Source of the DNA: Acidobacteriota bacterium
Lineage (GTDB): Bacteria; Acidobacteriota; UBA890; WLXD01
Assembly: GCA_965248695.1 (NCBI GenBank)
Contig: CBDFKD010000002.1
Coordinates: forward strand, 2,336,001 to 2,400,000
Direction of reading: 5' to 3'
Length of the DNA stretch: 64,000 nt
How positions within the stretch are numbered: the first letter of the stretch is position 1; every line of letters begins with the position of its first letter. This document shows, piece after piece, positions 1 through 64,000 of this stretch. A program made the position numbers and the translations under genes. The notes beneath the pieces were generated by a model. The model did no database searches, was not told where the DNA came from, and saw only the letters and a list, made by a program, of their open reading frames with translations.

Positions 1-312
1 CGCGCCGGCGACGAAGAGACGTTCTTGGCGGGGTACACCGACGACTTGTTCTTCATGGCCGAAAACAGTGCGCCGGTGCTCGGGAAGGCCGCTTACGCTG
101 AGGATACTGACTTCGGCGGGCAGTCGAGGGAATGGAACGAGACCTACGTCGAGGTCATGGTGAATGGCGATTGGGGGCACATCATCGGCGACTGGACGTC
201 GGGTGATCGCAGCGGCAAGGCCATTTACATGTTCGCGCGACAGGACGATGGCTCGTGGAAGATCTCCCACGAGTTCGTCAACTCCAACGGTGCCGGCGAG
301 GAAAGTCGATGA
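1..312 (+). CDS. NTF2-like/DUF4440 (SnoaL-like) protein, 5'-truncated by the window edge
   Basis: Frame is open from base 1 (RAGDEETFLAGYTDD...). It has the GDW and RQDDGSWKISHE motifs typical of DUF4440 and resembles the next gene. Confidence 0.75.
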   Translation, partial: RAGDEETFLAGYTDDLFFMAENSAPVLGKAAYAEDTDFGGQSREWNETYVEVMVNGDWGHIIGDWTSGDRSGKAIYMFARQDDGSWKISHEFVNSNGAGEESR

Positions 313-776
313 AGCCGCGTGCACGGACAGTCAGCTTGTTGATGGCGGCGACCATGGTCTCCACTCTCGCCTGCGGCCCGGGGGAAGAGCCTCCGGCCCC
401 CGAGCCGGCGCCGCCGCCGAGCGCCGCGGATGACCGCGCTGCCATCGACGCGCTGATGAACCGTCTCGAGGCCGCGTACGCCAACACTGACATCGACCAG
501 TTGATGGACGTCTACACCGACGACCTCGTCTACATGGGCGCCGGGGCTCCTCTGATCCAGGGCGCCGCAGACTTTCGCGCCGCGAACGACCCGGTGGGTG
601 CCTATGACCTCGTGATGCACAACGAAGAGGTAGTGGTGACCGGAGACTGGGGCTACGCCCGCGGCAGCTACGACGGCAACGACCAGTTCCTGATGATCGT
701 GCGCCGCGACCCCGATGGGGTGTGGCGGATCGCGCGAGAGATCTGGAACGTGGCTCCGGACGAGACCGAGCAGTAG
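309..776 (+). CDS. NTF2-like/DUF4440 lipoprotein
   Basis: ATGA overlap with the upstream stop; lipobox-like TLAC; Pro-rich linker; YTDD, GDWGYARG and RRDPDGVWRIAREIWN motifs. Confidence 0.8.
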   Translation: MKPRARTVSLLMAATMVSTLACGPGEEPPAPEPAPPPSAADDRAAIDALMNRLEAAYANTDIDQLMDVYTDDLVYMGAGAPLIQGAADFRAANDPVGAYDLVMHNEEVVVTGDWGYARGSYDGNDQFLMIVRRDPDGVWRIAREIWNVAPDETEQ

Positions 777-792
777 CCGGAATGCCACCGGC

Positions 793-2234
793 TCAACGAA
801 TGAGGATAAGCTCCTCCTGCGGCGGGGACAGGTATTCGATACCGTCCGGAGTCGCTACCGCCTCCTCGTGGTCCCACCACAGCAAGTACTGGTCCTTGCC
901 CTCATCGGCGGGCGACGGCATATAGAAGAAGTACTCGATGACGGAGTGGTGGTTGGGGGCCAGCGGTATGTCCAGCACCCAGTCCGGTCCGTAGGAGCCG
1001 ATTCTGGGGCCGAAATAGGTCTCCACCGACCGTGCCCGCGCGCCCTTCATGTGTCCGTGCGCATCGACGCTCAGCAGCGTCTGGCCGGCGTCGTACGCGG
1101 CCGAATAGACCGGGAAGTCGTTCTTGGGTACCACCATGTGCATCTGGTCGTCCACAACAGAGACTCCTTCCGCCTCGAATCTCCGCGTGTACTCCTGCAC
1201 GATCTGACGCGCGGTAAGCCCAGACCGGACGGTCTCCGCCAGGATCCTCTCGACCTTCAGGTACTCGGCCACAGTCGCTGGATCTCTGCGGGCGGTCCCG
1301 TCTCACCATCACGCAGCACGTAGGCGTACATGCCCGTGCTCGGGGCGGCGAGGATATCGCCGCCCTGCACCACGGCATTCTCCCAGCCCGGGCTCCGCCC
1401 CCGCTGTGACTGCCCCCTGCTCATGCGACGAAACACGGTGAATCCGTCCCCTCGCGTCGGCGTGACACCCGGAACGACGCGGGCGAAAGCTCGGCGAGCT
1501 TCGTCGGCCTCGGCGCGGCGCATTCGGCGCAGCAGATCGATCTCGCGTGGCACCTTGTTGTGGATGTAATCCATCACCACCCACTCCGACGAGATCAGCC
1601 TGCCGGCGTACTCTTCCCCGAGCTCCTCGGCCAGCAGGACGTAGTAGGTATGGGACATACCGTCGGAGTCGCCGGTACGAGTCGGCCATGGTCCCAGCTC
1701 ACTCTTGAAATTCACCGCAATGCTAGAGGGATCGCGTTACGCGACGAACTCCCTGAGACCGTCGAATCGCAGGTGGTACTCGGTCACCGGGCTCGCCAGC
1801 GGTTCCTGTATGCGTACCGGGTCGCCGATGATGTCGAAGGCTCCGAGCGCCTCCATTGGATCCTGATAATCGGGGCTCTGCCAATCGCGCTGTGAAGCGC
1901 CCCATCGACGTCCGAGAATCGCTCGTTCGATGCGATCGCCACCACGGTCCGTGAAGACGAACACGCCCGATGTGCTGCCGAGCTCCTCGGCGCCGAAGGA
2001 ATCGTCGATCGACTCGCGCATCACATGGATCCACATGTCAACGTTGCGCTTCCTCATGGCGAGCGGCAACACGACATCGAACTTGTCGCGACGTATCTGA
2101 TCGTTCGCTTCGACGTACGGCGAGTCTCTCGGATCCTCTCGCCGGCGCTGCGCCTCGGCTTGAAGCGGAACAAGAACCCCGACGATCAAAAGGACAGACA
2201 ACAAGCTCCGCATCGCACGCCGCCTTTCTGCCAT
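793..2234 (-). pseudogene. Exported M24/Xaa-Pro aminopeptidase-like gene disrupted by one nonsense codon and one frameshift
   Basis: RBS GAGGAGG before ATG 2234 and a signal peptide. ORFs 1737-2327 and 1257-1715 share a frame across TAA 1737-1739 (FVA*RDPSSIAVN). A 1-nt frameshift near 1270 joins RLW to AEYLKVERIL. Confidence 0.7.
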
Positions 2235-2356
2235 ACCTACCTCCTCTACGGGAAAGAAGAACCCAGTGGTGTGGGCGGGCGCGGGCCGCAGTTGCCGCTG
2301 CAACGCCCGGCTAGCAACCCCCTGCAATCAACTCACCACACTCTAGCCACGGCCTG

Positions 2357-3118
2357 CTAGATGCCGGCCCACCAGGAGTACCCAAACTCCGGATTGATGC
2401 CACCCAGGCCCTCGCCGATGTTCTCGACAGTGTCTGTAACCGTGAGGCGCGAAAGGTACTTCACGCTCTTGTAGCCGAGCTGCCGAGCAACCTTGAGGCG
2501 CACGGGAGCGCCATGCGGGGTAGGAATGTCCCGCCCGTTCATTCCGTAGGCCAGGTAGGTCTGCGAGTGCAGCGCGTCGGCCATGTCGATGCTCTCCCAC
2601 CAGCCGTCAAACGCGAAGAACACGACGTAGCGGGCGCGCGGATCGACGCCAACCAGGTTCAGCACATGCGACAGCGGCACACCGGTCCACTCGGCAATGA
2701 ACGACCACCCTTCCTCGCACGCCTGGTGCGTGATCTGCGTGCTCCGCGGATACCCCTGTAACTCGGCGAGTGAGAAGGTCGATGGACGGGCTACCAGCCC
2801 ATCGACCGTGAGGCGCCAGTCGCGAAAGTCGTTCGCCAGCAGGCGCTGGTACTCGTCGTGCTCCGGCGGCCAGCCATTGACCGGAACTACCTTGGAGATA
2901 TCACTGCGATTGAACTCCCGCGCCATCGAATGCGGGCCCATCAGCAGGCGCTGGGACGCGTAGGTCAACGTCTCGCCGATGCCGTAGAGACCTCCGTGGT
3001 CCGGTGGTATGAGCCCGTATTGATCGGCGAGACGAACCGCACCCGCCAGGCCGGACACTCCCGCCGCGCCTGCAATCCCCGAAGTGATCAGCTTCCGTCT
3101 GGTCAGAATCCGGCTCAT
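2357..3118 (-). CDS. Molybdopterin-dependent oxidoreductase, sulfite oxidase/MsrP(YedY)-like, Tat-exported
   Basis: TRRKLI twin-arginine signal; Mo-ligand Cys in HQACEEGWS; HGAPVRL and GYKSVKYL motifs; ATG 3118 overlaps the upstream stop. Confidence 0.85.
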   Translation of the reverse strand: MSRILTRRKLITSGIAGAAGVSGLAGAVRLADQYGLIPPDHGGLYGIGETLTYASQRLLMGPHSMAREFNRSDISKVVPVNGWPPEHDEYQRLLANDFRDWRLTVDGLVARPSTFSLAELQGYPRSTQITHQACEEGWSFIAEWTGVPLSHVLNLVGVDPRARYVVFFAFDGWWESIDMADALHSQTYLAYGMNGRDIPTPHGAPVRLKVARQLGYKSVKYLSRLTVTDTVENIGEGLGGINPEFGYSWWAGI

Positions 3119-3804
3119 GTTCGCTCCACTCCGTCTGCTCTGTGGCCGGTAATCATCTCGCGCATGCGATGGCTGAAGCCAGCGAGAGCGACCATGCCGA
3201 TGTGAACGAGCACGAAGACCACGAGCGCGGTACCCGCGAAGAAATGAACCGTGCGCGCCGACTGCTGGCCATCGAAGACGGTCACGAGAGCCGGCACCAC
3301 GGATGCGAGCGCCGGCGAAAACGCCAGACCGGACAGGACAATCAACGGGAACAGCGCGAACACCACGACGACATAGGTCACCTGCTGCAGCACGTTGTAC
3401 GAGTCCGAATCCATCAGCCGTTCGCGTTTGAGCCGCACGTGATCGGTCATCACTCGAGCGATGTTGGCCCACTCGAGATCGGCTCGCGACGGTATCAATC
3501 GCCGCCGGAAGTGTCGCGTCATTAGCCCGGAAACCACGTACAGCACGCCGCTCAATACGCTCACCCAGGCAGCGAGAAAATGTAGATACCGGCCCCAGCC
3601 GGAATGCCCCAGCAGGAACGGGATCGGAAGCTCGATGAGCGCCGGCGTCCCCACGGCGCCGGTCTCGCCCCAATAGAGGCGCGGATGCGCCAGCAGAATG
3701 GCGATGCCGCTGACGATGAGCGCGAAGATGCTCACCGCGTTGACCCAGTGCGTGGCGCGAACCATGACCGTATGTCGAGGAGGATTGGAGCTATGAGAAC
3801 TCAC
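3115..3804 (-). CDS. Membrane cytochrome b (Ni/Fe-hydrogenase cytochrome b / thiosulfate reductase b type), likely partner of the Mo enzyme
   Basis: RATHWVNA, RYLHF, YNVLQ and ARTVHF...VHI heme-His motifs with four hydrophobic segments. Start uncertain (GTG 3804 or a slightly later ATG). Confidence 0.85.
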   Translation of the reverse strand: MSSHSSNPPRHTVMVRATHWVNAVSIFALIVSGIAILLAHPRLYWGETGAVGTPALIELPIPFLLGHSGWGRYLHFLAAWVSVLSGVLYVVSGLMTRHFRRRLIPSRADLEWANIARVMTDHVRLKRERLMDSDSYNVLQQVTYVVVVFALFPLIVLSGLAFSPALASVVPALVTVFDGQQSARTVHFFAGTALVVFVLVHIGMVALAGFSHRMREMITGHRADGVERT

Positions 3805-3850
3805 GTGCTTGGAGCCTTCGGTGGCACGACCGAGAGGAGTCTCGGACCGC

Positions 3851-3886
3851 GTGAAGCCTACCGTCGGAGCTGCTGAGATCCAACGG
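3851..3886 (-). promoter_or_regulatory. Promoter-like motif, copy 1 (TTGGAT-N17-TAGGCT)
   Basis: Minus strand reads ccgTTGGATctcagcagctccgacggTAGGCTtcac, about 50 nt upstream of the cytochrome b gene. Confidence 0.65.
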
Positions 3887-4043
3887 TCGGCGGGGATCGG
3901 TCTACTCGATGGGCGACATCGACCTGCCACCGATCAAGCCCCCTTGTAGGGAAGCTTGCGGTAGCCTTGGATTCCGTGACCCGGTGGCGCGTCAGCCACC
4001 GGCGATCAGCGACGCAGTTCGGCCTGTATACCGAGGGCAGGGG

Positions 4044-5408
4044 ATGGCCAGCGACACAGACAAGACATGCTGCGGCCCAGGCTATGCCTCGCCGACGGAG
4101 GCAATGCTGGCCCCGCGCGAGCAGCTCCTCTACACGGTGGCGCTCTACATCGGTACCGGCGTCCAGAAGCCGGACTATCTGGCCACCATCGACGCTGACC
4201 CGGCGAGCCCCACCTACAGCCAGGTCATCAGCCGGCTGGAGATGCCGGGCATCGGCGACGAGCTGCATCACATGGGCTGGAACGCCTGCTCCTCGTGCCA
4301 CGGCGACCCCAGCAAGGAGCGTCGCTATCTGATCTTGCCGGGGGTGCGCAGCTCCAACCTGCACATCGTCGATTGCGCCACCGACCCGAGGAACCCCCGC
4401 CTGCACAAGGTGATCGACGGAGGAGAGATCAAGGCGAAGACCGATCTCTCGGCGCCGCACACGGTTCATTGTCTCGGCTCCGACATCATCATCTCGATGC
4501 TCGGCGACGCGAAGGGCGAGGCACCCGGCGGGTTCCTGCACCTGAACGAGCGGTTCGAGATCGTCGGGCGATGGGAGAACGACCTGGGCGGCATGAAGTT
4601 CAACTACGACTTCTGGTACCAGCCGCGCCACAACGTCATGGTCTCTACCGAGTGGGCGGCGCCCAACACGTTCATGCCGGGCTTCGATCTGGAGGAGGTC
4701 GGGCTACTCAAGTACGGCCGCGAGATCCACTTCTGGGACTTCGAGAAGAAGACGGTGGAGAACACCGTCTACCTGGGCGAGGACGGCCTGGTGCCGCTGG
4801 AGGTGCGCTTCCACCACGACCCAGACTCGAGCCACGGTTTCGTCGGCGCGGCGCTGTCGTCGAACGTAATCCACTGGCACAAGAGCGACGGCGAGTGGAT
4901 CGTCGAAAAGATCATCGACGTGGAAAACCAGCGCCATCCCGAATGGCCGATACCGGTGCCGGGTCTGATCAGCGTGATCCTGATCTCGATGGACGACCGG
5001 TTCCTCTACTTCTCCAACTGGCTGCACGGCGACCTGCGCCAGTACGACATCACCGATCCGTCGAATCCCAGGCTTACCGGACAGGTCTGGATGGGCGGCC
5101 TGCTCGGCAAGGCGCCGGAGGTAAACGGTCACCGGATCACCGGCGGCCCGCAGATGATCCAGCTGTCGCTCGACGGCAGGCGCCTCTATGTCACCACTTC
5201 GCTTTTCTCCACCTGGGACAACCAGTTCTACCCGGAGATTCGCTCCAACGGCGGTTGCATGTTGATGGTCGATTGCGACACCGAGGGCGGCGGCATGTCG
5301 ATCAACCCTGACTTCTTCGTCGATTTCGGCAACGAGCCCAACGGTCCGGCACGCTGCCACGAGACGCGCTATCCGGGCGGCGACTGCACCTCGGACATCT
5401 GGCTGTAG
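4044..5408 (+). CDS. Selenium-binding protein SBP56 / methanethiol oxidase family
   Basis: CCGPGYASP, GDELHHMGWNACSSC, YDFWYQPRHNVMVSTEW, GGPQMIQLSLDGRRLYVT, WDNQFYP and C-terminal RYPGGDCTSDIW motifs; no signal peptide. Confidence 0.93.
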   Translation: MASDTDKTCCGPGYASPTEAMLAPREQLLYTVALYIGTGVQKPDYLATIDADPASPTYSQVISRLEMPGIGDELHHMGWNACSSCHGDPSKERRYLILPGVRSSNLHIVDCATDPRNPRLHKVIDGGEIKAKTDLSAPHTVHCLGSDIIISMLGDAKGEAPGGFLHLNERFEIVGRWENDLGGMKFNYDFWYQPRHNVMVSTEWAAPNTFMPGFDLEEVGLLKYGREIHFWDFEKKTVENTVYLGEDGLVPLEVRFHHDPDSSHGFVGAALSSNVIHWHKSDGEWIVEKIIDVENQRHPEWPIPVPGLISVILISMDDRFLYFSNWLHGDLRQYDITDPSNPRLTGQVWMGGLLGKAPEVNGHRITGGPQMIQLSLDGRRLYVTTSLFSTWDNQFYPEIRSNGGCMLMVDCDTEGGGMSINPDFFVDFGNEPNGPARCHETRYPGGDCTSDIWL

Positions 5409-5415
5409 GGCCGCG

Positions 5416-5805
5416 ATGATGTACACCAAGCGCTTCACCGTGACAATCGCTAATCGGGACGGCGCCGCTTTCGAGGTCACTGCCGACGCGCCGCTACTTC
5501 AAACACTCGAGGAGCACGGCCTCTCGCTGCCTTATGGTTGCCGCTACGGCGGCTGCATCTCCTGTGCCGCCAAGCTGCTGGAAGGCAGCGTCGACCAGAG
5601 CGAAGGCCGGGCGCTCAACGGCCGTCAGTTGACGGATGGCTACGTTCTGCTGTGCGTGGCGCGACCCGAGAGCGACTGCACGCTCGACGTGGGTGTCGAT
5701 AGCCACGACAGACTCTATCGAAACCCGTTCCAGAGCCCGCTCAGGCCAGATGAGCTCAAACCCGAGCTTCAGAGCGAACCGCGCCACTTGCAGGATGCGC
5801 CATGA
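5416..5805 (+). CDS. Plant-type [2Fe-2S] ferredoxin
   Basis: LPYGCRYGGCISC...VLLCVARP motif; starts 7 nt after the SBP56 gene. Confidence 0.9.
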   Translation: MMYTKRFTVTIANRDGAAFEVTADAPLLQTLEEHGLSLPYGCRYGGCISCAAKLLEGSVDQSEGRALNGRQLTDGYVLLCVARPESDCTLDVGVDSHDRLYRNPFQSPLRPDELKPELQSEPRHLQDAP

Positions 5806-6251
5806 ACCACGACGAAGCCTATCCGTCGGAGTATCTGGCCGGGATTCTCCAGCAGGTGAAGACCATCGCGATGGTTGGCGCCAGCTCCGACCCAACGAAG
5901 TTCAGCTACGGCGTGCTGCGCGTTCTGCACGAGACCGGCTACGACATGGTGCCGGTCAACCCGCGCGAGGCGGGCAACGAGATCCGCGGACTGCCGGTAT
6001 ACGAGTCACTGGCCTCGATCGACCGGCCGGTCGACATGGTGCAGGTATTCCGCACCTCGGATGCGGCCCTCGGCGTCACCGAGGAAGCCATCGAGATCGG
6101 CGCCAAGGTGATCTGGATGCAGATCGGCGTGCGCAACGACGACGCGGCGGCTCTGGCGGAGGCGGCCGGCCTGAAGGTGGTGATGAACCGCTGTCCGAAG
6201 ATCGAGCTGTTCCGTCCCTTCTGGAAACCGCGCCTCAACCAGAAGATCTGA
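5802..6251 (+). CDS. CoA-binding protein (YccU-like)
   Basis: IAMVGAS, PVNP, VDMVQVFR, VIWMQIG and VVMNRC motifs; ATGA overlap with the ferredoxin gene. Confidence 0.9.
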   Translation: MNHDEAYPSEYLAGILQQVKTIAMVGASSDPTKFSYGVLRVLHETGYDMVPVNPREAGNEIRGLPVYESLASIDRPVDMVQVFRTSDAALGVTEEAIEIGAKVIWMQIGVRNDDAAALAEAAGLKVVMNRCPKIELFRPFWKPRLNQKI

Positions 6252-6311
6252 GCCAAGCCCCAGGCTCGAGACCTGACGCCCCGCCTCTGGCCAGTGGCCT
6301 GTCACAGGTCG

Positions 6312-6336
6312 CTAGTGGCCTGTCCTAGGCCACTAG
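6312..6336. terminator. Perfect 10-bp hairpin between convergent operons
   Basis: CTAGTGGCCT-gtcct-AGGCCACTAG; no clear U-tract. Confidence 0.45.
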
Positions 6337-7487
6337 TTCGCGAGCAGCAGTCGCCTGCCGACGAGCTTGCTCGTATCAGCGTCGGGCTTGGGAACGAACT
6401 TGTTTACCCAGCCACCGGTGTAGTTGGCGATGTACAGGTTGCCGTCTTCGTCCAGATCGAGCTGATGCGGACGCGACAGACCGCCCGGCCAGGTCGCCTG
6501 GCCAAGCGCGGCAGCCTGGCCGTAGGTGCCCCAGTGGTACTGGAGCACGCCGTCACGGTCGTACTGGAGGATCCGGTTCAAGCTCGCGTCGATCACCCAT
6601 ACGGAGCCGTCTTCATCGATCCAGATGTTGACCGGGTCGAAGATGCCCGGCCACTCCTCGATGAACTCGCCCTCGTGAGTGAAGATCTGGATGCGGTGGT
6701 TCTGCCGGTCGCCAACGTAAACGCGGTCCTCATCGACGGCGAGACCGTGGAGAAGGTCGAACTCCCCGGGGCCGTCTCCCAGGCCTCCCCACTGCAACAC
6801 GCGCTCGCCGGCCTCGGTGTACTTGACGATGCGTGAGTTCCAGTACCCGTCGGCCAGCATGAAGCTCCCATCGGGAAGGAAGGCGAGCTTCGACGGCCAT
6901 CCGTAGGTATGCGGACCCCAGTCGAACCGGGCGCGAGCCTCCTCTTCGGTCTTGGGATGATCGCGCTCGCCGAGCTGCATCACCAGCTCGCTGCCGTCAT
7001 TGGAGAACTTCAGGACCTGGTGGTGGCCCTCGCCGCCGCCGCTGTCGATGACCCAGATGTGCCGTTCCGGATCGTAGGGGTTGATGTAGACCTGATGCGG
7101 CAACGTCAGGATCGAGTCCCACTGGCTCCACTGCTCCACGATGTTGCCGTTGCCATCGGCGACGACGATGAAGTTCGTGCGGCGGAGTCGATCATCCCTG
7201 GGCTGACTGCGATCCGCTGGCCAGTCGCCGCGCGTGACCACGATGATGCGGTCGGAGTGGTCCACGGCGACCCCGCACACCTGACCCCACGACCACTCGT
7301 CGTCATGGTCGGGCGCCTGCTTCCACCAGCCTTCGACGACGTCGTAGGGACCCGTCCTGTCGTCACCGCCCTTGATGATCGAGCCTTCGGAGGCCGGAGC
7401 CGGCTCCGCTTGGTCGTCGCCCGCGCAAGCCGACAAGACCAGGACGAAGCCACACGCAACGACGAGCGCGACGGATCGACACCTCAC
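6333..7487 (-). CDS. NHL-repeat beta-propeller lipoprotein (peptidyl-alpha-hydroxyglycine amidating lyase-like)
   Basis: Lipobox LSAC; ADGYWNSRIVKY, GPGEFDLLHGLAVD and VYVGDRQNHRIQIF NHL motifs. Confidence 0.85.
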   Translation of the reverse strand: MRCRSVALVVACGFVLVLSACAGDDQAEPAPASEGSIIKGGDDRTGPYDVVEGWWKQAPDHDDEWSWGQVCGVAVDHSDRIIVVTRGDWPADRSQPRDDRLRRTNFIVVADGNGNIVEQWSQWDSILTLPHQVYINPYDPERHIWVIDSGGGEGHHQVLKFSNDGSELVMQLGERDHPKTEEEARARFDWGPHTYGWPSKLAFLPDGSFMLADGYWNSRIVKYTEAGERVLQWGGLGDGPGEFDLLHGLAVDEDRVYVGDRQNHRIQIFTHEGEFIEEWPGIFDPVNIWIDEDGSVWVIDASLNRILQYDRDGVLQYHWGTYGQAAALGQATWPGGLSRPHQLDLDEDGNLYIANYTGGWVNKFVPKPDADTSKLVGRRLLLAN

Positions 7488-9475
7488 CGTCGTTTCGGCT
7501 TCTCCGACGGCCCCGACGAACTACCGTCATCGGTCGCCGCCCATGGGTCGTTGACGCCCGCATCATCGCAGGCGTGCCCCGTGCCGCGGAAATGCGTGTG
7601 GAGGCACTCCAGCGTGGCGCCCAGGCTCGTAAGCAACTCGACCGTCTCGGGGTACGCCGCGCGCTTGAAGAAACCGGCCTGTCCGCCGCGTGCCATGTCG
7701 GCGGTCGACTGGCCCAGCCGCGTCATCGCGGTCACGTCGGCGCCCTGCGACACCAGGTACTCGATGAGCTCGTTGTCACCGCGCGACGCGGCGTAGTGAA
7801 GCGGCGTGTAGAGCCAGGAGTCGGGTAGGTTCACGTCGGCGCCGTGCTCGTCGACAAGATACTTCACCGTCTGAGTGAACTGATCCGGCCTACTCTGCAC
7901 GCTGAAGGCGCCGAGCCCGAGGTACCCGCCGCCCGCAGCGGCGTGGATCGGGTAGACGTTGGGTGCACCCTGCGGGATCTTGGGCAGCCCCGAATCTTCC
8001 CGTAGGCGCCCGTCCTGTTGCCGTCCCTGGCGCATCCCGACTTCCGGCCACGCCGTCGGAAGGTCCGGGTCTGCGCCGTGCGCCACCAGCAACTCCATGG
8101 CCTCGATGTCCTGGGCGAAGGCGGCGCGCCAGAACGGCGTCGCGCCGGTCAAATCGAGCCCCATCTTCATCAGCCCGTATTCCCAGTACCACATGTGGGT
8201 CCTCAGCCCGACGTCGGGATCGGCGCCGGCCACGAGCAAGGCTTCGAGCACCTCGATGTGCTGCGCTCGCTGCTCGTCCTGCGCCCGTGGCTGCGGATAG
8301 GTAGTTTTCGGGGCCCACTGCGTCTGCAGGACGGCGAACAGGGGAGTGATTCCATCCGTTGCGGTGGCGAAGTCGGGATCGGCGCCCGCCTCCAGCAGAA
8401 GCAGGGCCAGGTCGAAGTGTCCGTTGAACGTCGCGATGAGCAGCGGGCTGCTTTGGTCTCCGGCGCTCACCTGGTCGACGTCGGCACCACCTTCGAGGAG
8501 CGCGACGGCAGCCTCGGTATTGCCTTCCCGGGCTGCGTGCAGCAGCGCCGTCATGCCCCCGGTCTTTCCGACCAGAGTCTCGCGCCAGGGCGGCCGCGCG
8601 ACGTCCGGGCCACCTGTATAGTCGGGGCGTACGCGCGCCAGCGTATACGGATCGACGTCTCCGACGTCGTGACCAGACCGCAGAAACTCCCGTTGGGCGC
8701 GGACGGCTGCCTGGATCTCGGCAGCGCTCGGCGGCTCGATCTCGGTCGGCACGCCTTCGCATGCTGCTATGGGCACCTGTGAGTCACATTCTTCACGGAG
8801 CGCCTCGGCCTCTGGCGTTATGCCCAGCATCTCCTTGTAACGCCGCGTGGCCTCACGATCCAGGGTGACGCTGGCCAGAACGTCGACCACCTGTGTTCTG
8901 ATCCCCGGGTCCGCGCCGCCCTGGAGGAGTGTTTCGACCGCCGCCACTCGATTCGAGCCGGCGGCAAAAATCAATGGCGTCTGGCCGGCCGACGACTCCA
9001 GCGCGTTCGGGTCGGCGCCGTGAGACAGGAGCGCGGCGACGGCGTCCTCGCCCCCGATCGCCACGGCGGCGAGGTGCAGGGGCGTCACGCCGCTGCTGGC
9101 CGTCACGGCATCGGGATCGCTTCCGGCCTCGAGCAGCAGCCGGGCCAGCGCGCCGTGCCCGCCGCGCGCCGCCAGGTGCAGCGGCATGTAGCTGCCGATG
9201 CGCGTCCTGGCGCCGACGTCGGCAGACGCGGCGATCAGCTGTTCGGCCACGGCTGCCAGACCACTCTCGGCAGCCCAGTGCAGGGCGGTCATGCCGTCAC
9301 CCTGCGCTGCGTTCACGTCGCTGCCGCCCTCCAGGAGCGCGCGAACTGTCGCCACGTCACCCTGCCGTACCGCGTCGATCAAGGGTGCTTTTGGCGGGAC
9401 GGCAGCGCCGTAGAGGAGCGCCACCAAACCGAGCACGACGAGTTGCCTCGCAGCAGTGAGCCGACGCTCTCTCAT
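7484..9475 (-). CDS. Exported ankyrin-repeat protein
   Basis: Signal peptide and many ankyrin repeats (GMTALHWAA, GVTPLHLAA, GQTPLIFAA, YTPLHYAA). Confidence 0.9.
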   Translation of the reverse strand: MRERRLTAARQLVVLGLVALLYGAAVPPKAPLIDAVRQGDVATVRALLEGGSDVNAAQGDGMTALHWAAESGLAAVAEQLIAASADVGARTRIGSYMPLHLAARGGHGALARLLLEAGSDPDAVTASSGVTPLHLAAVAIGGEDAVAALLSHGADPNALESSAGQTPLIFAAGSNRVAAVETLLQGGADPGIRTQVVDVLASVTLDREATRRYKEMLGITPEAEALREECDSQVPIAACEGVPTEIEPPSAAEIQAAVRAQREFLRSGHDVGDVDPYTLARVRPDYTGGPDVARPPWRETLVGKTGGMTALLHAAREGNTEAAVALLEGGADVDQVSAGDQSSPLLIATFNGHFDLALLLLEAGADPDFATATDGITPLFAVLQTQWAPKTTYPQPRAQDEQRAQHIEVLEALLVAGADPDVGLRTHMWYWEYGLMKMGLDLTGATPFWRAAFAQDIEAMELLVAHGADPDLPTAWPEVGMRQGRQQDGRLREDSGLPKIPQGAPNVYPIHAAAGGGYLGLGAFSVQSRPDQFTQTVKYLVDEHGADVNLPDSWLYTPLHYAASRGDNELIEYLVSQGADVTAMTRLGQSTADMARGGQAGFFKRAAYPETVELLTSLGATLECLHTHFRGTGHACDDAGVNDPWAATDDGSSSGPSEKPKRR

Positions 9476-10893
9476 CGGGTTGCCTCCCCGTTCGAGGGGG
9501 CGGCGCCTTGCTGGTAGTCCAAGGACAGCGCCCCGCTGCTGTCGCCGAACGCCTGCATGTCCTCGTGGCCAATCTTGTGCATCAGGCTCAGGAAGGCATT
9601 CGCCATCGGCGTTCCCTCCGGAGCCTCCACATGCAGGCCACCTTCGAGGGCGCCGTTGGCGCCTCCGAGGATCAACAGCGGAGCCCGACGGTGGTTGTGG
9701 AGGTTGGGATCGGCCATCGGCGACCCCCAGACGATCGCCGTCTTGTCGAGCAGCGACGCCCCGCCTTCGGTCGTGTCCCGCATCTTCTCCAGGAAGTACG
9801 CGAGTTGCCCGAGGCGGTAGGTGTTGATTTGGTGAAAGTTCGTGAGGTTCGCTTCGACGTTGCCGTGGTGCGAGAGCGAATGGATCGACTTCGGGACCCC
9901 GCTCTGCGGGAACGTGCGATTCGATAGATCAAGCCCGGTCTTGAACGTGATGACGCGGGTGAGATCCGTTCGCAGTGCCAGCACCTGCAGATCGAACATC
10001 AGCTGCATGTGCTCGTCGAACGAGTCCGGAATCCCGGTGGGCGCCTCGGGCATTTCCCGCAACTCGCCGCTCGTATTGCGCGCCTCCACCAGCTGAATTC
10101 GCCGCTCGATCTCGCGAATATGCTCCACGTACTCGTCCAGGGCGACGCGATCCACGGCGCCCAGGCTGCGCTTGAGCCGCGCCACCTCGGTGGTGATCCA
10201 GTCGATCAGGCTCCGATCCGTGCGGCGACGAGCGGCGCGATCCTCCGGAGTATCCCCGGCACCAAACAATCGTTCGAATGCCACCCGCGGCTCGCGAATC
10301 GCCGGCAACGGCTGGTTGGGGGAGGTCCAGGCGAGCGAGTGGGTGTAGGCGCAGTGGTAGTTGTATTCGCAACCGCCACCGCGGTCGATCTCTTCGATAC
10401 ACAGCTCCAGCGACGGCAGCACGGTGTCGCGCCCGAAGCGCTGGGCGTGGAGCTGGTCGAGCGAGGTTCCGAGGTAGATGTCCGAGCCCTGCGTCTGCTT
10501 CGGGTGCGCCTGCGTAAGGAACACGGCCGTCGAGCGGTCATGATCGCCGCCAATCTCCTCCGCACGCCACGGCTCGGCCGCCCGAACGTCCGTGTTGCTG
10601 ACGATCGTCATGGAGTCGCGGAAGTCAGCAAGCGGCGCGAGCTGGCTGCCGGCGCTGATCTCGAAGCCACGACCGACTTGAGCCGGGGCGAACAGGTGCC
10701 GGGCGGCGCCCCAATCGCTGCAACCGGCGGCGCCCATCGATTCCTCGATGCACACCAGCCGGGTGAAGGGAGTGTCGCCTCGCCAGCTCCGTCCCGCTGG
10801 GACCATGGCGTCGAGGAACGGCAGCGCCACGCTGGCGCCTGTGCCGCGCATGAACGTGCGACGCGAGAGGTGCTTCCCGGTGATGTATTCCAT
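9472..10893 (-). CDS. DUF1552 (HXXSHH) family Tat-exported protein
   Basis: LSRRTFMRGTGASVALPFLDAMVPA N-terminus; HSLSHH motif; directly follows the DUF1592-type gene. Confidence 0.9.
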   Translation of the reverse strand: MEYITGKHLSRRTFMRGTGASVALPFLDAMVPAGRSWRGDTPFTRLVCIEESMGAAGCSDWGAARHLFAPAQVGRGFEISAGSQLAPLADFRDSMTIVSNTDVRAAEPWRAEEIGGDHDRSTAVFLTQAHPKQTQGSDIYLGTSLDQLHAQRFGRDTVLPSLELCIEEIDRGGGCEYNYHCAYTHSLAWTSPNQPLPAIREPRVAFERLFGAGDTPEDRAARRRTDRSLIDWITTEVARLKRSLGAVDRVALDEYVEHIREIERRIQLVEARNTSGELREMPEAPTGIPDSFDEHMQLMFDLQVLALRTDLTRVITFKTGLDLSNRTFPQSGVPKSIHSLSHHGNVEANLTNFHQINTYRLGQLAYFLEKMRDTTEGGASLLDKTAIVWGSPMADPNLHNHRRAPLLILGGANGALEGGLHVEAPEGTPMANAFLSLMHKIGHEDMQAFGDSSGALSLDYQQGAAPSNGEATR

Positions 10894-10927
10894 GGCGTTC
10901 GATGTCCTGGTAGTCAGGCGTTCAGTT

Positions 10928-13360
10928 TCAAGGCTCTGTTTGCTGCTCTACAACCGCGCCGGAGCGCATCATCTGGAAGGGGACGCTGTTGACGACCCCC
11001 AGGATGAACGACGTCATGCGGTAATCGTTCGCCTCCGCGTCGCGCACTAGGGCCCTGATCGCCGGCTGGTCGTAGTACTCGACTCGCCGGCCGATGGCGT
11101 ACGCGAGCATGTTCTCGGCGAAGTTCCGCACCAGCGGAATCGGGCGTTTCATCAGCACATCCAGGAGCTCGGCCGCCGTGCTCACCTCCGTCCCGTCGTA
11201 GAACGTGCCGCGCGTGTCCAACGGCGCGCCGTTCTCGCGAGTTCGCAACCGCCCCGTCACGTCGTAACTGTCGAGGGCCAGGCCGATCGGGTCCATGAAC
11301 CGATGGCAGGAGTTGCAGGTCGGGTTAGCGGCATGGATCTCGAGCCGCTCGCGGGTCGTCAGCTGACGCCCGGCGGCGGCGGCCTTGGTGTCCTCGAACG
11401 CAGGGATGTCCGGGGGCGGGGGCGGCGGCGGGCTCCCCATCAGCACGTCCATCACCCACTTGCCACGCAGAGTGGGAGAGGTGCGCTCCGACATCGACGT
11501 CAGCAACAGGACGCTTCCGTGGCCCAGAACACCGCGTCGCGATTCGTCCGGGTAGTCGACGCGGCGGAACTCGTTGCCGGACACAGCGGGGATCCCGTAG
11601 TGAACAGCCAAGCGCTCGTTGAGAAACGAATAGTCTGCGGTCAGGAACTCCAAGAGGCTGCGATCCTGGCGCACGAGGTGCATGAACAGCAGCTGGGTCT
11701 CCCGCACGAGGTCGTCACGCAACTGTCCGGTGAAGTCGGGGTACAGGAAAGTTTCCGGCTTGTTGTCCTCGACGTCTTGTAGGCGCAGCCACTGCGAGGC
11801 GAAACGCGTCGCGAGTCCCTCGGAGCGGGGATCCTCTAGCATCCGGGCCACCTGCCGCGCCAGGACACGCGGTTCCGACAGCTGCCCGCTCGCCGCCACC
11901 TCGAGCAACTCCTGGTCCGGGCTCGTGGCCCAAAGGAAGAACGACAGGCGAGATGCCAGGTTGACGTCGCTCAACCGATAGCTCTCGCCGGGACGGATAT
12001 CGGCAGGCTCGCTCTCGAGCCGGAAGATGAACGACGGGCTCGCCAGGACCGCCTGCAACGCGGTTCGTATCCCCGTCTCGAACCCCGCCTCGGCGGCGGC
12101 GCGATCGTAGAACGACATCGGCCCAGCGAGGTCTTCGGCCGTCGGCGGCCGGCGATAGGCTTGCAGGATCAGGCGGGAGACGATCGACTCGGCGCACGCC
12201 CGTTCATGCTCGGCGGCCGACGGATGACAGCTGAAGACCTTCTGCCTGCTGGCGGTCTCGGAGACGCCGTCAGCCCGCACCGGACCGGTGACCATGAAGT
12301 TCTTGAGGTGCGGCAGCACCGTTATGCCGTAGTTGGCCCACCCCGCATCGTCTTCGCCGCCGGCGAAGGACCATTCGTGTGGGCTCAGTCGATCCTCGTA
12401 GGGTCCGTCGATCCTGCGAACGAACGCCGACGCGATCCGGTGCTGCCCAGCAGCGACGAAGACAGGCTCGGTGCTGATCACGTCGTCCACAGGGGCGCCA
12501 TGGGGTAGCTCGATGAGCGCCACTGCTTCGCCGTCGATCGAGATGTCGAGGTCCTCGAACCCGGTCCCGCTTCCGAACTGAGTCTCGATCGAAAACACGT
12601 ACTCCCCGTCGGTGGGAAAGTCGTGGGTAACCACCATTCCGCCCCGCGTTCCGTACGGCGTCCCCTCGATGTGATCCCAGGCGTGCTGCGATACCTCGAT
12701 CGGGTTGGTGTACTTCGTGCTGCTGGAAACCGCCTCAGCGTTGCCGACGGCCAGGCGGCTGACGTCGGTCGCGGCCCTCAGGTAGGCCTCGAGCAAGGTG
12801 GTCGAAAGCCCCTGCGCGTCGGACATGTTGTCGAAGTTGCCCAGGTAGGTGTCGCCGGGGAGCCAGCGGCTGGCATCCACCTCGAGGGCGAGCAGATCGA
12901 GAATCACCCTTTCGTACTCGGCCCGATTGAGCCGCTGGAATCGACGTGCACCGGGATTCGGCTTTCCCACGGCCGCCGTATCGACCACCGTCTCCAGCGT
13001 CTCGACGAGCGTCAGAAGCGTGTCCGCATCCGGGCGGCGGTTGCCGGGTGGAGGCATCATGCCGGCACGGAGCTTGACGATCATCCTCTCGGCGACAGCG
13101 GCCTGCTCGTGCGCGGCGGCAGCGTCGAACGTCTCGAGCGAGAGGTTGCCCCGCAGTATCTGGTCGTTGTGGCAGCGCACGCAGTACTGCCGGATGACCG
13201 GATTCAGCTCCTCTGGGGGTGTCGGTGACGGCCCGGCGGCCCAAGATGCAACCGCGGTCGCGGTTGCATCCGGCCAGCTGGTCGCACCAATCGCTGCCGG
13301 CTGACTTCCAGCAGCAAGCCAAACCACAACGATCCCGGCACCTGCAGCGATTGTCTTCAT
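10928..13360 (-). CDS. DUF1592/DUF1588/DUF1585/DUF1595 planctomycete-type cytochrome c domain protein
   Basis: Signal peptide; CVRCH and CNSCH heme motifs; RLNRAEY, LASRLSFFLW and RTSPTLRGKWV motifs. Confidence 0.9.
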   Translation of the reverse strand: MKTIAAGAGIVVVWLAAGSQPAAIGATSWPDATATAVASWAAGPSPTPPEELNPVIRQYCVRCHNDQILRGNLSLETFDAAAAHEQAAVAERMIVKLRAGMMPPPGNRRPDADTLLTLVETLETVVDTAAVGKPNPGARRFQRLNRAEYERVILDLLALEVDASRWLPGDTYLGNFDNMSDAQGLSTTLLEAYLRAATDVSRLAVGNAEAVSSSTKYTNPIEVSQHAWDHIEGTPYGTRGGMVVTHDFPTDGEYVFSIETQFGSGTGFEDLDISIDGEAVALIELPHGAPVDDVISTEPVFVAAGQHRIASAFVRRIDGPYEDRLSPHEWSFAGGEDDAGWANYGITVLPHLKNFMVTGPVRADGVSETASRQKVFSCHPSAAEHERACAESIVSRLILQAYRRPPTAEDLAGPMSFYDRAAAEAGFETGIRTALQAVLASPSFIFRLESEPADIRPGESYRLSDVNLASRLSFFLWATSPDQELLEVAASGQLSEPRVLARQVARMLEDPRSEGLATRFASQWLRLQDVEDNKPETFLYPDFTGQLRDDLVRETQLLFMHLVRQDRSLLEFLTADYSFLNERLAVHYGIPAVSGNEFRRVDYPDESRRGVLGHGSVLLLTSMSERTSPTLRGKWVMDVLMGSPPPPPPPDIPAFEDTKAAAAGRQLTTRERLEIHAANPTCNSCHRFMDPIGLALDSYDVTGRLRTRENGAPLDTRGTFYDGTEVSTAAELLDVLMKRPIPLVRNFAENMLAYAIGRRVEYYDQPAIRALVRDAEANDYRMTSFILGVVNSVPFQMMRSGAVVEQQTEP

Positions 13361-13473
13361 ACGACTTCCTTCAAGCTACTTGCTGGCGCAGTTATAGCAT
13401 GGTACGCGTTCAGATCCGCGGGGCGGCGACGGCTCGCCGATCCCACTCCGATCCCGTTCGCACGAGGACCCGC

Positions 13474-14760
13474 ATGCGCCGAGTGGAGAGCCTTGCCCAC
13501 GCCCTAGCCACATTGCCCACGCTTTTCTGTGTTGTGGCGATCCTGATGACCGCCTGCGCCGCTCCCGAACCCGGCCCTGGCGCGGCCACGACCGCGTTCG
13601 AGGGAGCGCGACTGATCCTCGGAAACGGCACGGTGATCGAGGATGCGGTGTTCCTTGTAGAGGCCGACCGCTTCACCGCAGTCGGCTCGCCGGCCGACAT
13701 CGAGATTCCCGCAGGCGCAGCTCGTGTCGATCTCGGCGGCAGCACCGTCATGCCGGCGATCGTCAACGCTCACATCCACCTGGCGACCGACCGATCCGAA
13801 CGCACCTCCCAGCTGCAGCACATGGCGTACTACGGAGCCGGCGCCGTCGTCAGCCTCGGCCACGACGACGGTGACGTGCCGTTCCAGATGCGCGACGAGA
13901 TCGTTCCCGACGGTGCCCGGTCGCGTACCGCGGGGCGGGGCATCACGGCGCCGGAGCCCGGACGGTCGGAAGTCCCCTTCTGGGTTGCGAGCGAGGAGGA
14001 GGCGCGCGCCGCCGTACAGGAGCTCGCGGGTCGAGAAGTGGACATCGTCAAGATCTGGGTCGATGATCGCGGCGGCCAATACGACAAGCTCTCACCCGAG
14101 CTCTACGGCGCCGTCATCGACGAGGCTCACGAGCACGGCTTGATGGTCACCGTTCACGTCTTCTATCTCGACGACGCCAAGGGCCTACTCCGCGCCGGCA
14201 TCGACGCCTTTGCGCACGGCGTTCGTGATCTGGATGTCGACGACGAGCTAGTGGCGCTGTGGACCGAGCGCCCGAACGTCGTGCTGGTACCCAATCTCCC
14301 AGGCCCCGGCGTGGCGCTCGATCTCGGGTGGCTGAGCGGAACGGTGCCGGCCGCCGACCTGCAGCAAATGCAGGAAGCATCTACCGATCGCCCGGCAGCC
14401 CAGGAGGCCTTCGGAATACAGGCCCGGAGCCTGGCGCGGCTCAGCGAAGCAGGCGTGAAGATCGCCTTCGGCACCGACGGCAGCGCCGCATGGGCGGTGC
14501 ATCAGGAAATGGAGGACATGGTGCGGTCGGGCATGTCACCGGACGACGTCATCGTCGCCGCCACCGCGACCTCCGCTGAGCTGATGGGGTGGGAGGATCT
14601 CGGGACGGTGGCAGCCGGCAAGAGCGCCGACTTCATCGTCCTGGATGCGAATCCCCTGGAGGACATCACCAACACCCGTCGAATCACGTCGGTCTACCTG
14701 CGCGGCGCCGAGATCGATCGGCAGGCGATCAGCGCCCGTCTCCGAGGCGAGACACCATAG
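13474..14760 (+). CDS. Amidohydrolase-family lipoprotein
   Basis: Lipobox-like MTAC; NAHIH, VKIW, HVF, AHG and FGTD metal motifs; GKSADFIVLDANP. Start inferred from the RBS. Confidence 0.85.
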   Translation: MRRVESLAHALATLPTLFCVVAILMTACAAPEPGPGAATTAFEGARLILGNGTVIEDAVFLVEADRFTAVGSPADIEIPAGAARVDLGGSTVMPAIVNAHIHLATDRSERTSQLQHMAYYGAGAVVSLGHDDGDVPFQMRDEIVPDGARSRTAGRGITAPEPGRSEVPFWVASEEEARAAVQELAGREVDIVKIWVDDRGGQYDKLSPELYGAVIDEAHEHGLMVTVHVFYLDDAKGLLRAGIDAFAHGVRDLDVDDELVALWTERPNVVLVPNLPGPGVALDLGWLSGTVPAADLQQMQEASTDRPAAQEAFGIQARSLARLSEAGVKIAFGTDGSAAWAVHQEMEDMVRSGMSPDDVIVAATATSAELMGWEDLGTVAAGKSADFIVLDANPLEDITNTRRITSVYLRGAEIDRQAISARLRGETP

Positions 14761-14829
14761 AGTTCGGGCCGTCGACGCGGACCATCGGGTACGCGTCGGC
14801 GGCTTCCGCTTCGTCGCGGCCTGATAGGC

Positions 14830-15186
14830 CTAGCAGACCGCCAGCTCGCCCCAGACCGCCAGCTCGTTGCCGCTGGGATCGGCAAAGTGGAAACGACGGC
14901 CGCCGGGGAACTCGAAGATCTCTTTGACCACGCGGCCGCCGGCGCGCTCGACCGCCGCGACGCTCGCCTCCAGATCGCCCGAATAGAGTACGACCAGCGC
15001 GCCTCCGGGTCTCACGTCCTCGCTCTGTGCGAGCCCTCCCACCTCACCGGACCCACCTTTGATCCCCGCGTAGGTCGGCCCATAGTCGTTGAACTCCCAC
15101 CCGAAAGCGTCGGCATAGAAGCGCTTCGCCTCGGTGACGTCGGTGACTCCGAGCTCGATGTAGTCGATCGTGTGATGAGTGTGCAT
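14830..15186 (-). CDS. VOC/glyoxalase family protein
   Basis: IDYIELG, FYADAFGW and GGRRFHFADPSGNELAVW motifs. Confidence 0.88.
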   Translation of the reverse strand: MHTHHTIDYIELGVTDVTEAKRFYADAFGWEFNDYGPTYAGIKGGSGEVGGLAQSEDVRPGGALVVLYSGDLEASVAAVERAGGRVVKEIFEFPGGRRFHFADPSGNELAVWGELAVC

Positions 15187-15269
15187 GTCGTTATCGTCTC
15201 TCGTGCCGGTTTGCGCATCGGGCACAGACAGTCGGCTTCTGCCCGCGCCGCGCTGCCGCGTGCGGAGGA

Positions 15270-16337
15270 CTATAGCGACGCGGCAAAGCTCCTGATGTCG
15301 TGCACGGTGGATAGGTACACCTCAGGCATCTCTGCGCGGAACATGCAATCGCCGCCGTGGCACGTCCCGTTCACGGTTCGGCTGACGGTCGGCACACCGG
15401 CGGCGAGCAGCTTCTGGTAGTAGATCAGGCCCTCGTCGCGCAGCGGGTCGAGCTCGTTCACCGAGATCACGTGGGGCGGCAGACCTTCGAGATCGCTCCC
15501 CGATGCGTGATACGGCCAGGCGAGCGGGTTGGTGACGTTGGTGCGGTCCGGGTCGTACAGCCCGGCAAGCGCTCCCATCTGCGAGACATTGAAGAAGTAG
15601 CGATCGTTCTCGACCAGCGACCGTAGCTCGGCCGGCGGATCAGCGTAGAGGTTCGAGACATAGGGGCACTGCGCGTATACCCCGTCGAGCTGATCCAGCG
15701 TGCCGTCGCGCTTGGCTTTCAGCGCGATGGCCAGCGACAGATTGCCACCGCCGGACTCACCTGAGGCGACAATCGCCGAGACCCCGAGCTCCTCCCGGTT
15801 CCCGTGCAACCAACTCAATGCCGAGGCGCAGTCGTTCAGCCCGGCGGGAAACGGGTGATCACCGAGCACGCCGGCGGCATTGCGGAACTCGACGCCCACG
15901 ACCACCATGCCGGTGGCCGCCAGCTCGTCGCGCCAGCGCACGTAGTTGGAACCGGCGGCACGGAGAATCGCCATGCCGCCCCCATGAATGTGGAGCACGG
16001 CTGGCACGGGTCCGTCGACCGAGTCGGGCACGTGCACATAGAGCGGGATGTCGTTGCCGTCCACACCCTTGATGGTCTCGGTGCGCGACGTGACGCGTTG
16101 AACCGGCGTCAGTCCGGCGCAGATCGTGTCGAAGATCTGCTCGTAAGCGGGCTCGGCAACGCGAGCAAACTCGAGCACGGCTCCGTGCGGCGTAGTGGCA
16201 TCGATGCCGGCGGGCTCCGGAGCCCCGTCGAGGCCGACCGCACGCAGAGCAACCACCATACGAGGGTCGGCGCGGGGATCCGTGTTCAACAGGCTGGTCG
16301 GGTCGCCCAATCGACCGGGCAGGTTCGGCATGGCCAC
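15270..16337 (-). CDS. Alpha/beta hydrolase (GDXG/HSL esterase family)
   Basis: HGGG oxyanion motif, GESGG nucleophile elbow, DPLRDEG and a catalytic His. Confidence 0.9.
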   Translation of the reverse strand: MAMPNLPGRLGDPTSLLNTDPRADPRMVVALRAVGLDGAPEPAGIDATTPHGAVLEFARVAEPAYEQIFDTICAGLTPVQRVTSRTETIKGVDGNDIPLYVHVPDSVDGPVPAVLHIHGGGMAILRAAGSNYVRWRDELAATGMVVVGVEFRNAAGVLGDHPFPAGLNDCASALSWLHGNREELGVSAIVASGESGGGNLSLAIALKAKRDGTLDQLDGVYAQCPYVSNLYADPPAELRSLVENDRYFFNVSQMGALAGLYDPDRTNVTNPLAWPYHASGSDLEGLPPHVISVNELDPLRDEGLIYYQKLLAAGVPTVSRTVNGTCHGGDCMFRAEMPEVYLSTVHDIRSFAASL

Positions 16338-16379
16338 GAGTGGCGTTCTCCTCGTATCAAGACCTCAGCAGTCAAGGTC

Positions 16380-16413
16380 GTGAAGACTATCGTCCGCGCG
16401 GGAGATCCAACAG
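16380..16413 (-). promoter_or_regulatory. Promoter-like motif, copy 2 (TTGGAT-N15-TAGTCT)
   Basis: Minus strand reads ctgTTGGATctcccgcgcggacgaTAGTCTtcac, about 47 nt upstream of the esterase gene. Confidence 0.55.
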
Positions 16414-16529
16414 AGGCCAGTCGGTAGAGTGTTCATCGGCATCGACGAACAGGCGCGACACGCGACCGGGTGCGAACGATGATCCAGGCAGCGGGTCCTC
16501 CGAACCGCTGGGCCGCGTCGGCGGCACGG

Positions 16530-18188
16530 CTAATCAGGCAGCCCGAAGGTCACTAGAGCGTTTCCGGAAATCACCGAGACGTACTGCTTCCCCTCGACCA
16601 TGAACGTCACGGGAGCCATGACGATCTGCCCGCCGAGGCTCGCCTTCCAGAGCAACTCGCCGCTGTCAGCGTCGAACGCGTGGAAGTGGCCCTCACGGCC
16701 ACCGGTGAACAGCAAGTCCGAAGCCGTGGTCAGCATGCCGCTGTCGCTGACGTCGAACTGGTCGAAACTCCAGCGCGCCTCACCGGTCAACGGGTCGATG
16801 GCGATCACCGCACCGTGTCCGACCTCGTCCGTCCAGTTGTTGATCGGCGAGGTGCGTCCGATACCGATGGTCGGCGCACCGGGCGTCGGCGCCAGCACCC
16901 TGAAGCCACCGCCAAGGTAGGGTCGGCCGGGCTCGTACTCGGAGAACTCCTTGCGATAGATCGTCGCATAATCTTGCCAGGCGGCGAAGTAGAACAGCCC
17001 CGTCCGCGGGCTGTAGGACGGCGGATACCAGTTGGTGCCTCCCTGGTTCCCCGGCCAGGTGGGGGCGCCCTCCGGCTGCGGCGTCGGGATCGGTCGTCCG
17101 TTCGCGTCGAGACCGCTCGACCAGTTCACCTTGACGAACGGCTTCCCGAGCAGGAACTCGCCGTTGGCACGATCGAGCACGTAGAAGTACCCGTTGCGGT
17201 TCGCCCATAGCATCAGTTTCCGCCGCTCCCCCCTCCAGTCCATGTCGGCGAGCACGGGGACTTGAACCGAGTCGTAGTCATAGCCGTCGTTGGGGGTGAA
17301 CTGGAAGTGCCACCTCAGCTCACCGGTGTCGGCATCGAGTGCCACGACAGTGTCCGAGAACAGGTTGTCGCCCGGACGCTGGTCCGCGTTCCAGTCGGGC
17401 CCCGGGTTCCCCACTCCCCAGTACGTCAGGTTGAGCTCGGGGTCGTACGAGCCGGTGACCCACACGGACGCGCCACCGTGTTCCCAGTCGTCACCCTCCC
17501 AGGTCTCGTGGCCCGGCTCACCTGGGCCAGGAATGGTGTAGAAGCGCCAGGCCTCCTTTCCGGTATCGGCGTCGTACGCCGCGATGTAGCCGCGAATCCC
17601 GAACTCACCGCCACCGACGCCGACGATGACTTTGTCCTTCACCGCCAGCGGCGCCATGGTGATCGAGTAGGCAAGGTTCACGTCGCCGACTTTCGTCTTC
17701 CAGAGCGGTTGTCCGTTAATCGCGTCGACAGCGATCAGGTGCGCGTCCAGTGTGCCCATGAACAGCTTGTCGTCGAGCACCGCCACGCCGCGGTTGTTGG
17801 CGCCGCAGCAAACGGTGGCGTTGGCGGCGTTTGTGTAGCGGTACATCCAGAAGACGCGGCCAGTGACGGAGTCTAAGGCCATGACGTCGTTGGGCCGCTC
17901 GGTCAGGTACATGATTCCGTCGACCACGATGGGGTTCGACTGCCAGGCTCCGAAGACCTGGTTCTGGAGCATCCACTTCAGCTCCAGATGATCCACGTTT
18001 GAGGTCGTGATCTGGTCGAGGCGGCTGTGGCGCTGACTCGAGTACGTGCCGTTGTAGGTGAGCCAGTTCTCCGGCTCGTCAGCCGACCTCACGATGCGCT
18101 CGTACGGCACCTGCGCCAGCAGCGCACGCGGCGTCGCCAGCGCAGCGAGGATGATCCCTGCGACGGTGATCGACCCGGCCATTCTCAT
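16530..18188 (-). CDS. PQQ-dependent dehydrogenase, methanol/ethanol family
   Basis: Signal peptide; vicinal CC in VCCGANNRG; GGGEFGIRG, GNPGP and DGYDYD motifs; Trp-docking repeats. Confidence 0.92.
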   Translation of the reverse strand: MRMAGSITVAGIILAALATPRALLAQVPYERIVRSADEPENWLTYNGTYSSQRHSRLDQITTSNVDHLELKWMLQNQVFGAWQSNPIVVDGIMYLTERPNDVMALDSVTGRVFWMYRYTNAANATVCCGANNRGVAVLDDKLFMGTLDAHLIAVDAINGQPLWKTKVGDVNLAYSITMAPLAVKDKVIVGVGGGEFGIRGYIAAYDADTGKEAWRFYTIPGPGEPGHETWEGDDWEHGGASVWVTGSYDPELNLTYWGVGNPGPDWNADQRPGDNLFSDTVVALDADTGELRWHFQFTPNDGYDYDSVQVPVLADMDWRGERRKLMLWANRNGYFYVLDRANGEFLLGKPFVKVNWSSGLDANGRPIPTPQPEGAPTWPGNQGGTNWYPPSYSPRTGLFYFAAWQDYATIYRKEFSEYEPGRPYLGGGFRVLAPTPGAPTIGIGRTSPINNWTDEVGHGAVIAIDPLTGEARWSFDQFDVSDSGMLTTASDLLFTGGREGHFHAFDADSGELLWKASLGGQIVMAPVTFMVEGKQYVSVISGNALVTFGLPD

Positions 18189-18973
18189 TCGAGGCCTCGC
18201 AACGTAAGTAGGTAGCCGATGAGGTTCGCCACGTCGTCGCTCGGGAGTGTGATCGGCTCCATCGTGGATGTTCGACTCACCTCGTAGTCGGCCAGGTCGG
18301 CCTTCATGAGAGAACGCAGCCGCCCCTCCGAATCGATCAACTGCACCGTGTAGGTATCCTCGTTCAGCCGCCTGCCGCTGATGATCTCGTCATCATGCGT
18401 GAGGGCTCGAATCGGTCGGTTGATCGGCAACATGGCGGCATCGGGGTCGAGCAGGGTCCGCTGCAGCGCCGCGGGCGAGCGAATGGCGCCGATGTCGCTC
18501 AGGTCAGGCGCCGTCCGAGGTCCCCTTCCGTTGACACGGTGGCACGATGCGCAAGCGCCTGCTGCTTCGAAGAGCGCCTGCCCGCGCCTCGCGTCACCGA
18601 CCTTGACCGCGGTTCCTTCAGGATCGAACCCGGCCCGGATGAACGCCACGAGCGCGTCGAGCTCGGCCGGTTGAAACTCGAAGCCAGGCATCCGCGCCTC
18701 GGCCAGGCCTGTGGTGATCAGCTGGCGGAGACCAAAGTCTGACAGCGGCTGGCGGAACTGCCCCAGCCTCAGGTTCACGCCGTCCACCAGGTCACCGGAC
18801 GGCCCATGGCACAGCGCGCATTCCGCCGCGTAGAGCCGCGAGCCCGCCTCGATATCGGCGCTGGTGTACTGATGATCTCCAAGCCCCTGGGCAACGCTCC
18901 CCTCGGGCACGGCAAGCAGCAAGAAAACGCACAGCCCCAGCTGCGTTGGTCGACTAGACGAGCCTGCGGTCAT
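18185..18973 (-). CDS. Di-heme cytochrome c, partner of the PQQ dehydrogenase
   Basis: CALCH and CASCH motifs; ATGA coupling to the PQQ gene. Confidence 0.85.
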   Translation of the reverse strand: MTAGSSSRPTQLGLCVFLLLAVPEGSVAQGLGDHQYTSADIEAGSRLYAAECALCHGPSGDLVDGVNLRLGQFRQPLSDFGLRQLITTGLAEARMPGFEFQPAELDALVAFIRAGFDPEGTAVKVGDARRGQALFEAAGACASCHRVNGRGPRTAPDLSDIGAIRSPAALQRTLLDPDAAMLPINRPIRALTHDDEIISGRRLNEDTYTVQLIDSEGRLRSLMKADLADYEVSRTSTMEPITLPSDDVANLIGYLLTLRGLE

Positions 18974-19012
18974 CTCACAACGGCCATTGTCTCGGACTGC
19001 AGTCCGCCTGCT

Positions 19013-19426
19013 TCAATCGGCCCCGAACACACGATGCGCAATCCACATGCCTCCCACCATGGCGGGCACGAACACCACGGCCTCGATTCGTGCCGCACCC
19101 AGATTCGCAAGTGCCGGCCCGGGACAGAAACCCGCAAGTCCCCAGCCAACACCGAACAACACCGCTCCGATCGCCAACCGCGCATCGAGCTCTCGGCTCG
19201 GCCTTCCGGGCCTGACACCGCCGAGGATCGGTTCGGCTCGCTTCTGTAATAACAGATTCCAGAGCGCAAACGCCGCCAGGCCACCGCCCATCACGAATAT
19301 GAGGCTCGGATCCCAGTCTGCGGTCAGGTCGAGGAACCCGATCACTTTCGCGGGGTTGGTCATACCCGAGATCGCGAGACCGACACCGAACATCGCACCG
19401 GGGAGAAGAAAGACGAGCGCGCGCAA
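19013..19426 (-). CDS. YeeE/YedE-family sulfur-compound transporter subunit (DUF6691 type)
   Basis: SGMTNPAKVIGFLD, WDPSL and GWGLAGFCPGP motifs. Confidence 0.88.
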   Translation of the reverse strand: MRALVFLLPGAMFGVGLAISGMTNPAKVIGFLDLTADWDPSLIFVMGGGLAAFALWNLLLQKRAEPILGGVRPGRPSRELDARLAIGAVLFGVGWGLAGFCPGPALANLGAARIEAVVFVPAMVGGMWIAHRVFGAD

Positions 19427-19436
19427 TCAGTTTCTC

Positions 19437-19862
19437 CTAGAACACGTGCCTTGTGAGGTACACCGTTACGAACGCGGTTCCCATGAACACGAGCGTTGCC
19501 ACGATCGAGCGCAGCGAGCCGAGACCGATGCCACAGATACCGTGTCCGCTGGTGCATCCGCCGCCGACACGAGTACCGACTCCGACCAGGAGTCCGGCAA
19601 CCCCGACGACGGCAAGCGACGGCGCCATGCCGAAAGCAGCGGTGTCCGGGATCAGCCGCGTTGCTAGTGCCGCACCACCGATCAGCCCAGCCAGGAACAA
19701 ACTCCGCCACGCGGTATCACCGGGCTCACCGCGGAGAATCCGCGAGCAGATGCCGCTGATGCCAGGGATCTTGCCATTCAGCGCCAGGGACCAGGCGCTG
19801 GCGGTGCCGATCAGCACTCCACCGAGCAACGCGGTCCAAGGGGTGAAGTCGGTGATGGTCAT
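19437..19862 (-). CDS. YeeE/YedE-family sulfur-compound transporter subunit
   Basis: FTPWTALLGGVLIG, GISG and GGCTSGHGICG motifs. Confidence 0.9.
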   Translation of the reverse strand: MTITDFTPWTALLGGVLIGTASAWSLALNGKIPGISGICSRILRGEPGDTAWRSLFLAGLIGGAALATRLIPDTAAFGMAPSLAVVGVAGLLVGVGTRVGGGCTSGHGICGIGLGSLRSIVATLVFMGTAFVTVYLTRHVF

Positions 19863-19901
19863 CGGGCAACCAGGAGCGGCGGGAACTGTCCGTTAGCGCC
19901 G

Positions 19902-19936
19902 CTGCAGGGTACCGCCACAGCGCCCGAGATCCAACG
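19902..19936 (-). promoter_or_regulatory. Promoter-like motif, copy 3 (TTGGAT-N17-TACCCT)
   Basis: Minus strand reads cgTTGGATctcgggcgctgtggcggTACCCTgcag, about 44 nt upstream of the yeeE-like gene. Confidence 0.6.
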
Positions 19937-20024
19937 AGGGCTCCCGACGCATACACTGCCGTTGCGGTCGGTGCTGCGGCGCTCCGCTGCTTGCGGCGAT
20001 CTCGCGCCAGACGAGGGGGAACCT

Positions 20025-20609
20025 ATGCGAGCCCAACCATGGAGAGTGCTGTCCGTTGCGCTCGTCGCGAGCGCACTCATCCCCACGTTCATGGCCGGAG
20101 GCGCCTCGATGGCACAATCGCCGGAGCCGTTCGTTCCATCGGACTTCGAAGTTCCAGAGCTGCTCGAGACGGCACAGCTGAGGCTTCAACCGCTGACGGT
20201 CAACGATGTCGTGAGGGACTACGACGCCGTGATGAGCAGCCGAGAACACCTGAGAGGCGTGTTCGGCCCCGACGACACCTGGCCCGAAGACGATCTCACG
20301 CTCGAGCAGGACCTCATCGATCTCGGCTGGCACCAGAAGGAGTTCCAGCGGCGCGGCTCGTTCACGTACACGGTTCTCGACCCCAGCGGGCGCGAATGCC
20401 TGGGTTGCGTCTATATCTATCCGACGTCAGCGCGTGGCTACGATGCCCAGGTCGTGCTCTGGGTGCGCCAGAGCGCCTACGAGCAAGGGCTGGATCCGGT
20501 GCTCTACGACACCGTGCGGACGTGGCTGTCGGACGAGTGGCCCTTCGAGAACGTCGCCTACCAGGGGCGCGCGATCAGCTGGGACGAGTGGGCGGAGCTC
20601 ACTGAGTAG
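20025..20609 (+). CDS. GNAT-fold (RimL-like) protein with an N-terminal signal peptide
   Basis: RBS GAGGGGG; hydrophobic leader; FVPSDFEVP, DYDAVMSS and LGCVYIYP motifs. Confidence 0.7.
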   Translation: MRAQPWRVLSVALVASALIPTFMAGGASMAQSPEPFVPSDFEVPELLETAQLRLQPLTVNDVVRDYDAVMSSREHLRGVFGPDDTWPEDDLTLEQDLIDLGWHQKEFQRRGSFTYTVLDPSGRECLGCVYIYPTSARGYDAQVVLWVRQSAYEQGLDPVLYDTVRTWLSDEWPFENVAYQGRAISWDEWAELTE

Positions 20610-20652
20610 CGCGACCCGTCAGTCGGGGGCCAGTCCGGCCAGCCGGAATCGC

Positions 20653-22584
20653 TCAACGCAGAGTCGTCGCAATGCCCCTCAGGGTGTCGGCCAGCGACTG
20701 CAGGCGCGGCCCGTCATGGTAAACGGCCTCCTCGGAATCAGCCTCGAGTCCAGTGGCCAGCGCTTCGAGCTCGGCGACGGCGGCCTCGGCCTCGCCTCCG
20801 GCGGAGCGCGGTTGGTCGGCGCGGCTGAGAGCCTGGTTGACGGCGGCGAGGCGCTCCGCCCCGATGCCGTGGCTGCGCTCGAGCTGATCGAGGTAGGCAC
20901 GCGCCAGCATCGTGCTCGGCGGCCAGCCGAACCGCTGTTGGTGCTGCACGTTGGTTTCTTCTGCCAGGACCATGCCGGCGGCGTCGATCTCGTTCTGCGA
21001 TAGGTGCTCGCTCGGGGTAAGCCGGAAGACGTCGAGCCCGCGGGCGATCTCTGCGCCGTAGATGTGGCCGTTGTACCAGTAGGCTGACCAGTAGCCGCCC
21101 GAGATGAGATCCTCCGCGTCGACCGGACCGCGGTCGAAGAACGCGATCTCGACCGGGTTCGCCGAGTCGGTGAAATCGAACACCGAGAGACCGCCCTGGT
21201 ACCAGCCCTGCACCATGATGTCGCGTCCGGGGACCGGAATGAGCGAGCCGTTGTGGGCGACGCAGTTCTCCTGCTCCGTCTGCGGCGCCGGTAGCTTGTA
21301 GTACCCGCGGAACCTCATCTCACGATCGACGATGTCGAAGATCGCGTTCGCCCCCCAGGTGGGCGGGTCGATCGCCCGGCAGCGCGGACGGGACCCACCG
21401 CCCCACTCGTCGGTAAAGATGATCTTGCTGCCGTCGTTGTTGAACGTCGCCGAGTGCCAGAACGCGAAGCTCTGATCGACCACCTGATCGAGCCGCACGG
21501 GATTCACCGGGTCGGAGATGTCGAGCAGGATGCCGTTGCCCGAACACGCCCCCGCGGCCAGGCCGATCTCCGGGTAAGTGGTGATGTCGTGACACTGCCG
21601 GGTCTCGCGTGAGCTCTGCGTACCGCGGCCGTGGTCGCCACCCTGCCAAAGCCCCGAGACGGTACCGGTCTCCGGGTCGGCGAAGATGCGTGGCCGGTTG
21701 ACGATACGAGCCCGTTCCGGCGCATCGAGCCGCACCTGAATGACGTCAATGCTGAACAATGCCGTGTCGGGATCGTTGGCCGGATCGTTCGCCGGATCGT
21801 CCTCGTTTTCGGGGTCCGGCCCCGAACAGCCAGCGAGCTCCTCGCCCGATCGCACCGAGCCGGTGCCCGACCCATACACATAGATGTTGTCGGCGTCGTC
21901 GGGATCCACCACCAGCGTGTGCGTGTGCGACCCACGGCAGGTTTGTACCGCGGCCACCTGAAGCGGGTTTCTCAGATCGCTGATCTCGAATATGCGCACG
22001 CCACGGAAGCGCTCAGCGCTGACCGGATCCTCGACTCCCTGGGTGCCGCAGTCGAGCCGAGCGCGCGTGTCCTGCACGGACATGAAGAGCAGGTTGCCAT
22101 ACACTGACACATCCCCCTGGCCGCCGGGGCACACGATCGAAGCGAGGAGCTCGGCCTCCGCCGCGTCCTCAATGCTGTAGATGTTGAAGCCGTGGTAACT
22201 GCCCATGAACAAGTGCTCACCACTGAATGCCAGATCGGTGTTCGAAAAGCTCAGACCACTTCCCGGCCGCGGTGGCGGCGCGGCGGCGGCTTGCTCCTGC
22301 CCGGGCGCCTCGCCTTCAACGTCGGCGGCCGGCGGTGCGGGCGCTTCTCTCGGCGGCCTCGGGCGGCCGGCCGGAGCCTCAGGGTCGTAGAAGCCCTGCG
22401 GCTTCTCCAGGCTGGTGACCAGCTCCATATTGCGCGCCGCCACGCCGGCATCGCGGAAACCAGGCTTCAGACCGACGCGTGGATCCGTCTGGGCGTCGGC
22501 GGACGGGGATTGCTGGGAGACCGGCGCTCCGAGCAGAGGCATGGCGACGGACAGACATAGAACGGTTGCGGGAAGAAGCTTCAT
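20653..22584 (-). CDS. Exported LVIVD-repeat protein
   Basis: CPGGQGDVSVYG, CRGSHTHT, CHDIT, HSATFNNDG, TDEWGGG and ENCVAHNG motifs; coupled to the DUF305 gene. Confidence 0.85.
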   Translation of the reverse strand: MKLLPATVLCLSVAMPLLGAPVSQQSPSADAQTDPRVGLKPGFRDAGVAARNMELVTSLEKPQGFYDPEAPAGRPRPPREAPAPPAADVEGEAPGQEQAAAAPPPRPGSGLSFSNTDLAFSGEHLFMGSYHGFNIYSIEDAAEAELLASIVCPGGQGDVSVYGNLLFMSVQDTRARLDCGTQGVEDPVSAERFRGVRIFEISDLRNPLQVAAVQTCRGSHTHTLVVDPDDADNIYVYGSGTGSVRSGEELAGCSGPDPENEDDPANDPANDPDTALFSIDVIQVRLDAPERARIVNRPRIFADPETGTVSGLWQGGDHGRGTQSSRETRQCHDITTYPEIGLAAGACSGNGILLDISDPVNPVRLDQVVDQSFAFWHSATFNNDGSKIIFTDEWGGGSRPRCRAIDPPTWGANAIFDIVDREMRFRGYYKLPAPQTEQENCVAHNGSLIPVPGRDIMVQGWYQGGLSVFDFTDSANPVEIAFFDRGPVDAEDLISGGYWSAYWYNGHIYGAEIARGLDVFRLTPSEHLSQNEIDAAGMVLAEETNVQHQQRFGWPPSTMLARAYLDQLERSHGIGAERLAAVNQALSRADQPRSAGGEAEAAVAELEALATGLEADSEEAVYHDGPRLQSLADTLRGIATTLR

Positions 22585-23249
22585 CGGTGTTGCTCCTTGA
22601 GCATGGCGTTGAGCATGGCTCCCATACGGTCCATTTCCGCACGCTGGTCGGCCACCACGTCGGCGGCGAAAGCGGCGATGGTCGACTCCTGGCCAGCGCT
22701 CCGGGTGGAAAGAAGCTCGTCGACCATGATCAGCGCACCTTCGTGGTGCTGAATCATGAATTCGAGAAACAGCCGGTCGAACGTCGTCCCCCGCCCCTCG
22801 GCGAGGCGGCCCATTTGCTCGGCCGTGAGTATTCCGGGCATCAACGTGGCGCCGGGCTCGTGGTGGCGGTGCAGGCTCGGGACAGGCTCACCGCGCACCT
22901 CCAGCCAGCGCTCCATCATGTTGATCTCGTCCTGCTGAGACAGCTCGATTCGCAGGGCAAGGATCGGTATGTCCTCCCGACTAGTACGCGCCGGCACCAG
23001 CTCGGTCATGTCCAGGGCTTGGGAATGATGGCCAATCATTCCCTGCATGAATTGCACGTCCGCCGGCGTGTGCTGGACCCTCGACAGATCGACGGCAGCA
23101 TCGGCTCCGATCACGCGGCTCGGTGCGCCGGGCGCGCCGGGCTGCACGATCGGCGGCGGACCGGTTTCCTTGGTCGCCGTGCGGCACGACGGCATGCTGA
23201 CGATCGCAAGCAACAAGACAGGGACCAGCGGGGTGGATGCGGTTCTCAC
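22581..23249 (-). CDS. DUF305 family lipoprotein
   Basis: IVQPGAPG, DVQFMQGMIGHHSQA and FMIQHHEGA motifs. Confidence 0.9.
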   Translation of the reverse strand: MRTASTPLVPVLLLAIVSMPSCRTATKETGPPPIVQPGAPGAPSRVIGADAAVDLSRVQHTPADVQFMQGMIGHHSQALDMTELVPARTSREDIPILALRIELSQQDEINMMERWLEVRGEPVPSLHRHHEPGATLMPGILTAEQMGRLAEGRGTTFDRLFLEFMIQHHEGALIMVDELLSTRSAGQESTIAAFAADVVADQRAEMDRMGAMLNAMLKEQHR

Positions 23250-23334
23250 GATGCGGAATCGTACACTCTACGCACGACAGCGCATTTGAGATTCTTCGAT
23301 CCTCTGCTTCTTGCCCGCAGCTGACGAGGCCAGC

Positions 23335-25062
23335 ATGACCCGATCTGTCCGAACGTCGCCGTTTGTCACGATGCTCGTCGCGATCGCCTCTCTCATTCTT
23401 CTGACGGCCCCGGACAATTACGCTCAGAACCGAGGCATCGGCAAGGACTTCGCCACCCGCTCGGTGGCCATGGGGACGCGGGGGATGGCAGCGACCAGCC
23501 AGCCGCTGGCCACCATGACGGCGCTCGACATCCTCAAGCGCGGCGGCCACGCCGTCGACGCTGCTATCGCCGCGAACGCGGTGCTGGGTCTGGTTGAACC
23601 CACGGGCAACGGCATTGGCGGAGATCTGTTCGTCATCATCTGGGACAACGAGAACAAGCGCATCGCTGGCTTCAACGGCAGCGGCCGCTCACCCGAGTCA
23701 CTGACCCTGGAGGAGTTCCGTCGCCAGCAACTCGACCGCGTTCCCAATCTCGGACCGCTGGCCGTGTCGGTGCCGGGCGCGGTGGACGGCTGGTTTCAGA
23801 TCCACGAGCGTTTCGGCCGCTTGGCGATGAGCGAGTTGCTGCAACCGGCGGTCGATCATGCGCGCGACGGATTCGCAGTCACCGAGGTGATCGCCAGGGG
23901 CTGGCGGGGCGGCGCGCGGCAGCGTCAACAGTACCCGGGCTTTGCGGAGATCTACATGCCGAACGGCGAGACGCCCAGCGCCGGTGAGATCTTCAGGAAC
24001 CCCGCCCTCGGAGAGACCCTGGAGACCATCGGACGCGAGGGTCGCGACGCCTTCTACAAGGGCCGCATCGCCCGCTCCATCGACCAGTACATGGAAGAGG
24101 CGGGGGGATTCCTTTCCTACGACGACCTGGCCGCACACCAGGGCAACTGGGTGGAGCCGCTGTCGACCACCTATCGCGGCTACACGGTGTGGGAGCTGCC
24201 ACCCAACGGCCAGGGAATCGCAGCGTTGCAGATGCTCAACATCATGGAGGGCTTCGATATCGCCTCGATGGGCTTCGGCAGCTCGGCGTACCTACATCTG
24301 CTGATCGAGGCCAAGAAGCTCGCCTACGAGGATCGCGCCAAGTTCTACGCCGATCCGGCCTTCAACGACATACCGGTCGACTGGTTGATCTCCAAGGAGT
24401 ACGGGGAGCAGCGGCGCGAGCTGATCGACATGAGCATTGCTGCGGTCGCCTACGAACCCGGCGACCCGGTTCTCGAGGACGGCGACACCATCTACATGAC
24501 GGTGGCCGATGGTGCCGGCAACATGGTGTCGCTGATCCAGAGCAACTACTCGGGTCTGGGTTCCGGCATGACGCCGATCGGCCTGGGGTTCCAGCTGCAG
24601 AACCGCGGGGCGCTCTTCAACCTCGAAGAGGGCCACTACAACACCTACGAGCCCGGCAAGCGACCTTTCCACACCATCATTCCGGCCATGGTCACCAAAG
24701 ACGGCGAGCCTTTCTTCAGCTTTGGCGTAATGGGTGGCGCCATGCAGCCGCAAGGGCACGTGCAGATCCTGGTGAACATGATCGACTTCGGCATGAACGT
24801 GCAGGAAGCGGGAGACGCGCCCCGCCTGCGCCACTCGGGCTCTTCGCAGCCGACCGGCCAGGTAATGAGCGACGGCGGCTCCGTAAATCTGGAGTTCGGC
24901 TATTCGGCCGAGACCATCGCCAGGTTGTCTGCCATGGGACACACGGTGGCTGTGGGCAGCGGTGGCTACGGCGGCTATCAGGGCATTCGCCGCGATCTCG
25001 CCACCGGTGTCTTCTACGGCGCGACGGAATCACGCAAGGACGGCATCGCGGCGGGTTACTAG
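23335..25062 (+). CDS. ggt: Gamma-glutamyltransferase
   Basis: GNGIGGDLF, ELPPNGQG, autocleavage site GD|TIY, PGKRPFHTIIP and GGAMQPQGH motifs. Confidence 0.93.
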   Translation: MTRSVRTSPFVTMLVAIASLILLTAPDNYAQNRGIGKDFATRSVAMGTRGMAATSQPLATMTALDILKRGGHAVDAAIAANAVLGLVEPTGNGIGGDLFVIIWDNENKRIAGFNGSGRSPESLTLEEFRRQQLDRVPNLGPLAVSVPGAVDGWFQIHERFGRLAMSELLQPAVDHARDGFAVTEVIARGWRGGARQRQQYPGFAEIYMPNGETPSAGEIFRNPALGETLETIGREGRDAFYKGRIARSIDQYMEEAGGFLSYDDLAAHQGNWVEPLSTTYRGYTVWELPPNGQGIAALQMLNIMEGFDIASMGFGSSAYLHLLIEAKKLAYEDRAKFYADPAFNDIPVDWLISKEYGEQRRELIDMSIAAVAYEPGDPVLEDGDTIYMTVADGAGNMVSLIQSNYSGLGSGMTPIGLGFQLQNRGALFNLEEGHYNTYEPGKRPFHTIIPAMVTKDGEPFFSFGVMGGAMQPQGHVQILVNMIDFGMNVQEAGDAPRLRHSGSSQPTGQVMSDGGSVNLEFGYSAETIARLSAMGHTVAVGSGGYGGYQGIRRDLATGVFYGATESRKDGIAAGY

Positions 25063-25089
25063 CAGGCCGTGGTGGAACCCAGAGCGCGA

Positions 25090-27797
25090 TCAATCCGACC
25101 GCAGCGACTCCATCGGGTCGACGCGCGTCGCCCGGCGCGCCGGCACCCATGAAGCGGTCAGTGCCACCACCGCCAGGAAGGCCGCCACCGCGACCATTGT
25201 CACCGGGTCGACCGGCCGGATCTCGAACAGCGCTTGCTCAAGCAACCTTCCGAGGAACACCGCCGCCAGCAACCCGAGGAGGATCCCGGCTGCGACGAGG
25301 CTCAGCGCCTGACGCAGCACGAGCCAGCGGACGTTGGTCTGTTGCGCACCCAGGGCCACCCGGATCCCCATTTCGCGCGTGCGCTGGGTGACCAGCGAGG
25401 CCATGACCCCGTAGACGCCGATCGCTGCCAGCGCCAGCGCCACGGTAGCGAAGGTCACCAGCAACGCGGCGAGCGATCGCCGCGATGCTTCATGGGCAGC
25501 GAGCTGATCGGCCAGGAGGGCGACGTCATCCACCGGCAGCCCGGGATCGATGCTCGCGACCGCATCCCGCAGCGGCCCCACGAGGTCGAAGGGGTTGCCG
25601 TCCGTGCGCAGCATGATCGCCATCTCCCGCACCGGCTGCTGCGCGTGCGGGAAGTACGTAGCCCCGTAGCTCTCGTCGGTCCGACCCGAGAAGTGAACGT
25701 CTTGCACCACACCGACGACCTCGACCTCTAACGGGCCGCGCTTCCACCAGTTGCCGTACTCCAGGCGGGCGCCGATCGGATCGGTGCCGGGGGCAAAGTA
25801 CCGGCGCACCAGGCTCTCGTTGACGATCACTACGCGGGCGGAGTCAGCGGTATCGTCGCGATTGAAAGCGCGGCCGCGCAGCAGACGGATACCGCCAGTT
25901 TCGAAGTACCCGGGCCGTACCGGCCGGAAGCGAGCCGTGTAGCTCTCGCCCTCCCCGAGCTCGACAACCCCACGGCCAGGGTTGGCAGCGACATCGATCT
26001 CGAAGGCGTTGTTCCAGCCGCTGTCTGTGGGCAGCTGGTAGGCCGCGGGGCCGAGCGCACACCGGGAACCGCCTCGAGCTGCGCCTCGAGCCGCTCGAAG
26101 AACGCCACGGCACGGCGCCACTCGGGCTCCTGGGCCACGAATGGCATTGCCAACCGTACGCGAGCCGTGAGCACACCCTGGGGAGCAAAACCGGGATCGA
26201 CGTCGAGCACCCGCTGCAGGCTGCGCAATAGGAGCCCGGCACCCACCAGCAGCACGACGGCAAGCGCCATCTGCGCCACGACCAGAGTTTGGCGAGCGCG
26301 CGAGCGGCTACCGGTCATCGTACGGCTCTCCAACTTGAGTGAGGCCTGCGGACCGGTCCGGGTGGCGTGAAGCGCCGGCCCGACGCCGAACACCAAACCG
26401 GTTACCAGGGAGACGGAGACCAGAAACCCGACCACGCGAAGGTCGACCTGTACGAGGTCGATGGCGGCGATCTCGAGCGCCGCTGTGCTCTTCAGCAGCC
26501 CAACGCCGGCCCACGCCACGGCGGTGCCGAGGGCGGCACCGACCGCCGCGACAATGACGCTCTCCGCCAGGCATTGCCGCACGAGGCGCACACGTCCAGC
26601 GCCCAGAGCCGTACGAATCGCCATCTCCCGTTGACGCACGGATCCGCGACCCAGCAGCAGGTTGGCAACGTTGGTCCAGGCAATCAGCAGCAGCAGGCTT
26701 ACCGACCCGAAGGCCAGCAGCAGCGTCGAGCGCACCCCCTCGACCGCTTTCTCTTCCGCCAGGAGCAGGTGACCGGCGATGCCGTTGCGCAACTCCGGAT
26801 GGGTCTCGTCGAGAGTCCGGCTGATGGCACCGATAGCCGTCTCGGCCTGCTCGAACGTGATCCCGTCGGCGATGCGACCGAGCAGGTTGACGTTGGTCAG
26901 GCCTCGCAGGTCGGTTCCCTGACTGGAGAAGGACGACCGGTACGCGAGCCACATGTCCACCGGAACCGATGACAGCACGAACCCACCAACGACCCCGGTA
27001 AAGCCACGCGGCAGCACTCCGACGACCTCGTAGGGCAGGCCATCGAGCCGAAGCGTGCGTCCGACAACACCTTCGTCGGCGCCGAAGCGAGTCCGCCACA
27101 ATGCGTGCGACAACAGCGCCACGCGTTGCCCCGAGTCAACCGCGTCTTCCTCCGGCGTGAAGCCCCTGCCGAGCACAGGCTCGATTCCCAGCGTCGGCAG
27201 CAGGTTCCAGGTAGCGTCGACGACGTTCAGCCGCTCGGCCGTACCCCCGTCGTGGGGCGACATCGCCGGTAGCTGCTGCTGCCAGGCGGCAAGATGCTCG
27301 AGCACGTCGGTGCTTCCCGCGCGGTAGTCCTCATAGTCGGGGAACGACACCAGCCATCGACCCGGTCGACCGTCGGTGAAGCCGTTGCGCAGGATGACCA
27401 GCCCTTCGGCTTCTTCGAAAGGCAGGCCGCGCAGCAGCACCGCGTCGATGAGCGCGTAGATGGCGGCGTTGGCGCCAACCCCGAGCGCCAGTGTCGCGGC
27501 TGCCATGGCAACGAACCCGGGGCTGCGGCGCAAGCTGCCCCACGCGTAGCGCCCATCACGCCACGCACCCGCCAGCGAGGTAGACCACAGACCGCCGCTT
27601 TCTCGCCCGGACCGTCGCCCATCGCGCCGCAGGAACCCGTGCCGTACCTGGCGCCAGTACCACCTGCGTGCGGCGCGCCGGTTGACCGCGACGCGGTCGG
27701 CGAACTCCTCGTCGAGGTCACCGAGCGAGAACTCTCGCTCCTGAGGCGGAAGGATCCGCTGCATCAGCCAGTGGGCCAGGCGGGGCGGCGTGCCCAT
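25090..27797 (-). pseudogene. ADOP-type duplicated ABC permease (MacB_PCD/FtsX x2), frameshifted near 26050
   Basis: ORFs 25830-27797 and 25090-26121 join at VRSA/AAYQLP. NVANLLL, REMAIRTALGA and ARRATRVDPMESLR motifs. Could be a real lesion or a sequencing indel. Confidence 0.8.
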
Positions 27798-28141
27798 CAG
27801 GATTCCCGCCGTGCGGCGAGTGACTCGACCTGGACTTCGATTCCTTCGGCCATGCTACGGAGCGCCGTGTAGGACCGACTCAGCGCCGCCTCGCCGGCGG
27901 CGGCCAACGAGTAGAACTTCTTGCGGCGCCCGCCGCGCTTGGATGTGGGCTCGCCGATCCGCGACGTCACGTAGCCGTTCTTCTGCATGCGCGCCAGCGC
28001 GGTGTAGACGGCACCGATAAACACCTCTCGGCCAGTTTTCTCCTCGATCTCACGCTTGATAGCGGCGCCGTAGGCCTCGTCGCCCAAGCGCAACAAACCC
28101 AGCAGGATCAGCTGCTCGAACTCTCCCAGTGCGCGTGGCAT
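27797..28141 (-). CDS. PadR-family transcriptional regulator
   Basis: LGEFEQLILL, YGAAI, GAVYTALARM and RGGRRKKFY motifs; RBS GGAGGAG; coupled to the permease gene. Confidence 0.92.
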   Translation of the reverse strand: MPRALGEFEQLILLGLLRLGDEAYGAAIKREIEEKTGREVFIGAVYTALARMQKNGYVTSRIGEPTSKRGGRRKKFYSLAAAGEAALSRSYTALRSMAEGIEVQVESLAARRES

Positions 28142-28182
28142 CGGTCTCTCCTCCGACCGGGTGGTGACGCTCCGAAGTTTCA

Positions 28183-28221
28183 ACTGCAGTGCAGTGGATA
28201 ATATATGAACTGCAATGCAGT
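28183..28221. promoter_or_regulatory. Two perfect 13-bp palindromes ACTGCA-N-TGCAGT (candidate PadR operators)
   Basis: At 28183-28195 and 28209-28221, flanking an AT-rich spacer upstream of padR. Confidence 0.65.
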
Positions 28222-28262
28222 AGAAAGTACGGGGAAGGAAGCAATGCCACGACGGCTCCTGT

Positions 28263-29417
28263 TCAGAACGTGCTCAGGAGCTCCACTGTCGTCTGGTCGA
28301 GCCGGGTCAGCACGGCGATCAGCAGGTCGACCGCCTGATCGAAATCGCTGCGCTGAATGATGCCGCTGTGCGAGTGCAGGTAGCGGGTCGGCACGGTGAT
28401 GTTGACCGACGGTCGGCCGGTGTCGTACCGCTGGATCTCGGCGCCGTCCTCACCGTAGCCGGTGAGCACGTCTGCCTGTAGGTCGAGGCCCTCTTCTTCC
28501 GCAACCTGGAAGAAGAAATCGCGCAGCTTCCGGTTGGGGATCATCGAGCTATCGAGCAGGAACATACCGGGTCCGTCGCCCAGCCTTTCCTGCGCCTGCT
28601 CAGGCCGTGATCCAGGGTAGTCAGCCGACACTCCTGCCTCGATCGAGATGCCGAGGTCCGGATCGGCGATCCGTACCGATGTCTGCGCTCCTCGCAGACC
28701 GATCTCTTCCTGCACGGTCGCCACCCAGGCAACTCGGTTGGGCAACGCGATTCCCTGCTCGCTGATGCGGCGCGCCGCTTCGAGCATGACCGCGATGCCG
28801 ACCCGATCGTCCCAACCCTTGGCCGCGTAGCGCTCGTTTGGAAGCACGGTGAAGGGGCTCCAGGGAGCGATCGGATCTCCCGGGCGGATGCCCATCGCCG
28901 CCACCTCCTCTGCCGACTGCGCCCCGAGATCGAGAAAGATCTGCTCGAGCGGCCAGACCTGGTTGCGCTCGCTCTGCGGCGTTACGTGGACCGTACGCAG
29001 ACCGCTGATCGCCAGCACCGGACCATCGGCACCGACGATGATCCAGCGCTGGTCCGGTAGCGCCTGCCGCAGCCAGCCGCCGAGGGTCTTCACCCGGATG
29101 AACCCATCCGGACGCACGTGCTGCACCATCAGACCGACCTCGTCGAGGTGCGCCGTGACCATGATGCGCGGGCCGTCGCTGGTACCGGGTAACGTGCCGA
29201 TGACCGAGCCCAGCCCGTCGTACTCGATCGCCGCGTTCAACTCTTCGAGCTCGCGCACGACGATCTCCCGCACCGGCCCCTCGAATCCCGAGGGCCCGGG
29301 AGCGTTGGTAAGCTCCTCCATCAATCGTGCCACGCGGTCGAGCTCCTGTGCGGCGGCTGGAGACACGAGTGCGAGGGTGGCGAGCAGCGTAGCGATCGTG
29401 GCAGCTTTTCGGCTCAT
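28263..29417 (-). CDS. M42 family metallopeptidase with signal peptide
   Basis: GPSGFE, AHLDEVG, WDDRVG, VQEEIGLRGA and PTRYLHS motifs. Confidence 0.92.
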   Translation of the reverse strand: MSRKAATIATLLATLALVSPAAAQELDRVARLMEELTNAPGPSGFEGPVREIVVRELEELNAAIEYDGLGSVIGTLPGTSDGPRIMVTAHLDEVGLMVQHVRPDGFIRVKTLGGWLRQALPDQRWIIVGADGPVLAISGLRTVHVTPQSERNQVWPLEQIFLDLGAQSAEEVAAMGIRPGDPIAPWSPFTVLPNERYAAKGWDDRVGIAVMLEAARRISEQGIALPNRVAWVATVQEEIGLRGAQTSVRIADPDLGISIEAGVSADYPGSRPEQAQERLGDGPGMFLLDSSMIPNRKLRDFFFQVAEEEGLDLQADVLTGYGEDGAEIQRYDTGRPSVNITVPTRYLHSHSGIIQRSDFDQAVDLLIAVLTRLDQTTVELLSTF

Positions 29418-29472
29418 GACGAACTCCCTGTGGTTATCCGATACTCGACATCGAAAGACTCACCGAGGCGAC

Positions 29473-29508
29473 GTGAAGCCTATCGCTGCGGCACAACAGA
29501 TCCAACGG
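29473..29508 (-). promoter_or_regulatory. Promoter-like motif, copy 4 (TTGGAT-N17-TAGGCT)
   Basis: Minus strand reads ccgTTGGATctgttgtgccgcagcgaTAGGCTtcac, about 60 nt upstream of the M42 gene. Confidence 0.65.
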
Positions 29509-29617
29509 AAGTAGTCGGCGGGACGGCTGACCGAGGCAGCCGCACAGACCAGCTATGATCGGGCGCGCAACGGACGCCGTTGTCACTAGGAGGTCTTCAT
29601 GCGAATCGGTCTGGCGA

Positions 29618-29971
29618 ATGGGTCTGACGGACGCCGCGCTCGCTGAGCTCCGCGCGCTGCTGGTCGAACGGCGGTCAGCAATCGGCGTGGCCGCGAGAAC
29701 GAACGACGCGGCGACCGCAGTGGTTGAGCTCGACCAGGCGAGAATCGGTCGACTCTCGCGCATGGACGCGATGCAAAGCCAGGCCATGTCGGTGGAACTG
29801 AAACGCCGCAACGAACGCGAGGTCGCCGCCATCGAGGCCACGCTGAGACGAATGGACGACGACACGTACGGCGATTGCCTACGATGCGACGAGGCAATCG
29901 CGCTGGCCCGCCTACGGGCCACCCCGGTAGCCACGCTCTGTATCGAGTGTGCCGAGAAGGCAGGCAACTAG
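29618..29971 (+). CDS. TraR/DksA C4 zinc-finger protein
   Basis: ELDQARIGRLSRMDAMQ and YGDCLRC...LCIEC motifs; start uncertain. Confidence 0.85.
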   Translation: MGLTDAALAELRALLVERRSAIGVAARTNDAATAVVELDQARIGRLSRMDAMQSQAMSVELKRRNEREVAAIEATLRRMDDDTYGDCLRCDEAIALARLRATPVATLCIECAEKAGN

Positions 29972-30097
29972 ACCACCACACCGCCGAGCTGTCCAAGTAG
30001 GGGGAGTCCAGCGCTCGCGCTATGGCTGGGCTGTTCCGTGGTGTGCGCGATGTAGCCTAGCGCTCGGTGCGGTGGCGTGGCTCGCCTGGACGGAGCA

Positions 30098-32815
30098 ATG
30101 AAGAAAAACTACCTCTTGTTGACGATTCTCGTGGCCGTCTCCTGGGTTGCTCCACTTGCGGGTAGCGAGCAGGCAACGAGAACGAGCCGTGTGCTCGTGC
30201 GGTCGTGGGATGAAGGCCCGTACGGCCCCCTGCCTGCGAACATCGGAGTGGTCGGCGCGTGGCAGAAGCTGCAGAAGCTGCGTACGACCGCGAGCGTCCT
30301 GTACACGACGCCTCATCCGGACGACGAGCAAGGCGGCGTGCTGACCCTGCTCAGCCGCGGTCTCGGCGTGCGGACCGCGCTCCTGACGCTCAATCGCGGC
30401 GAGGGCGGCGCCAACGCCGTCGGGCCGGAGCTGTTCGACGCCCTCGGCCTCATCCGCAGCGAGGAACTCAGGCTGGCGGGACGCTACTACGGCCTCGACG
30501 ACCAGTATTTCACCACCGCCGTTGACTACGGGTACTCGAAAACGCTGGACGAGGCGTTGCGGAGCTGGGATCGGGCGACCGTCCTCGGAGACATGGTTCG
30601 CATCATCCGCACCAACCGACCACTGGTGATGATCTCGCGCTTCCGCGGCGATACGAGCGACGGCCACGGACACCATCAAGCGGCCGGCGTGCTCACCTCC
30701 GAGGCGGTGCGAGCTGCCGCCGATCCGAGCGAGTTTCCGGAGCAGATCACTTATGACGGACTCAGGCCGTGGCGCGTACGGAAGCTCTACCGGGCTCGAC
30801 GGTCGGACGACGGGCACGTCGACGCCGAGTTGAATCCGCACCAGGACAGTCCCTGGCTCGGTTCCACGTACCAGTCCTTCGGATCCTACGGACTGAGCCT
30901 GCAGCGGTCGCAGACCACCGGGAGACTGAGGAGCGGCGGCGGTTCCAGGACACCGGCGCGATACGAGCGACTCCATCTACCCGACGCGGATGCCGGCACA
31001 TCGGATTTCGGCAACGATGTCTTCGCCGGCCTCGACACCTCCTTGTCGGGGCTCTTCAGGCTCGTCAACGAGCGGGGGTCAGCCAGGGCAGAAGAGTCCT
31101 TGTCGGCAGCGGAGTCACACATCGAGGCCGCGGCGGTGGCCTTCTCGGTGACGGATCTGGGCCCGACGGCGCACCACCTTGCCAGGGCGCGAGCGGCGCT
31201 GATCGGCGCCGCCGGCGACGTGGCACCGAACTCGGAAGCCGCCTTCCTGTTGGAGATCGAGCGCCGCGAGATCGACGTCACCCTGGCGCCGGCGCTGGGG
31301 ATACGGCTGGAGGCCCTGGCGAGCCGGCCGGGTATTGGCGCAGACGAGTCGATGGGACCCGCAGTGCCGGGCCAGGACCTCGACGTCCATGTGTCCGTCA
31401 CCGTGGCGGGCTCCGAAGTCGTCACGCTATCCGACGTGCGGCTCGAAGCCGAACCGGGCTGGGGCACACGCGGGCAGATCGACGCCACCACGCTATCCGC
31501 CGGCGCCGCGGCGAGAGGCAGCCTCGGTCTTTCTATCGCGCTCGACGCGCAACCGTCGCGCCCCTGGTTCTACCGCACGTCGATTGCCCAGGACATGTAC
31601 ATGGTTCGAGATGCGGCGGATATGCACCTCGGTGAGTCGCGGCCACGAGCCATGGCTGTGGCTACGCTCGAGTATGGCGGCCAGCGATTCGACGTCCGGG
31701 CGCCGATCCGTACGGTCGAGCCTCAGCCACCGTACGGCGCCGCGCAGCCGGTGCTCACGGTCGCACCGCGACTCACCGTGACGGCCGCACCCATCGCTGC
31801 CGTGCTACTACCGAGCCGTCCGTCCGAAGCAGTGCCCTCCGTGGCGGTGTCGATCGAGGTCACTTCCAACGCGCCGACCGCCCTCGAGGCCGACGTCGGC
31901 CTCGATCTGCCGCATGGATGGACCTCCGAACCGGCGTCGGCAGCGCTGCACTTCGACTCCCCTGGGTCGAGCGAGCGGGTTCAATTCCAAGTGTTCCCCC
32001 CCGGCCGGCCGGAACATCTGGAGTCGGAGCGACCGTGGCCTGAGCGAGTCACGATCCAGGCTCGTGCACGTGCTGGCGGACGCGAGTACACGGAGGGATT
32101 TCAGCGCATCGCGCATCGGGACCTCACCCCGACCCATCTCTACTCAGCGGCGCGCGTCGACGTGATACCCGTACATGTGGCGGTCGCCATGGATCTTGAC
32201 GCCGGTTACGTCATGGGGGTCGGCGACGACGTCCCTGCGGCGATCGAGCAACTCGGCATACCGCTGCGGCTTCTCTCGGCAGCTGACCTGTCCGGCGGCG
32301 ACCTCTCCGACTACGACGTAATCGTGGTCGGTACCCGAGCCTACTCGGTGAGGCCCGATCTGATCGCCGCCAACGCCCGCCTGCTGGAATACGCACGAGC
32401 GGGCGGCAACCTGGTCGTTCTGTACCAGACGCAGGAGTACACGCCCGAGAGCCAGGCGCCGTACCCGGCGTCGTTGCCGCGCAGCGCTCAGGAGGTCTCT
32501 GAGCAGGACGCTCCGGTCGCCCTCCTGGCCCCTGATCACCAGCTACTCACCACTCCGAACCGCATCGGCGCCGCCGACTTCGACGGCTGGATCGAGCAGC
32601 GCGGCTCGAAGTTCTTCACCACCTGGTCGAGCGAGTACACCCCTTTGATCGAGACCCACGACACCGGTCAATCACCTCAGCGCGGTGTCTGGCTGACGGC
32701 AGAGGTCGGTGATGGCCACTTCACCTACGCGGCGATCGCGCTCCACCGCCAGCTCCCGTACGGTGTGCCGGGCGCGTACAGGATTCTCGCCAACCTGCTA
32801 TCTCTGGGCGGCTGA
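30098..32815 (+). CDS. Exported PIG-L/LmbE family deacetylase with Ig-like (NEW3) and C-terminal glutamine-amidotransferase-like domains
   Basis: HPDDE, NRGEGGAN, HGHHQAAG, GYVMGVGD and GAYRILANL motifs. Confidence 0.88.
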   Translation: MKKNYLLLTILVAVSWVAPLAGSEQATRTSRVLVRSWDEGPYGPLPANIGVVGAWQKLQKLRTTASVLYTTPHPDDEQGGVLTLLSRGLGVRTALLTLNRGEGGANAVGPELFDALGLIRSEELRLAGRYYGLDDQYFTTAVDYGYSKTLDEALRSWDRATVLGDMVRIIRTNRPLVMISRFRGDTSDGHGHHQAAGVLTSEAVRAAADPSEFPEQITYDGLRPWRVRKLYRARRSDDGHVDAELNPHQDSPWLGSTYQSFGSYGLSLQRSQTTGRLRSGGGSRTPARYERLHLPDADAGTSDFGNDVFAGLDTSLSGLFRLVNERGSARAEESLSAAESHIEAAAVAFSVTDLGPTAHHLARARAALIGAAGDVAPNSEAAFLLEIERREIDVTLAPALGIRLEALASRPGIGADESMGPAVPGQDLDVHVSVTVAGSEVVTLSDVRLEAEPGWGTRGQIDATTLSAGAAARGSLGLSIALDAQPSRPWFYRTSIAQDMYMVRDAADMHLGESRPRAMAVATLEYGGQRFDVRAPIRTVEPQPPYGAAQPVLTVAPRLTVTAAPIAAVLLPSRPSEAVPSVAVSIEVTSNAPTALEADVGLDLPHGWTSEPASAALHFDSPGSSERVQFQVFPPGRPEHLESERPWPERVTIQARARAGGREYTEGFQRIAHRDLTPTHLYSAARVDVIPVHVAVAMDLDAGYVMGVGDDVPAAIEQLGIPLRLLSAADLSGGDLSDYDVIVVGTRAYSVRPDLIAANARLLEYARAGGNLVVLYQTQEYTPESQAPYPASLPRSAQEVSEQDAPVALLAPDHQLLTTPNRIGAADFDGWIEQRGSKFFTTWSSEYTPLIETHDTGQSPQRGVWLTAEVGDGHFTYAAIALHRQLPYGVPGAYRILANLLSLGG

Positions 32816-32888
32816 GACAGCTGACGAGGACCGCGCCGCGCTGACGTGCTCGGGTCAGCGCCATCAGGCCCCACGATCGGCAGATCCG

Positions 32889-34700
32889 CTACGGAGTGAA
32901 CGCCCGATAGTAGTCGGCTCCGGAAAGTTGCGCGTGTAGCGTCTTGCCGGACGCGAGGGCGCCGAAGCGGATCCGCTCGGCGGCGTTCTCGTTGCCGACG
33001 GCGAAAACACCTTCCTCGAGCGGGATGAGCCGCATCGCAAATCCTCCGGGATAGAGCAGGTACAGTTCGCCCTTGCGAGCCAGGACGCGGAAGTTGCCGG
33101 TCCACGGGTTGTGTGAGCGATAGTGGCCCTCGTAGGCGCGCCACGACTCCGGAAGCTCGAAGCTCTGGGGTCCCCTGTAGCGCTCGTGGCGGAACCACTC
33201 GGCGCCGTGGAACGCCTCCACCACGGCGCCGTCCTCACGCCCGACGACCAGCGGGAACCGGGCGAACTCCGGGTCGTCGACGATGAAGGCGTCGTTCCGC
33301 ATCCGCAACACGGGGATCCGTCGAGAATCCGACTCCGACTCCGACCCGCCGGCGGTCGCAACCTGCAGGAAGAGCCGGCCTGCGTCCGCCACGACCGTCA
33401 TCAGCCTGGAGTCGGATCGGTAGGTTCCGATGTAGTCCTCGGCGTCGTCGACGTGCTCACGGTCCCGCGTCGGCGGCGGCTCGGGCAGCTCCTTGCCAGC
33501 GCGAACCGCCACGGCGAGGTCGAGCGCGAAGCGCGCCACCGCTCCGGCCGGGCCGGAGCCGTTGACCATCACCGCCGCACCCAAACCGGCGCCCGGATCA
33601 GCGATGATGCTCGACACGAACGACAGATGGCCACCGCCATGCGACAGCAACGTACGTCCGTCCAGATCCGCGACGCCGATGCCGTAGCCGTAGTAGCTGT
33701 TGTCGCCAGACTCCGTTTCGCGGTTGGTGAACAACTCGAAGCTGTCCTCGGACAGGATGCGGCCGGCGGGGCCCTGGCCACCGTTGAGCAGCATGCGAAC
33801 GTAGGCGGCCATGTCGGCGGGAGTCGAGGCGACGCTGCCATCGCCAGCACCGTACTCATGCCATTCGGCCGGGACCATGGGAGCCCCCGGAAGCGTCGGG
33901 CGATCGTCGTACGCCGGCCGGTAGGCGGTGGCAGAGAGCAATCGCGTTGCGGTGGTAACGGAACCGTGCGACGCCGTCATGCCGAGCGGATCGAGAATGC
34001 CGGCCTCCAGAGTCGCGCCCAGGGGTTCGCCGCGGACCGCCTCGAGCAGCACCCCGAGGGTCTTATAGCCAACGTTGGAGTAGTGAAAGCGATCGGCGGC
34101 CGGACCGATCGCCAGCCGCGAGTCGCGCAAGCTCCACGCCTCGTAGTGGCCGTGCGGTGCCAGATCGGAGCCGTTGATGATCCCCGCCGTATGGGTGAGC
34201 AGCTCGTGCACCGTAATCGGTTGCCGACTGGAGTCGACCTCGAACCACGGTAGGTAGTCGTGTACCGGTGCCTGTAGATCGATGGTTCCGCGCTCGTGCT
34301 CCTGCAGGATGCCGATGGCGGTAAACGACTTGCCGATGGAGCCCATCAGAAACAACGTCTCCGGTTGCACCGGGGCGCGCGCATCGAGGTTGGCAAAGCC
34401 GTAGGTCCAGACGCCCAGCACACGGTCCGCGTCGGTCAGCGACAGCGCCATGCCGGGCAGGGCCGATTCATCCATTTGCTGTCGAACGTACTGGTCCAGG
34501 CGAGCGAAAGCCTCGTCCCATGGCTCGCCGAGATCGGCGGCGACCTCCTTGTACTGGAGGCCGGTCGGTCGGTTCCCGTTGTCGGCGGCATTGCTGCAGG
34601 CGCTGGCGACGATCAAGACGCCGGCGAGCGTTCCGCTGGTCAACCAGGCCCGACAACTAGACGTCGCGTACCTCGAATGACTCCGTTCTGGTTGCGTCAT
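32889..34700 (-). CDS. Serine hydrolase (beta-lactamase family) lipoprotein
   Basis: SIGK (SxxK), YSN and HGG motifs; lipobox-like ASAC. Confidence 0.88.
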   Translation of the reverse strand: MTQPERSHSRYATSSCRAWLTSGTLAGVLIVASACSNAADNGNRPTGLQYKEVAADLGEPWDEAFARLDQYVRQQMDESALPGMALSLTDADRVLGVWTYGFANLDARAPVQPETLFLMGSIGKSFTAIGILQEHERGTIDLQAPVHDYLPWFEVDSSRQPITVHELLTHTAGIINGSDLAPHGHYEAWSLRDSRLAIGPAADRFHYSNVGYKTLGVLLEAVRGEPLGATLEAGILDPLGMTASHGSVTTATRLLSATAYRPAYDDRPTLPGAPMVPAEWHEYGAGDGSVASTPADMAAYVRMLLNGGQGPAGRILSEDSFELFTNRETESGDNSYYGYGIGVADLDGRTLLSHGGGHLSFVSSIIADPGAGLGAAVMVNGSGPAGAVARFALDLAVAVRAGKELPEPPPTRDREHVDDAEDYIGTYRSDSRLMTVVADAGRLFLQVATAGGSESESDSRRIPVLRMRNDAFIVDDPEFARFPLVVGREDGAVVEAFHGAEWFRHERYRGPQSFELPESWRAYEGHYRSHNPWTGNFRVLARKGELYLLYPGGFAMRLIPLEEGVFAVGNENAAERIRFGALASGKTLHAQLSGADYYRAFTP

Positions 34701-34773
34701 GGTTGGTAACTCCAGGGCTTCCGTTGAAAGTGACCGCGCTCAGATACCTTTTGCATCGTGCGATCGCTCGATC

Positions 34774-35796
34774 CTATTCGTCGAAGACGTCCAGATGGTG
34801 GGTATAGGCGAGCCCCTGATGCTGCATGGCCCGACGGTAGTTCACCGCAACGGCATCGAACTTCAGATGCAGCTCGTCGGCCAGATCGAAAGGAACCTGA
34901 TCCGGGCGCTGCGACTCGACGATGACCTGATCCTGCCCGAAGATCGTCGCTTCGAAGTCCTGCAGAACGGTGTCCGGCTCGTCCAGGTCGTAGTTCCGGC
35001 CGATGATGCAGTAGCCGCGACATTGCTCCCCGGAGATAGGCTGCGAGGCGAAGAAATACACCATCCCCTTGGAACCACCCCATCCCAGTCGGAGCACGAT
35101 GGTGTAGGGCAGATGCAACTCATACAGGCTGTGCCGCTCGGGTTTGACGATGTCGTCATTGGCAAACACTGGAAAGTCATCTGAATTAGCAGCCTCGGGG
35201 CGCACGACCTCCTAGTGCAGGACGTGGCCGCGGATCTCGACGTCATGATCTGGCACCAGCGGGCGCGATGGGTCTCCCAGCAGTCCTGGATGTACCCACG
35301 GAAAGTGGCCGAAGTCGGTGAAGTTCTCTACCTGCCTGGAGGCATCGCTGGCCCAGCTGAACGGCCCGGTATTGACCACCTTCCAGTCAGCGTCTTCGAG
35401 CTCGGGAATCTCCGGCAACGCGTAGACAGGATCAGCCAACGACACCCAGATGAGCCCGTATCGCTCAAGGCACGTGTAGACCGGCGTCCGCGCCTTGGCC
35501 GGTATCGTTTGGTGCTTACTCTGCGGAATGTGCACACAGGCGCCTGAGGCATCGTATTTCCACGCATGGTACGGACAGACGATGCAGTCATCCTCGAGCC
35601 GGCCAAGGGAAAGCGCCGTGCCGCGGTGTATACAGACGTCGCGCATGGCCCGCGGGATTCCGTCTGTCGTACGCCAGACCACAACCGGCTCTTCCAGCAA
35701 TGTGACAGACAGTGGTACCTCGGCTGAGACCTCGTGCGCGTAGCTCACCGGATGCCAGCATCCGTAGAGGTTGTCCGGGAGGGCTCGGCGGTGCAT
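34774..35796 (-). pseudogene. VanA/NdmA-like Rieske demethylase interrupted by an in-frame TAG
   Basis: CIH...CPYH Rieske motif, ENFTDFGHFPWVH and QDQVIVESQRP. The two ORFs share a frame across TAG 35212-35214 (HVLH*EVVRPEA). Confidence 0.8.
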
Positions 35797-35931
35797 TTCG
35801 GGTCTCCAAACAGCGGATTCTCAGAGGCCACTTGATATGGGCTGGCACTTGGTACCTCATTGAACCGATGCTGACAAGATGTCGTGGTCGGTGCCTCGTC
35901 AGCGGACACTTCGGCTCCAGGAGGAAGGACG

Positions 35932-36459
35932 ATGAGGTGGATGCGCGTTTCCCTAGTACTGGTCGCGATTGCTGGGGCGGTCGTCCTCATCGCGGCGCTG
36001 CGCGGCCCTGCGCCGGAGTCTCCGGTGCAGCCAGCACATATCAACGCGGCGAGTGTCCCCTGGCACGTCTCCGAGGCCGGTGAGCGGCGCTCGAACAGAA
36101 TCATCGGCAGCAACCTGATTCCTGACGACGACGTACACGTCGGACTTTGGGAGCTCGCGCCGCGGGCGATCTACGCTGGCCATGTTCATCCGGTGCCGGA
36201 GTTCTACGTCCTCATCGAAGGACACGTCGAGTGGACCCTCGGCGATGAAACGTTCGTTGCCGAACCCGGCGAGTTCATCTACATCGCCCCGAGCACGATG
36301 CATCGGATGGTGAACGTGACAGACGGCGTAGCGCGGGCGGTCTGGGGCCGCTGGGCTCCGAACGGCGACCGCAGCGTGTACGAGGGCGAGTCTCGGTATG
36401 TGGAGCCGATCCCGGAACAACCGCCGGATGCAGTGTTGTTCCCGACACCTGGACAGTAA
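35932..36459 (+). CDS. Cupin-domain protein with N-terminal signal/anchor; motifs resemble DMSP-lyase cupins
   Basis: HVHPVPEFY...PGEFIYIAPSTMH cupin motifs; RBS AGGAGG. Confidence 0.8.
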   Translation: MRWMRVSLVLVAIAGAVVLIAALRGPAPESPVQPAHINAASVPWHVSEAGERRSNRIIGSNLIPDDDVHVGLWELAPRAIYAGHVHPVPEFYVLIEGHVEWTLGDETFVAEPGEFIYIAPSTMHRMVNVTDGVARAVWGRWAPNGDRSVYEGESRYVEPIPEQPPDAVLFPTPGQ

Positions 36460-36588
36460 GGCTGCGCTCGGGCAACCTGCGGGCACACCGTGGTGGCAAC
36501 ACTGCAGTGGCAACTCTGCGTTGGCGCCGCGCCGGTAGCTAGCCAGCCGATAGCCCGTACACTTAGCACAAGCGCACGTGGGGACGCC

Positions 36589-38598
36589 GTGAAGGAGACC
36601 GACCGCAGGCTCGGAATGGACCGCGATATCACGCGCCGCGATTTCCTCAACGGCACCAGCGTTGCGATCGGCGGCTCACTGCTGGCCGCCGGAACTGCCA
36701 ACGCATCTCCCGCCGCAGCCGAGGCTACGGCAAAGCAGACAGCGCTGCCCTACCCCCCGACCTGGGAAGTGGGCAACAACTACCCACCCAGGCTCACGGG
36801 CATGCGCGGCAGCCATCCGGGCTCGTTCGAGGTGGCGCATGCGGTACGCGATGGTAAGCGCTACGACGACGTCACCGACCTCGACGAGACCTACGATCTA
36901 ATCGTCGTCGGCGGCGGGCTCAGCGGGCTGGCGGCGGCGTACTTCTTCAAGAAAGCGCTGCCGGACTCGAAGGTCCTTATCCTCGACAATCACGACGACT
37001 TCGGCGGGCAAGCGAAGCGCAACGAATTCGAGGTCGACGGCCGCACGGTGGTTACCTACGGCGGCAGCGTGTACATGACGGGCGCCTACACCCACGAGGC
37101 CATGGACATGCTCGCGGACATCGGCCTCGATTGGGACCGATTCAATCGCACCACCGCGACGAGCTACGAGCTGTATGGAGATGGCTACGGAGGCATCGGC
37201 TCGATGGGCCTCGAGGCGGGCGTGCTGTTCGATCGCGAGACCTTCGGGGAGGATCACCTCGCAGTCGGCGAGCCTCAGGGCCGCGCCAGCGCCGCGGACT
37301 GGGAGCAGTTCCTCGCCGGCGCGCCGCTTTCTGCGCAGGCGAAGCGCGACATCGTCCGGTTGTACACCGAGAACGCCGACTATCTGCCGGGCCTCAGCCG
37401 CGAGGCGAAGATCGCCAAGCTACGGCGAATCAGCTATCAGCAGTACATTCTCGACGTGGTCGGTGTGACGCCGGATGTCGTTCCCTACTTCCTGAAACAG
37501 ACGCTCGGCGGGCCGAACGGCGCCGCCGGGATCGATTCGGTGAGCGCCTACGTCGCTTACCGACACAACTCGCTCCCCGGCTTCGGCGGCTTGGAGCTCG
37601 GCGATCGCCCGCCCCGCAACTTTCTCGGCGCTCGCAGCCCGGTCGAGCGCATCCACTTCCCCGACGGCAACGCCGGGCTCGCCCGACTGATCGTGCGCTG
37701 GCTCAACCCCGCCGCGCTGCCCGGCAGCACGATGGAGGACTCGGTCACCACACCGGTGAGCTACGAGAGGTTGGACCGGCCCGAAGACGATGTCCGTATC
37801 CGGCTCAACAGCACCGTGATCGACGCCACCCACGTGGGCGAGCGCCGCACCGCCAGCGAGGTAGCCGTCACCTACGTCAACGGCGACAAGGCATACCGCG
37901 TGCGTGGCAGCACCTGCGTGATGGGCTGCTACAACGCCGTGATTCCGCACCTCATGCGAGATCTACCATCGGAGCAGAAAGAAGCGCTCCACATGGCGGT
38001 GCGCACGGCGCGCGTCTACACCAACGTGCTGGTCCGCAACTGGCGCCCGTTCGTCAAGCTCGGCATCAACGGCGCTCACTGCCCCGGCAGCTTCCACCAG
38101 TTCTTCAGCCTCAGCTGGACGACCCGGATCGGTGACTACCGCTATACCGAGTCGCCCGACGAGCCGATCGTCGTGCGCATGAACCGCGATCCGATCGCGC
38201 CGGGTCTCAGCGCTCGCGACCAGTTCCGCGCCGGGCGCGAGAACATCCTCGCGACCTCCTTCGAGGACTACGAGCGCAACGTCCGCGACCAGCTGAACCG
38301 CGCGCTGGGGGCGGGCGGATTCGACGCCGCCGACGACATCCTGGCGATCACCGTCAACCGCTGGCCGCACGGCTATGCCGGCGCCGCCAACGAGCTCTAC
38401 GACCCTGAATGGGGCTACGACGAGCCCCCATGGGTCAAGGGACGCAAGCGCTTCGGCCGCATCACGATCGCCAACACCGACGCCGCCGCTATCTGCCTCG
38501 CCCAGGCGGCATTCGACCAGGCACATCGGGCCGTGAGTGAGCTGCTAACCGACGTGCTGCGTCCGGAGTTCCAGTACCCCTGGGCGGAGAGGACGTAG
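36589..38598 (+). CDS. Spermidine dehydrogenase SpdH-like flavoprotein, Tat-exported
   Basis: ITRRDFLNG, YPPRLTGMRGSHPGSFE, GGGLSG, DNHDDFGGQAKRNE, HFPDGNA and TVNRWPHGYA motifs. Confidence 0.85.
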   Translation: MKETDRRLGMDRDITRRDFLNGTSVAIGGSLLAAGTANASPAAAEATAKQTALPYPPTWEVGNNYPPRLTGMRGSHPGSFEVAHAVRDGKRYDDVTDLDETYDLIVVGGGLSGLAAAYFFKKALPDSKVLILDNHDDFGGQAKRNEFEVDGRTVVTYGGSVYMTGAYTHEAMDMLADIGLDWDRFNRTTATSYELYGDGYGGIGSMGLEAGVLFDRETFGEDHLAVGEPQGRASAADWEQFLAGAPLSAQAKRDIVRLYTENADYLPGLSREAKIAKLRRISYQQYILDVVGVTPDVVPYFLKQTLGGPNGAAGIDSVSAYVAYRHNSLPGFGGLELGDRPPRNFLGARSPVERIHFPDGNAGLARLIVRWLNPAALPGSTMEDSVTTPVSYERLDRPEDDVRIRLNSTVIDATHVGERRTASEVAVTYVNGDKAYRVRGSTCVMGCYNAVIPHLMRDLPSEQKEALHMAVRTARVYTNVLVRNWRPFVKLGINGAHCPGSFHQFFSLSWTTRIGDYRYTESPDEPIVVRMNRDPIAPGLSARDQFRAGRENILATSFEDYERNVRDQLNRALGAGGFDAADDILAITVNRWPHGYAGAANELYDPEWGYDEPPWVKGRKRFGRITIANTDAAAICLAQAAFDQAHRAVSELLTDVLRPEFQYPWAERT

Positions 38599-38632
38599 GC
38601 GAGCCACCCCGCCGACGAGGAAGAACCCGGTG

Positions 38633-40159
38633 TCAGTCTCCGGACTTGATGACCTCGTTCATGTACCAGTTCATGAACCGGGACGGGCCGCCCTCGTGCT
38701 TGGAGTAACGACCCGCGCCGTACGCACCCGACTCGACGCCCGCGTGGTTGTTAGCGGTGATCCAGATGTCCTCCTGGATCGTGACGTGCCACAGCGCTTT
38801 GACATTGTCGGGGTCGAAGTCGCGACCCTCGACGGCGTCGGGATGCACCAGCCAGACGATCTCGCAATCGGTGAACTTCTCTGTCCGCGGCGTGAACCGG
38901 GCCACCGCAACGTGGTCGTCGTAGCACTGCCAGTAGCCGGTCGACTCGGCCGTCGTGACCACGTTGGTCTCGTTGTTCCACTCCTGGATGTTGGGCAGGA
39001 GGATCGAGACCGCCTGGCCGTCGAGCGACCCGCTCACGTAACCGGGATTCAGCATGCCGCCGAAGCTCGGGTAGTTGTCCCCTCCCATGCCTTCGCCCAT
39101 GCCCTCGCCGGTCTGCGGACGACGGTTACGCCACGCCTTTTCCGGAACCCACGCGGCGACTGCAGACGCACGCTCCCGTCGCTGTTCCTCGGTGACCTCG
39201 TTGCTCCAGTTGTGGGTGGTGACCAACGATGTGTGCGACGGGCCGCAGTGGTAGCACTCCTTGAAGTTTTCCAGCGCCAGCTTCCAGTTGGCGTTGATCG
39301 CGTAGTACTCGCGCGCCGCGACCTTCAGGTCCGCGAGGCTGTACTTGTCGGCAATGCCACGCAGGCGGCTGACGGCCGTGTCGAAGTCCGGCGGTGTATC
39401 GGACTGCGACAGGTTGACGAACACCTGCCCCGCCTCCACCCGTAGGTGACACGGGGTCAACCCGTTGTCCGCCGGATCGAAGTCATCCTGCATGCCGTAG
39501 GCGTAGATGAGGCTGCCCTCGGTGTCGTAGGTCCACGCGTGGTACGGGCACCGGAACACTGGCGAGCTGCCGCTCTGGCCGAGTTGCTTGACGGACAGGC
39601 GCGGGTCACTCGGCTTCTCGTCGGCGTCGTGGCGGCACAGCCGCGATCCGCGATGTCGGCAGACGTTGTAGAAGCCGCGGATCTCGTTGTCCTGTCCACG
39701 CACGATCAGAATCGACTCCGAACGCCCGAACTCAAATACGTAGAAGTCTCCCGGGTTCGGAATCCGGCTCGCCTGGTCGGTGTACTGCCAGAAGTTCTCG
39801 GCAACGAACGCCTCGTCGCCGTCGAAGTGATTCGCCTCCACGTAGTACTCGGCCGGGATCGTCGTACCTTCCTTCCAGCCGTTGACGCTCGGCCGCTTGG
39901 CGACCGGCTCGGTCAGCAGCGGCGCGCCGTAGCCGCCGTAGCCGATGTTCTCGTTCGGCAGCTCGACCCGCCCTCCGCGCGCATAGGTCGCCGTGCTCGC
40001 CGGCGCCGAGGACGGCGTGGCTCCGAGCAACGACTTCGGCAATGCGACGGCGGCCGTACCAGCAGCCACCGACGTCTTCGCGAAGGCGCGCCGGCTCAGC
40101 TTCGTTTCAACAGCTCCTGTCTCGACACTGCTCGTCTCGCCCGAGTCTCGCTTGCTCAT
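38633..40159 (-). CDS. Rieske non-heme iron oxygenase alpha subunit (GbcA/Stc2-like) with Tat signal, paralog A
   Basis: RBS GGAGG and ATG 40159; SRRAFAK leader; CRH...CPYH; NWKLALENFKECYHCGPSH; TIQED. Confidence 0.9.
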   Translation of the reverse strand: MSKRDSGETSSVETGAVETKLSRRAFAKTSVAAGTAAVALPKSLLGATPSSAPASTATYARGGRVELPNENIGYGGYGAPLLTEPVAKRPSVNGWKEGTTIPAEYYVEANHFDGDEAFVAENFWQYTDQASRIPNPGDFYVFEFGRSESILIVRGQDNEIRGFYNVCRHRGSRLCRHDADEKPSDPRLSVKQLGQSGSSPVFRCPYHAWTYDTEGSLIYAYGMQDDFDPADNGLTPCHLRVEAGQVFVNLSQSDTPPDFDTAVSRLRGIADKYSLADLKVAAREYYAINANWKLALENFKECYHCGPSHTSLVTTHNWSNEVTEEQRRERASAVAAWVPEKAWRNRRPQTGEGMGEGMGGDNYPSFGGMLNPGYVSGSLDGQAVSILLPNIQEWNNETNVVTTAESTGYWQCYDDHVAVARFTPRTEKFTDCEIVWLVHPDAVEGRDFDPDNVKALWHVTIQEDIWITANNHAGVESGAYGAGRYSKHEGGPSRFMNWYMNEVIKSGD

Positions 40160-40231
40160 CACATCCTCCATCGGCCCAACCGGGAGCACCGTTCGCTCCC
40201 TTCGTTGTAGCGAGCGTTCCACAACACAGTG

Positions 40232-40244
40232 CCATTGACAATGG
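40232..40244. promoter_or_regulatory. Perfect palindrome CCATTG-A-CAATGG containing TTGACA
   Basis: Lies in the divergent intergenic region between Rieske paralog A and the serine hydrolase gene. Confidence 0.45.
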
Positions 40245-40289
40245 TGTGGCGTCTTCCTTGCTGGAGTTGGTCTCTTGGACCGGGACGCC

Positions 40290-40318
40290 ATGGACCTCTG
40301 GGAGCCACTTGCTACACT
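40290..40318 (+). promoter_or_regulatory. Degenerate promoter motif ATGGAC-N17-TACACT
   Basis: Same spacing and position (about 44 nt before ATG 40362) as the TTGGAT motif copies. Confidence 0.4.
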
Positions 40319-40361
40319 CCGGGCGCAGCCCGGCTCACGGACAGTGGCAAGGGAGGAGTCG

Positions 40362-41699
40362 ATGGAGTTCGCACGCTTCCGGACAGCCGCAGGGTTCACG
40401 CTCCTCGCGGCAGGCCTACTGACTGCCTGCAGTGCGCCTGGAGATGACTCTCCCGAGCCGTCGGCGCCTCGACAGACGGCCGAGTTCGAGGCCACGTCGA
40501 CGGTGGAGGAAACGCTCCGAAGACACCGTGCGATTCCAACGGAAACGGCGTGGTGGGACGCGGTCGGTGAGCAGCTCGCCTGGAGTCACCGCAACGTCCA
40601 CCAGATCGCACCGACGGTAAACGTCTACCGGGACGGCCAGGTGAAGCCCCTGGCGCGGCGCCCGATGGCGGAGATCGCTCGGTTCCCGGTACAGACGCCC
40701 GATGGAGACCTGGGCTACCGCGATTTCCTCGACAGCGAGCACTCGGCCACCATGGGCATGGTGATCGTGCATCGCGGCGACATCGTGTTCGAGGCCTACC
40801 CGCGCATGCAGCCTTACGAGAAGCCGATCTTCTGGTCGGTGACCAAGGTGTTCACCTCCACCGTGTTGGCCATCCTCGAGGATCGCGGCGAGGTCGACGT
40901 CAGCCAGCCGCTGGAAACCTACATTCCGGAGCTGGAAGGGACCCAGCTGGCGCGCATCACGGTGCGCAACGCGCTCGACATGGCCTCGGGCATCGACTGC
41001 TCCGACGCCTACTCCGATGCGGCATCGTGCTGGAACCACCAGGAAGCGACCCTCGGCAACGGACTGGCGGTGGACATTCCGGAGGACAACCCCTACGACA
41101 TGCTGGTCAACTTCGACTACGGCTTCTGGTCTGAGCAGGGAACCGGGTTCGACTATGCCAGCGCCAACACGGTGCTGATCGGGTGGCTGATCGAGAAGGT
41201 CACCGGCATGCCGTTCCAGGACGCGCTCACACGCGAAGTGTGGAGGCATATCGGCGCCGAAGCCGACGCTTCGATCTTCGCCGGCCGCAACGGGATTCCG
41301 CTGGTGGCGGGCGGGCTACTGGCGAACGTGCGTGACGTGGCGCGCTTCGGCGTGCTGTTCACGCCCAGCCACCGGATGGTCTCGGATCGCAAGATCGTCT
41401 CCGATCGCTATGTCGATCTGATCCTGCACGGCGGCCGACCCGAGTTGCTGGAGAACTCCCGTACTCCGCGTGACACCGACGGCGTGCGGCACAACGTCTA
41501 TCAGTGGGACGTGGTGTTCGACAACGACGACTTCTACAAGGGCGGCTGGGGCGGCCAGGGCCTGTTGATCAACCCCGAGCGCGATTACGTGGCCGCGTAC
41601 GCCGGCTACATCAAGGATGCCGAGGGCAGCGAGATGAACCCACTGTCGGTGCTGCGGCAGGTGCTCGAAGGCGTTTTCGGTACGGAGACCTCACCGTAG
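40362..41699 (+). CDS. Serine hydrolase (NylB/beta-lactamase class C-like) lipoprotein
   Basis: Lipobox LTAC; WSVTK, LDMASG, FDYASANT and GGWGGQ motifs. Confidence 0.88.
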   Translation: MEFARFRTAAGFTLLAAGLLTACSAPGDDSPEPSAPRQTAEFEATSTVEETLRRHRAIPTETAWWDAVGEQLAWSHRNVHQIAPTVNVYRDGQVKPLARRPMAEIARFPVQTPDGDLGYRDFLDSEHSATMGMVIVHRGDIVFEAYPRMQPYEKPIFWSVTKVFTSTVLAILEDRGEVDVSQPLETYIPELEGTQLARITVRNALDMASGIDCSDAYSDAASCWNHQEATLGNGLAVDIPEDNPYDMLVNFDYGFWSEQGTGFDYASANTVLIGWLIEKVTGMPFQDALTREVWRHIGAEADASIFAGRNGIPLVAGGLLANVRDVARFGVLFTPSHRMVSDRKIVSDRYVDLILHGGRPELLENSRTPRDTDGVRHNVYQWDVVFDNDDFYKGGWGGQGLLINPERDYVAAYAGYIKDAEGSEMNPLSVLRQVLEGVFGTETSP

Positions 41700-41700
41700 C

Positions 41701-43103
41701 GTGATGAGGAACGGTCGGATCAACCACTTCGTTGTCGGCGCCGTCGCGTTGGCGTTGCTGCCGATTGGCACCTCGGCAGTGGGCCAGGACCAATGGTCAC
41801 GCTTCCGCGGTCCGCGGGCGGGTGACGTTTCCGACGATCCCGCTCTGCCCGACACCTGGAGTGAGACGGACAACGTCGTTTGGAAGATCGACGTTCCCGG
41901 GCAGAGTTGGAGCTCGCCCGTGGTCTGGGGCGATCATGTCTTCATCACCTCGGCAATCAGCTCGGGCGAAGAGCCCACTCCGTTGCCGGGTCTCTACGAT
42001 CCGGGAAACGCTAATGGGGCGTTCAGGGCATCGGCGGAACATCGCTGGATGGTGTACGACGTCGATTTCGCTACCGGACAAGTGAACTGGGAGCGGGAGC
42101 TGCACCGCGTCGGCCCGCCGATCGCCAAGCACATCAAGAACAGCTTCGCGTCGGAAACCCCGGTCACCGATGGCCGGCACCTGTACGTGTACTTCGGCAG
42201 CATCGGTCTTGTCAGCTCCTTGAACATGAGCGGGGAGACCGTCTGGACCAGACAGATCGGCGCGTTCGAGACCACGCTCGGGTTTGGCACCGCCGCCTCG
42301 CCGGCCCTCCACGAGGGCCGCCTCTATATTGTCAACGACAACACGACCCAGTCATTCATCGCCGCCTTCGATACGGAGACGGGCGAGGAGATCTGGAGGG
42401 TGCCTCGGGCTGAGCGTGGGCAGAACTGGGCTACCCCGTTCATCTGGGAAAACGAGCTCCGCACCGAGATCGTTACGGCAGGCAGCCAAGGAGTCCGCTC
42501 GTACGATCTCGATGGCAACCTGCTGTGGGAGATCGACGGGATGTCGGCGCTCACCGTTCCGACACCGTTCGCCAAGCATGGACTCGTCTACATCGCCTCC
42601 GGCTACCCAGGGGCACCGCTTCGTCCGGTTTACGCCGTTCGTCCCGGCGCATCGGGCGACATCACGCTTTGGCGCGACGAACAGGGTGGCCTGTCGACCG
42701 GATTCCCGGGCCCGTTGAGATCGTCCGAGCACGTCGCCTGGTCGTACCCACTGCTGGGTACGTACAACACCTCGGCGCTCGTGTACGGAGACTACTCTTC
42801 TACACCTTGCTCGACCGGGGGTTCTTCCTCAGCCACGACGCGCGGACAGGCGAAGAAATCTACGGCCGCCAACGTCTCGAGATCGGCAACGGCTTCACCG
42901 CCTCGCCCTGGGCATACAACGACAAGATCTTCCTGCTGAGCGAGGACGGCGACACCTACGTGGTGCAGGCAGGGCCGGAGTTCAAGATCCTCGGCAAGAA
43001 CTCGCTCGACGAGATGTCGTTGGCAACGCCTGCCGTCGTCAGCGGTAGCCTGATTCTCAGGACGAAGACGAAGCTCTACCGGATTGCGCGAGACGCGCCG
43101 TGA
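41701..43103 (+). pseudogene. PQQ-binding-like (BamB-type) beta-propeller, frameshifted near 42796
   Basis: WSRFRGP, WSSPVVWG and KNSFASETP motifs; ORFs 41701-42939 and 42525-43103 join at VYGDY/FYTLLDRG. Confidence 0.8.
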
Positions 43104-44116
43104 CGAGCCGACAAGTGCGCCTCATCGGCCCTCGAGTGATGCTTGCCCTGGCGCTCGTTGCCACTGCGACGGGTGGCGCCAAAGCATCGCCGCAGGGGGT
43201 AAGCCTCGAACGGGTCGGCTCGATTCCCATGCCCGCGGAGCGTCGGCAAGGGCGTCCGAGGAGCCTCGTGAGGATGCAAGACGACTTCGCGTACGTGTCG
43301 CTCGGCAGGACCTTCATGATCTTCGAGGTCTCGGATCCGGCTGCACCGGAGCGGCTGGGATCGTTCGAGTTCCCCGAGGAGATCTGGGGGTTCAGGCTCG
43401 CCGACTCGCGTGCGTACGTGGGCGCCAACTTCTTCGGGCTCGGCATCCTCGATATCTCGGATCCGTCGGCGCCGAAGCTCGTAGGCTGGCACGACACACT
43501 CGGTCAGGCGAAGATCGGGGCGGTCTTCGGCAACAAGGTCGCTGTCATCGATCACATGGAAGGCCTCGTGATGCTCGATGTGTCGAACGAGGCGAAACCG
43601 ACCGTGGTCGGCTCGTTCTTCCTCGACGGCTACGCTCGCGATGTCGTGACGCGGGGGTCGCTGGCGTATGCGGTCGACTCGCCTACGGGGCTCTATCTGT
43701 TCGATCTCGCGAAGCCCGGCCCGCCGGAGCCGGTCAGCGTGCTCCACGCTCCTGGTGCGCCCCATTCGATCGAGGTCTCGTCGCCGGTGGCTAGTGGGGA
43801 GCCGACTCTTTTGTGCGGGGCGGGCGGCGGCAATCTCCAGGTGTATGACGTGTCGAATCCGATGGCGCCCGTGAAGACGGCGACGTTCGAGACGCCCGGT
43901 CGTGCCGAGCGCGTCGCGCTGGAGGGCACGCTCGCCTACGTTGCCGACGGCCAGGCCGGAGTTCAGATCGTGGACCTTTCGACGCCTTCCGAACCCAGAT
44001 CGATCGGCTCCTACGAGACTGCAGGACCGGCGCGCGATGTTGCCGTGACGGGTTCGCACGTCTTCGTCGTCGTGGGCGGTGAGGACGCAGAAGTGTTGAT
44101 TCTGAGACGGTCCTGA
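43100..44116 (+). CDS. LVIVD-repeat protein
   Basis: Repeated units such as AYVAD-GVQIVDLS-P-P; signal peptide. Confidence 0.85.
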   Translation: MTSRQVRLIGPRVMLALALVATATGGAKASPQGVSLERVGSIPMPAERRQGRPRSLVRMQDDFAYVSLGRTFMIFEVSDPAAPERLGSFEFPEEIWGFRLADSRAYVGANFFGLGILDISDPSAPKLVGWHDTLGQAKIGAVFGNKVAVIDHMEGLVMLDVSNEAKPTVVGSFFLDGYARDVVTRGSLAYAVDSPTGLYLFDLAKPGPPEPVSVLHAPGAPHSIEVSSPVASGEPTLLCGAGGGNLQVYDVSNPMAPVKTATFETPGRAERVALEGTLAYVADGQAGVQIVDLSTPSEPRSIGSYETAGPARDVAVTGSHVFVVVGGEDAEVLILRRS

Positions 44117-44334
44117 CGAGGCGGTGGGCGGCGCTTCGAATGGTGCACGCACGGGCCCCTGTAGTGTTGCGGATGAAAACGACTTCGCCGTCGTACGACT
44201 CTCTTTCACGAAGGTCACCGCCGTGGGAACCTAGGCCGGTTCGCTCATTGAGACCGATGACTTGCAGACAGGGCAGCGTTGAGCCACGAAAGACCGCGCA
44301 ACGCTGAGGCGCATCGAAGCGCCGGAGGAGATCC

Positions 44335-45759
44335 ATGAAGAAGAAAGACACGAAAGCGCCGACGGGCAACGAGGGCATCAGCCGGCGGGACTTCGCCAAG
44401 ACCTCGGTAGCCGCCGGCGCCGCCGCCGTAGCGCTGCCGGGATCCGTGCGCGGCGAGATGGTCAGGGGAATGTCCCCGACGGGCACCGGGAAGCCCCATT
44501 CGGGCAACTGGGCCAGCGGACTCACGATCCCACAGGAGTACTACGTCGACGCGGCGCGCTACGTCGCCGACGAGAAGTACCTGTCCGAGAACATGTGGCT
44601 GTACGTCGACCACGAGTCGAGCATCCCGGACCCCGGCGACTTCTTCGTCTACGAGTTCGGGCGCGCCGAGAGCATCCTCATCGTTCGCGGTCAGGACAAC
44701 GAGGTGCGGGCGTTTTACAACGTCTGTCGCCATCGCGGCTCGCGGCTCTGCCGCCACGACGCGGATTCGATTCCGAGCGACCCGCGCCTGTCGGTCAAGC
44801 AGCTCGGACAGACGGGCAACTCGCCGGTGTTCCGCTGCCCCTACCATGCCTGGACGTACGACACCGAGGGCAGCCTGATCTATGCCTACGGCATGCAGGA
44901 AGACTTCGACCCGGCCGACAACGGGTTGGTTCCCTGTCACCTGCACATCGAGACCGGCAGCATCCACGTGCACCTTTCGCCCGGGGCCGAAAAGCCGGCC
45001 TTCGAGGACGCGATGGCGAGCCTCCGCAACCTCGGCGAGATGTACGGCATGGCCGGTCTGAAGGTCGGCGTCCGCGAGAAGTACCACGTCAAGGCCAACT
45101 GGAAGCTGGCGTTCGAGAACTTCCTGGAGTGCTATCACTGCGGTCCATCGCACACGTCCCTGGTGACGACGCACCACTGGGATGAGGAAGGCACTCCCGA
45201 GGTGTGGGAAGAGCAATCCGCCAAGGTCCGCGATTGGGCGCCCGACTTCCAGCGCCAGCGCTGGGGCGAGGAGGCCGAGGGTGGCATGGGCGGCATGAGC
45301 GGCGACGACGGCGATTCACCGTACCCGTCGACGTCCGGGATGCTCAACCCCGGCTTCGTGACCGGCTCGCTCGACGGCAAGGCCGTCGCGCCACGGCTGC
45401 CGAACCGCCCCGAGTGGACCCACGAGTCGCGAGTTGCGACGACGGGGCACACGATGGGCTACTGGCAGTGCTACGACGACCACATCATGGTGGCGCGCTT
45501 CACGCCGCGTGACGTCGACAGCACCGACGCCGAGATCATCTGGCTCGTACACCCCGACGCTGTCGAGGGGCGCGACTTCGACCCCGAGAAGGTCAAGGGC
45601 CTGTGGCACGTCACCATCCAGGAAGACGCCTGGATCACCGTCAACAACCACGACGGCATCCGCTCGGCGGCATACGGATCGGGACAATACTCCCGCAACG
45701 AGCGCAGCCTGGTGAACTTCATGGACTGGTACATGAACGAGGTGGTCCCGAACAGCTAG
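44335..45759 (+). CDS. Rieske non-heme iron oxygenase alpha subunit (GbcA/Stc2-like) with Tat signal, paralog B
   Basis: RBS GGAGGAG; SRRDFAK leader; CRH...CPYH; NWKLAFENFLECYHCGPSH; long stretches identical to paralog A. Confidence 0.9.
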   Translation: MKKKDTKAPTGNEGISRRDFAKTSVAAGAAAVALPGSVRGEMVRGMSPTGTGKPHSGNWASGLTIPQEYYVDAARYVADEKYLSENMWLYVDHESSIPDPGDFFVYEFGRAESILIVRGQDNEVRAFYNVCRHRGSRLCRHDADSIPSDPRLSVKQLGQTGNSPVFRCPYHAWTYDTEGSLIYAYGMQEDFDPADNGLVPCHLHIETGSIHVHLSPGAEKPAFEDAMASLRNLGEMYGMAGLKVGVREKYHVKANWKLAFENFLECYHCGPSHTSLVTTHHWDEEGTPEVWEEQSAKVRDWAPDFQRQRWGEEAEGGMGGMSGDDGDSPYPSTSGMLNPGFVTGSLDGKAVAPRLPNRPEWTHESRVATTGHTMGYWQCYDDHIMVARFTPRDVDSTDAEIIWLVHPDAVEGRDFDPEKVKGLWHVTIQEDAWITVNNHDGIRSAAYGSGQYSRNERSLVNFMDWYMNEVVPNS

Positions 45760-45765
45760 GCCAGG

Positions 45766-45905
45766 CGGACTGAATCCGGCGACGGACGCTCGTGTGTTCG
45801 CCGCTGTGGCCGCGGATCGTCGTGGGCTCTGATGTGTTGGCAATCGTGCCGACAGCGCTACGCACCGCGCGTATCGATCCGTCGACAGCGCTAGAGGTCA
45901 ACTAG
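45766..45905 (+). pseudogene. Orphan 3'-end remnant of an ADOP/FtsX permease
   Basis: Translates, with one frameshift, as [45 protein letters not shown], resembling the C-termini of the other permeases in the window. Confidence 0.55.
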
Positions 45906-45932
45906 TCTCGGGGCAGCTAGAATCCTCGCGTC

Positions 45933-46312
45933 ATGTTCAGGTCAGTCCTCGTCTTGGTCGTCGGTACCGTCATGCTCCCCGGGTGCGCATCAGCCCTGAG
46001 ACCTCGATTGGCGATCTCCCGAACATCGTCATTCTGTTCGCCGACGACCTCGGCTATGGCGACCTAGGCGTCTACGGCAACCCGACCATCCGAACCCCCA
46101 ACCTCGATCGCATGGCGGCCGAGGGCATGAAGTTCACACAGCTGTACGTCGGCGCCTCGGTGTGCACACCGAGCCGAGCGGCGCTGATCACAGGACGCCT
46201 GCCGATCCGAAGCGGGATGGCCAACGACCGCTTCCGGGTGATCTTCCCTCCCTCCGAGGGAGGCCTACCGGACTCCGAGCTCACGATCGCGGAGGCGCTC
46301 AAGAGCGCCGGG
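45933..46312 (+). pseudogene. Truncated arylsulfatase (N-terminal fragment)
   Basis: Lipoprotein leader from ATG 45933 is 1 nt out of frame with [15 protein letters not shown]...[12 protein letters not shown]. Similarity ends at ALKSAG, before the usual GKWHLG motif. Confidence 0.75.
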
Positions 46313-46432
46313 TGCCTGCAGGATGGGCCGACCCCGGTCGCCGTCTCGATAGGCGGCCCAGGCCAGCAGGCCATCTCGTGCGCGTTCTACGATAGCCGCA
46401 AGATCGGCCCGGCACTGCACAGGGAGAGAACA

Positions 46433-47302
46433 TTGAGCGGACTCACCGGCATCAACCTGGCGATGCAAACCCCGATGCATGCCGACGGCAGCATCGACTA
46501 CGCACGCTGGGAAGAGCTCATCGACATCTACATCGACGCCGGCGTCCACGGTCTGGTACTCGGTGCCGGCACCGGACAGCATCCCTACCTGACCCGAGAG
46601 GAATGCAATCGGCTTTACGAGCTCGGCGCCGGGCGTATCGAGGGCGGCTGCAGCCTGATTTGCCAGACCTCCGCACTGGTGTTCGACGAAGCCGTCGAGC
46701 GCAGCAAACATGCTCAGGGGCTCGGTGCCAATGCGCTGATGATCCTGCCGCCCTACCTCGAAGGCCCCGAAGACGACGACGGGTTGTTTGCCTTCTACGA
46801 GGCCATCGATTCCGCGGTCGAAACCGACATCATCGGCTACAACATCCCGCAAACCGCCGGCATCGGAATCTCCGTCGAGCTGTTCAAACGTCTCAACCAG
46901 CTCGAGCACTTCAACTACATCAAGGACAGTGCCGGCAACCTGGCCACCCACCAGGAGTACCTGGCCACCGGATATGGCGTCTTGAACGGTTGCGACCCCA
47001 ATACCGTCTTCAGCTTCATCGCCGGGGCGCCGGGGTGTATCTGGGGCGGCGCGAACTACATGCCACGTGAGGCCGTCCGCCTGTTCGAGCTGGTAGCCGG
47101 CAACGACATCGCCGGCGCCATGGAACTGTGGTCGCGGATGATCCCGTCGCTGCTCTGCATCTGGAGCGGCAACTACGTTCCCAAGGTCAAGGCGGCCTCC
47201 CGGCAGCGTGGCTTCGACGGCGGTCCCGTGCGCGCGCCGCTGCAAGAGCTAACCGTCGACGAGGCGCGTGAGCTCACCGCCTCTCTCGAGCCGCTGGGCT
47301 GA
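46433..47302 (+). CDS. Dihydrodipicolinate synthase / N-acetylneuraminate lyase family enzyme
   Basis: RBS GGAGAG and TTG start; GTGQ, GYNIP and YIKDS (Schiff-base Lys) motifs. Confidence 0.85.
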
Positions 47303-47389
47303 ACGGTCTCGCTCAGCGAGTCAATCTCACCTGAGGCGCATGCAGATGCGTGGCCATCGCGGCGCGCTCGGGGGAGCCGGACGCTGCCT

Positions 47390-47425
47390 CCGTTGGATCT
47401 CGACCGCGACGGCGGTACGCTGCAG
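47390..47425 (+). promoter_or_regulatory. Promoter-like motif, copy 5 (TTGGAT-N17-TACGCT)
   Basis: ccgTTGGATctcgaccgcgacggcggTACGCTgcag, about 70 nt upstream of ATG 47492. Confidence 0.6.
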
Positions 47426-47491
47426 GCGCTCAACGACCTGCTTCGGGAACCCCATGGAACCCGATACCTTCGCGAGAACAGCGAGGCGGCT

Positions 47492-49309
47492 ATGAAGGCA
47501 ATTCGGATCCTGACCCTGATACTTCTTGTTCCGGTCTCTGCAGTCTTGGCGCAGCAGTCGCGCATGCCCGCGACGTCCGCGCAGGTCGCCAGGCCCGGAG
47601 GGACGCTGCCGGGCAACGTCGAGATCTCGCTCGTCAAGATCGCCGACGGCTTTCAGGACCCGACCAATGTTGCCAGCGCCGGGGACGGCACCGGGCGGAT
47701 CTTTGTCGTCGAGCGCGCCGGCCGGGTCCGGGTTGTGCACCGGGACGGGCGCGTGCAGGAAGAGCCGTTTCTCGATCTCACCAGCATCAATCCGTTGGGA
47801 AGCGACGTGCAGACGGGCTTCGTCGAGCAGGGGCTCTACGCCATCGCGTTCCATCCCGAGTTCAGCGACAACGGGTATTTCTACGCCCACTACGCGTCGT
47901 TGCCGTTCAACGGAGACGGAGTGATCGTGCGCTTTCAGGTCGACCCGAAAAGCCCGGACACCGTGACGGCGGAGCGCACCCGCCAGACCGCGAAGGTCCT
48001 GATGCGGATCGAGCAGCCTTACTACAACCACAACGGGGGGCAGATCGAGTTCGGCCCCGACGGCTATCTCTACATCGGGTCCGGGGACGGCGGCTGGGAA
48101 GGCGATCCGCTGGAGGCTGGGCAGGATCTCTCGACGCTGCTCGGCAAGATGATCCGGATCGATGTCGACACCTCCGACAACGACCGCATCCCCTACAGGA
48201 TTCCCGAGACGAACCCGTTAGCGGGCGCCAACGACGAACGGCTGATGCAGCTCTTCGGAATCTCGGAGCTCGCTTTCTCGAAGATCAAGACGCGCGGGCG
48301 CCCAGAAATCTGGGCGTTCGGCGTGCGCAACCCGTATGAGTTTTCCTTCGACCTGAAGACGGGCGATCTGTACATCGCCGACGTCGGACAGAACCACTGG
48401 GAGGAGATCATCTTCCAGCCCTCGGCGAGCCGTGGAGGGGAGAACTATGGCTGGCCGAAGATGAACGGAACGAAGTGCTACCCCATGACAGGCGCGACCG
48501 ATGAGTGCGCGCAGGTGGGATTGCTGCCGGCAGCGGAGTATCCGCACGAGGTTCCCTACCCGGGAGCAGCACCGCTCACGGGAGGCTTCGGTTGCTCGGT
48601 GCAGGGACTGGGGGTGGCGAACTACGGCGGAATGAACGGCGTTTATCTGGTGGGCGACTGGTGCTCCGGGCGCGTCTTCGGTCTCGGATGGGACGGCGAG
48701 CGCTGGCAGCTGGAGGAGCTTCTGCAGACGAACCTGCAGTTCACCGCCGGAGGCTATGACGAAGACGGCTTCGTCCTCGCCGTCAACTGCAACTGCTTCT
48801 ACACGTCTGACCGCGGTCCCGCCGCGAATCCGCCGGGCGCGCTCTGGCGCATCGTCCCTTCGAGCGAGGTCGGGCCCGATGCCGAAGTCGCGAGAGTGGT
48901 CGCAACAGATTCAACGGGTGACGTGGCAGGCGGCCCCCTGGTCTTTCGGAACGCCCTGGACAACACGCCGCTGGATTTCAACAGCGAGCCGGAAGTAAGC
49001 CTGTCGGCGACGGCGCGGCAATTCCGGGATTCCGGAGTGAATCCGTACAAAGGGAATGCGACCGCGGTCGCCGAGGGAAGGACGGCCTATCTCCAGGAGT
49101 GCGCCTCCTGTCACCTGGAGGACGCTACCGGGCGCATAGGGTCGAACCTCGTCGACGATCAGTACGCTCACGCGCGCGTCTCCACGGACGTCGGGATGTT
49201 CGAGGTGATCTACGCCGGCGGGGTGGGCGCGATGCAGCCCGCCGCCGGACGCATCACCCTCGACGAGATGCTGAAGATCATGGCGTTTCTCGACTCGTTG
49301 CAGAGATGA
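47492..49309 (+). CDS. PQQ-dependent sugar dehydrogenase (sGDH/GSDH type) fused to a C-terminal cytochrome cL (MxaG-like) domain
   Basis: Signal peptide; EQGLYAIAFHP, NHNGG, GDGG, GVRNP and ADVGQ motifs; C-terminal CASCH...TDVGMFEVIYAGG...TLDEML. Confidence 0.85.
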   Translation: MKAIRILTLILLVPVSAVLAQQSRMPATSAQVARPGGTLPGNVEISLVKIADGFQDPTNVASAGDGTGRIFVVERAGRVRVVHRDGRVQEEPFLDLTSINPLGSDVQTGFVEQGLYAIAFHPEFSDNGYFYAHYASLPFNGDGVIVRFQVDPKSPDTVTAERTRQTAKVLMRIEQPYYNHNGGQIEFGPDGYLYIGSGDGGWEGDPLEAGQDLSTLLGKMIRIDVDTSDNDRIPYRIPETNPLAGANDERLMQLFGISELAFSKIKTRGRPEIWAFGVRNPYEFSFDLKTGDLYIADVGQNHWEEIIFQPSASRGGENYGWPKMNGTKCYPMTGATDECAQVGLLPAAEYPHEVPYPGAAPLTGGFGCSVQGLGVANYGGMNGVYLVGDWCSGRVFGLGWDGERWQLEELLQTNLQFTAGGYDEDGFVLAVNCNCFYTSDRGPAANPPGALWRIVPSSEVGPDAEVARVVATDSTGDVAGGPLVFRNALDNTPLDFNSEPEVSLSATARQFRDSGVNPYKGNATAVAEGRTAYLQECASCHLEDATGRIGSNLVDDQYAHARVSTDVGMFEVIYAGGVGAMQPAAGRITLDEMLKIMAFLDSLQR

Positions 49310-49347
49310 CAAACGAGCCTGCCGCCGACCTCGGTCGCCATCGTCCC

Positions 49348-50667
49348 TCACACCACGGCGATCTCGATCGGCAACTTGGAAAGCAAGCGCGCCCCGTCTT
49401 GCTCGAAGACGACGGTCTTCATCAGTGACTCGCCGAGGACGCTCTCATAGTTGGTGACCATCCCCTCCTGGAACACCCAGTTCTCTGGATTCTCGCCCAA
49501 GCCAATTACGCTGAGCGTCTCGCTGTCGCTGGCACGACCAAACGACCAGACGAATGGGCCGACCCAATCCGGCGGGAAGCTGATGCCCATGTCGTAGCCA
49601 AAGCCCTCCGGGTCCAGGCCGACGTCGTCGTAGTACTCCCTGAGCGCAGTGCAGACGTCGGCAATGGGAGTGCCGGCGCGACCGTGCTCGCCGAGCACCG
49701 CGAACGAACCGGCGTTCTTAGCGTAGGACTCGACGGCCTCTGCCGGCGGATCTCCCAGCCAGTAGGTCCGCGACGTGTTGACGTGGTAGCGGTGCGCCAC
49801 CCCGCAAAGGTCGGCGAACAGCGCATCGCCTTGCTCCAGGCTCCTGCGGGACGGACACGCATGCCAGCCTCTGGGGTTGGTGACCTCGCAGATCAACGCC
49901 GGAGTCCCGCCGCCGGCAGCAAACATTGCCCGCAATGCCTCACCGTACATCTCCAGCTCGGTAACCCCGGGGTGCAGGGCTTCGCGGATGGCCTCATGGC
50001 CAATGTCGGCAATCCGCCCCGCGTCTTCCATGACGGCGATCTCCTCGGACGACTTGACCAGGCGAACCTCGCGCATCACGTCGCTACTGTCGACGACGCT
50101 GCAACCGGCGTTGGTGAAGGCTGCCTCGAGTTGCGCCGCCAACACCGGAGGAGGCCTGTAACTCCAGCGGTCGATCCCGACGGTGCCCCCAAGCCATCCT
50201 TCTGCCCGCAGCTCATCGATGACGAACTCCATGCCGCCTCGCATGACACGGAAGTCCTTCACCACGCTGATGGCGTCCAGCGTGGCTCGATGGGGACCGA
50301 CGTCGAAGTGAATCAGCTTGTCGTGGTCTACATGTACGGCAGTCCCGGAGAGCGGCCGCCAGCCCTTCGGCGAGTTGGCCCGGTACCAGCCGAGGATCAT
50401 GCCGTGCAGGTAGCACATCCCCTCCGGCAACATCACCCACAGGAGATCGATGTTGTCCTGCGCCATGCGCTCGCGCACGCGTCGTAGGCGGTCTTGGTAC
50501 TCGGCTTCCGAGAACGCCGGGCGCAGCTCGGCGACGCCCACCGGGTTGCGAGCTTGCCGCGCTGCGGCGATCTCGCTGGCGGTCGCCGAATCGCCACATC
50601 CGGCCGCCATCGCCGCTGCCGCAGACGAGCCCAGGAAAGCCCGGCGGTTGATTGCACGCTTTGTCAT
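49348..50667 (-). CDS. M24 family creatinase/ectoine-hydrolase (DoeA)-like enzyme with Tat-lipoprotein signal
   Basis: NRRAFLG...AAGC leader; FSEAEYQDRL, VRLVKSSEEI, RYHVNTSRT and GYDMGISFPPDW motifs. Confidence 0.8.
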   Translation of the reverse strand: MTKRAINRRAFLGSSAAAAMAAGCGDSATASEIAAARQARNPVGVAELRPAFSEAEYQDRLRRVRERMAQDNIDLLWVMLPEGMCYLHGMILGWYRANSPKGWRPLSGTAVHVDHDKLIHFDVGPHRATLDAISVVKDFRVMRGGMEFVIDELRAEGWLGGTVGIDRWSYRPPPVLAAQLEAAFTNAGCSVVDSSDVMREVRLVKSSEEIAVMEDAGRIADIGHEAIREALHPGVTELEMYGEALRAMFAAGGGTPALICEVTNPRGWHACPSRRSLEQGDALFADLCGVAHRYHVNTSRTYWLGDPPAEAVESYAKNAGSFAVLGEHGRAGTPIADVCTALREYYDDVGLDPEGFGYDMGISFPPDWVGPFVWSFGRASDSETLSVIGLGENPENWVFQEGMVTNYESVLGESLMKTVVFEQDGARLLSKLPIEIAVV

Positions 50668-50873
50668 CGTGAGGCCTCCGCAGAGAATGGGGCCGCTCCG
50701 TGCGGCACTCCTTTCGCCGGGCTTCTGCTAGAGCGATGTGTCCCCTTGGTGGTTGGGAACAGAACGTTGCCACGGTTCCAGGGTCGCACATACGCCAGCA
50801 CCGACGGGTATGGATCGATCGGCATCGGTATCGCGCGGCTGCTTGGTCGGCCCGGAGATCGAGCGGTGGGAGC

Positions 50874-53579
50874 CTAGTCGCCGTCCCTGAGCGCCGCGGT
50901 CGGTTCGATCCGCAGAGCACGCACCGTCGGCGCGGCGCACGCGGCTAGGCTAATCAGTACCATCACGCCGATGCCGAGGGCCACGGTAGCGGCGATGGCC
51001 ACGCCGGTCCCGCCAGGCTCCTGCTCCGAGACCTCGAAGAAGATGCGGCCGGCGAGCGGCATCCCGAGCAGCACACCAAGTCCAATCTGGGCAAGGGAAC
51101 GCCGTGCAACCGTGAACGCGATGCTTCCTCGCCGCGCACCCAACGCGGTCCGTATTCCGATCTCCCGTGTCCGCTGCGCCACGGCGAAGGACATGATCGC
51201 ATAGAGCCCTGAGGCCGCCATCGCAAGCAGAAGCGCGACGAACACGCCGCCACCAAGAATCATGAAGGACATTAAGTACCAGTCGCCCTCGTACAACTTG
51301 CTGAGGGCGGCCGGAGAGCGGATGACTGCCACCGGATCGACCTCGCGGGTAAGCTCGCGAGGTCGCGACACAAACGCTTCCGGGTCGGCGCCGACGTGGA
51401 TCGCCATCCGCACCGGATAGATCTCGCCTGGCGCGGCCGGCAAATAGAAGCCCTCGTCGAGGTCCGGCCGCAGCATGTGCATGCCGAGGTGACCGACGAC
51501 GCCTACGATCTCGTACCAGGGGCTCGGCTCGACCGAACCCCACGCCGTGTAGCGGAAACGCCGCCCGATCGGATTACGGCCGTCCAGGACACGCTGCACG
51601 AAGTTCGTGTTGACGATCGCCGTCGATGCCGCTTCGTCGAGATCGGTCAGGTCGAAGCCCCGACCCGCCAGGATCGGCTGGGCCAGTCCGTCGAAGAAAC
51701 CCACATCGACGCGCGCCATTCGCGCCTTAGCAACGTCGGATTCTGCCGGCGGGTCCTCTCCTTCGATCTCGATCCGGGGGTTGCGATGGTCCATGCGCGG
51801 CAACGAGCTCCCCACAGCGATACCGCGAACACCCGACTCGGTGGTCAGCCGCCGCACCAGCTCCTGCTGCGTCTCGCCGACTCGCGCCACGAAGGCCTGG
51901 CGTTCTGACTCGCCTGCCTCGGTGGTCGGGAGGTTGCCGGGTAGCCTCACCTCCACGGACAGGAACTCCTCGGCCGCGATTCCGGCCCCCACGCGGCCGT
52001 CCCGCGCGTCGCGGACGACATCCCATATGCCCACGGCGAGTCCGACCACGATCACCGCGATGGCGACGTCGGCGACGATGAGCACGCTCGACAGACCACC
52101 GAAGCGACCACCGAACGATCCGGTCCGCGCCTGCCGGACGCTCCACCGGACCGATGCCCCGGTCACCCTCAGCGCCGGAACCACGCCGGCCACGGCGGCG
52201 CTGAAGACGGCAAGGGACAGCGCGCGGAGGACCGCACCGGGCGTCACGCCCGCATCGATCCAGTAGGGCAGCAGGTGCGCGATGTTCGCCGCCGCCAGCA
52301 GCCGACCGGGGAGCCAGCTGATCAGGACTAGCCCCAGACCTGCGGCCACGAGGGCAAGCACCAGCGACTCCGTGAACACCTGGCCCACGATGCGCGCACG
52401 GCGCGCCCCCAGCGCCGTGCGGATCGCCAGCTCCGCCGAGCGAGCGGTCGTGCTGGCGAAAATGAGCATACCGATATTGGCGCAGGCGACCCCGAGCAAC
52501 ATGAGCGCGACCAGTTGGGCGATGTAGAACTCCGGCAGCGCCCGGAATCCTCCCTTCGGAAGGCCGAGGGCGAGATACGAAGCGTGAACCACCTCGGGGC
52601 GGAGGGACTCATGGGCCTCGGGGAACTCGAGCCTCGTGCGCTGCCCCACCGCGGTGAGCTGAGCCTGCGCCTCGGCATCCGCGACTCCGTCCGACAGACG
52701 CCCGAAGATCTTCAACGGCAACCCCTCGCGGGGTACGCCGGCTGGCCGGGCACGAAGCGGTAGCCAAAGCTGATGGCGGATCGGGAACAGGAAGCCCTCC
52801 GGCATGACGCCGACCACCGTATGCGGCATGCCGTTGACCGAGACGGTCCGACCGACGATGCCGCGATCGCCGCCGAAGCGCGCCTGCCAGATCTCGTAAC
52901 CAACTACGATCACATCAGGCCCATCGATCGCTTCATCGTTCGCGTCCAGCATGCGCCCGAGGAAGGGGGCGACGCGAAGAATGTCGAACGTCGATGCCGT
53001 GACCTCGGCGCCGGCGACCGGCTCGCTGATCCCGCCCTCCGAGTCGACGTTGTAACTGGCCGGCCGGGCGGCCCCGAGCGCTTGGAATGCGGTGAGCTCC
53101 TGGCGCCAGCGCTCCAGTTCGTAGGCGGTCGTGGCAGCCGGGCGCGACGTGGCCACGTTCCAGTACCGCAGCACCCGGATTCGCTCCCCCCCGTCGACCG
53201 GGAGTGGTGCCTCGAAGGCGTTGGCGGTCTGCCAGGGGGCCATGCCGACGGGAATGCCCACACCGAGAGCGAATACCGCGACGCCGGTGAGACCGGGGCG
53301 CTTGACCAGGTTCCGCAGCCCCAGCTTGACGTCGATCCCCGACACGGGGAGCCGGGGCATACGGCGAACACGCAGCACGCTGAGGGCGGATGCGATCATG
53401 TTCACGGCGTAGCGCCAACGGGCTAGCCACCACGGTAAGCCGCGGGCGAGGTCACGCTCCATCGCGTCGTCCAGGTCTGCGCGGATGAACTCCGCCCCAG
53501 TACCTCGGATGAGGAGCGCTGCAAGTCGACGGAGCAGGCGTGGTCCCCGTGCATCGTCGAACTCGCCGAGATAGCCCAT
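50874..53579 (-). CDS. ADOP-type duplicated ABC permease
   Basis: Two MacB_PCD/FtsX modules; ELAIRTALGA, QRTREIGIRTALGA and ALRIEPTAALR motifs. Confidence 0.9.
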   Translation of the reverse strand: MGYLGEFDDARGPRLLRRLAALLIRGTGAEFIRADLDDAMERDLARGLPWWLARWRYAVNMIASALSVLRVRRMPRLPVSGIDVKLGLRNLVKRPGLTGVAVFALGVGIPVGMAPWQTANAFEAPLPVDGGERIRVLRYWNVATSRPAATTAYELERWRQELTAFQALGAARPASYNVDSEGGISEPVAGAEVTASTFDILRVAPFLGRMLDANDEAIDGPDVIVVGYEIWQARFGGDRGIVGRTVSVNGMPHTVVGVMPEGFLFPIRHQLWLPLRARPAGVPREGLPLKIFGRLSDGVADAEAQAQLTAVGQRTRLEFPEAHESLRPEVVHASYLALGLPKGGFRALPEFYIAQLVALMLLGVACANIGMLIFASTTARSAELAIRTALGARRARIVGQVFTESLVLALVAAGLGLVLISWLPGRLLAAANIAHLLPYWIDAGVTPGAVLRALSLAVFSAAVAGVVPALRVTGASVRWSVRQARTGSFGGRFGGLSSVLIVADVAIAVIVVGLAVGIWDVVRDARDGRVGAGIAAEEFLSVEVRLPGNLPTTEAGESERQAFVARVGETQQELVRRLTTESGVRGIAVGSSLPRMDHRNPRIEIEGEDPPAESDVAKARMARVDVGFFDGLAQPILAGRGFDLTDLDEAASTAIVNTNFVQRVLDGRNPIGRRFRYTAWGSVEPSPWYEIVGVVGHLGMHMLRPDLDEGFYLPAAPGEIYPVRMAIHVGADPEAFVSRPRELTREVDPVAVIRSPAALSKLYEGDWYLMSFMILGGGVFVALLLAMAASGLYAIMSFAVAQRTREIGIRTALGARRGSIAFTVARRSLAQIGLGVLLGMPLAGRIFFEVSEQEPGGTGVAIAATVALGIGVMVLISLAACAAPTVRALRIEPTAALRDGD

Positions 53580-53653
53580 CGGTCGGAACGTGTCGGCGTA
53601 CGCGGCCGGAATGGCTTGCGTGCTAGGAAAACGGGGCTCGCTGGCGCGATTAT

Positions 53654-53666
53654 ACTACGTCGTAGT
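53654..53666. promoter_or_regulatory. Perfect palindrome ACTACG-T-CGTAGT (candidate PadR-type operator)
   Basis: In an AT-rich patch about 75 nt upstream of the permease start; same ACTRCR-N-YGYAGT format as the sites at 28183 and 28209. Confidence 0.55.
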
Positions 53667-53843
53667 TAAATATCTGCAATTGGCTGTGCGCAACGCCAAG
53701 CAGCCTCCCTGCGGCGGATCGGTCGCGCCCCGCGGAGTGCTTTCGTGCCCGGGAGAATCGCCCCGCCCTCCTGTTACGCTGGGGCGCGGTCTGGGCACAA
53801 TCTACTTGCCGGTCTTGCCCCTGAATTCGTGGAGGATTGATCG

Positions 53844-55328
53844 ATGAGCACTAGCCGGGCGATGGTCGCCGTGCTGGTCGCGCTGGGCTGCGTGGTTGCC
53901 GCAGCCCCTCAGGAACCTCCCGCACCGACCGAGGCGACGCCTCTCCAGGCCGTTGATGCGAACAAGCCGACGCACAACTGGCCGCGCTTCCTCGGGCCCG
54001 ATGCCCTACCTGTCGCCGACAACCCACGGCTGCCGGACCGTTGGTCGACGACCGAAAATGTCGAGTGGGCGATCGAGGTGCCCGGCGTAGGATGGTCTTC
54101 CCCGATCGTCTGGGACGGCAAGGTCTTCTTGACCTCGGCCGTCACCGACGGGCCGGCGAAGCAGCCCTCATTGGGGACCGACTTCAGCAATGAGTACCTC
54201 GCAGCGTTGCGTGCCGAGGGTTTGTCGAGCGAGGAGGTCAACGACCGGCTGTATGCGCGCGATCGCGAGATGCCACACGAGGTCGTCATCGACCTGATGC
54301 TCTACTGCTTCGATCTCCAGAGCGGCGCGCGCCTCTGGGAGAGGCAGGTCTACCAAGGGAACCCGCCGGGCGGTCGCCACCGAAAGAACAGCTTCGCGTC
54401 CGAGACGCCAGCTACGGACGGCGAGCGCGTTTACGTCTACCTGGGACACCTCGGGCTCTTCGCCTTCGATCTGGACGGGAACGCGGTGTGGGCGACGCCG
54501 TTGAAGCTGTACCAAAAGGCCCGGGATTTCGGCACCGGCGCGTCTCCCGCGATTCACGGTGACCGTGTGTTCGTCCTCAACGATAACGAAGAACAAGGGT
54601 TCATCGCCGCGTTCGACAAGCGAACCGGCAAAGAGCTGTGGCGCACGCTGAGAGATCTGGGCAGAGGGCGCAGGACCGGCTGGTCGACGCCCTTCGTCTG
54701 GGAGCACGAGCTGCGCACCGAGATCGTGACCACCGGACCCCGCGCTGTCATCAGCTATGGCCTGGCGGGCGAGGAGCTGTGGCGGATGCACGGTACCGCA
54801 ACCACGACCATCCAGAGCCCGTTCGTCTGGGGCGGTCGCCTCTTCGTGACCTCCGGATCGGCCGGACAGCAGGGTCGGTCCATCGCCGCCATCCGTCCTG
54901 GCGCCTCGGGGGACATCACGCCGAAATCCCCGGTGGACATCGACGAGCATGTCGCCTGGTACAATCCGCTCGCGGGGGGCACGTACCTGCCGACGCCGAT
55001 CATCTATGACGGCGCGCTGTACGAGCTCACCTCGAGAGGCATCTTCACCCGCTACGACGTCGAGACCGGTAAGCGCGTGTACCGCGCCCGCGTCGCGCCG
55101 GGCGCCTCGGCGTTCACGACCACGCCGTGGGCGTACAACGGCAAGATCTTCGCCATGGGCGAGGAGGGCGACACCTTCGTGATCGAGGCGGGCGCTGAAT
55201 ACCGGCTAGCCCACGTCAACGACCTGAACGAGTGGACGCTCGCCTCGCCAGCAATCGTCGGAGATCGTTTGCTCCTGCGGACGCAGAGGCGCCTGTACTC
55301 GATCCGTAATCAAGACGACTCGCAATGA
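53844..55328 (+). CDS. PQQ-binding-like (BamB-type) beta-propeller protein
   Basis: NWPRFLGP, WSSPIVW, KNSFASETPATDG and WSTPFVW motifs; paralog of the 41701 gene. Confidence 0.88.
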   Translation: MSTSRAMVAVLVALGCVVAAAPQEPPAPTEATPLQAVDANKPTHNWPRFLGPDALPVADNPRLPDRWSTTENVEWAIEVPGVGWSSPIVWDGKVFLTSAVTDGPAKQPSLGTDFSNEYLAALRAEGLSSEEVNDRLYARDREMPHEVVIDLMLYCFDLQSGARLWERQVYQGNPPGGRHRKNSFASETPATDGERVYVYLGHLGLFAFDLDGNAVWATPLKLYQKARDFGTGASPAIHGDRVFVLNDNEEQGFIAAFDKRTGKELWRTLRDLGRGRRTGWSTPFVWEHELRTEIVTTGPRAVISYGLAGEELWRMHGTATTTIQSPFVWGGRLFVTSGSAGQQGRSIAAIRPGASGDITPKSPVDIDEHVAWYNPLAGGTYLPTPIIYDGALYELTSRGIFTRYDVETGKRVYRARVAPGASAFTTTPWAYNGKIFAMGEEGDTFVIEAGAEYRLAHVNDLNEWTLASPAIVGDRLLLRTQRRLYSIRNQDDSQ

Positions 55329-55431
55329 GCCGGCGGCGAGCCGCTCGGCAGCTTCGAAATCGAGCCCCGAGCCCTCGGTCGACGGTATATTGAGCCGACA
55401 CTCGGTTCGTATGACACCCCGGCCGTTCAGA

Positions 55432-56250
55432 ATGGAAATCCTTCGGCACGACATCCGCCACGCCTTTCGTAGCCTGGTGCGCCAAAAGGCGGTAACCGCT
55501 GCCGCCCTGGCCACGCTCGCGCTCGGTATCGGCGCCAACACGGCAATTTTCTCCGTCGTCTACGGCGTGCTCCTGCGCCCACTTCCGTACCCCGAGCCAG
55601 ACGGCCTGGTGAGGGTCTGGGAGGAACATCCGGGCGCCAATGCGCCGGTCAGCGGGATGCTCAGCGATCTCACGACGCGGGCCTGGATGCCTGGGGCCAC
55701 GACGCTCGAGGGGATCGCGGCGTGGAGTGACACCATGTTCACCGTCGGGCGCGAGGAACCGGAGCGGCTACGCGGGGCGTCGGTCTCGCCCGGGTTGTTC
55801 TCCCTTCTGCGAGCGGCTCCCGTTGCCGGCAGGTTCTTCCGTCCCGAGGAGGCGGTCGAGGGCGCAAGCGATGTGGTCGTGCTCGGCTATGGCTTCTGGC
55901 AGGATCGATTCGCCGGCGCCGACGCCGCCATCGGGCAAACGCTGATCGTCAGCGAACGCCCGCACACCATCATCGGTGTGGCGCCGCCGGGCTTCGCGTT
56001 CCCGGCCACGGAGTCATTGCTCTGGACTCCCTACGTGCTGCCAGACCCCCTGGCTCGCGAGGAAAACCCCGGCTTACGGGTGTTCGGCGCCGTGGCCCGC
56101 CTGGCAGCCGATGCGACCCCGGAGCAGGCAGCGGCCGAAGGAACGGCAGCGGCGCGCGCGAAAGAGCGGCCCTTCATAGCAACGCTGATGTTCGGGGAAG
56201 GCGGCGAAGTGGAAGTTCGCGTCGCCGGGCTAGCCGAGGAGAGGGTCTGA
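55432..56250 (+). pseudogene. Truncated ADOP permease (N-terminal MacB_PCD part only)
   Basis: DIRHAFRSL...LALGIGANTAIFSVVYGVLLRPLPY start. It stops after about 270 aa, before the first FtsX helix, with the convergent TonB gene 50 nt later. Confidence 0.8.
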
Positions 56251-56300
56251 AGCGCGACCGAGCCCGACGGCAAGACCGCATGTGCGCGGGTTCGCTCGCG

Positions 56301-58487
56301 TCAGAAGCGCACCCGAACCCCGCCGTTGATCACGCGACCTTCGAGTGGCGCCCAGGCATCGACGGTCCACCGGCCGTCGTGCCCGCGCGCCGGGAGCAGC
56401 ACCGGTCCGTCGCTGGACTGGCGTACGTTGGTGAGGTTCTCGCCGTTGATGAAGACGCTCCATGACCCGAGCCGCTTCTCGGCAAGGATGCCGAGGATCA
56501 CGTAGGGCTCGCTGCGCGCGCGGTACGGGTCGGCCTCGAGGCTCTGCCGGCCGGTGTAGTAGACCTCGACACCGACGCGTCCCGGCTCGCCCTCCGCCAT
56601 AGCGACGAGCCCGGCGCTGTGACGCGGCGTCAACGGCACGTCGCGGACGACACCGCGCTCGATATCGCTGGCGTCCACGTAGGCGTAGCTGCCAGTGAGC
56701 GCGAACGGTGCTCGGCGCATCGTGACCAGCAGCTCGACGCCGCGGTTCTCGGAGGTGCCGTCGAGATTGCGCAGGGCATAGCGCTGCTCGCGATCGACCA
56801 CCACGGGGCTGTCGATCCACGACCTGAAGAACGTCACGGTCGTGGCAAGGTCCCCGATGTCGTAGCCGACGTCGATGGCGACGCTGCGACCACGCTCTGC
56901 CACCAGCGGCCGCGGCAGCTGCAGTCGCGTGAGGCCGGCGGCCTCGGTCTCCTCCGTGAGGGGCGTGGGCCCGAAGAACCCGGTACCGAACGAGGCGCGG
57001 CTGTGGAACCCGCCGCGGCGTACCAGCGTCGACACGCGCGGGCTCACGAACGTCCCGTACTCGCTGTGCCAGTCCACCCGGGCCCCCGCCGACACCGACA
57101 GCCAGTCGGCGACGTCGATGTCGTCCTGCACGAACAGGCCGGGCTTGGTGAATGTGTAGTCGAAACGCGGCACGTCCTCCGATCGGTAGGTGTCGGCCTC
57201 GAGCGCCGCGCCGAGAACCCAGGTGTGGCGTCCGCTCGCGCCGCGTACGGCGACCTCGCCGAAGATAGTCGAGTGACGGTCGACCTCGCGAACCTCGCCG
57301 AAGCGATGCGTGTGCCACTGACCCACGGCGGCGCCCCGCGCGGTCAACACCAGGCTCTCGTCGATGACGACCTGGCCGACCACGCCGCCGTCGACGCGGG
57401 TGGTCTCGAGCGATTCCACGTAAGGCTGTCCAGTCGCCGGTAGCCGTGCCCCGCCGACGGTGCCGCCGGTCCGTCGCTCGCGGGTCAGCCCGGCAGTGGC
57501 GAACAGCGAGGCGCCCCCGTCGCCATTCCAGTAGAAGCGCGGGCGCACGACGGCACGTTCGTACGCCGGCAGGTCGGCCCAGCCGTCGCCCTCGACATCC
57601 TGCGCCACCTGCCGGTGGAGACCGCCGAGCAGCGACGCGCCGGTGCGCTCGCCGATGGGACCCGCGAGCCAGAGCACCGCGTCGGTGCCCCCCCGGGCAG
57701 ACTGATTGACCAGCAGCTCGCGTGTAGCGGTAGCGCCCGGCTGCCGCGACACGAGGTTGACCACTCCGCCCATCGCGCCGGCGCCATACAGCGCCGAGGC
57801 CACCCCCTTGATGACCTCGACCTGGCCGAGATCCATCGGCGGGATCTGTAGCAGGCCGATGCCGCCCGGCTGCTCGCCGAACAGCGGCAGACCGTCGGAG
57901 AAGAAACGCGTATAGCGCCCGCGCATACCCTGGATCCTCAGGCTTGCGGATCCCATCGCGGGTGAGGTCGACTGCACCCGCAGGCCGCCCATCTCGTTGA
58001 GCATCATGACGATGTCGCCGGGCGTCATCATCATCTTCTCCTCGATCTCCTCGCGATCGAGCACCTCCACGCGCATCGGCTGGTCCTCGATACGGCGACC
58101 CGTGCGCGTGCTCGCCACCACGATGACCTCCTCGTCCACGCCTACCGGACCCAGCAGCATCGGGATCACGGCGCGCTCGCCACTGCGCACCGTCGTCATC
58201 ATCTCGACGTCGGCGAAGCCCGCCAGACTGGCGTGGATTCCGATCGCCCCCGCGGCCACCCTGATTTCCACCGCGCCGTCCTCACCCACGACGTGGTCGA
58301 CGCCATTGACACTCACGACTGCTCCGAGCGCCGGGCCACCCGCGGCTTCGACCTCGATGCGCAGGGTCGCGTCGAGATCCTGGGCCGAGGCAGAGACTGT
58401 GGGAAGCGCCCAGGAGACCAACACCAAGAGGGCGAGTCCCTTCAACTTGGACGCAGCTCCATGGCGACCAACGAACACTGGAGTCAC
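56301..58487 (-). CDS. TonB-dependent outer-membrane receptor
   Basis: Plug motifs (VVASTRT, RIQG, VEVIKGVASALYGAGAMGGVVNLVS); C-terminal GVRVRF. Start may be TTG 58445. Confidence 0.92.
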   Translation of the reverse strand: MTPVFVGRHGAASKLKGLALLVLVSWALPTVSASAQDLDATLRIEVEAAGGPALGAVVSVNGVDHVVGEDGAVEIRVAAGAIGIHASLAGFADVEMMTTVRSGERAVIPMLLGPVGVDEEVIVVASTRTGRRIEDQPMRVEVLDREEIEEKMMMTPGDIVMMLNEMGGLRVQSTSPAMGSASLRIQGMRGRYTRFFSDGLPLFGEQPGGIGLLQIPPMDLGQVEVIKGVASALYGAGAMGGVVNLVSRQPGATATRELLVNQSARGGTDAVLWLAGPIGERTGASLLGGLHRQVAQDVEGDGWADLPAYERAVVRPRFYWNGDGGASLFATAGLTRERRTGGTVGGARLPATGQPYVESLETTRVDGGVVGQVVIDESLVLTARGAAVGQWHTHRFGEVREVDRHSTIFGEVAVRGASGRHTWVLGAALEADTYRSEDVPRFDYTFTKPGLFVQDDIDVADWLSVSAGARVDWHSEYGTFVSPRVSTLVRRGGFHSRASFGTGFFGPTPLTEETEAAGLTRLQLPRPLVAERGRSVAIDVGYDIGDLATTVTFFRSWIDSPVVVDREQRYALRNLDGTSENRGVELLVTMRRAPFALTGSYAYVDASDIERGVVRDVPLTPRHSAGLVAMAEGEPGRVGVEVYYTGRQSLEADPYRARSEPYVILGILAEKRLGSWSVFINGENLTNVRQSSDGPVLLPARGHDGRWTVDAWAPLEGRVINGGVRVRF

Positions 58488-58503
58488 GCGGCAACTCTCC
58501 CCA

Positions 58504-58541
58504 ACGCCCGTAGCTCAGCTGGATAGGGCAGCGGACTTCTA
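58504..58541 (+). pseudogene. 5' half of a tRNA-Arg(UCU)-like gene, broken just after the anticodon
   Basis: aCGCCCG-TA-GCTC-AGCTGGATA-GGGC-A-GCGGA-CT-TCT-A matches the acceptor 5' strand, D arm and anticodon 5' arm. No 3' anticodon arm, T arm or acceptor 3' strand follows. Confidence 0.65.
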
Positions 58542-58552
58542 GCCCTGGTCAG

Positions 58553-60085
58553 TCATGCTGCACCGATATGTTCCGCCAATCTGACGGCAAGCGCCGATAC
58601 CGTCAGCGTCGGGTTCGCTGCGGCAATACTGGGGAACACAGCGTTCGAACACACATAGAGATTGTCCGTGCCGTGAACCTGTAGGTCAGGATTGACGATA
58701 CCGTCTCCGTCGGAGTTGCTCATGCGGCAGGTTGACGCTGCATGGGCTCCGTCGGGATTCATGACGTCGCCTTCGATACTGTCTTCCTTGCACCCTGCGG
58801 TTTTCAGGATCTCGACGAACGTCTGCACATGCTCCTGTCGAGTCTTGATATTGATTTCGTGAACAGCAACCTCGATCCCCGTCGTGGGAAGGCCGTGTCG
58901 CGTGGTACCGCTTCCCAGGCTTACTCGATTCTCCGGGCTGTCGAATTGCTCCATTTCACCGCCCAACGAGATCGTCATCTCAGAAACCGAGCTGGCATCC
59001 ATATCAGCCCGCGACACATTCGAGAGGATTTGCCTTTCCAGAGAAGAGCTCGCGCCGACACCCCCGGAAAACCACATTTTGCCTCTGTGCTGATATTCCG
59101 GTGAATCGAAGTGTCGGCTGACCAGAGAGGTAAAGCCGAGCTCCCCATCGAGTTTGTCGGAATTTCCTGGCCGTACACCTGATGCGCCCATCACCGGATG
59201 GCCGATCGAATGGCGGCCAACATGCCCTGAGTCGTTGCCAATACCGTCGGTCCAGTCCGTGTCGGCAGAGGCAAGCAGAAGCTTGGCGGATTCGATCGTG
59301 CCGCCGCAGACGATAACCACGTCGGCTTCCATCGAGCCAGCAGCGCCCGTCTCGAGGTCCAGAAAGCCGACGCCCCGGGCACGCTCCTTACCGTCCATCA
59401 GAATTGTCGTGACCGGCGACTCTGTCTTCAGCGTCAGCTTGTCGTCATATTCATCTTGCAGTTGTGCCAGGTCATAGAGGGCCGTATAACGCGCATTCAC
59501 AGGGCAATAGTTGCAGGTTCCTGTCGTGATGCATCGATCGCCGTTCCTGGCTAGCGACATATGCCCGTAGGAGATGTCGTGGCTCTCGAGGGCCTCGATG
59601 ATCAGCGCGTCACCGAGGGTGAATTCGGTTGGCGGGAATGGGTATTGGGCCCCATAGCGAGGTGGATCATCATTCTCTGAATCGCCCGTAATGCCCAGTA
59701 GAATCTCGGCTTCCGCATAGTAGGGCGCCAGATCGTCATAGTTGATCGGCCAGTCGACCCCGAAACCGGTGCGGGACTTGAGTTCGAAGTCTTCAGGCTT
59801 GAACCGTGGCGTCAGCCCGCCCCAGTGATTGGTCGTGCCGCCTTTCATGAAGAGCCTCGAGCCCCGTAGTCCGAAGTGTTCGTTCTCGGTTCTCGGATCG
59901 TCCACGAACTCTCGGTAGAGATCGACGTCGGCCATTACTTGATCAAGCCATACTCGATAGTCGCCGGGCTTGAAGTCAGGACCGGCCTCGAAAACGGTGA
60001 TCTGATAGTCGTTCCCGGTCTTGAAGAGCTGCCTGGCCAATGTCGCACCCGCCACGCCGGAGCCAACGATGATGATCGACTCCAA
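58553..60085 (-). CDS. GMC-family flavoprotein oxidoreductase (FAD sugar-dehydrogenase large-subunit type)
   Basis: IVGSGVAG, GGTTNHW, DWPINYDDLAPYY, Cys cluster CITTGTCNYCP, H...CRM and ANPTLT motifs; TTG start 1 nt after the upstream stop. Confidence 0.88.
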   Translation of the reverse strand: MESIIIVGSGVAGATLARQLFKTGNDYQITVFEAGPDFKPGDYRVWLDQVMADVDLYREFVDDPRTENEHFGLRGSRLFMKGGTTNHWGGLTPRFKPEDFELKSRTGFGVDWPINYDDLAPYYAEAEILLGITGDSENDDPPRYGAQYPFPPTEFTLGDALIIEALESHDISYGHMSLARNGDRCITTGTCNYCPVNARYTALYDLAQLQDEYDDKLTLKTESPVTTILMDGKERARGVGFLDLETGAAGSMEADVVIVCGGTIESAKLLLASADTDWTDGIGNDSGHVGRHSIGHPVMGASGVRPGNSDKLDGELGFTSLVSRHFDSPEYQHRGKMWFSGGVGASSSLERQILSNVSRADMDASSVSEMTISLGGEMEQFDSPENRVSLGSGTTRHGLPTTGIEVAVHEINIKTRQEHVQTFVEILKTAGCKEDSIEGDVMNPDGAHAASTCRMSNSDGDGIVNPDLQVHGTDNLYVCSNAVFPSIAAANPTLTVSALAVRLAEHIGAA

Positions 60086-60086
60086 G

Positions 60087-60677
60087 CTAGACGGCCCCTC
60101 TTCGGTAGCTCTCGGGTGCGGTGAACGAACCACCAAAATAGCCGCGGTAGTTCCATAGCCCGAAGCTCTTGAAGGCGCCCGAGATCGGAATCTGATGGGT
60201 GATCAGCTCGGTGAAGACGAAGTGCCGGGCGCGTCCGAGTTTCGTGGACGCGAAGTTCTCGACGTCGAATTCCGAGAACAGAAGAGATGACCACGCCTGC
60301 TCGACATCAGAGGTACTCGCTTCCACCAGGTTGAACAGTTCGACTGCATGCTCGTACTCCGTCAAATAGCTCGGCTCCTCCTCCGTCTTGAACTGGAGGT
60401 CCGCTCTCAGGCGGCCGAAATAGAGGGGCAGGTCGGCATCTAGCTCCCAGGCCCGGTTCACGTACCGACACAAACTCGTCAGAGCGTCGAACGCATCCTG
60501 GCTCAGGACGCCGGTTCGCGTCCCATCAACGGGCAAGTCGGAGTCGCTGATGAATTGGAGCAACCCGGCGGAGTCATCCTGCGTCACGGGGATGCAAGCG
60601 AACGGCATGGAGGCAAGCACCCCCGAGGAGAGGCCCAGCTTCAAGAGCTGTCTTCGATCGATGTACAGCTTGCTCAT
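60087..60677 (-). CDS. Tat-signal small subunit (gluconate-2-dehydrogenase subunit 3 / gamma-subunit-like)
   Basis: DRRQLLK leader; C-terminal FGLWNYRGYFGG; directly upstream of the GMC gene. Confidence 0.65.
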   Translation of the reverse strand: MSKLYIDRRQLLKLGLSSGVLASMPFACIPVTQDDSAGLLQFISDSDLPVDGTRTGVLSQDAFDALTSLCRYVNRAWELDADLPLYFGRLRADLQFKTEEEPSYLTEYEHAVELFNLVEASTSDVEQAWSSLLFSEFDVENFASTKLGRARHFVFTELITHQIPISGAFKSFGLWNYRGYFGGSFTAPESYRRGAV

Positions 60678-60823
60678 GTCGGTCCCTCCGCCGCGAGCAC
60701 GACCTTCAGCAACGACTGATAGGGCACATCGCGTCGGTTCGCCTCTAGCTTGAGCTCATCCAGCAGCCAGCTTGGCATGCGTAGCGTCACTCGAGCAGTG
60801 GACGGTCTCAGCCTCATCATGCG

Positions 60824-62569
60824 TCAGCGGATCACCGGCAGGATGACCACGGAAGGGTGATCGCCGTCGTGCAGGATCGTCTGCATCGCTACTCTGATGT
60901 CGGACTCGGTTTCCTCGGCCAGAGGTTTGCCGGAGTTGAGGTTCCTGTTGAAACGAGGGAAGTTGCTGCTGCTGATGTGCAGGCGGATGCGATGCCCCTG
61001 CTTGAAGACGTTGCTCGTTTCCCAGAGCCGGATCCTGATCTCGTAGGTTTCGCCGGGTGTCAGGAGCGTCGGATGCTCCAGGGAATCGCGGAATCGCGTT
61101 CGCATCCCGCCTTCGGTGATCAGAATTGCTCGCCCATCCGGATAGACATCCGAGACGGTGGCAAACACGTCGGTGTCCACGACATCGGTGGAGAGGAAGA
61201 GCCGTACCTCGGCCGCACCTGTAACCTCGATGTCCTCGGCGAGCGGCTCCGTGGTGTAGACCAACAGGTCCTGTCGCTGCTGGGTAACGCGCTGATCCAG
61301 TGGCCCGGCGGGCGTGAGCCCCGCGCCGCAGCAACCGTGACCGCCGTACGTCGGAACCGGGTGCCTCGGATCATAGACATACTGGTCCGGCGGCTCGTTG
61401 CCTGGCGGCGCGAGGTCGAGCTCTCCGTCTCCGAAACGCGTATTCGCTGCACCGTCGCTGCGTAGGAAGAGCTCCATGGGACGGGCTCGCGACAGGGGCC
61501 ACTCCTGCTCGTCACGCCAGACGTTGTCGCCCATGACGAAGATGCGGACCGGCGCCTCCGCGTCGAGCCCATTGGCGATCCCTTTGAGGTGATAGTCGAA
61601 CCAGCGCAGGTGGTAGGCGCGCATGTCGATCGCCATCGTGTCCCCGAAGTCGATATCCCCGTATTCCGGATCAGTCCGCACACCGTGCCCCCACGGCCCA
61701 ATCAGCAGCCGCTGCCACCGCCGCGCGTGCTCGGAGCGAGAGAGGTCGCGCATGCCAACGTAGTTGCGCAGGGTCTCCGCGGTCAGATCGTCGTACCAGC
61801 CGGTCACGTGGAGGGCGGGAACGTCCATCTGAGCGTACTGATGCCGTACGCTCATCTGCCTCCAGAACTCATCGTAGCGGTCATGACTCAGAGTGTCGGC
61901 CACGAACGATGAGTGGACGCCCACATGATCCATCGCCGAGGCCAGGGGCAGCTGCCTCATCACGCGCATCCAGTTCACCGCGGGCATGCTCTGGCCGGTC
62001 GCGATCGCCTCCTGCCGGGTGCCCCAACTCAACGCCGTGGCCAGGTGGTACAGGCCATCAGTGGACCAAATGCTCCCGAAGTTGTCGGATTGGGCGGCCA
62101 CCGGGACCAGGGCCTTGACGTGAGGGCTTCGATACGGCGCCGGGAGCAGCTGCGTAAACCCGGGATAGGACGTTCCGAACATCCCGATCCTGCCGCTGCA
62201 CCACGGTTGCTCTCCGATCCAGCTCTGGGTGTCGTAGCCGTCTCGACCTTCATCGACATACGGACGCCATTCGCCCCCCGAGGCATACAGTCCGCGGGAA
62301 TCCACGAGAACGACTGCGTAGCCGTGCTGCGCATAGAACGTCGCCTCACGCTCACCGCGCTGCTTGTCGTATGGCGTCCGACTCAGAAGCACCGGGAACA
62401 GTCCGTCTTCGGCTGGAAGGTAGATGTCCGCCGCCAGGTTCACGCCATCGCGCATCGGCACCGACACGTCGCGCTGTACATGAATCGCAAGTCGGCTCGG
62501 CTCGAGCGGCACCGCCGCCAGGCAGGTCGCTAGCATCGCGCACCGGGTGGCACGGACAACGGCGTTCAT
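60824..62569 (-). CDS. CocE/NonD family hydrolase
   Basis: MRDGVNLAADIY, RTPY, GTSYPG, GWYD, IGPWGH and SSNFPRF motifs. Confidence 0.93.
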   Translation of the reverse strand: MNAVVRATRCAMLATCLAAVPLEPSRLAIHVQRDVSVPMRDGVNLAADIYLPAEDGLFPVLLSRTPYDKQRGEREATFYAQHGYAVVLVDSRGLYASGGEWRPYVDEGRDGYDTQSWIGEQPWCSGRIGMFGTSYPGFTQLLPAPYRSPHVKALVPVAAQSDNFGSIWSTDGLYHLATALSWGTRQEAIATGQSMPAVNWMRVMRQLPLASAMDHVGVHSSFVADTLSHDRYDEFWRQMSVRHQYAQMDVPALHVTGWYDDLTAETLRNYVGMRDLSRSEHARRWQRLLIGPWGHGVRTDPEYGDIDFGDTMAIDMRAYHLRWFDYHLKGIANGLDAEAPVRIFVMGDNVWRDEQEWPLSRARPMELFLRSDGAANTRFGDGELDLAPPGNEPPDQYVYDPRHPVPTYGGHGCCGAGLTPAGPLDQRVTQQRQDLLVYTTEPLAEDIEVTGAAEVRLFLSTDVVDTDVFATVSDVYPDGRAILITEGGMRTRFRDSLEHPTLLTPGETYEIRIRLWETSNVFKQGHRIRLHISSSNFPRFNRNLNSGKPLAEETESDIRVAMQTILHDGDHPSVVILPVIR

Positions 62570-64000
62570 CGTTCAGCTCCATGCACGACGGAATCCGGAA
62601 AGAAGCGGGCGAGCGTCGCCGCGCTGCTCGCATGTGTGCCAAGGGAAACTGCCACCATCAACATCATGGACGCGATCACCCCGGGGTAGATCTCGTGAAA
62701 GCCGATGAGGCCGAGCCGCTTCAGCGAGAAACCCACGAGAGCGAAGGCCAGGCCGCCGACCATGCTCGCCAGCGCACCGGCTCGTGTCGCTCGCCGCCAG
62801 AACAGCCCGCAGAAGAGCGGCGCGAACAACGCCGATGCCATTCCGCCCCAGGCGATGGCGCCGATCAAGCTGATCAACGGTATCGAGCGCGTGGAGACAT
62901 AGAGGGCGACCAGAGTAACGGCCGCTCCGAAGGTCAGCGTCGCCAGGCGGCTCACGCGCAGCAAGCGCGCATCATCCGAGCGCTCGGCGACCGGCGCATA
63001 CACGTCGACGGCGAAGTACAGCCCCACGACATGCAGCAGCCCGTCGGTGGTGGAGTGCACCGAGGCTGTGATCGCGAGCAGGATCGGGATGCTGATCCAC
63101 CCACCGATGACATTCTTGAACAGATACGGCAGAGCGGCGTCACCCCGATGCTCGGGCGGGATGAGCATACCGGCCCCGACGCCGCAGATGATCACCGAAA
63201 GCAACAGCACCATGATCACGATGGCGCCAACCGCGACCTGTCTCCGCGCCACGCCGGCATCGCGGCTGGCGTAGAAGCGATGCAGATAGTAGGACTGCGT
63301 CGGGATCCCGAGTCCCCAGACGAGTGCCCAGCCGATGAGATCACCGGCGTTCTGAACGCTGCCTCCGAAGAAGCGCGACAGGGGCTCCGGCGGTGCGGTG
63401 ATCACCCGACCCCCCGTCGTCCACAGAACGACGGCGGCGCCCGCAACGACGCCTCCTCCGAGCAGAAGCGCCTGGACGAGGTCGGTTCGCACAACGGAAA
63501 CCAGACCGCCCAGGACCGTGTAGGTAACGAACACCATCCCGACCAGCAGCACGGCCGCTGGGACGGCGAGGCCAATCAACGTGTTCAGGGTGATCGCCAC
63601 GCCGAGCAGCTGCACGACCAAGGTGATGGAGTAGAGCGCGATGATCGTCAGCGCAGCGAGGGCGCCCAGCGCCGGCGACTCGTATCGAGTCCGTAGAAGC
63701 TCGGGCACCGTCGTGAGCCGCGACCGGTGCATACGCCGCGCGGCAACGACCAAGAGGATCCATCCCGTCGCGTAGCCGTAGCAGGTGAACGCTGCGGCGG
63801 CCCAGCCGTATCGCGACGCGTAACCGGAAACGCCGATGACGGTTACCGCCGACAGGAAGGTCGCGACAAACGCGCCTGTCGCCAGCACTGGCCCCATGGT
63901 CCGATCGGCGACCGCGTACGAAGCGAAGGAACCCTTCCGGTAGCCCCAGAGGCCGACCGCAAGGACGAAGGTGGAATAGACGATAAACGTGGCCAGCAAC
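62566..64000 (-). CDS. Sodium:solute symporter (SSS) family, probably 5'-truncated by the window edge
   Basis: Multi-pass membrane protein; ATFLSAVT, YTVLGGLVSVVRTDLVQ and STTDG motifs; ATGA coupling to the CocE gene. Confidence 0.88.
   Translation of the reverse strand, partial: LLATFIVYSTFVLAVGLWGYRKGSFASYAVADRTMGPVLATGAFVATFLSAVTVIGVSGYASRYGWAAAAFTCYGYATGWILLVVAARRMHRSRLTTVPELLRTRYESPALGALAALTIIALYSITLVVQLLGVAITLNTLIGLAVPAAVLLVGMVFVTYTVLGGLVSVVRTDLVQALLLGGGVVAGAAVVLWTTGGRVITAPPEPLSRFFGGSVQNAGDLIGWALVWGLGIPTQSYYLHRFYASRDAGVARRQVAVGAIVIMVLLLSVIICGVGAGMLIPPEHRGDAALPYLFKNVIGGWISIPILLAITASVHSTTDGLLHVVGLYFAVDVYAPVAERSDDARLLRVSRLATLTFGAAVTLVALYVSTRSIPLISLIGAIAWGGMASALFAPLFCGLFWRRATRAGALASMVGGLAFALVGFSLKRLGLIGFHEIYPGVIASMMLMVAVSLGTHASSAATLARFFPDSVVHGAER

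Follow-up and report, generated by a model that had tools for sequence, protein, structure and literature searches.

How might two Rieske oxygenases that begin with twin-arginine (RR) leaders be supplied with electrons? The question is posed by two paralogous genes, A and B, in a 64,000-nucleotide stretch of an Acidobacteriota genome (the window). A sequence-only reading had credited both with good ribosome-binding sites, RR leaders and a full set of Rieske CxH/CxxH and ECYHCGPSH...QED ligands, and each of these features was verified here.

38633..40159, minus strand: Rieske oxygenase paralog A (P0001, 508 aa), Tat-leader clade (Pfam Rieske + Ring_hydroxyl_A, tree)
39233..39259, minus strand: ECYHCGPSH of paralog A, with the bridging Glu and two His ligands of the mononuclear iron
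38768-38779, minus strand: IQED of paralog A (Asp ligand)
44335..45759, plus strand: Rieske oxygenase paralog B (P0002, 474 aa), Tat-leader clade (Pfam Rieske + Ring_hydroxyl_A, tree)
45127..45153, plus strand: ECYHCGPSH iron-site motif of paralog B
45616-45627, plus strand: IQED of paralog B (Asp ligand)

The two reading frames translate without stops into 508 and 474 aa, and GGAGGA (A) or GGAGGAG (B) stands 5-8 nt upstream of the ATG. A database gene call (P0010) starts paralog A 10 codons farther upstream; the RR motif is N-terminal with both starts. The products are 58-59% identical and exceed the Pfam cut-offs for Rieske (45.0 and 52.8 bits for A and B; cut-off 20.3) and Ring_hydroxyl_A (93.6 and 103.1 bits; cut-off 24.9). 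Both retain CRHRGS...CPYH, ECYHCGPSH and IQED; in our family alignment (A1), no row departs from E301, H304 or H309, and D464 is conserved to 90% or more. Judged by sequence, A and B are genuine genes for Rieske and mononuclear-iron oxygenase alpha subunits with a complete set of predicted metal ligands. The genome holds 18 paralogs of this oxygenase, and a related MAG (L013) carries an ortholog of paralog B at 93% identity.

Among solved structures, the best sequence match is the uncharacterised protein PDB 3N0Q (E = 1.9e-55), followed by the Sinorhizobium meliloti stachydrine (proline betaine) demethylase Stc2 (E ~2.4e-50; PDB 3VCA, 4QUP/4QUQ/4QUR). Both resemble our proteins in fold (TM 0.79-0.81 on target; 27-30% identity) and have in common with them the Rieske CxH/CxxH, the iron motif N-x-x-E-C-Y-H-x(4)-H and a C-terminal E-D carboxylate, a likeness that implies no beta subunit. 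They differ in lacking an N-terminal leader, the alignment beginning only at about residue 58-60 of P0002, and in having no counterpart of the 17 residues that our proteins insert between their Rieske ligand motifs. Stc2 is a cytoplasmic, NAD(P)H-dependent enzyme. Carnitine monooxygenase CntA/YeaW (PDB 6Y8J and others; E = 3.3e-29, TM 0.68-0.75) belongs to the same quaternary-amine Rieske monooxygenase group but is more distant, at 20-22% identity and with a sequence match restricted to the N-terminal half; it is cytoplasmic and has a reductase, CntB. Of the earlier designation "GbcA/Stc2-type", the Stc2 half stood, with Stc2 and 3N0Q the nearest relatives. Glycine betaine monooxygenase GbcA (NCBIfam NF058607), whose reductase is GbcB, is the top NCBIfam model and covers the paralogs almost completely, yet its scores of 220.7 and 227.9 bits fall far short of the 670-bit cut-off, and we rejected this identity. 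True GbcA representatives (P0226, 678 bits; P0189, 663 bits) fall in a different clade of the tree, separate from A and B.

The leaders offer the first indication of where these enzymes might act.

40037-40099, minus strand: twin-arginine leader core of paralog A, LSRRAFAKTSVAAGTAAVALP, residues 21-41
44377-44439, plus strand: twin-arginine leader core of paralog B, ISRRDFAKTSVAAGAAAVALP, residues 15-35

The motif [STNKGDHQ]RRx[FL][ATS] is present in 113/121 nearest database homologues, so the leader is conserved, and it marks a single clade. Five of the eight homologues without it begin within the hydrophobic region and resemble truncated gene calls, and the remaining three start close to the mature domain; in the Acidobacteriota genome itself, the RR pair has disappeared from one paralog (C2:2817845). 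All 68 rows of an alignment share R23 and R24. In 109/113 homologues the motif is followed by 13 or more uncharged residues in succession, and in 78/113 the first charged residue after them is basic. A variable linker rich in Ala, Pro and Thr (median 58 aa, counted from RR) then leads to the conserved fold start TIPAEYY. In the AF2 model of paralog A, residues 1-90 are disordered except for a lone helix at 23-34, the h-region. Profile models gave a divided verdict on the Tat prediction: against NCBIfam TIGR01409 (cut-off 16.7 bits) paralog B passes with 17.5 bits, but paralog A reaches only 9.4, and no leader passes Pfam TAT_signal (paralog B, 19.9 vs a cut-off of 22.7). The genome contains two TatC genes. 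Export of a [2Fe-2S] Rieske domain in folded form via Tat has precedent (PMC8432897). Cytochrome bc1 PetA and the arsenite oxidase small subunit are Tat-exported Rieske proteins of respiratory complexes, but they are small electron-transfer subunits with a high-potential cluster and no catalytic mononuclear-iron domain, and are not oxygenases. Conservation of the leader exceeds chance, and we infer that paralogs A and B are exported by Tat to the periplasm.

A second feature sets the leader-bearing proteins apart.

39560..39634, minus strand: clade-specific insert of paralog A, RHDADEKPSDPRLSVKQLGQSGSSP (from the alignment; model confidence low)
44752..44826, plus strand: clade-specific insert of paralog B, RHDADSIPSDPRLSVKQLGQTGNSP (from the alignment)

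In a tree built without the leader columns, 42/42 leader-bearing rows sit on one branch (support 100, stem length 0.74). The 17-residue insert is present in every clade member (121/121): the two Rieske ligand motifs stand 34-35 aa apart in all 121, versus 16-20 aa in 84/98 leaderless relatives. Insert and leader have strictly the same distribution; on this tree and alignment, they trace to a single origin and define one distinct clade. Lying beside the Rieske cluster, the insert is a candidate docking site for a new electron donor.

No GbcB-type FNR + Fer2 reductase was found in the 96%-complete genome. Its single FNR-like NAD_binding_1 (PF00175) match is neither fused nor adjacent to a Fer2 domain or an oxygenase, and none of the 14 Fer2 matches lies at the PF00175 site or within ~26 kb of an oxygenase. 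Members of the clade show no coupling to NADH reductases. A scan of 128 neighbour proteins revealed no Pyr_redox_2-type reductase, and there is no flavoprotein within 5.7 kb of paralog B. A missing adjacent reductase is not distinctive, because leaderless relatives have a Fer2 reductase within two genes in just 1/35 loci. The absent neighbour therefore proves little, and this rarity, together with the 14 Fer2-domain genes, the low TIGR01409 score of paralog A and the sub-threshold TAT_signal scores, would fit a leader that does not serve export: a vestigial, chaperone-binding or membrane-association tag on cytoplasmic enzymes that share an unlinked ferredoxin and reductase. We consider this unlikely. 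In a clade whose members are otherwise only ~45-60% identical, the h-region is conserved and the RR pair invariant; cleaved Tat signals typically show a basic c-region residue and a variable Ala/Pro/Thr-rich linker of the kind seen here, by far most neighbours are periplasmic enzymes with a signal, the genome has just one FNR-like gene, and a leader of the same kind occurs on the exported family described next.

For oxygenases acting in the periplasm, a candidate electron source is encoded beside paralog A.

36616..38598, plus strand: Tat-leader SpdH-like FAD/haem b amine dehydrogenase (P0272, 660 aa; frame open from 36490; PDB 7D9F match)

This gene converges on paralog A, with 35 bp between their 3' ends, so the two are not co-transcribed. 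Its presence amends the earlier statement that no FAD/NAD reductase adjoins either oxygenase: neither has a GbcB-type neighbour, but paralog A does have this FAD enzyme. P0272 is not an NAD(P)H:ferredoxin-type reductase. It contains NAD_binding_8 and matches spermidine dehydrogenase SpdH over nearly its full length (PDB 7D9F, E = 7.6e-131), about 45-50% of the aligned positions being identical as judged by eye; it has the FAD-binding GxGxxG and, like SpdH of Pseudomonas aeruginosa (PDB 7D9F-7D9J), an RR leader, which scores 19.9 bits with TIGR01409. H75 and H585 are invariant across 54/54 rows of the SpdH-like family and correspond to His54 and His562, the haem b ligands of SpdH given in passages of PMC12564564. 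There, FAD passes electrons to the surface-exposed haem b, which in vitro hands them on to cytochrome c; these passages assign this haem no physiological acceptor, and those consulted from the SpdH literature make no mention of pairing with a Rieske oxygenase.

The association extends beyond this pair. In this genome, 7/27 SpdH-like gene calls have one of the 18 oxygenases as a neighbour at <300 bp, against ~0.2 adjacencies expected from random placement among 4570 genes. The same adjacency occurs in 6/20 loci of related MAGs and in two metagenome loci of 54% and 65% GC (L075 and L082), compared with 0/65 leaderless loci. Tandem pairs are separated by gaps of 9-85 bp, and the partners have been both co-inherited and reshuffled (r = 0.65, reached in 27/5000 permutations, with clear swaps). 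P0272 is thus a candidate electron source for paralog A. Within the window the ties are loose, since the one adjacent pair is convergent and no SpdH-like gene lies within 5.7 kb of paralog B. In the genome as a whole, 20/27 SpdH-like genes are not beside an oxygenase, and the SpdH family is so much broader than the oxygenase clade that its members must mostly function without one.

The place of the SpdH-like gene is taken in other lineages by a small cytochrome c with a single haem, directly adjoining the oxygenase in eight loci (L069, L070, L072, L074, L077, L079, L080 and L085). These proteins form one CxxCH family of 156-191 aa, mutually 38-60% identical, mostly lipoprotein-type and all above the Pfam Cytochrome_CBB3 cut-off. 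L070 joins both partners on a single strand, in the order SpdH-like, oxygenase, oxygenase, cytochrome c, and in our genome a homologue of the small cytochrome lies 89 bp 3' of an SpdH-like gene. None adjoins paralog A or B, or an oxygenase in any of the 44 loci that were checked within the genus; CxxCH proteins are weakly enriched among neighbours in this genome (7/148 vs 88/4570, p = 0.023, non-independent). The earlier suggestion of a cytochrome as donor agrees with these eight loci and with the SpdH-like flavocytochromes in many others; taken as a whole, the interpretation in the sequence-only reading is supported, and its observation partly confirmed.

The remaining genes around the paralogs bear on whether adjacency signifies electron transfer.

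40275-41699, plus strand: beta-lactamase-fold hydrolase, secreted-type (Pfam; N-terminal hydrophobic segment)
41701-42939, plus strand: PQQ_2 beta-propeller, secreted-type (Pfam; N-terminal hydrophobic segment)
43100-44116, plus strand: LVIVD-repeat protein, secreted-type (Pfam; N-terminal hydrophobic segment)
47393..49309, plus strand: GSDH-type PQQ dehydrogenase, secreted, carrying a cytochrome c domain at its C terminus (Pfam GSDH 106 bits; CASCH motif)
49348..50667, minus strand: creatinase/prolidase-type M24 hydrolase with an RR leader (MTKRAINRRAFLGSS...; Pfam)

The three secreted-type genes separate paralogs A and B. The PQQ dehydrogenase, two genes 3' of paralog B, provides a periplasmic redox context (Cytochrome_CBB3 25.9 bits, slightly below the cut-off of 27), and the M24 hydrolase, whose leader falls under the TIGR01409 cut-off at 14.0 bits, a periplasmic nitrogen-compound context. 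Across loci, oxygenase neighbours are overwhelmingly periplasmic enzymes with signals, among them Tat-leader amidohydrolases, creatinase-like and arginase-family enzymes, and PQQ dehydrogenases, some with cytochrome c domains, are recurrent. Adjacency could thus reflect successive pathway steps: the oxygenases would be exported, SpdH-like proteins and cytochromes would be pathway neighbours only, with dehydrogenase and oxygenase taking successive intermediates of one amine substrate, and electrons would come from another periplasmic source, such as the quinol pool via a membrane cytochrome or PQQ quinohaemoproteins. Clustering of catabolic genes for one substrate is common, and the recurrent PQQ dehydrogenases, the many SpdH-like genes away from oxygenases and the convergent pair in the window all suit this account. 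We nevertheless regard it as possible but rather doubtful, given that the L070 operon and the closely spaced tandem pairs suggest a tighter unit, that the exposed haem of SpdH has no assigned acceptor in the passages of PMC12564564, and that the insert by the cluster suggests an altered docking partner.

We somewhat favour the reading that A and B are exported group-V-type Rieske amine-type monooxygenases whose electrons come from periplasmic haem proteins and not from NAD(P)H. The clade would comprise single-origin (Stc2/GbcA/CntA-like) enzymes whose [2Fe-2S] cluster is loaded in the cytoplasm before the folded protein passes through Tat to the periplasm. Amine-type substrates entering via the outer membrane would most likely be hydroxylated or N-dealkylated there, with two electrons per turnover drawn from haem proteins in place of a reductase. 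One candidate donor is the SpdH-like flavocytochrome b amine dehydrogenase, passing electrons from FAD to its surface haem b; the other, in other lineages, is the small cytochrome c, possibly a go-between. The insert may be where the changed donor docks. Oxygenase-type Rieske clusters usually lie near -150 mV, and His/Met cytochromes c are usually positive in potential. The catalytic onset of SpdH, -0.14 V vs Ag/AgCl in passages of PMC12564564, converts to a slightly positive value vs SHE. Given these potentials, transfer from a haem donor to the Rieske cluster would be uphill unless the cluster is tuned.

A protein donor would be superfluous if the exported enzymes used periplasmic H2O2 in a peroxide shunt, of which Rieske oxygenases are capable in vitro, or performed non-oxygenase chemistry on the same fold. 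The absence of a canonical reductase is compatible with this, but we think it highly improbable: the Rieske ligands, bridging Glu and 2-His-1-carboxylate site are invariant or nearly so, a pattern that speaks for ordinary electron delivery from cluster to iron; the SpdH-like neighbours retain dehydrogenase haem ligands and are not H2O2-forming oxidases, and the recurrent cytochrome c neighbours would be left unexplained.

A haem-fed arrangement would be analogous in layout to the classical Rieske systems of two components (reductase and oxygenase) or three (with a ferredoxin as well), with the flavoenzyme replacing the reductase, a small one-electron carrier replacing the ferredoxin and the alpha-only enzyme as terminal oxygenase. 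It would differ in drawing electrons from an amine substrate or the respiratory chain instead of NAD(P)H, in using haem carriers instead of flavin and [2Fe-2S], and in operating in the periplasm. The literature searched yielded no description of periplasmic haem-fed Rieske oxygenases; if correct, this would be a previously undescribed way to power such enzymes outside the cytoplasm. By family resemblance, our guess is that A and B act on quaternary amines or osmolytes. Among the leaderless relatives, GCV_T-domain proteins accompany the oxygenase in 17/35 loci.

Within the window, paralogs A and B encode Rieske proteins with twin-arginine (RR) leaders, and the gene for a homologue of the spermidine dehydrogenase SpdH (SpdH-like) adjoins A.

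36616–38598, + strand: SpdH-like FAD enzyme that likewise bears an RR leader, convergent with paralog A and ending 35 bp from A's 3′ end
38633–40159, − strand: paralog A (P0001), ORF of 508 aa
44335–45759, + strand: paralog B (P0002), ORF of 474 aa

As the sequence-only reading had it, the two ORFs, whose products share 58–59% identity, have good ribosome-binding sites, with GGAGGA or GGAGGAG ahead of each ATG. Both products score over the cut-off of the Pfam Rieske model and keep the metal ligands ascribed to them in that reading: the [2Fe-2S] ligands CxH...CxxH (CRH 167–169 and CPYH 204–207 in A; CRH 131–133 and CPYH 168–171 in B) and the mononuclear iron motif ECYHCGPSH with the IQED carboxylate. 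The Rieske ligands are invariant in 68/68 alignment rows; at the iron site (2-His-1-carboxylate plus bridging carboxylate), E301, H304, and H309 likewise never vary, and conservation of D464 is at least 90%. Pfam Ring_hydroxyl_A matches A and B at 93.6 and 103.1 bits, against a cut-off of 24.9. On these sequence criteria, A and B are putative alpha (catalytic) subunits of Rieske non-haem iron oxygenases. The closest solved structures, by sequence and by fold (TM 0.79–0.81), are 3N0Q and the stachydrine demethylase Stc2, followed by the carnitine monooxygenase CntA, and the architecture is alpha-only, with no beta-subunit gene among the Pfam-scanned neighbours. Closest relatives and architecture together point to Stc2/CntA-type (group V) Rieske monooxygenases, with quaternary or N-methylated amines as candidate substrates.

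The original label was GbcA/Stc2-type; assignment to GbcA fails both by score and by tree position. The NCBIfam equivalog model for GbcA, the glycine betaine monooxygenase (NF058607), gives 220.7 bits for A and 227.9 for B against a cut-off of 670, so neither protein is GbcA; a 102-row tree places them in a separate clade, and a partner resembling the GbcA reductase, GbcB, is missing. Of 106 leaderless representatives, a single one passes this cut-off (P0226, 678 bits; P0189 scores 663), and both P0226 and P0189 fall elsewhere on the tree than the leader-bearing clade.

The near-identical twin-arginine leaders reported for A and B are indeed present (LSRRAFAKTSVAAGTAAVALP and ISRRDFAKTSVAAGAAAVALP). 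Tat signals can be recognized, in the manner of TatFind, by an S/T-R-R-x-F-L-K-like motif near the N-terminus together with at least 13 weakly hydrophobic uncharged residues. In the two proteins the motif reads SRRAFAK and SRRDFAK, the uncharged stretches are 13 and 16 residues long at a mean Kyte-Doolittle hydropathy of 1.3–1.4, and in the AlphaFold2 model of A (pLDDT 77.9) residues 1–90 are unstructured except for a helix at 23–34, corresponding to the h-region. Profile models are divided: NCBIfam TIGR01409 (cut-off 16.7) accepts B at 17.5 bits and the SpdH-like flavoprotein at 19.9 and rejects A at 9.4, and with Pfam TAT_signal PF10518 (cut-off 22.7) all four leaders tried fall below, including B at 19.9 and A at 10.4.

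Conservation of the leader was surveyed in the best 120 of 4828 database homologues plus the two window proteins, minus P0010 (P0001 with a longer start), giving 121 sequences. The motif [STNKGDHQ]RRx[FL][ATS] occurs within the first 80 residues of 113 of these; among the other eight, three start near the mature domain and five start inside the hydrophobic stretch, the latter being truncated gene calls. In 109/113 the arginine pair is followed by a run of 13 or more uncharged residues (median hydropathy 1.4, a weak hydropathy resembling that of Tat signals), and the first charge beyond this run is Lys or Arg in 78/113. The conserved TIPAEYY at the start of the fold then comes after a linker that varies in length (median 58 residues, counted from RR). 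Both arginines, R23 and R24, are invariant in the 68-row alignment, and the genome has two TatC genes (215 and 161 bits). The conserved leader thus looks like a cleaved Tat signal, with export and cleavage both predicted.

Leader columns fell under the fill threshold of the 102-row tree and were hence unused in its construction. The 42 leader-bearing rows form one branch (support 100, stem length 0.74) apart from the GbcA representatives, with unnamed leaderless proteins of about 400–425 aa as nearest outgroups. A second character accompanies the leader: the CxH-to-CxxH spacing is 34–35 residues in 121/121 clade members versus 16–20 in 84/98 leaderless relatives, a difference that corresponds to some 17 conserved extra residues (RHDAD..PSDPRLSVKQLG) inserted next to the Rieske cluster, where confidence of the AlphaFold2 model is <50.

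The window's genome (G000; 5.89 Mb, 96% complete), whose relatives are labelled Acidobacteriota MAGs, encodes 18 clade paralogs, 17 with the arginine pair and one that has lost it. Sampling of 301 genomes of the phylum returned clade matches at E ≤ 1e-90 in seven: G000, all four other genomes of its genus, and the distant G038 and G254. None of the six other genomes of its family had a match at this threshold, and we conclude that the clade has a patchy distribution and has undergone strong expansion in this genus. Transposases of IS elements lie on the flanks of several oxygenase loci; at five in G000 (L034, L037, L038, L040, and L042) these are HTH_Tnp_1 + rve pairs and Mutator-family transposases, and such elements may have driven paralog expansion. 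The paralog without the arginine pair (C2:2817845) lies between IS elements of this kind. One RR-bearing paralog (L009; C2:3037331–3038836, − strand) is interrupted by a single in-frame TGA, which could mark a pseudogene or encode selenocysteine.

The sequence-only reading had further stated that no FAD/NAD reductase gene lies next to either oxygenase. As worded this is incorrect, the FAD enzyme gene at 36616–38598 ending 35 bp from A; its product does not belong to the NAD(P)H:ferredoxin reductases, however, so the narrower claim stands that no GbcB-type reductase lies beside A or B. Searching the whole genome for such a reductase also returned none: its one FNR-like NAD_binding_1 match (C2:4993431) has no Fer2 domain and is unlinked to the oxygenases, none of the 14 Fer2 matches in the genome lies there or near any oxygenase, and the 128 Pfam-scanned neighbour proteins of clade oxygenases (13 + 60 + 55) include no reductase family. 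Gene calling was crude (ORF + GC3 filter), and small or atypical genes may escape it. Leaderless relatives have a Fer2-containing reductase within two genes in only 1/35 loci (121/141 neighbour proteins scanned, leaving out L102, L103, L120, L141, and L147; L113 gave no gene call). A missing neighbour alone therefore means little, and since 34/35 leaderless loci share this feature, we dropped it as a hallmark of the clade. The leaderless loci contain GCV_T-domain proteins in 17/35 cases, mostly fusions of ~810 aa with a DAO (FAD oxidoreductase) domain, as well as aminotransferases, surroundings consistent with cytoplasmic N-methyl amine catabolism.

To survey the surroundings of the clade, we clustered the genes within six positions of every oxygenase paralog in G000. 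The commonest family is that of 36616–38598, the gene beside A. Its product aligns over residues 48–685 with Pseudomonas aeruginosa SpdH (7D9F; E = 7.6e-131), both proteins having an RR leader, and contains the FAD-binding fold NAD_binding_8. According to PMC12564564, the cofactors of SpdH are FAD and a haem b exposed at the protein surface, with His54 and His562 as haem ligands, and electrons pass from FAD to haem and can be taken up by cytochrome c, ferricyanide, or an electrode; reaction products are covered in PMC7576179 and PMC9397018. Counting along the 7D9F alignment equates these ligands, as numbered in PMC12564564, with H75 and H585, which are invariant in 54/54 aligned family members. 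Full-length homology, FAD fold, and haem histidines mark 36616–38598 as SpdH-type, with spermidine/spermine oxidation only a putative activity. Nearly all of the 27 SpdH-like gene calls in G000 have an RR leader after a conserved N-terminus, LGM.R.I.RRDF. This expansion suggests many different amine substrates, and the divergence of 27 paralogs within one genome likewise makes varied substrates likely.

Seven of the 27 lie within 300 bp of an oxygenase, where random placement would give ~0.2. The adjacency recurs in 6/20 loci of related MAGs, in G254, and in metagenome loci L075 and L082; at L072, a more distant amine-oxidase-type flavoprotein occupies the same position. SpdH-like genes adjoin leaderless oxygenases at 0/65 loci, the leaderless locus L109 having a 30%-identical homologue 2 kb off. 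Among adjacent pairs, oxygenase and SpdH-like identities correlate (r = 0.65, reached in 27/5000 permutations), and there are also clear partner swaps, indicating that the link has been re-made and not merely inherited.

Outside this genus, a second neighbour appears: a monohaem cytochrome c of 156–191 aa, mostly with a lipoprotein-type signal. It directly adjoins the oxygenase in 6/15 clade metagenome loci (L072, L074, L077, L079, L080, and L085) and in G038 and G254, the latter having SpdH-like, oxygenase, oxygenase, and cytochrome c genes in that order on one strand. The eight cytochromes share 38–60% identity, and all pass Pfam Cytochrome_CBB3. Of the 44 loci searched (L013–L033 and L046–L068), none of the 42 from the genus itself places such a gene beside an oxygenase, the sole matches, L050 and L051, being the G254 and G038 loci already counted. 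G000 does encode a homologue, 89 bp downstream of a SpdH-like gene at 5.25 Mb, but has none adjoining an oxygenase. CxxCH enrichment among the oxygenase neighbours in G000 is weak.

Other neighbours include Tat-leader amidohydrolases, creatinase-like M24 and arginase-family enzymes, peptidases, PQQ dehydrogenases (some with cytochrome c domains), sulfatases, and TonB-type receptors. At L043, two paralogous proteins encoded in tandem (423 and 428 aa; 6594–7862 and 8003–9286, + strand), with one CxxCH each and no Pfam family, lie directly upstream of an oxygenase/SpdH-like pair and may represent an undescribed haem protein family; a similar CxxCH pair of 472/490 aa, also without Pfam matches, is found at L035:15457–16872 and L036:1816–3285. 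At metagenome locus L071 (4355–7008, + strand), a leader-bearing oxygenase is followed by a [2Fe-2S] subunit (Fer2_2) and a molybdopterin subunit of aldehyde-oxidase/isoquinoline-oxidoreductase type that has an RR leader, with no cytochrome or SpdH-like gene after the oxygenase; this enzyme is a possible further periplasmic electron source.

The most economical reading, in which we infer export, electron flow, and substrate alike, is that of a periplasmic Rieske monooxygenase clade that would act on amine-type substrates with electrons from haem proteins. The Rieske cluster would be inserted in the cytoplasm before export, hence the need for Tat, with the SpdH-like flavocytochromes or the small cytochrome c as donors, or the two acting in series. 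This reading has four main weaknesses: gene pairs in the window are only loosely arranged, most SpdH-like genes stand alone, adjacency may reflect no more than a shared pathway, and ordinary oxygenase-type Rieske clusters would lie below the likely potentials of these haems.

More tentatively, and with the odds in our judgement against it, a self-contained NAD(P)H-free periplasmic system can be envisaged. Here an SpdH-like flavocytochrome b would oxidize an amine C-N bond and pass two electrons on, directly or via the lipoprotein cytochrome c, to the Tat-exported Rieske monooxygenase, which would oxygenate or N-dealkylate that substrate or one related to it. The electrons spent on oxygenation would thus be supplied by dehydrogenation, closing an electron loop that lies outside the cytoplasm. 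Docking could take place at the insert that the clade has next to its Rieske cluster, and with 18 oxygenase and 27 dehydrogenase paralogs the genome would possess a combinatorial toolbox with which to scavenge varied nitrogen compounds.

To our knowledge, all characterised Rieske oxygenases are treated as cytoplasmic (or plastid stromal) and tied to NAD(P)H via a flavin reductase. In the openly accessible literature, we found no description of an exported (Tat or periplasmic) Rieske oxygenase or of the SpdH-oxygenase pairing; matches on exported Rieske proteins concerned bc1 Rieske proteins or unrelated Tat substrates. If true, a conserved exported clade with haem partners would place Rieske oxygenases in a compartment, and pair them with a class of electron donor, both new to the family, provide the SpdH-type surface haem with a physiological acceptor, and show soil Acidobacteriota attacking nitrogen-rich organic compounds prior to uptake. 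An oxygenase that dispenses with nicotinamide cofactors and runs on a cheap amine or an electrode-competent flavocytochrome would also appeal to biocatalysis. Three soluble proteins would be enough for a direct test of the hypothesis.

Several other genes in the window deserve mention. Directly downstream of B, 45983–47302 (+ strand) combines ~110 residues of a sulfatase N-terminus with a full DHDPS-family domain (Pfam), resembling a truncated sulfatase that has been fused with, or runs on into, a gene of aldolase type. Another, unrelated and leaderless Rieske oxygenase, of VanA/PAO type, lies at 34774–35796 (− strand), split near 35205–35212 into ORFs of 194 aa (Rieske and the start of VanA_C) and 143 aa (the remaining VanA_C), probably through a frameshift, pseudogene formation, or sequencing error. 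At 3909–6248 (+ strand), an SBP56 selenium-binding-protein/methanethiol-oxidase-type gene (700.9 bits) is followed by genes for a plant-type Fer2 ferredoxin, the only Fer2 gene in the window and 33 kb from A, and a CoA-binding protein. Just upstream of the SpdH-like gene, 35884–36459 (+ strand) encodes a small cupin that has a hydrophobic segment at its N-terminus and also matches Pfam DMSP_lyase (37.2 bits; cut-off 27).
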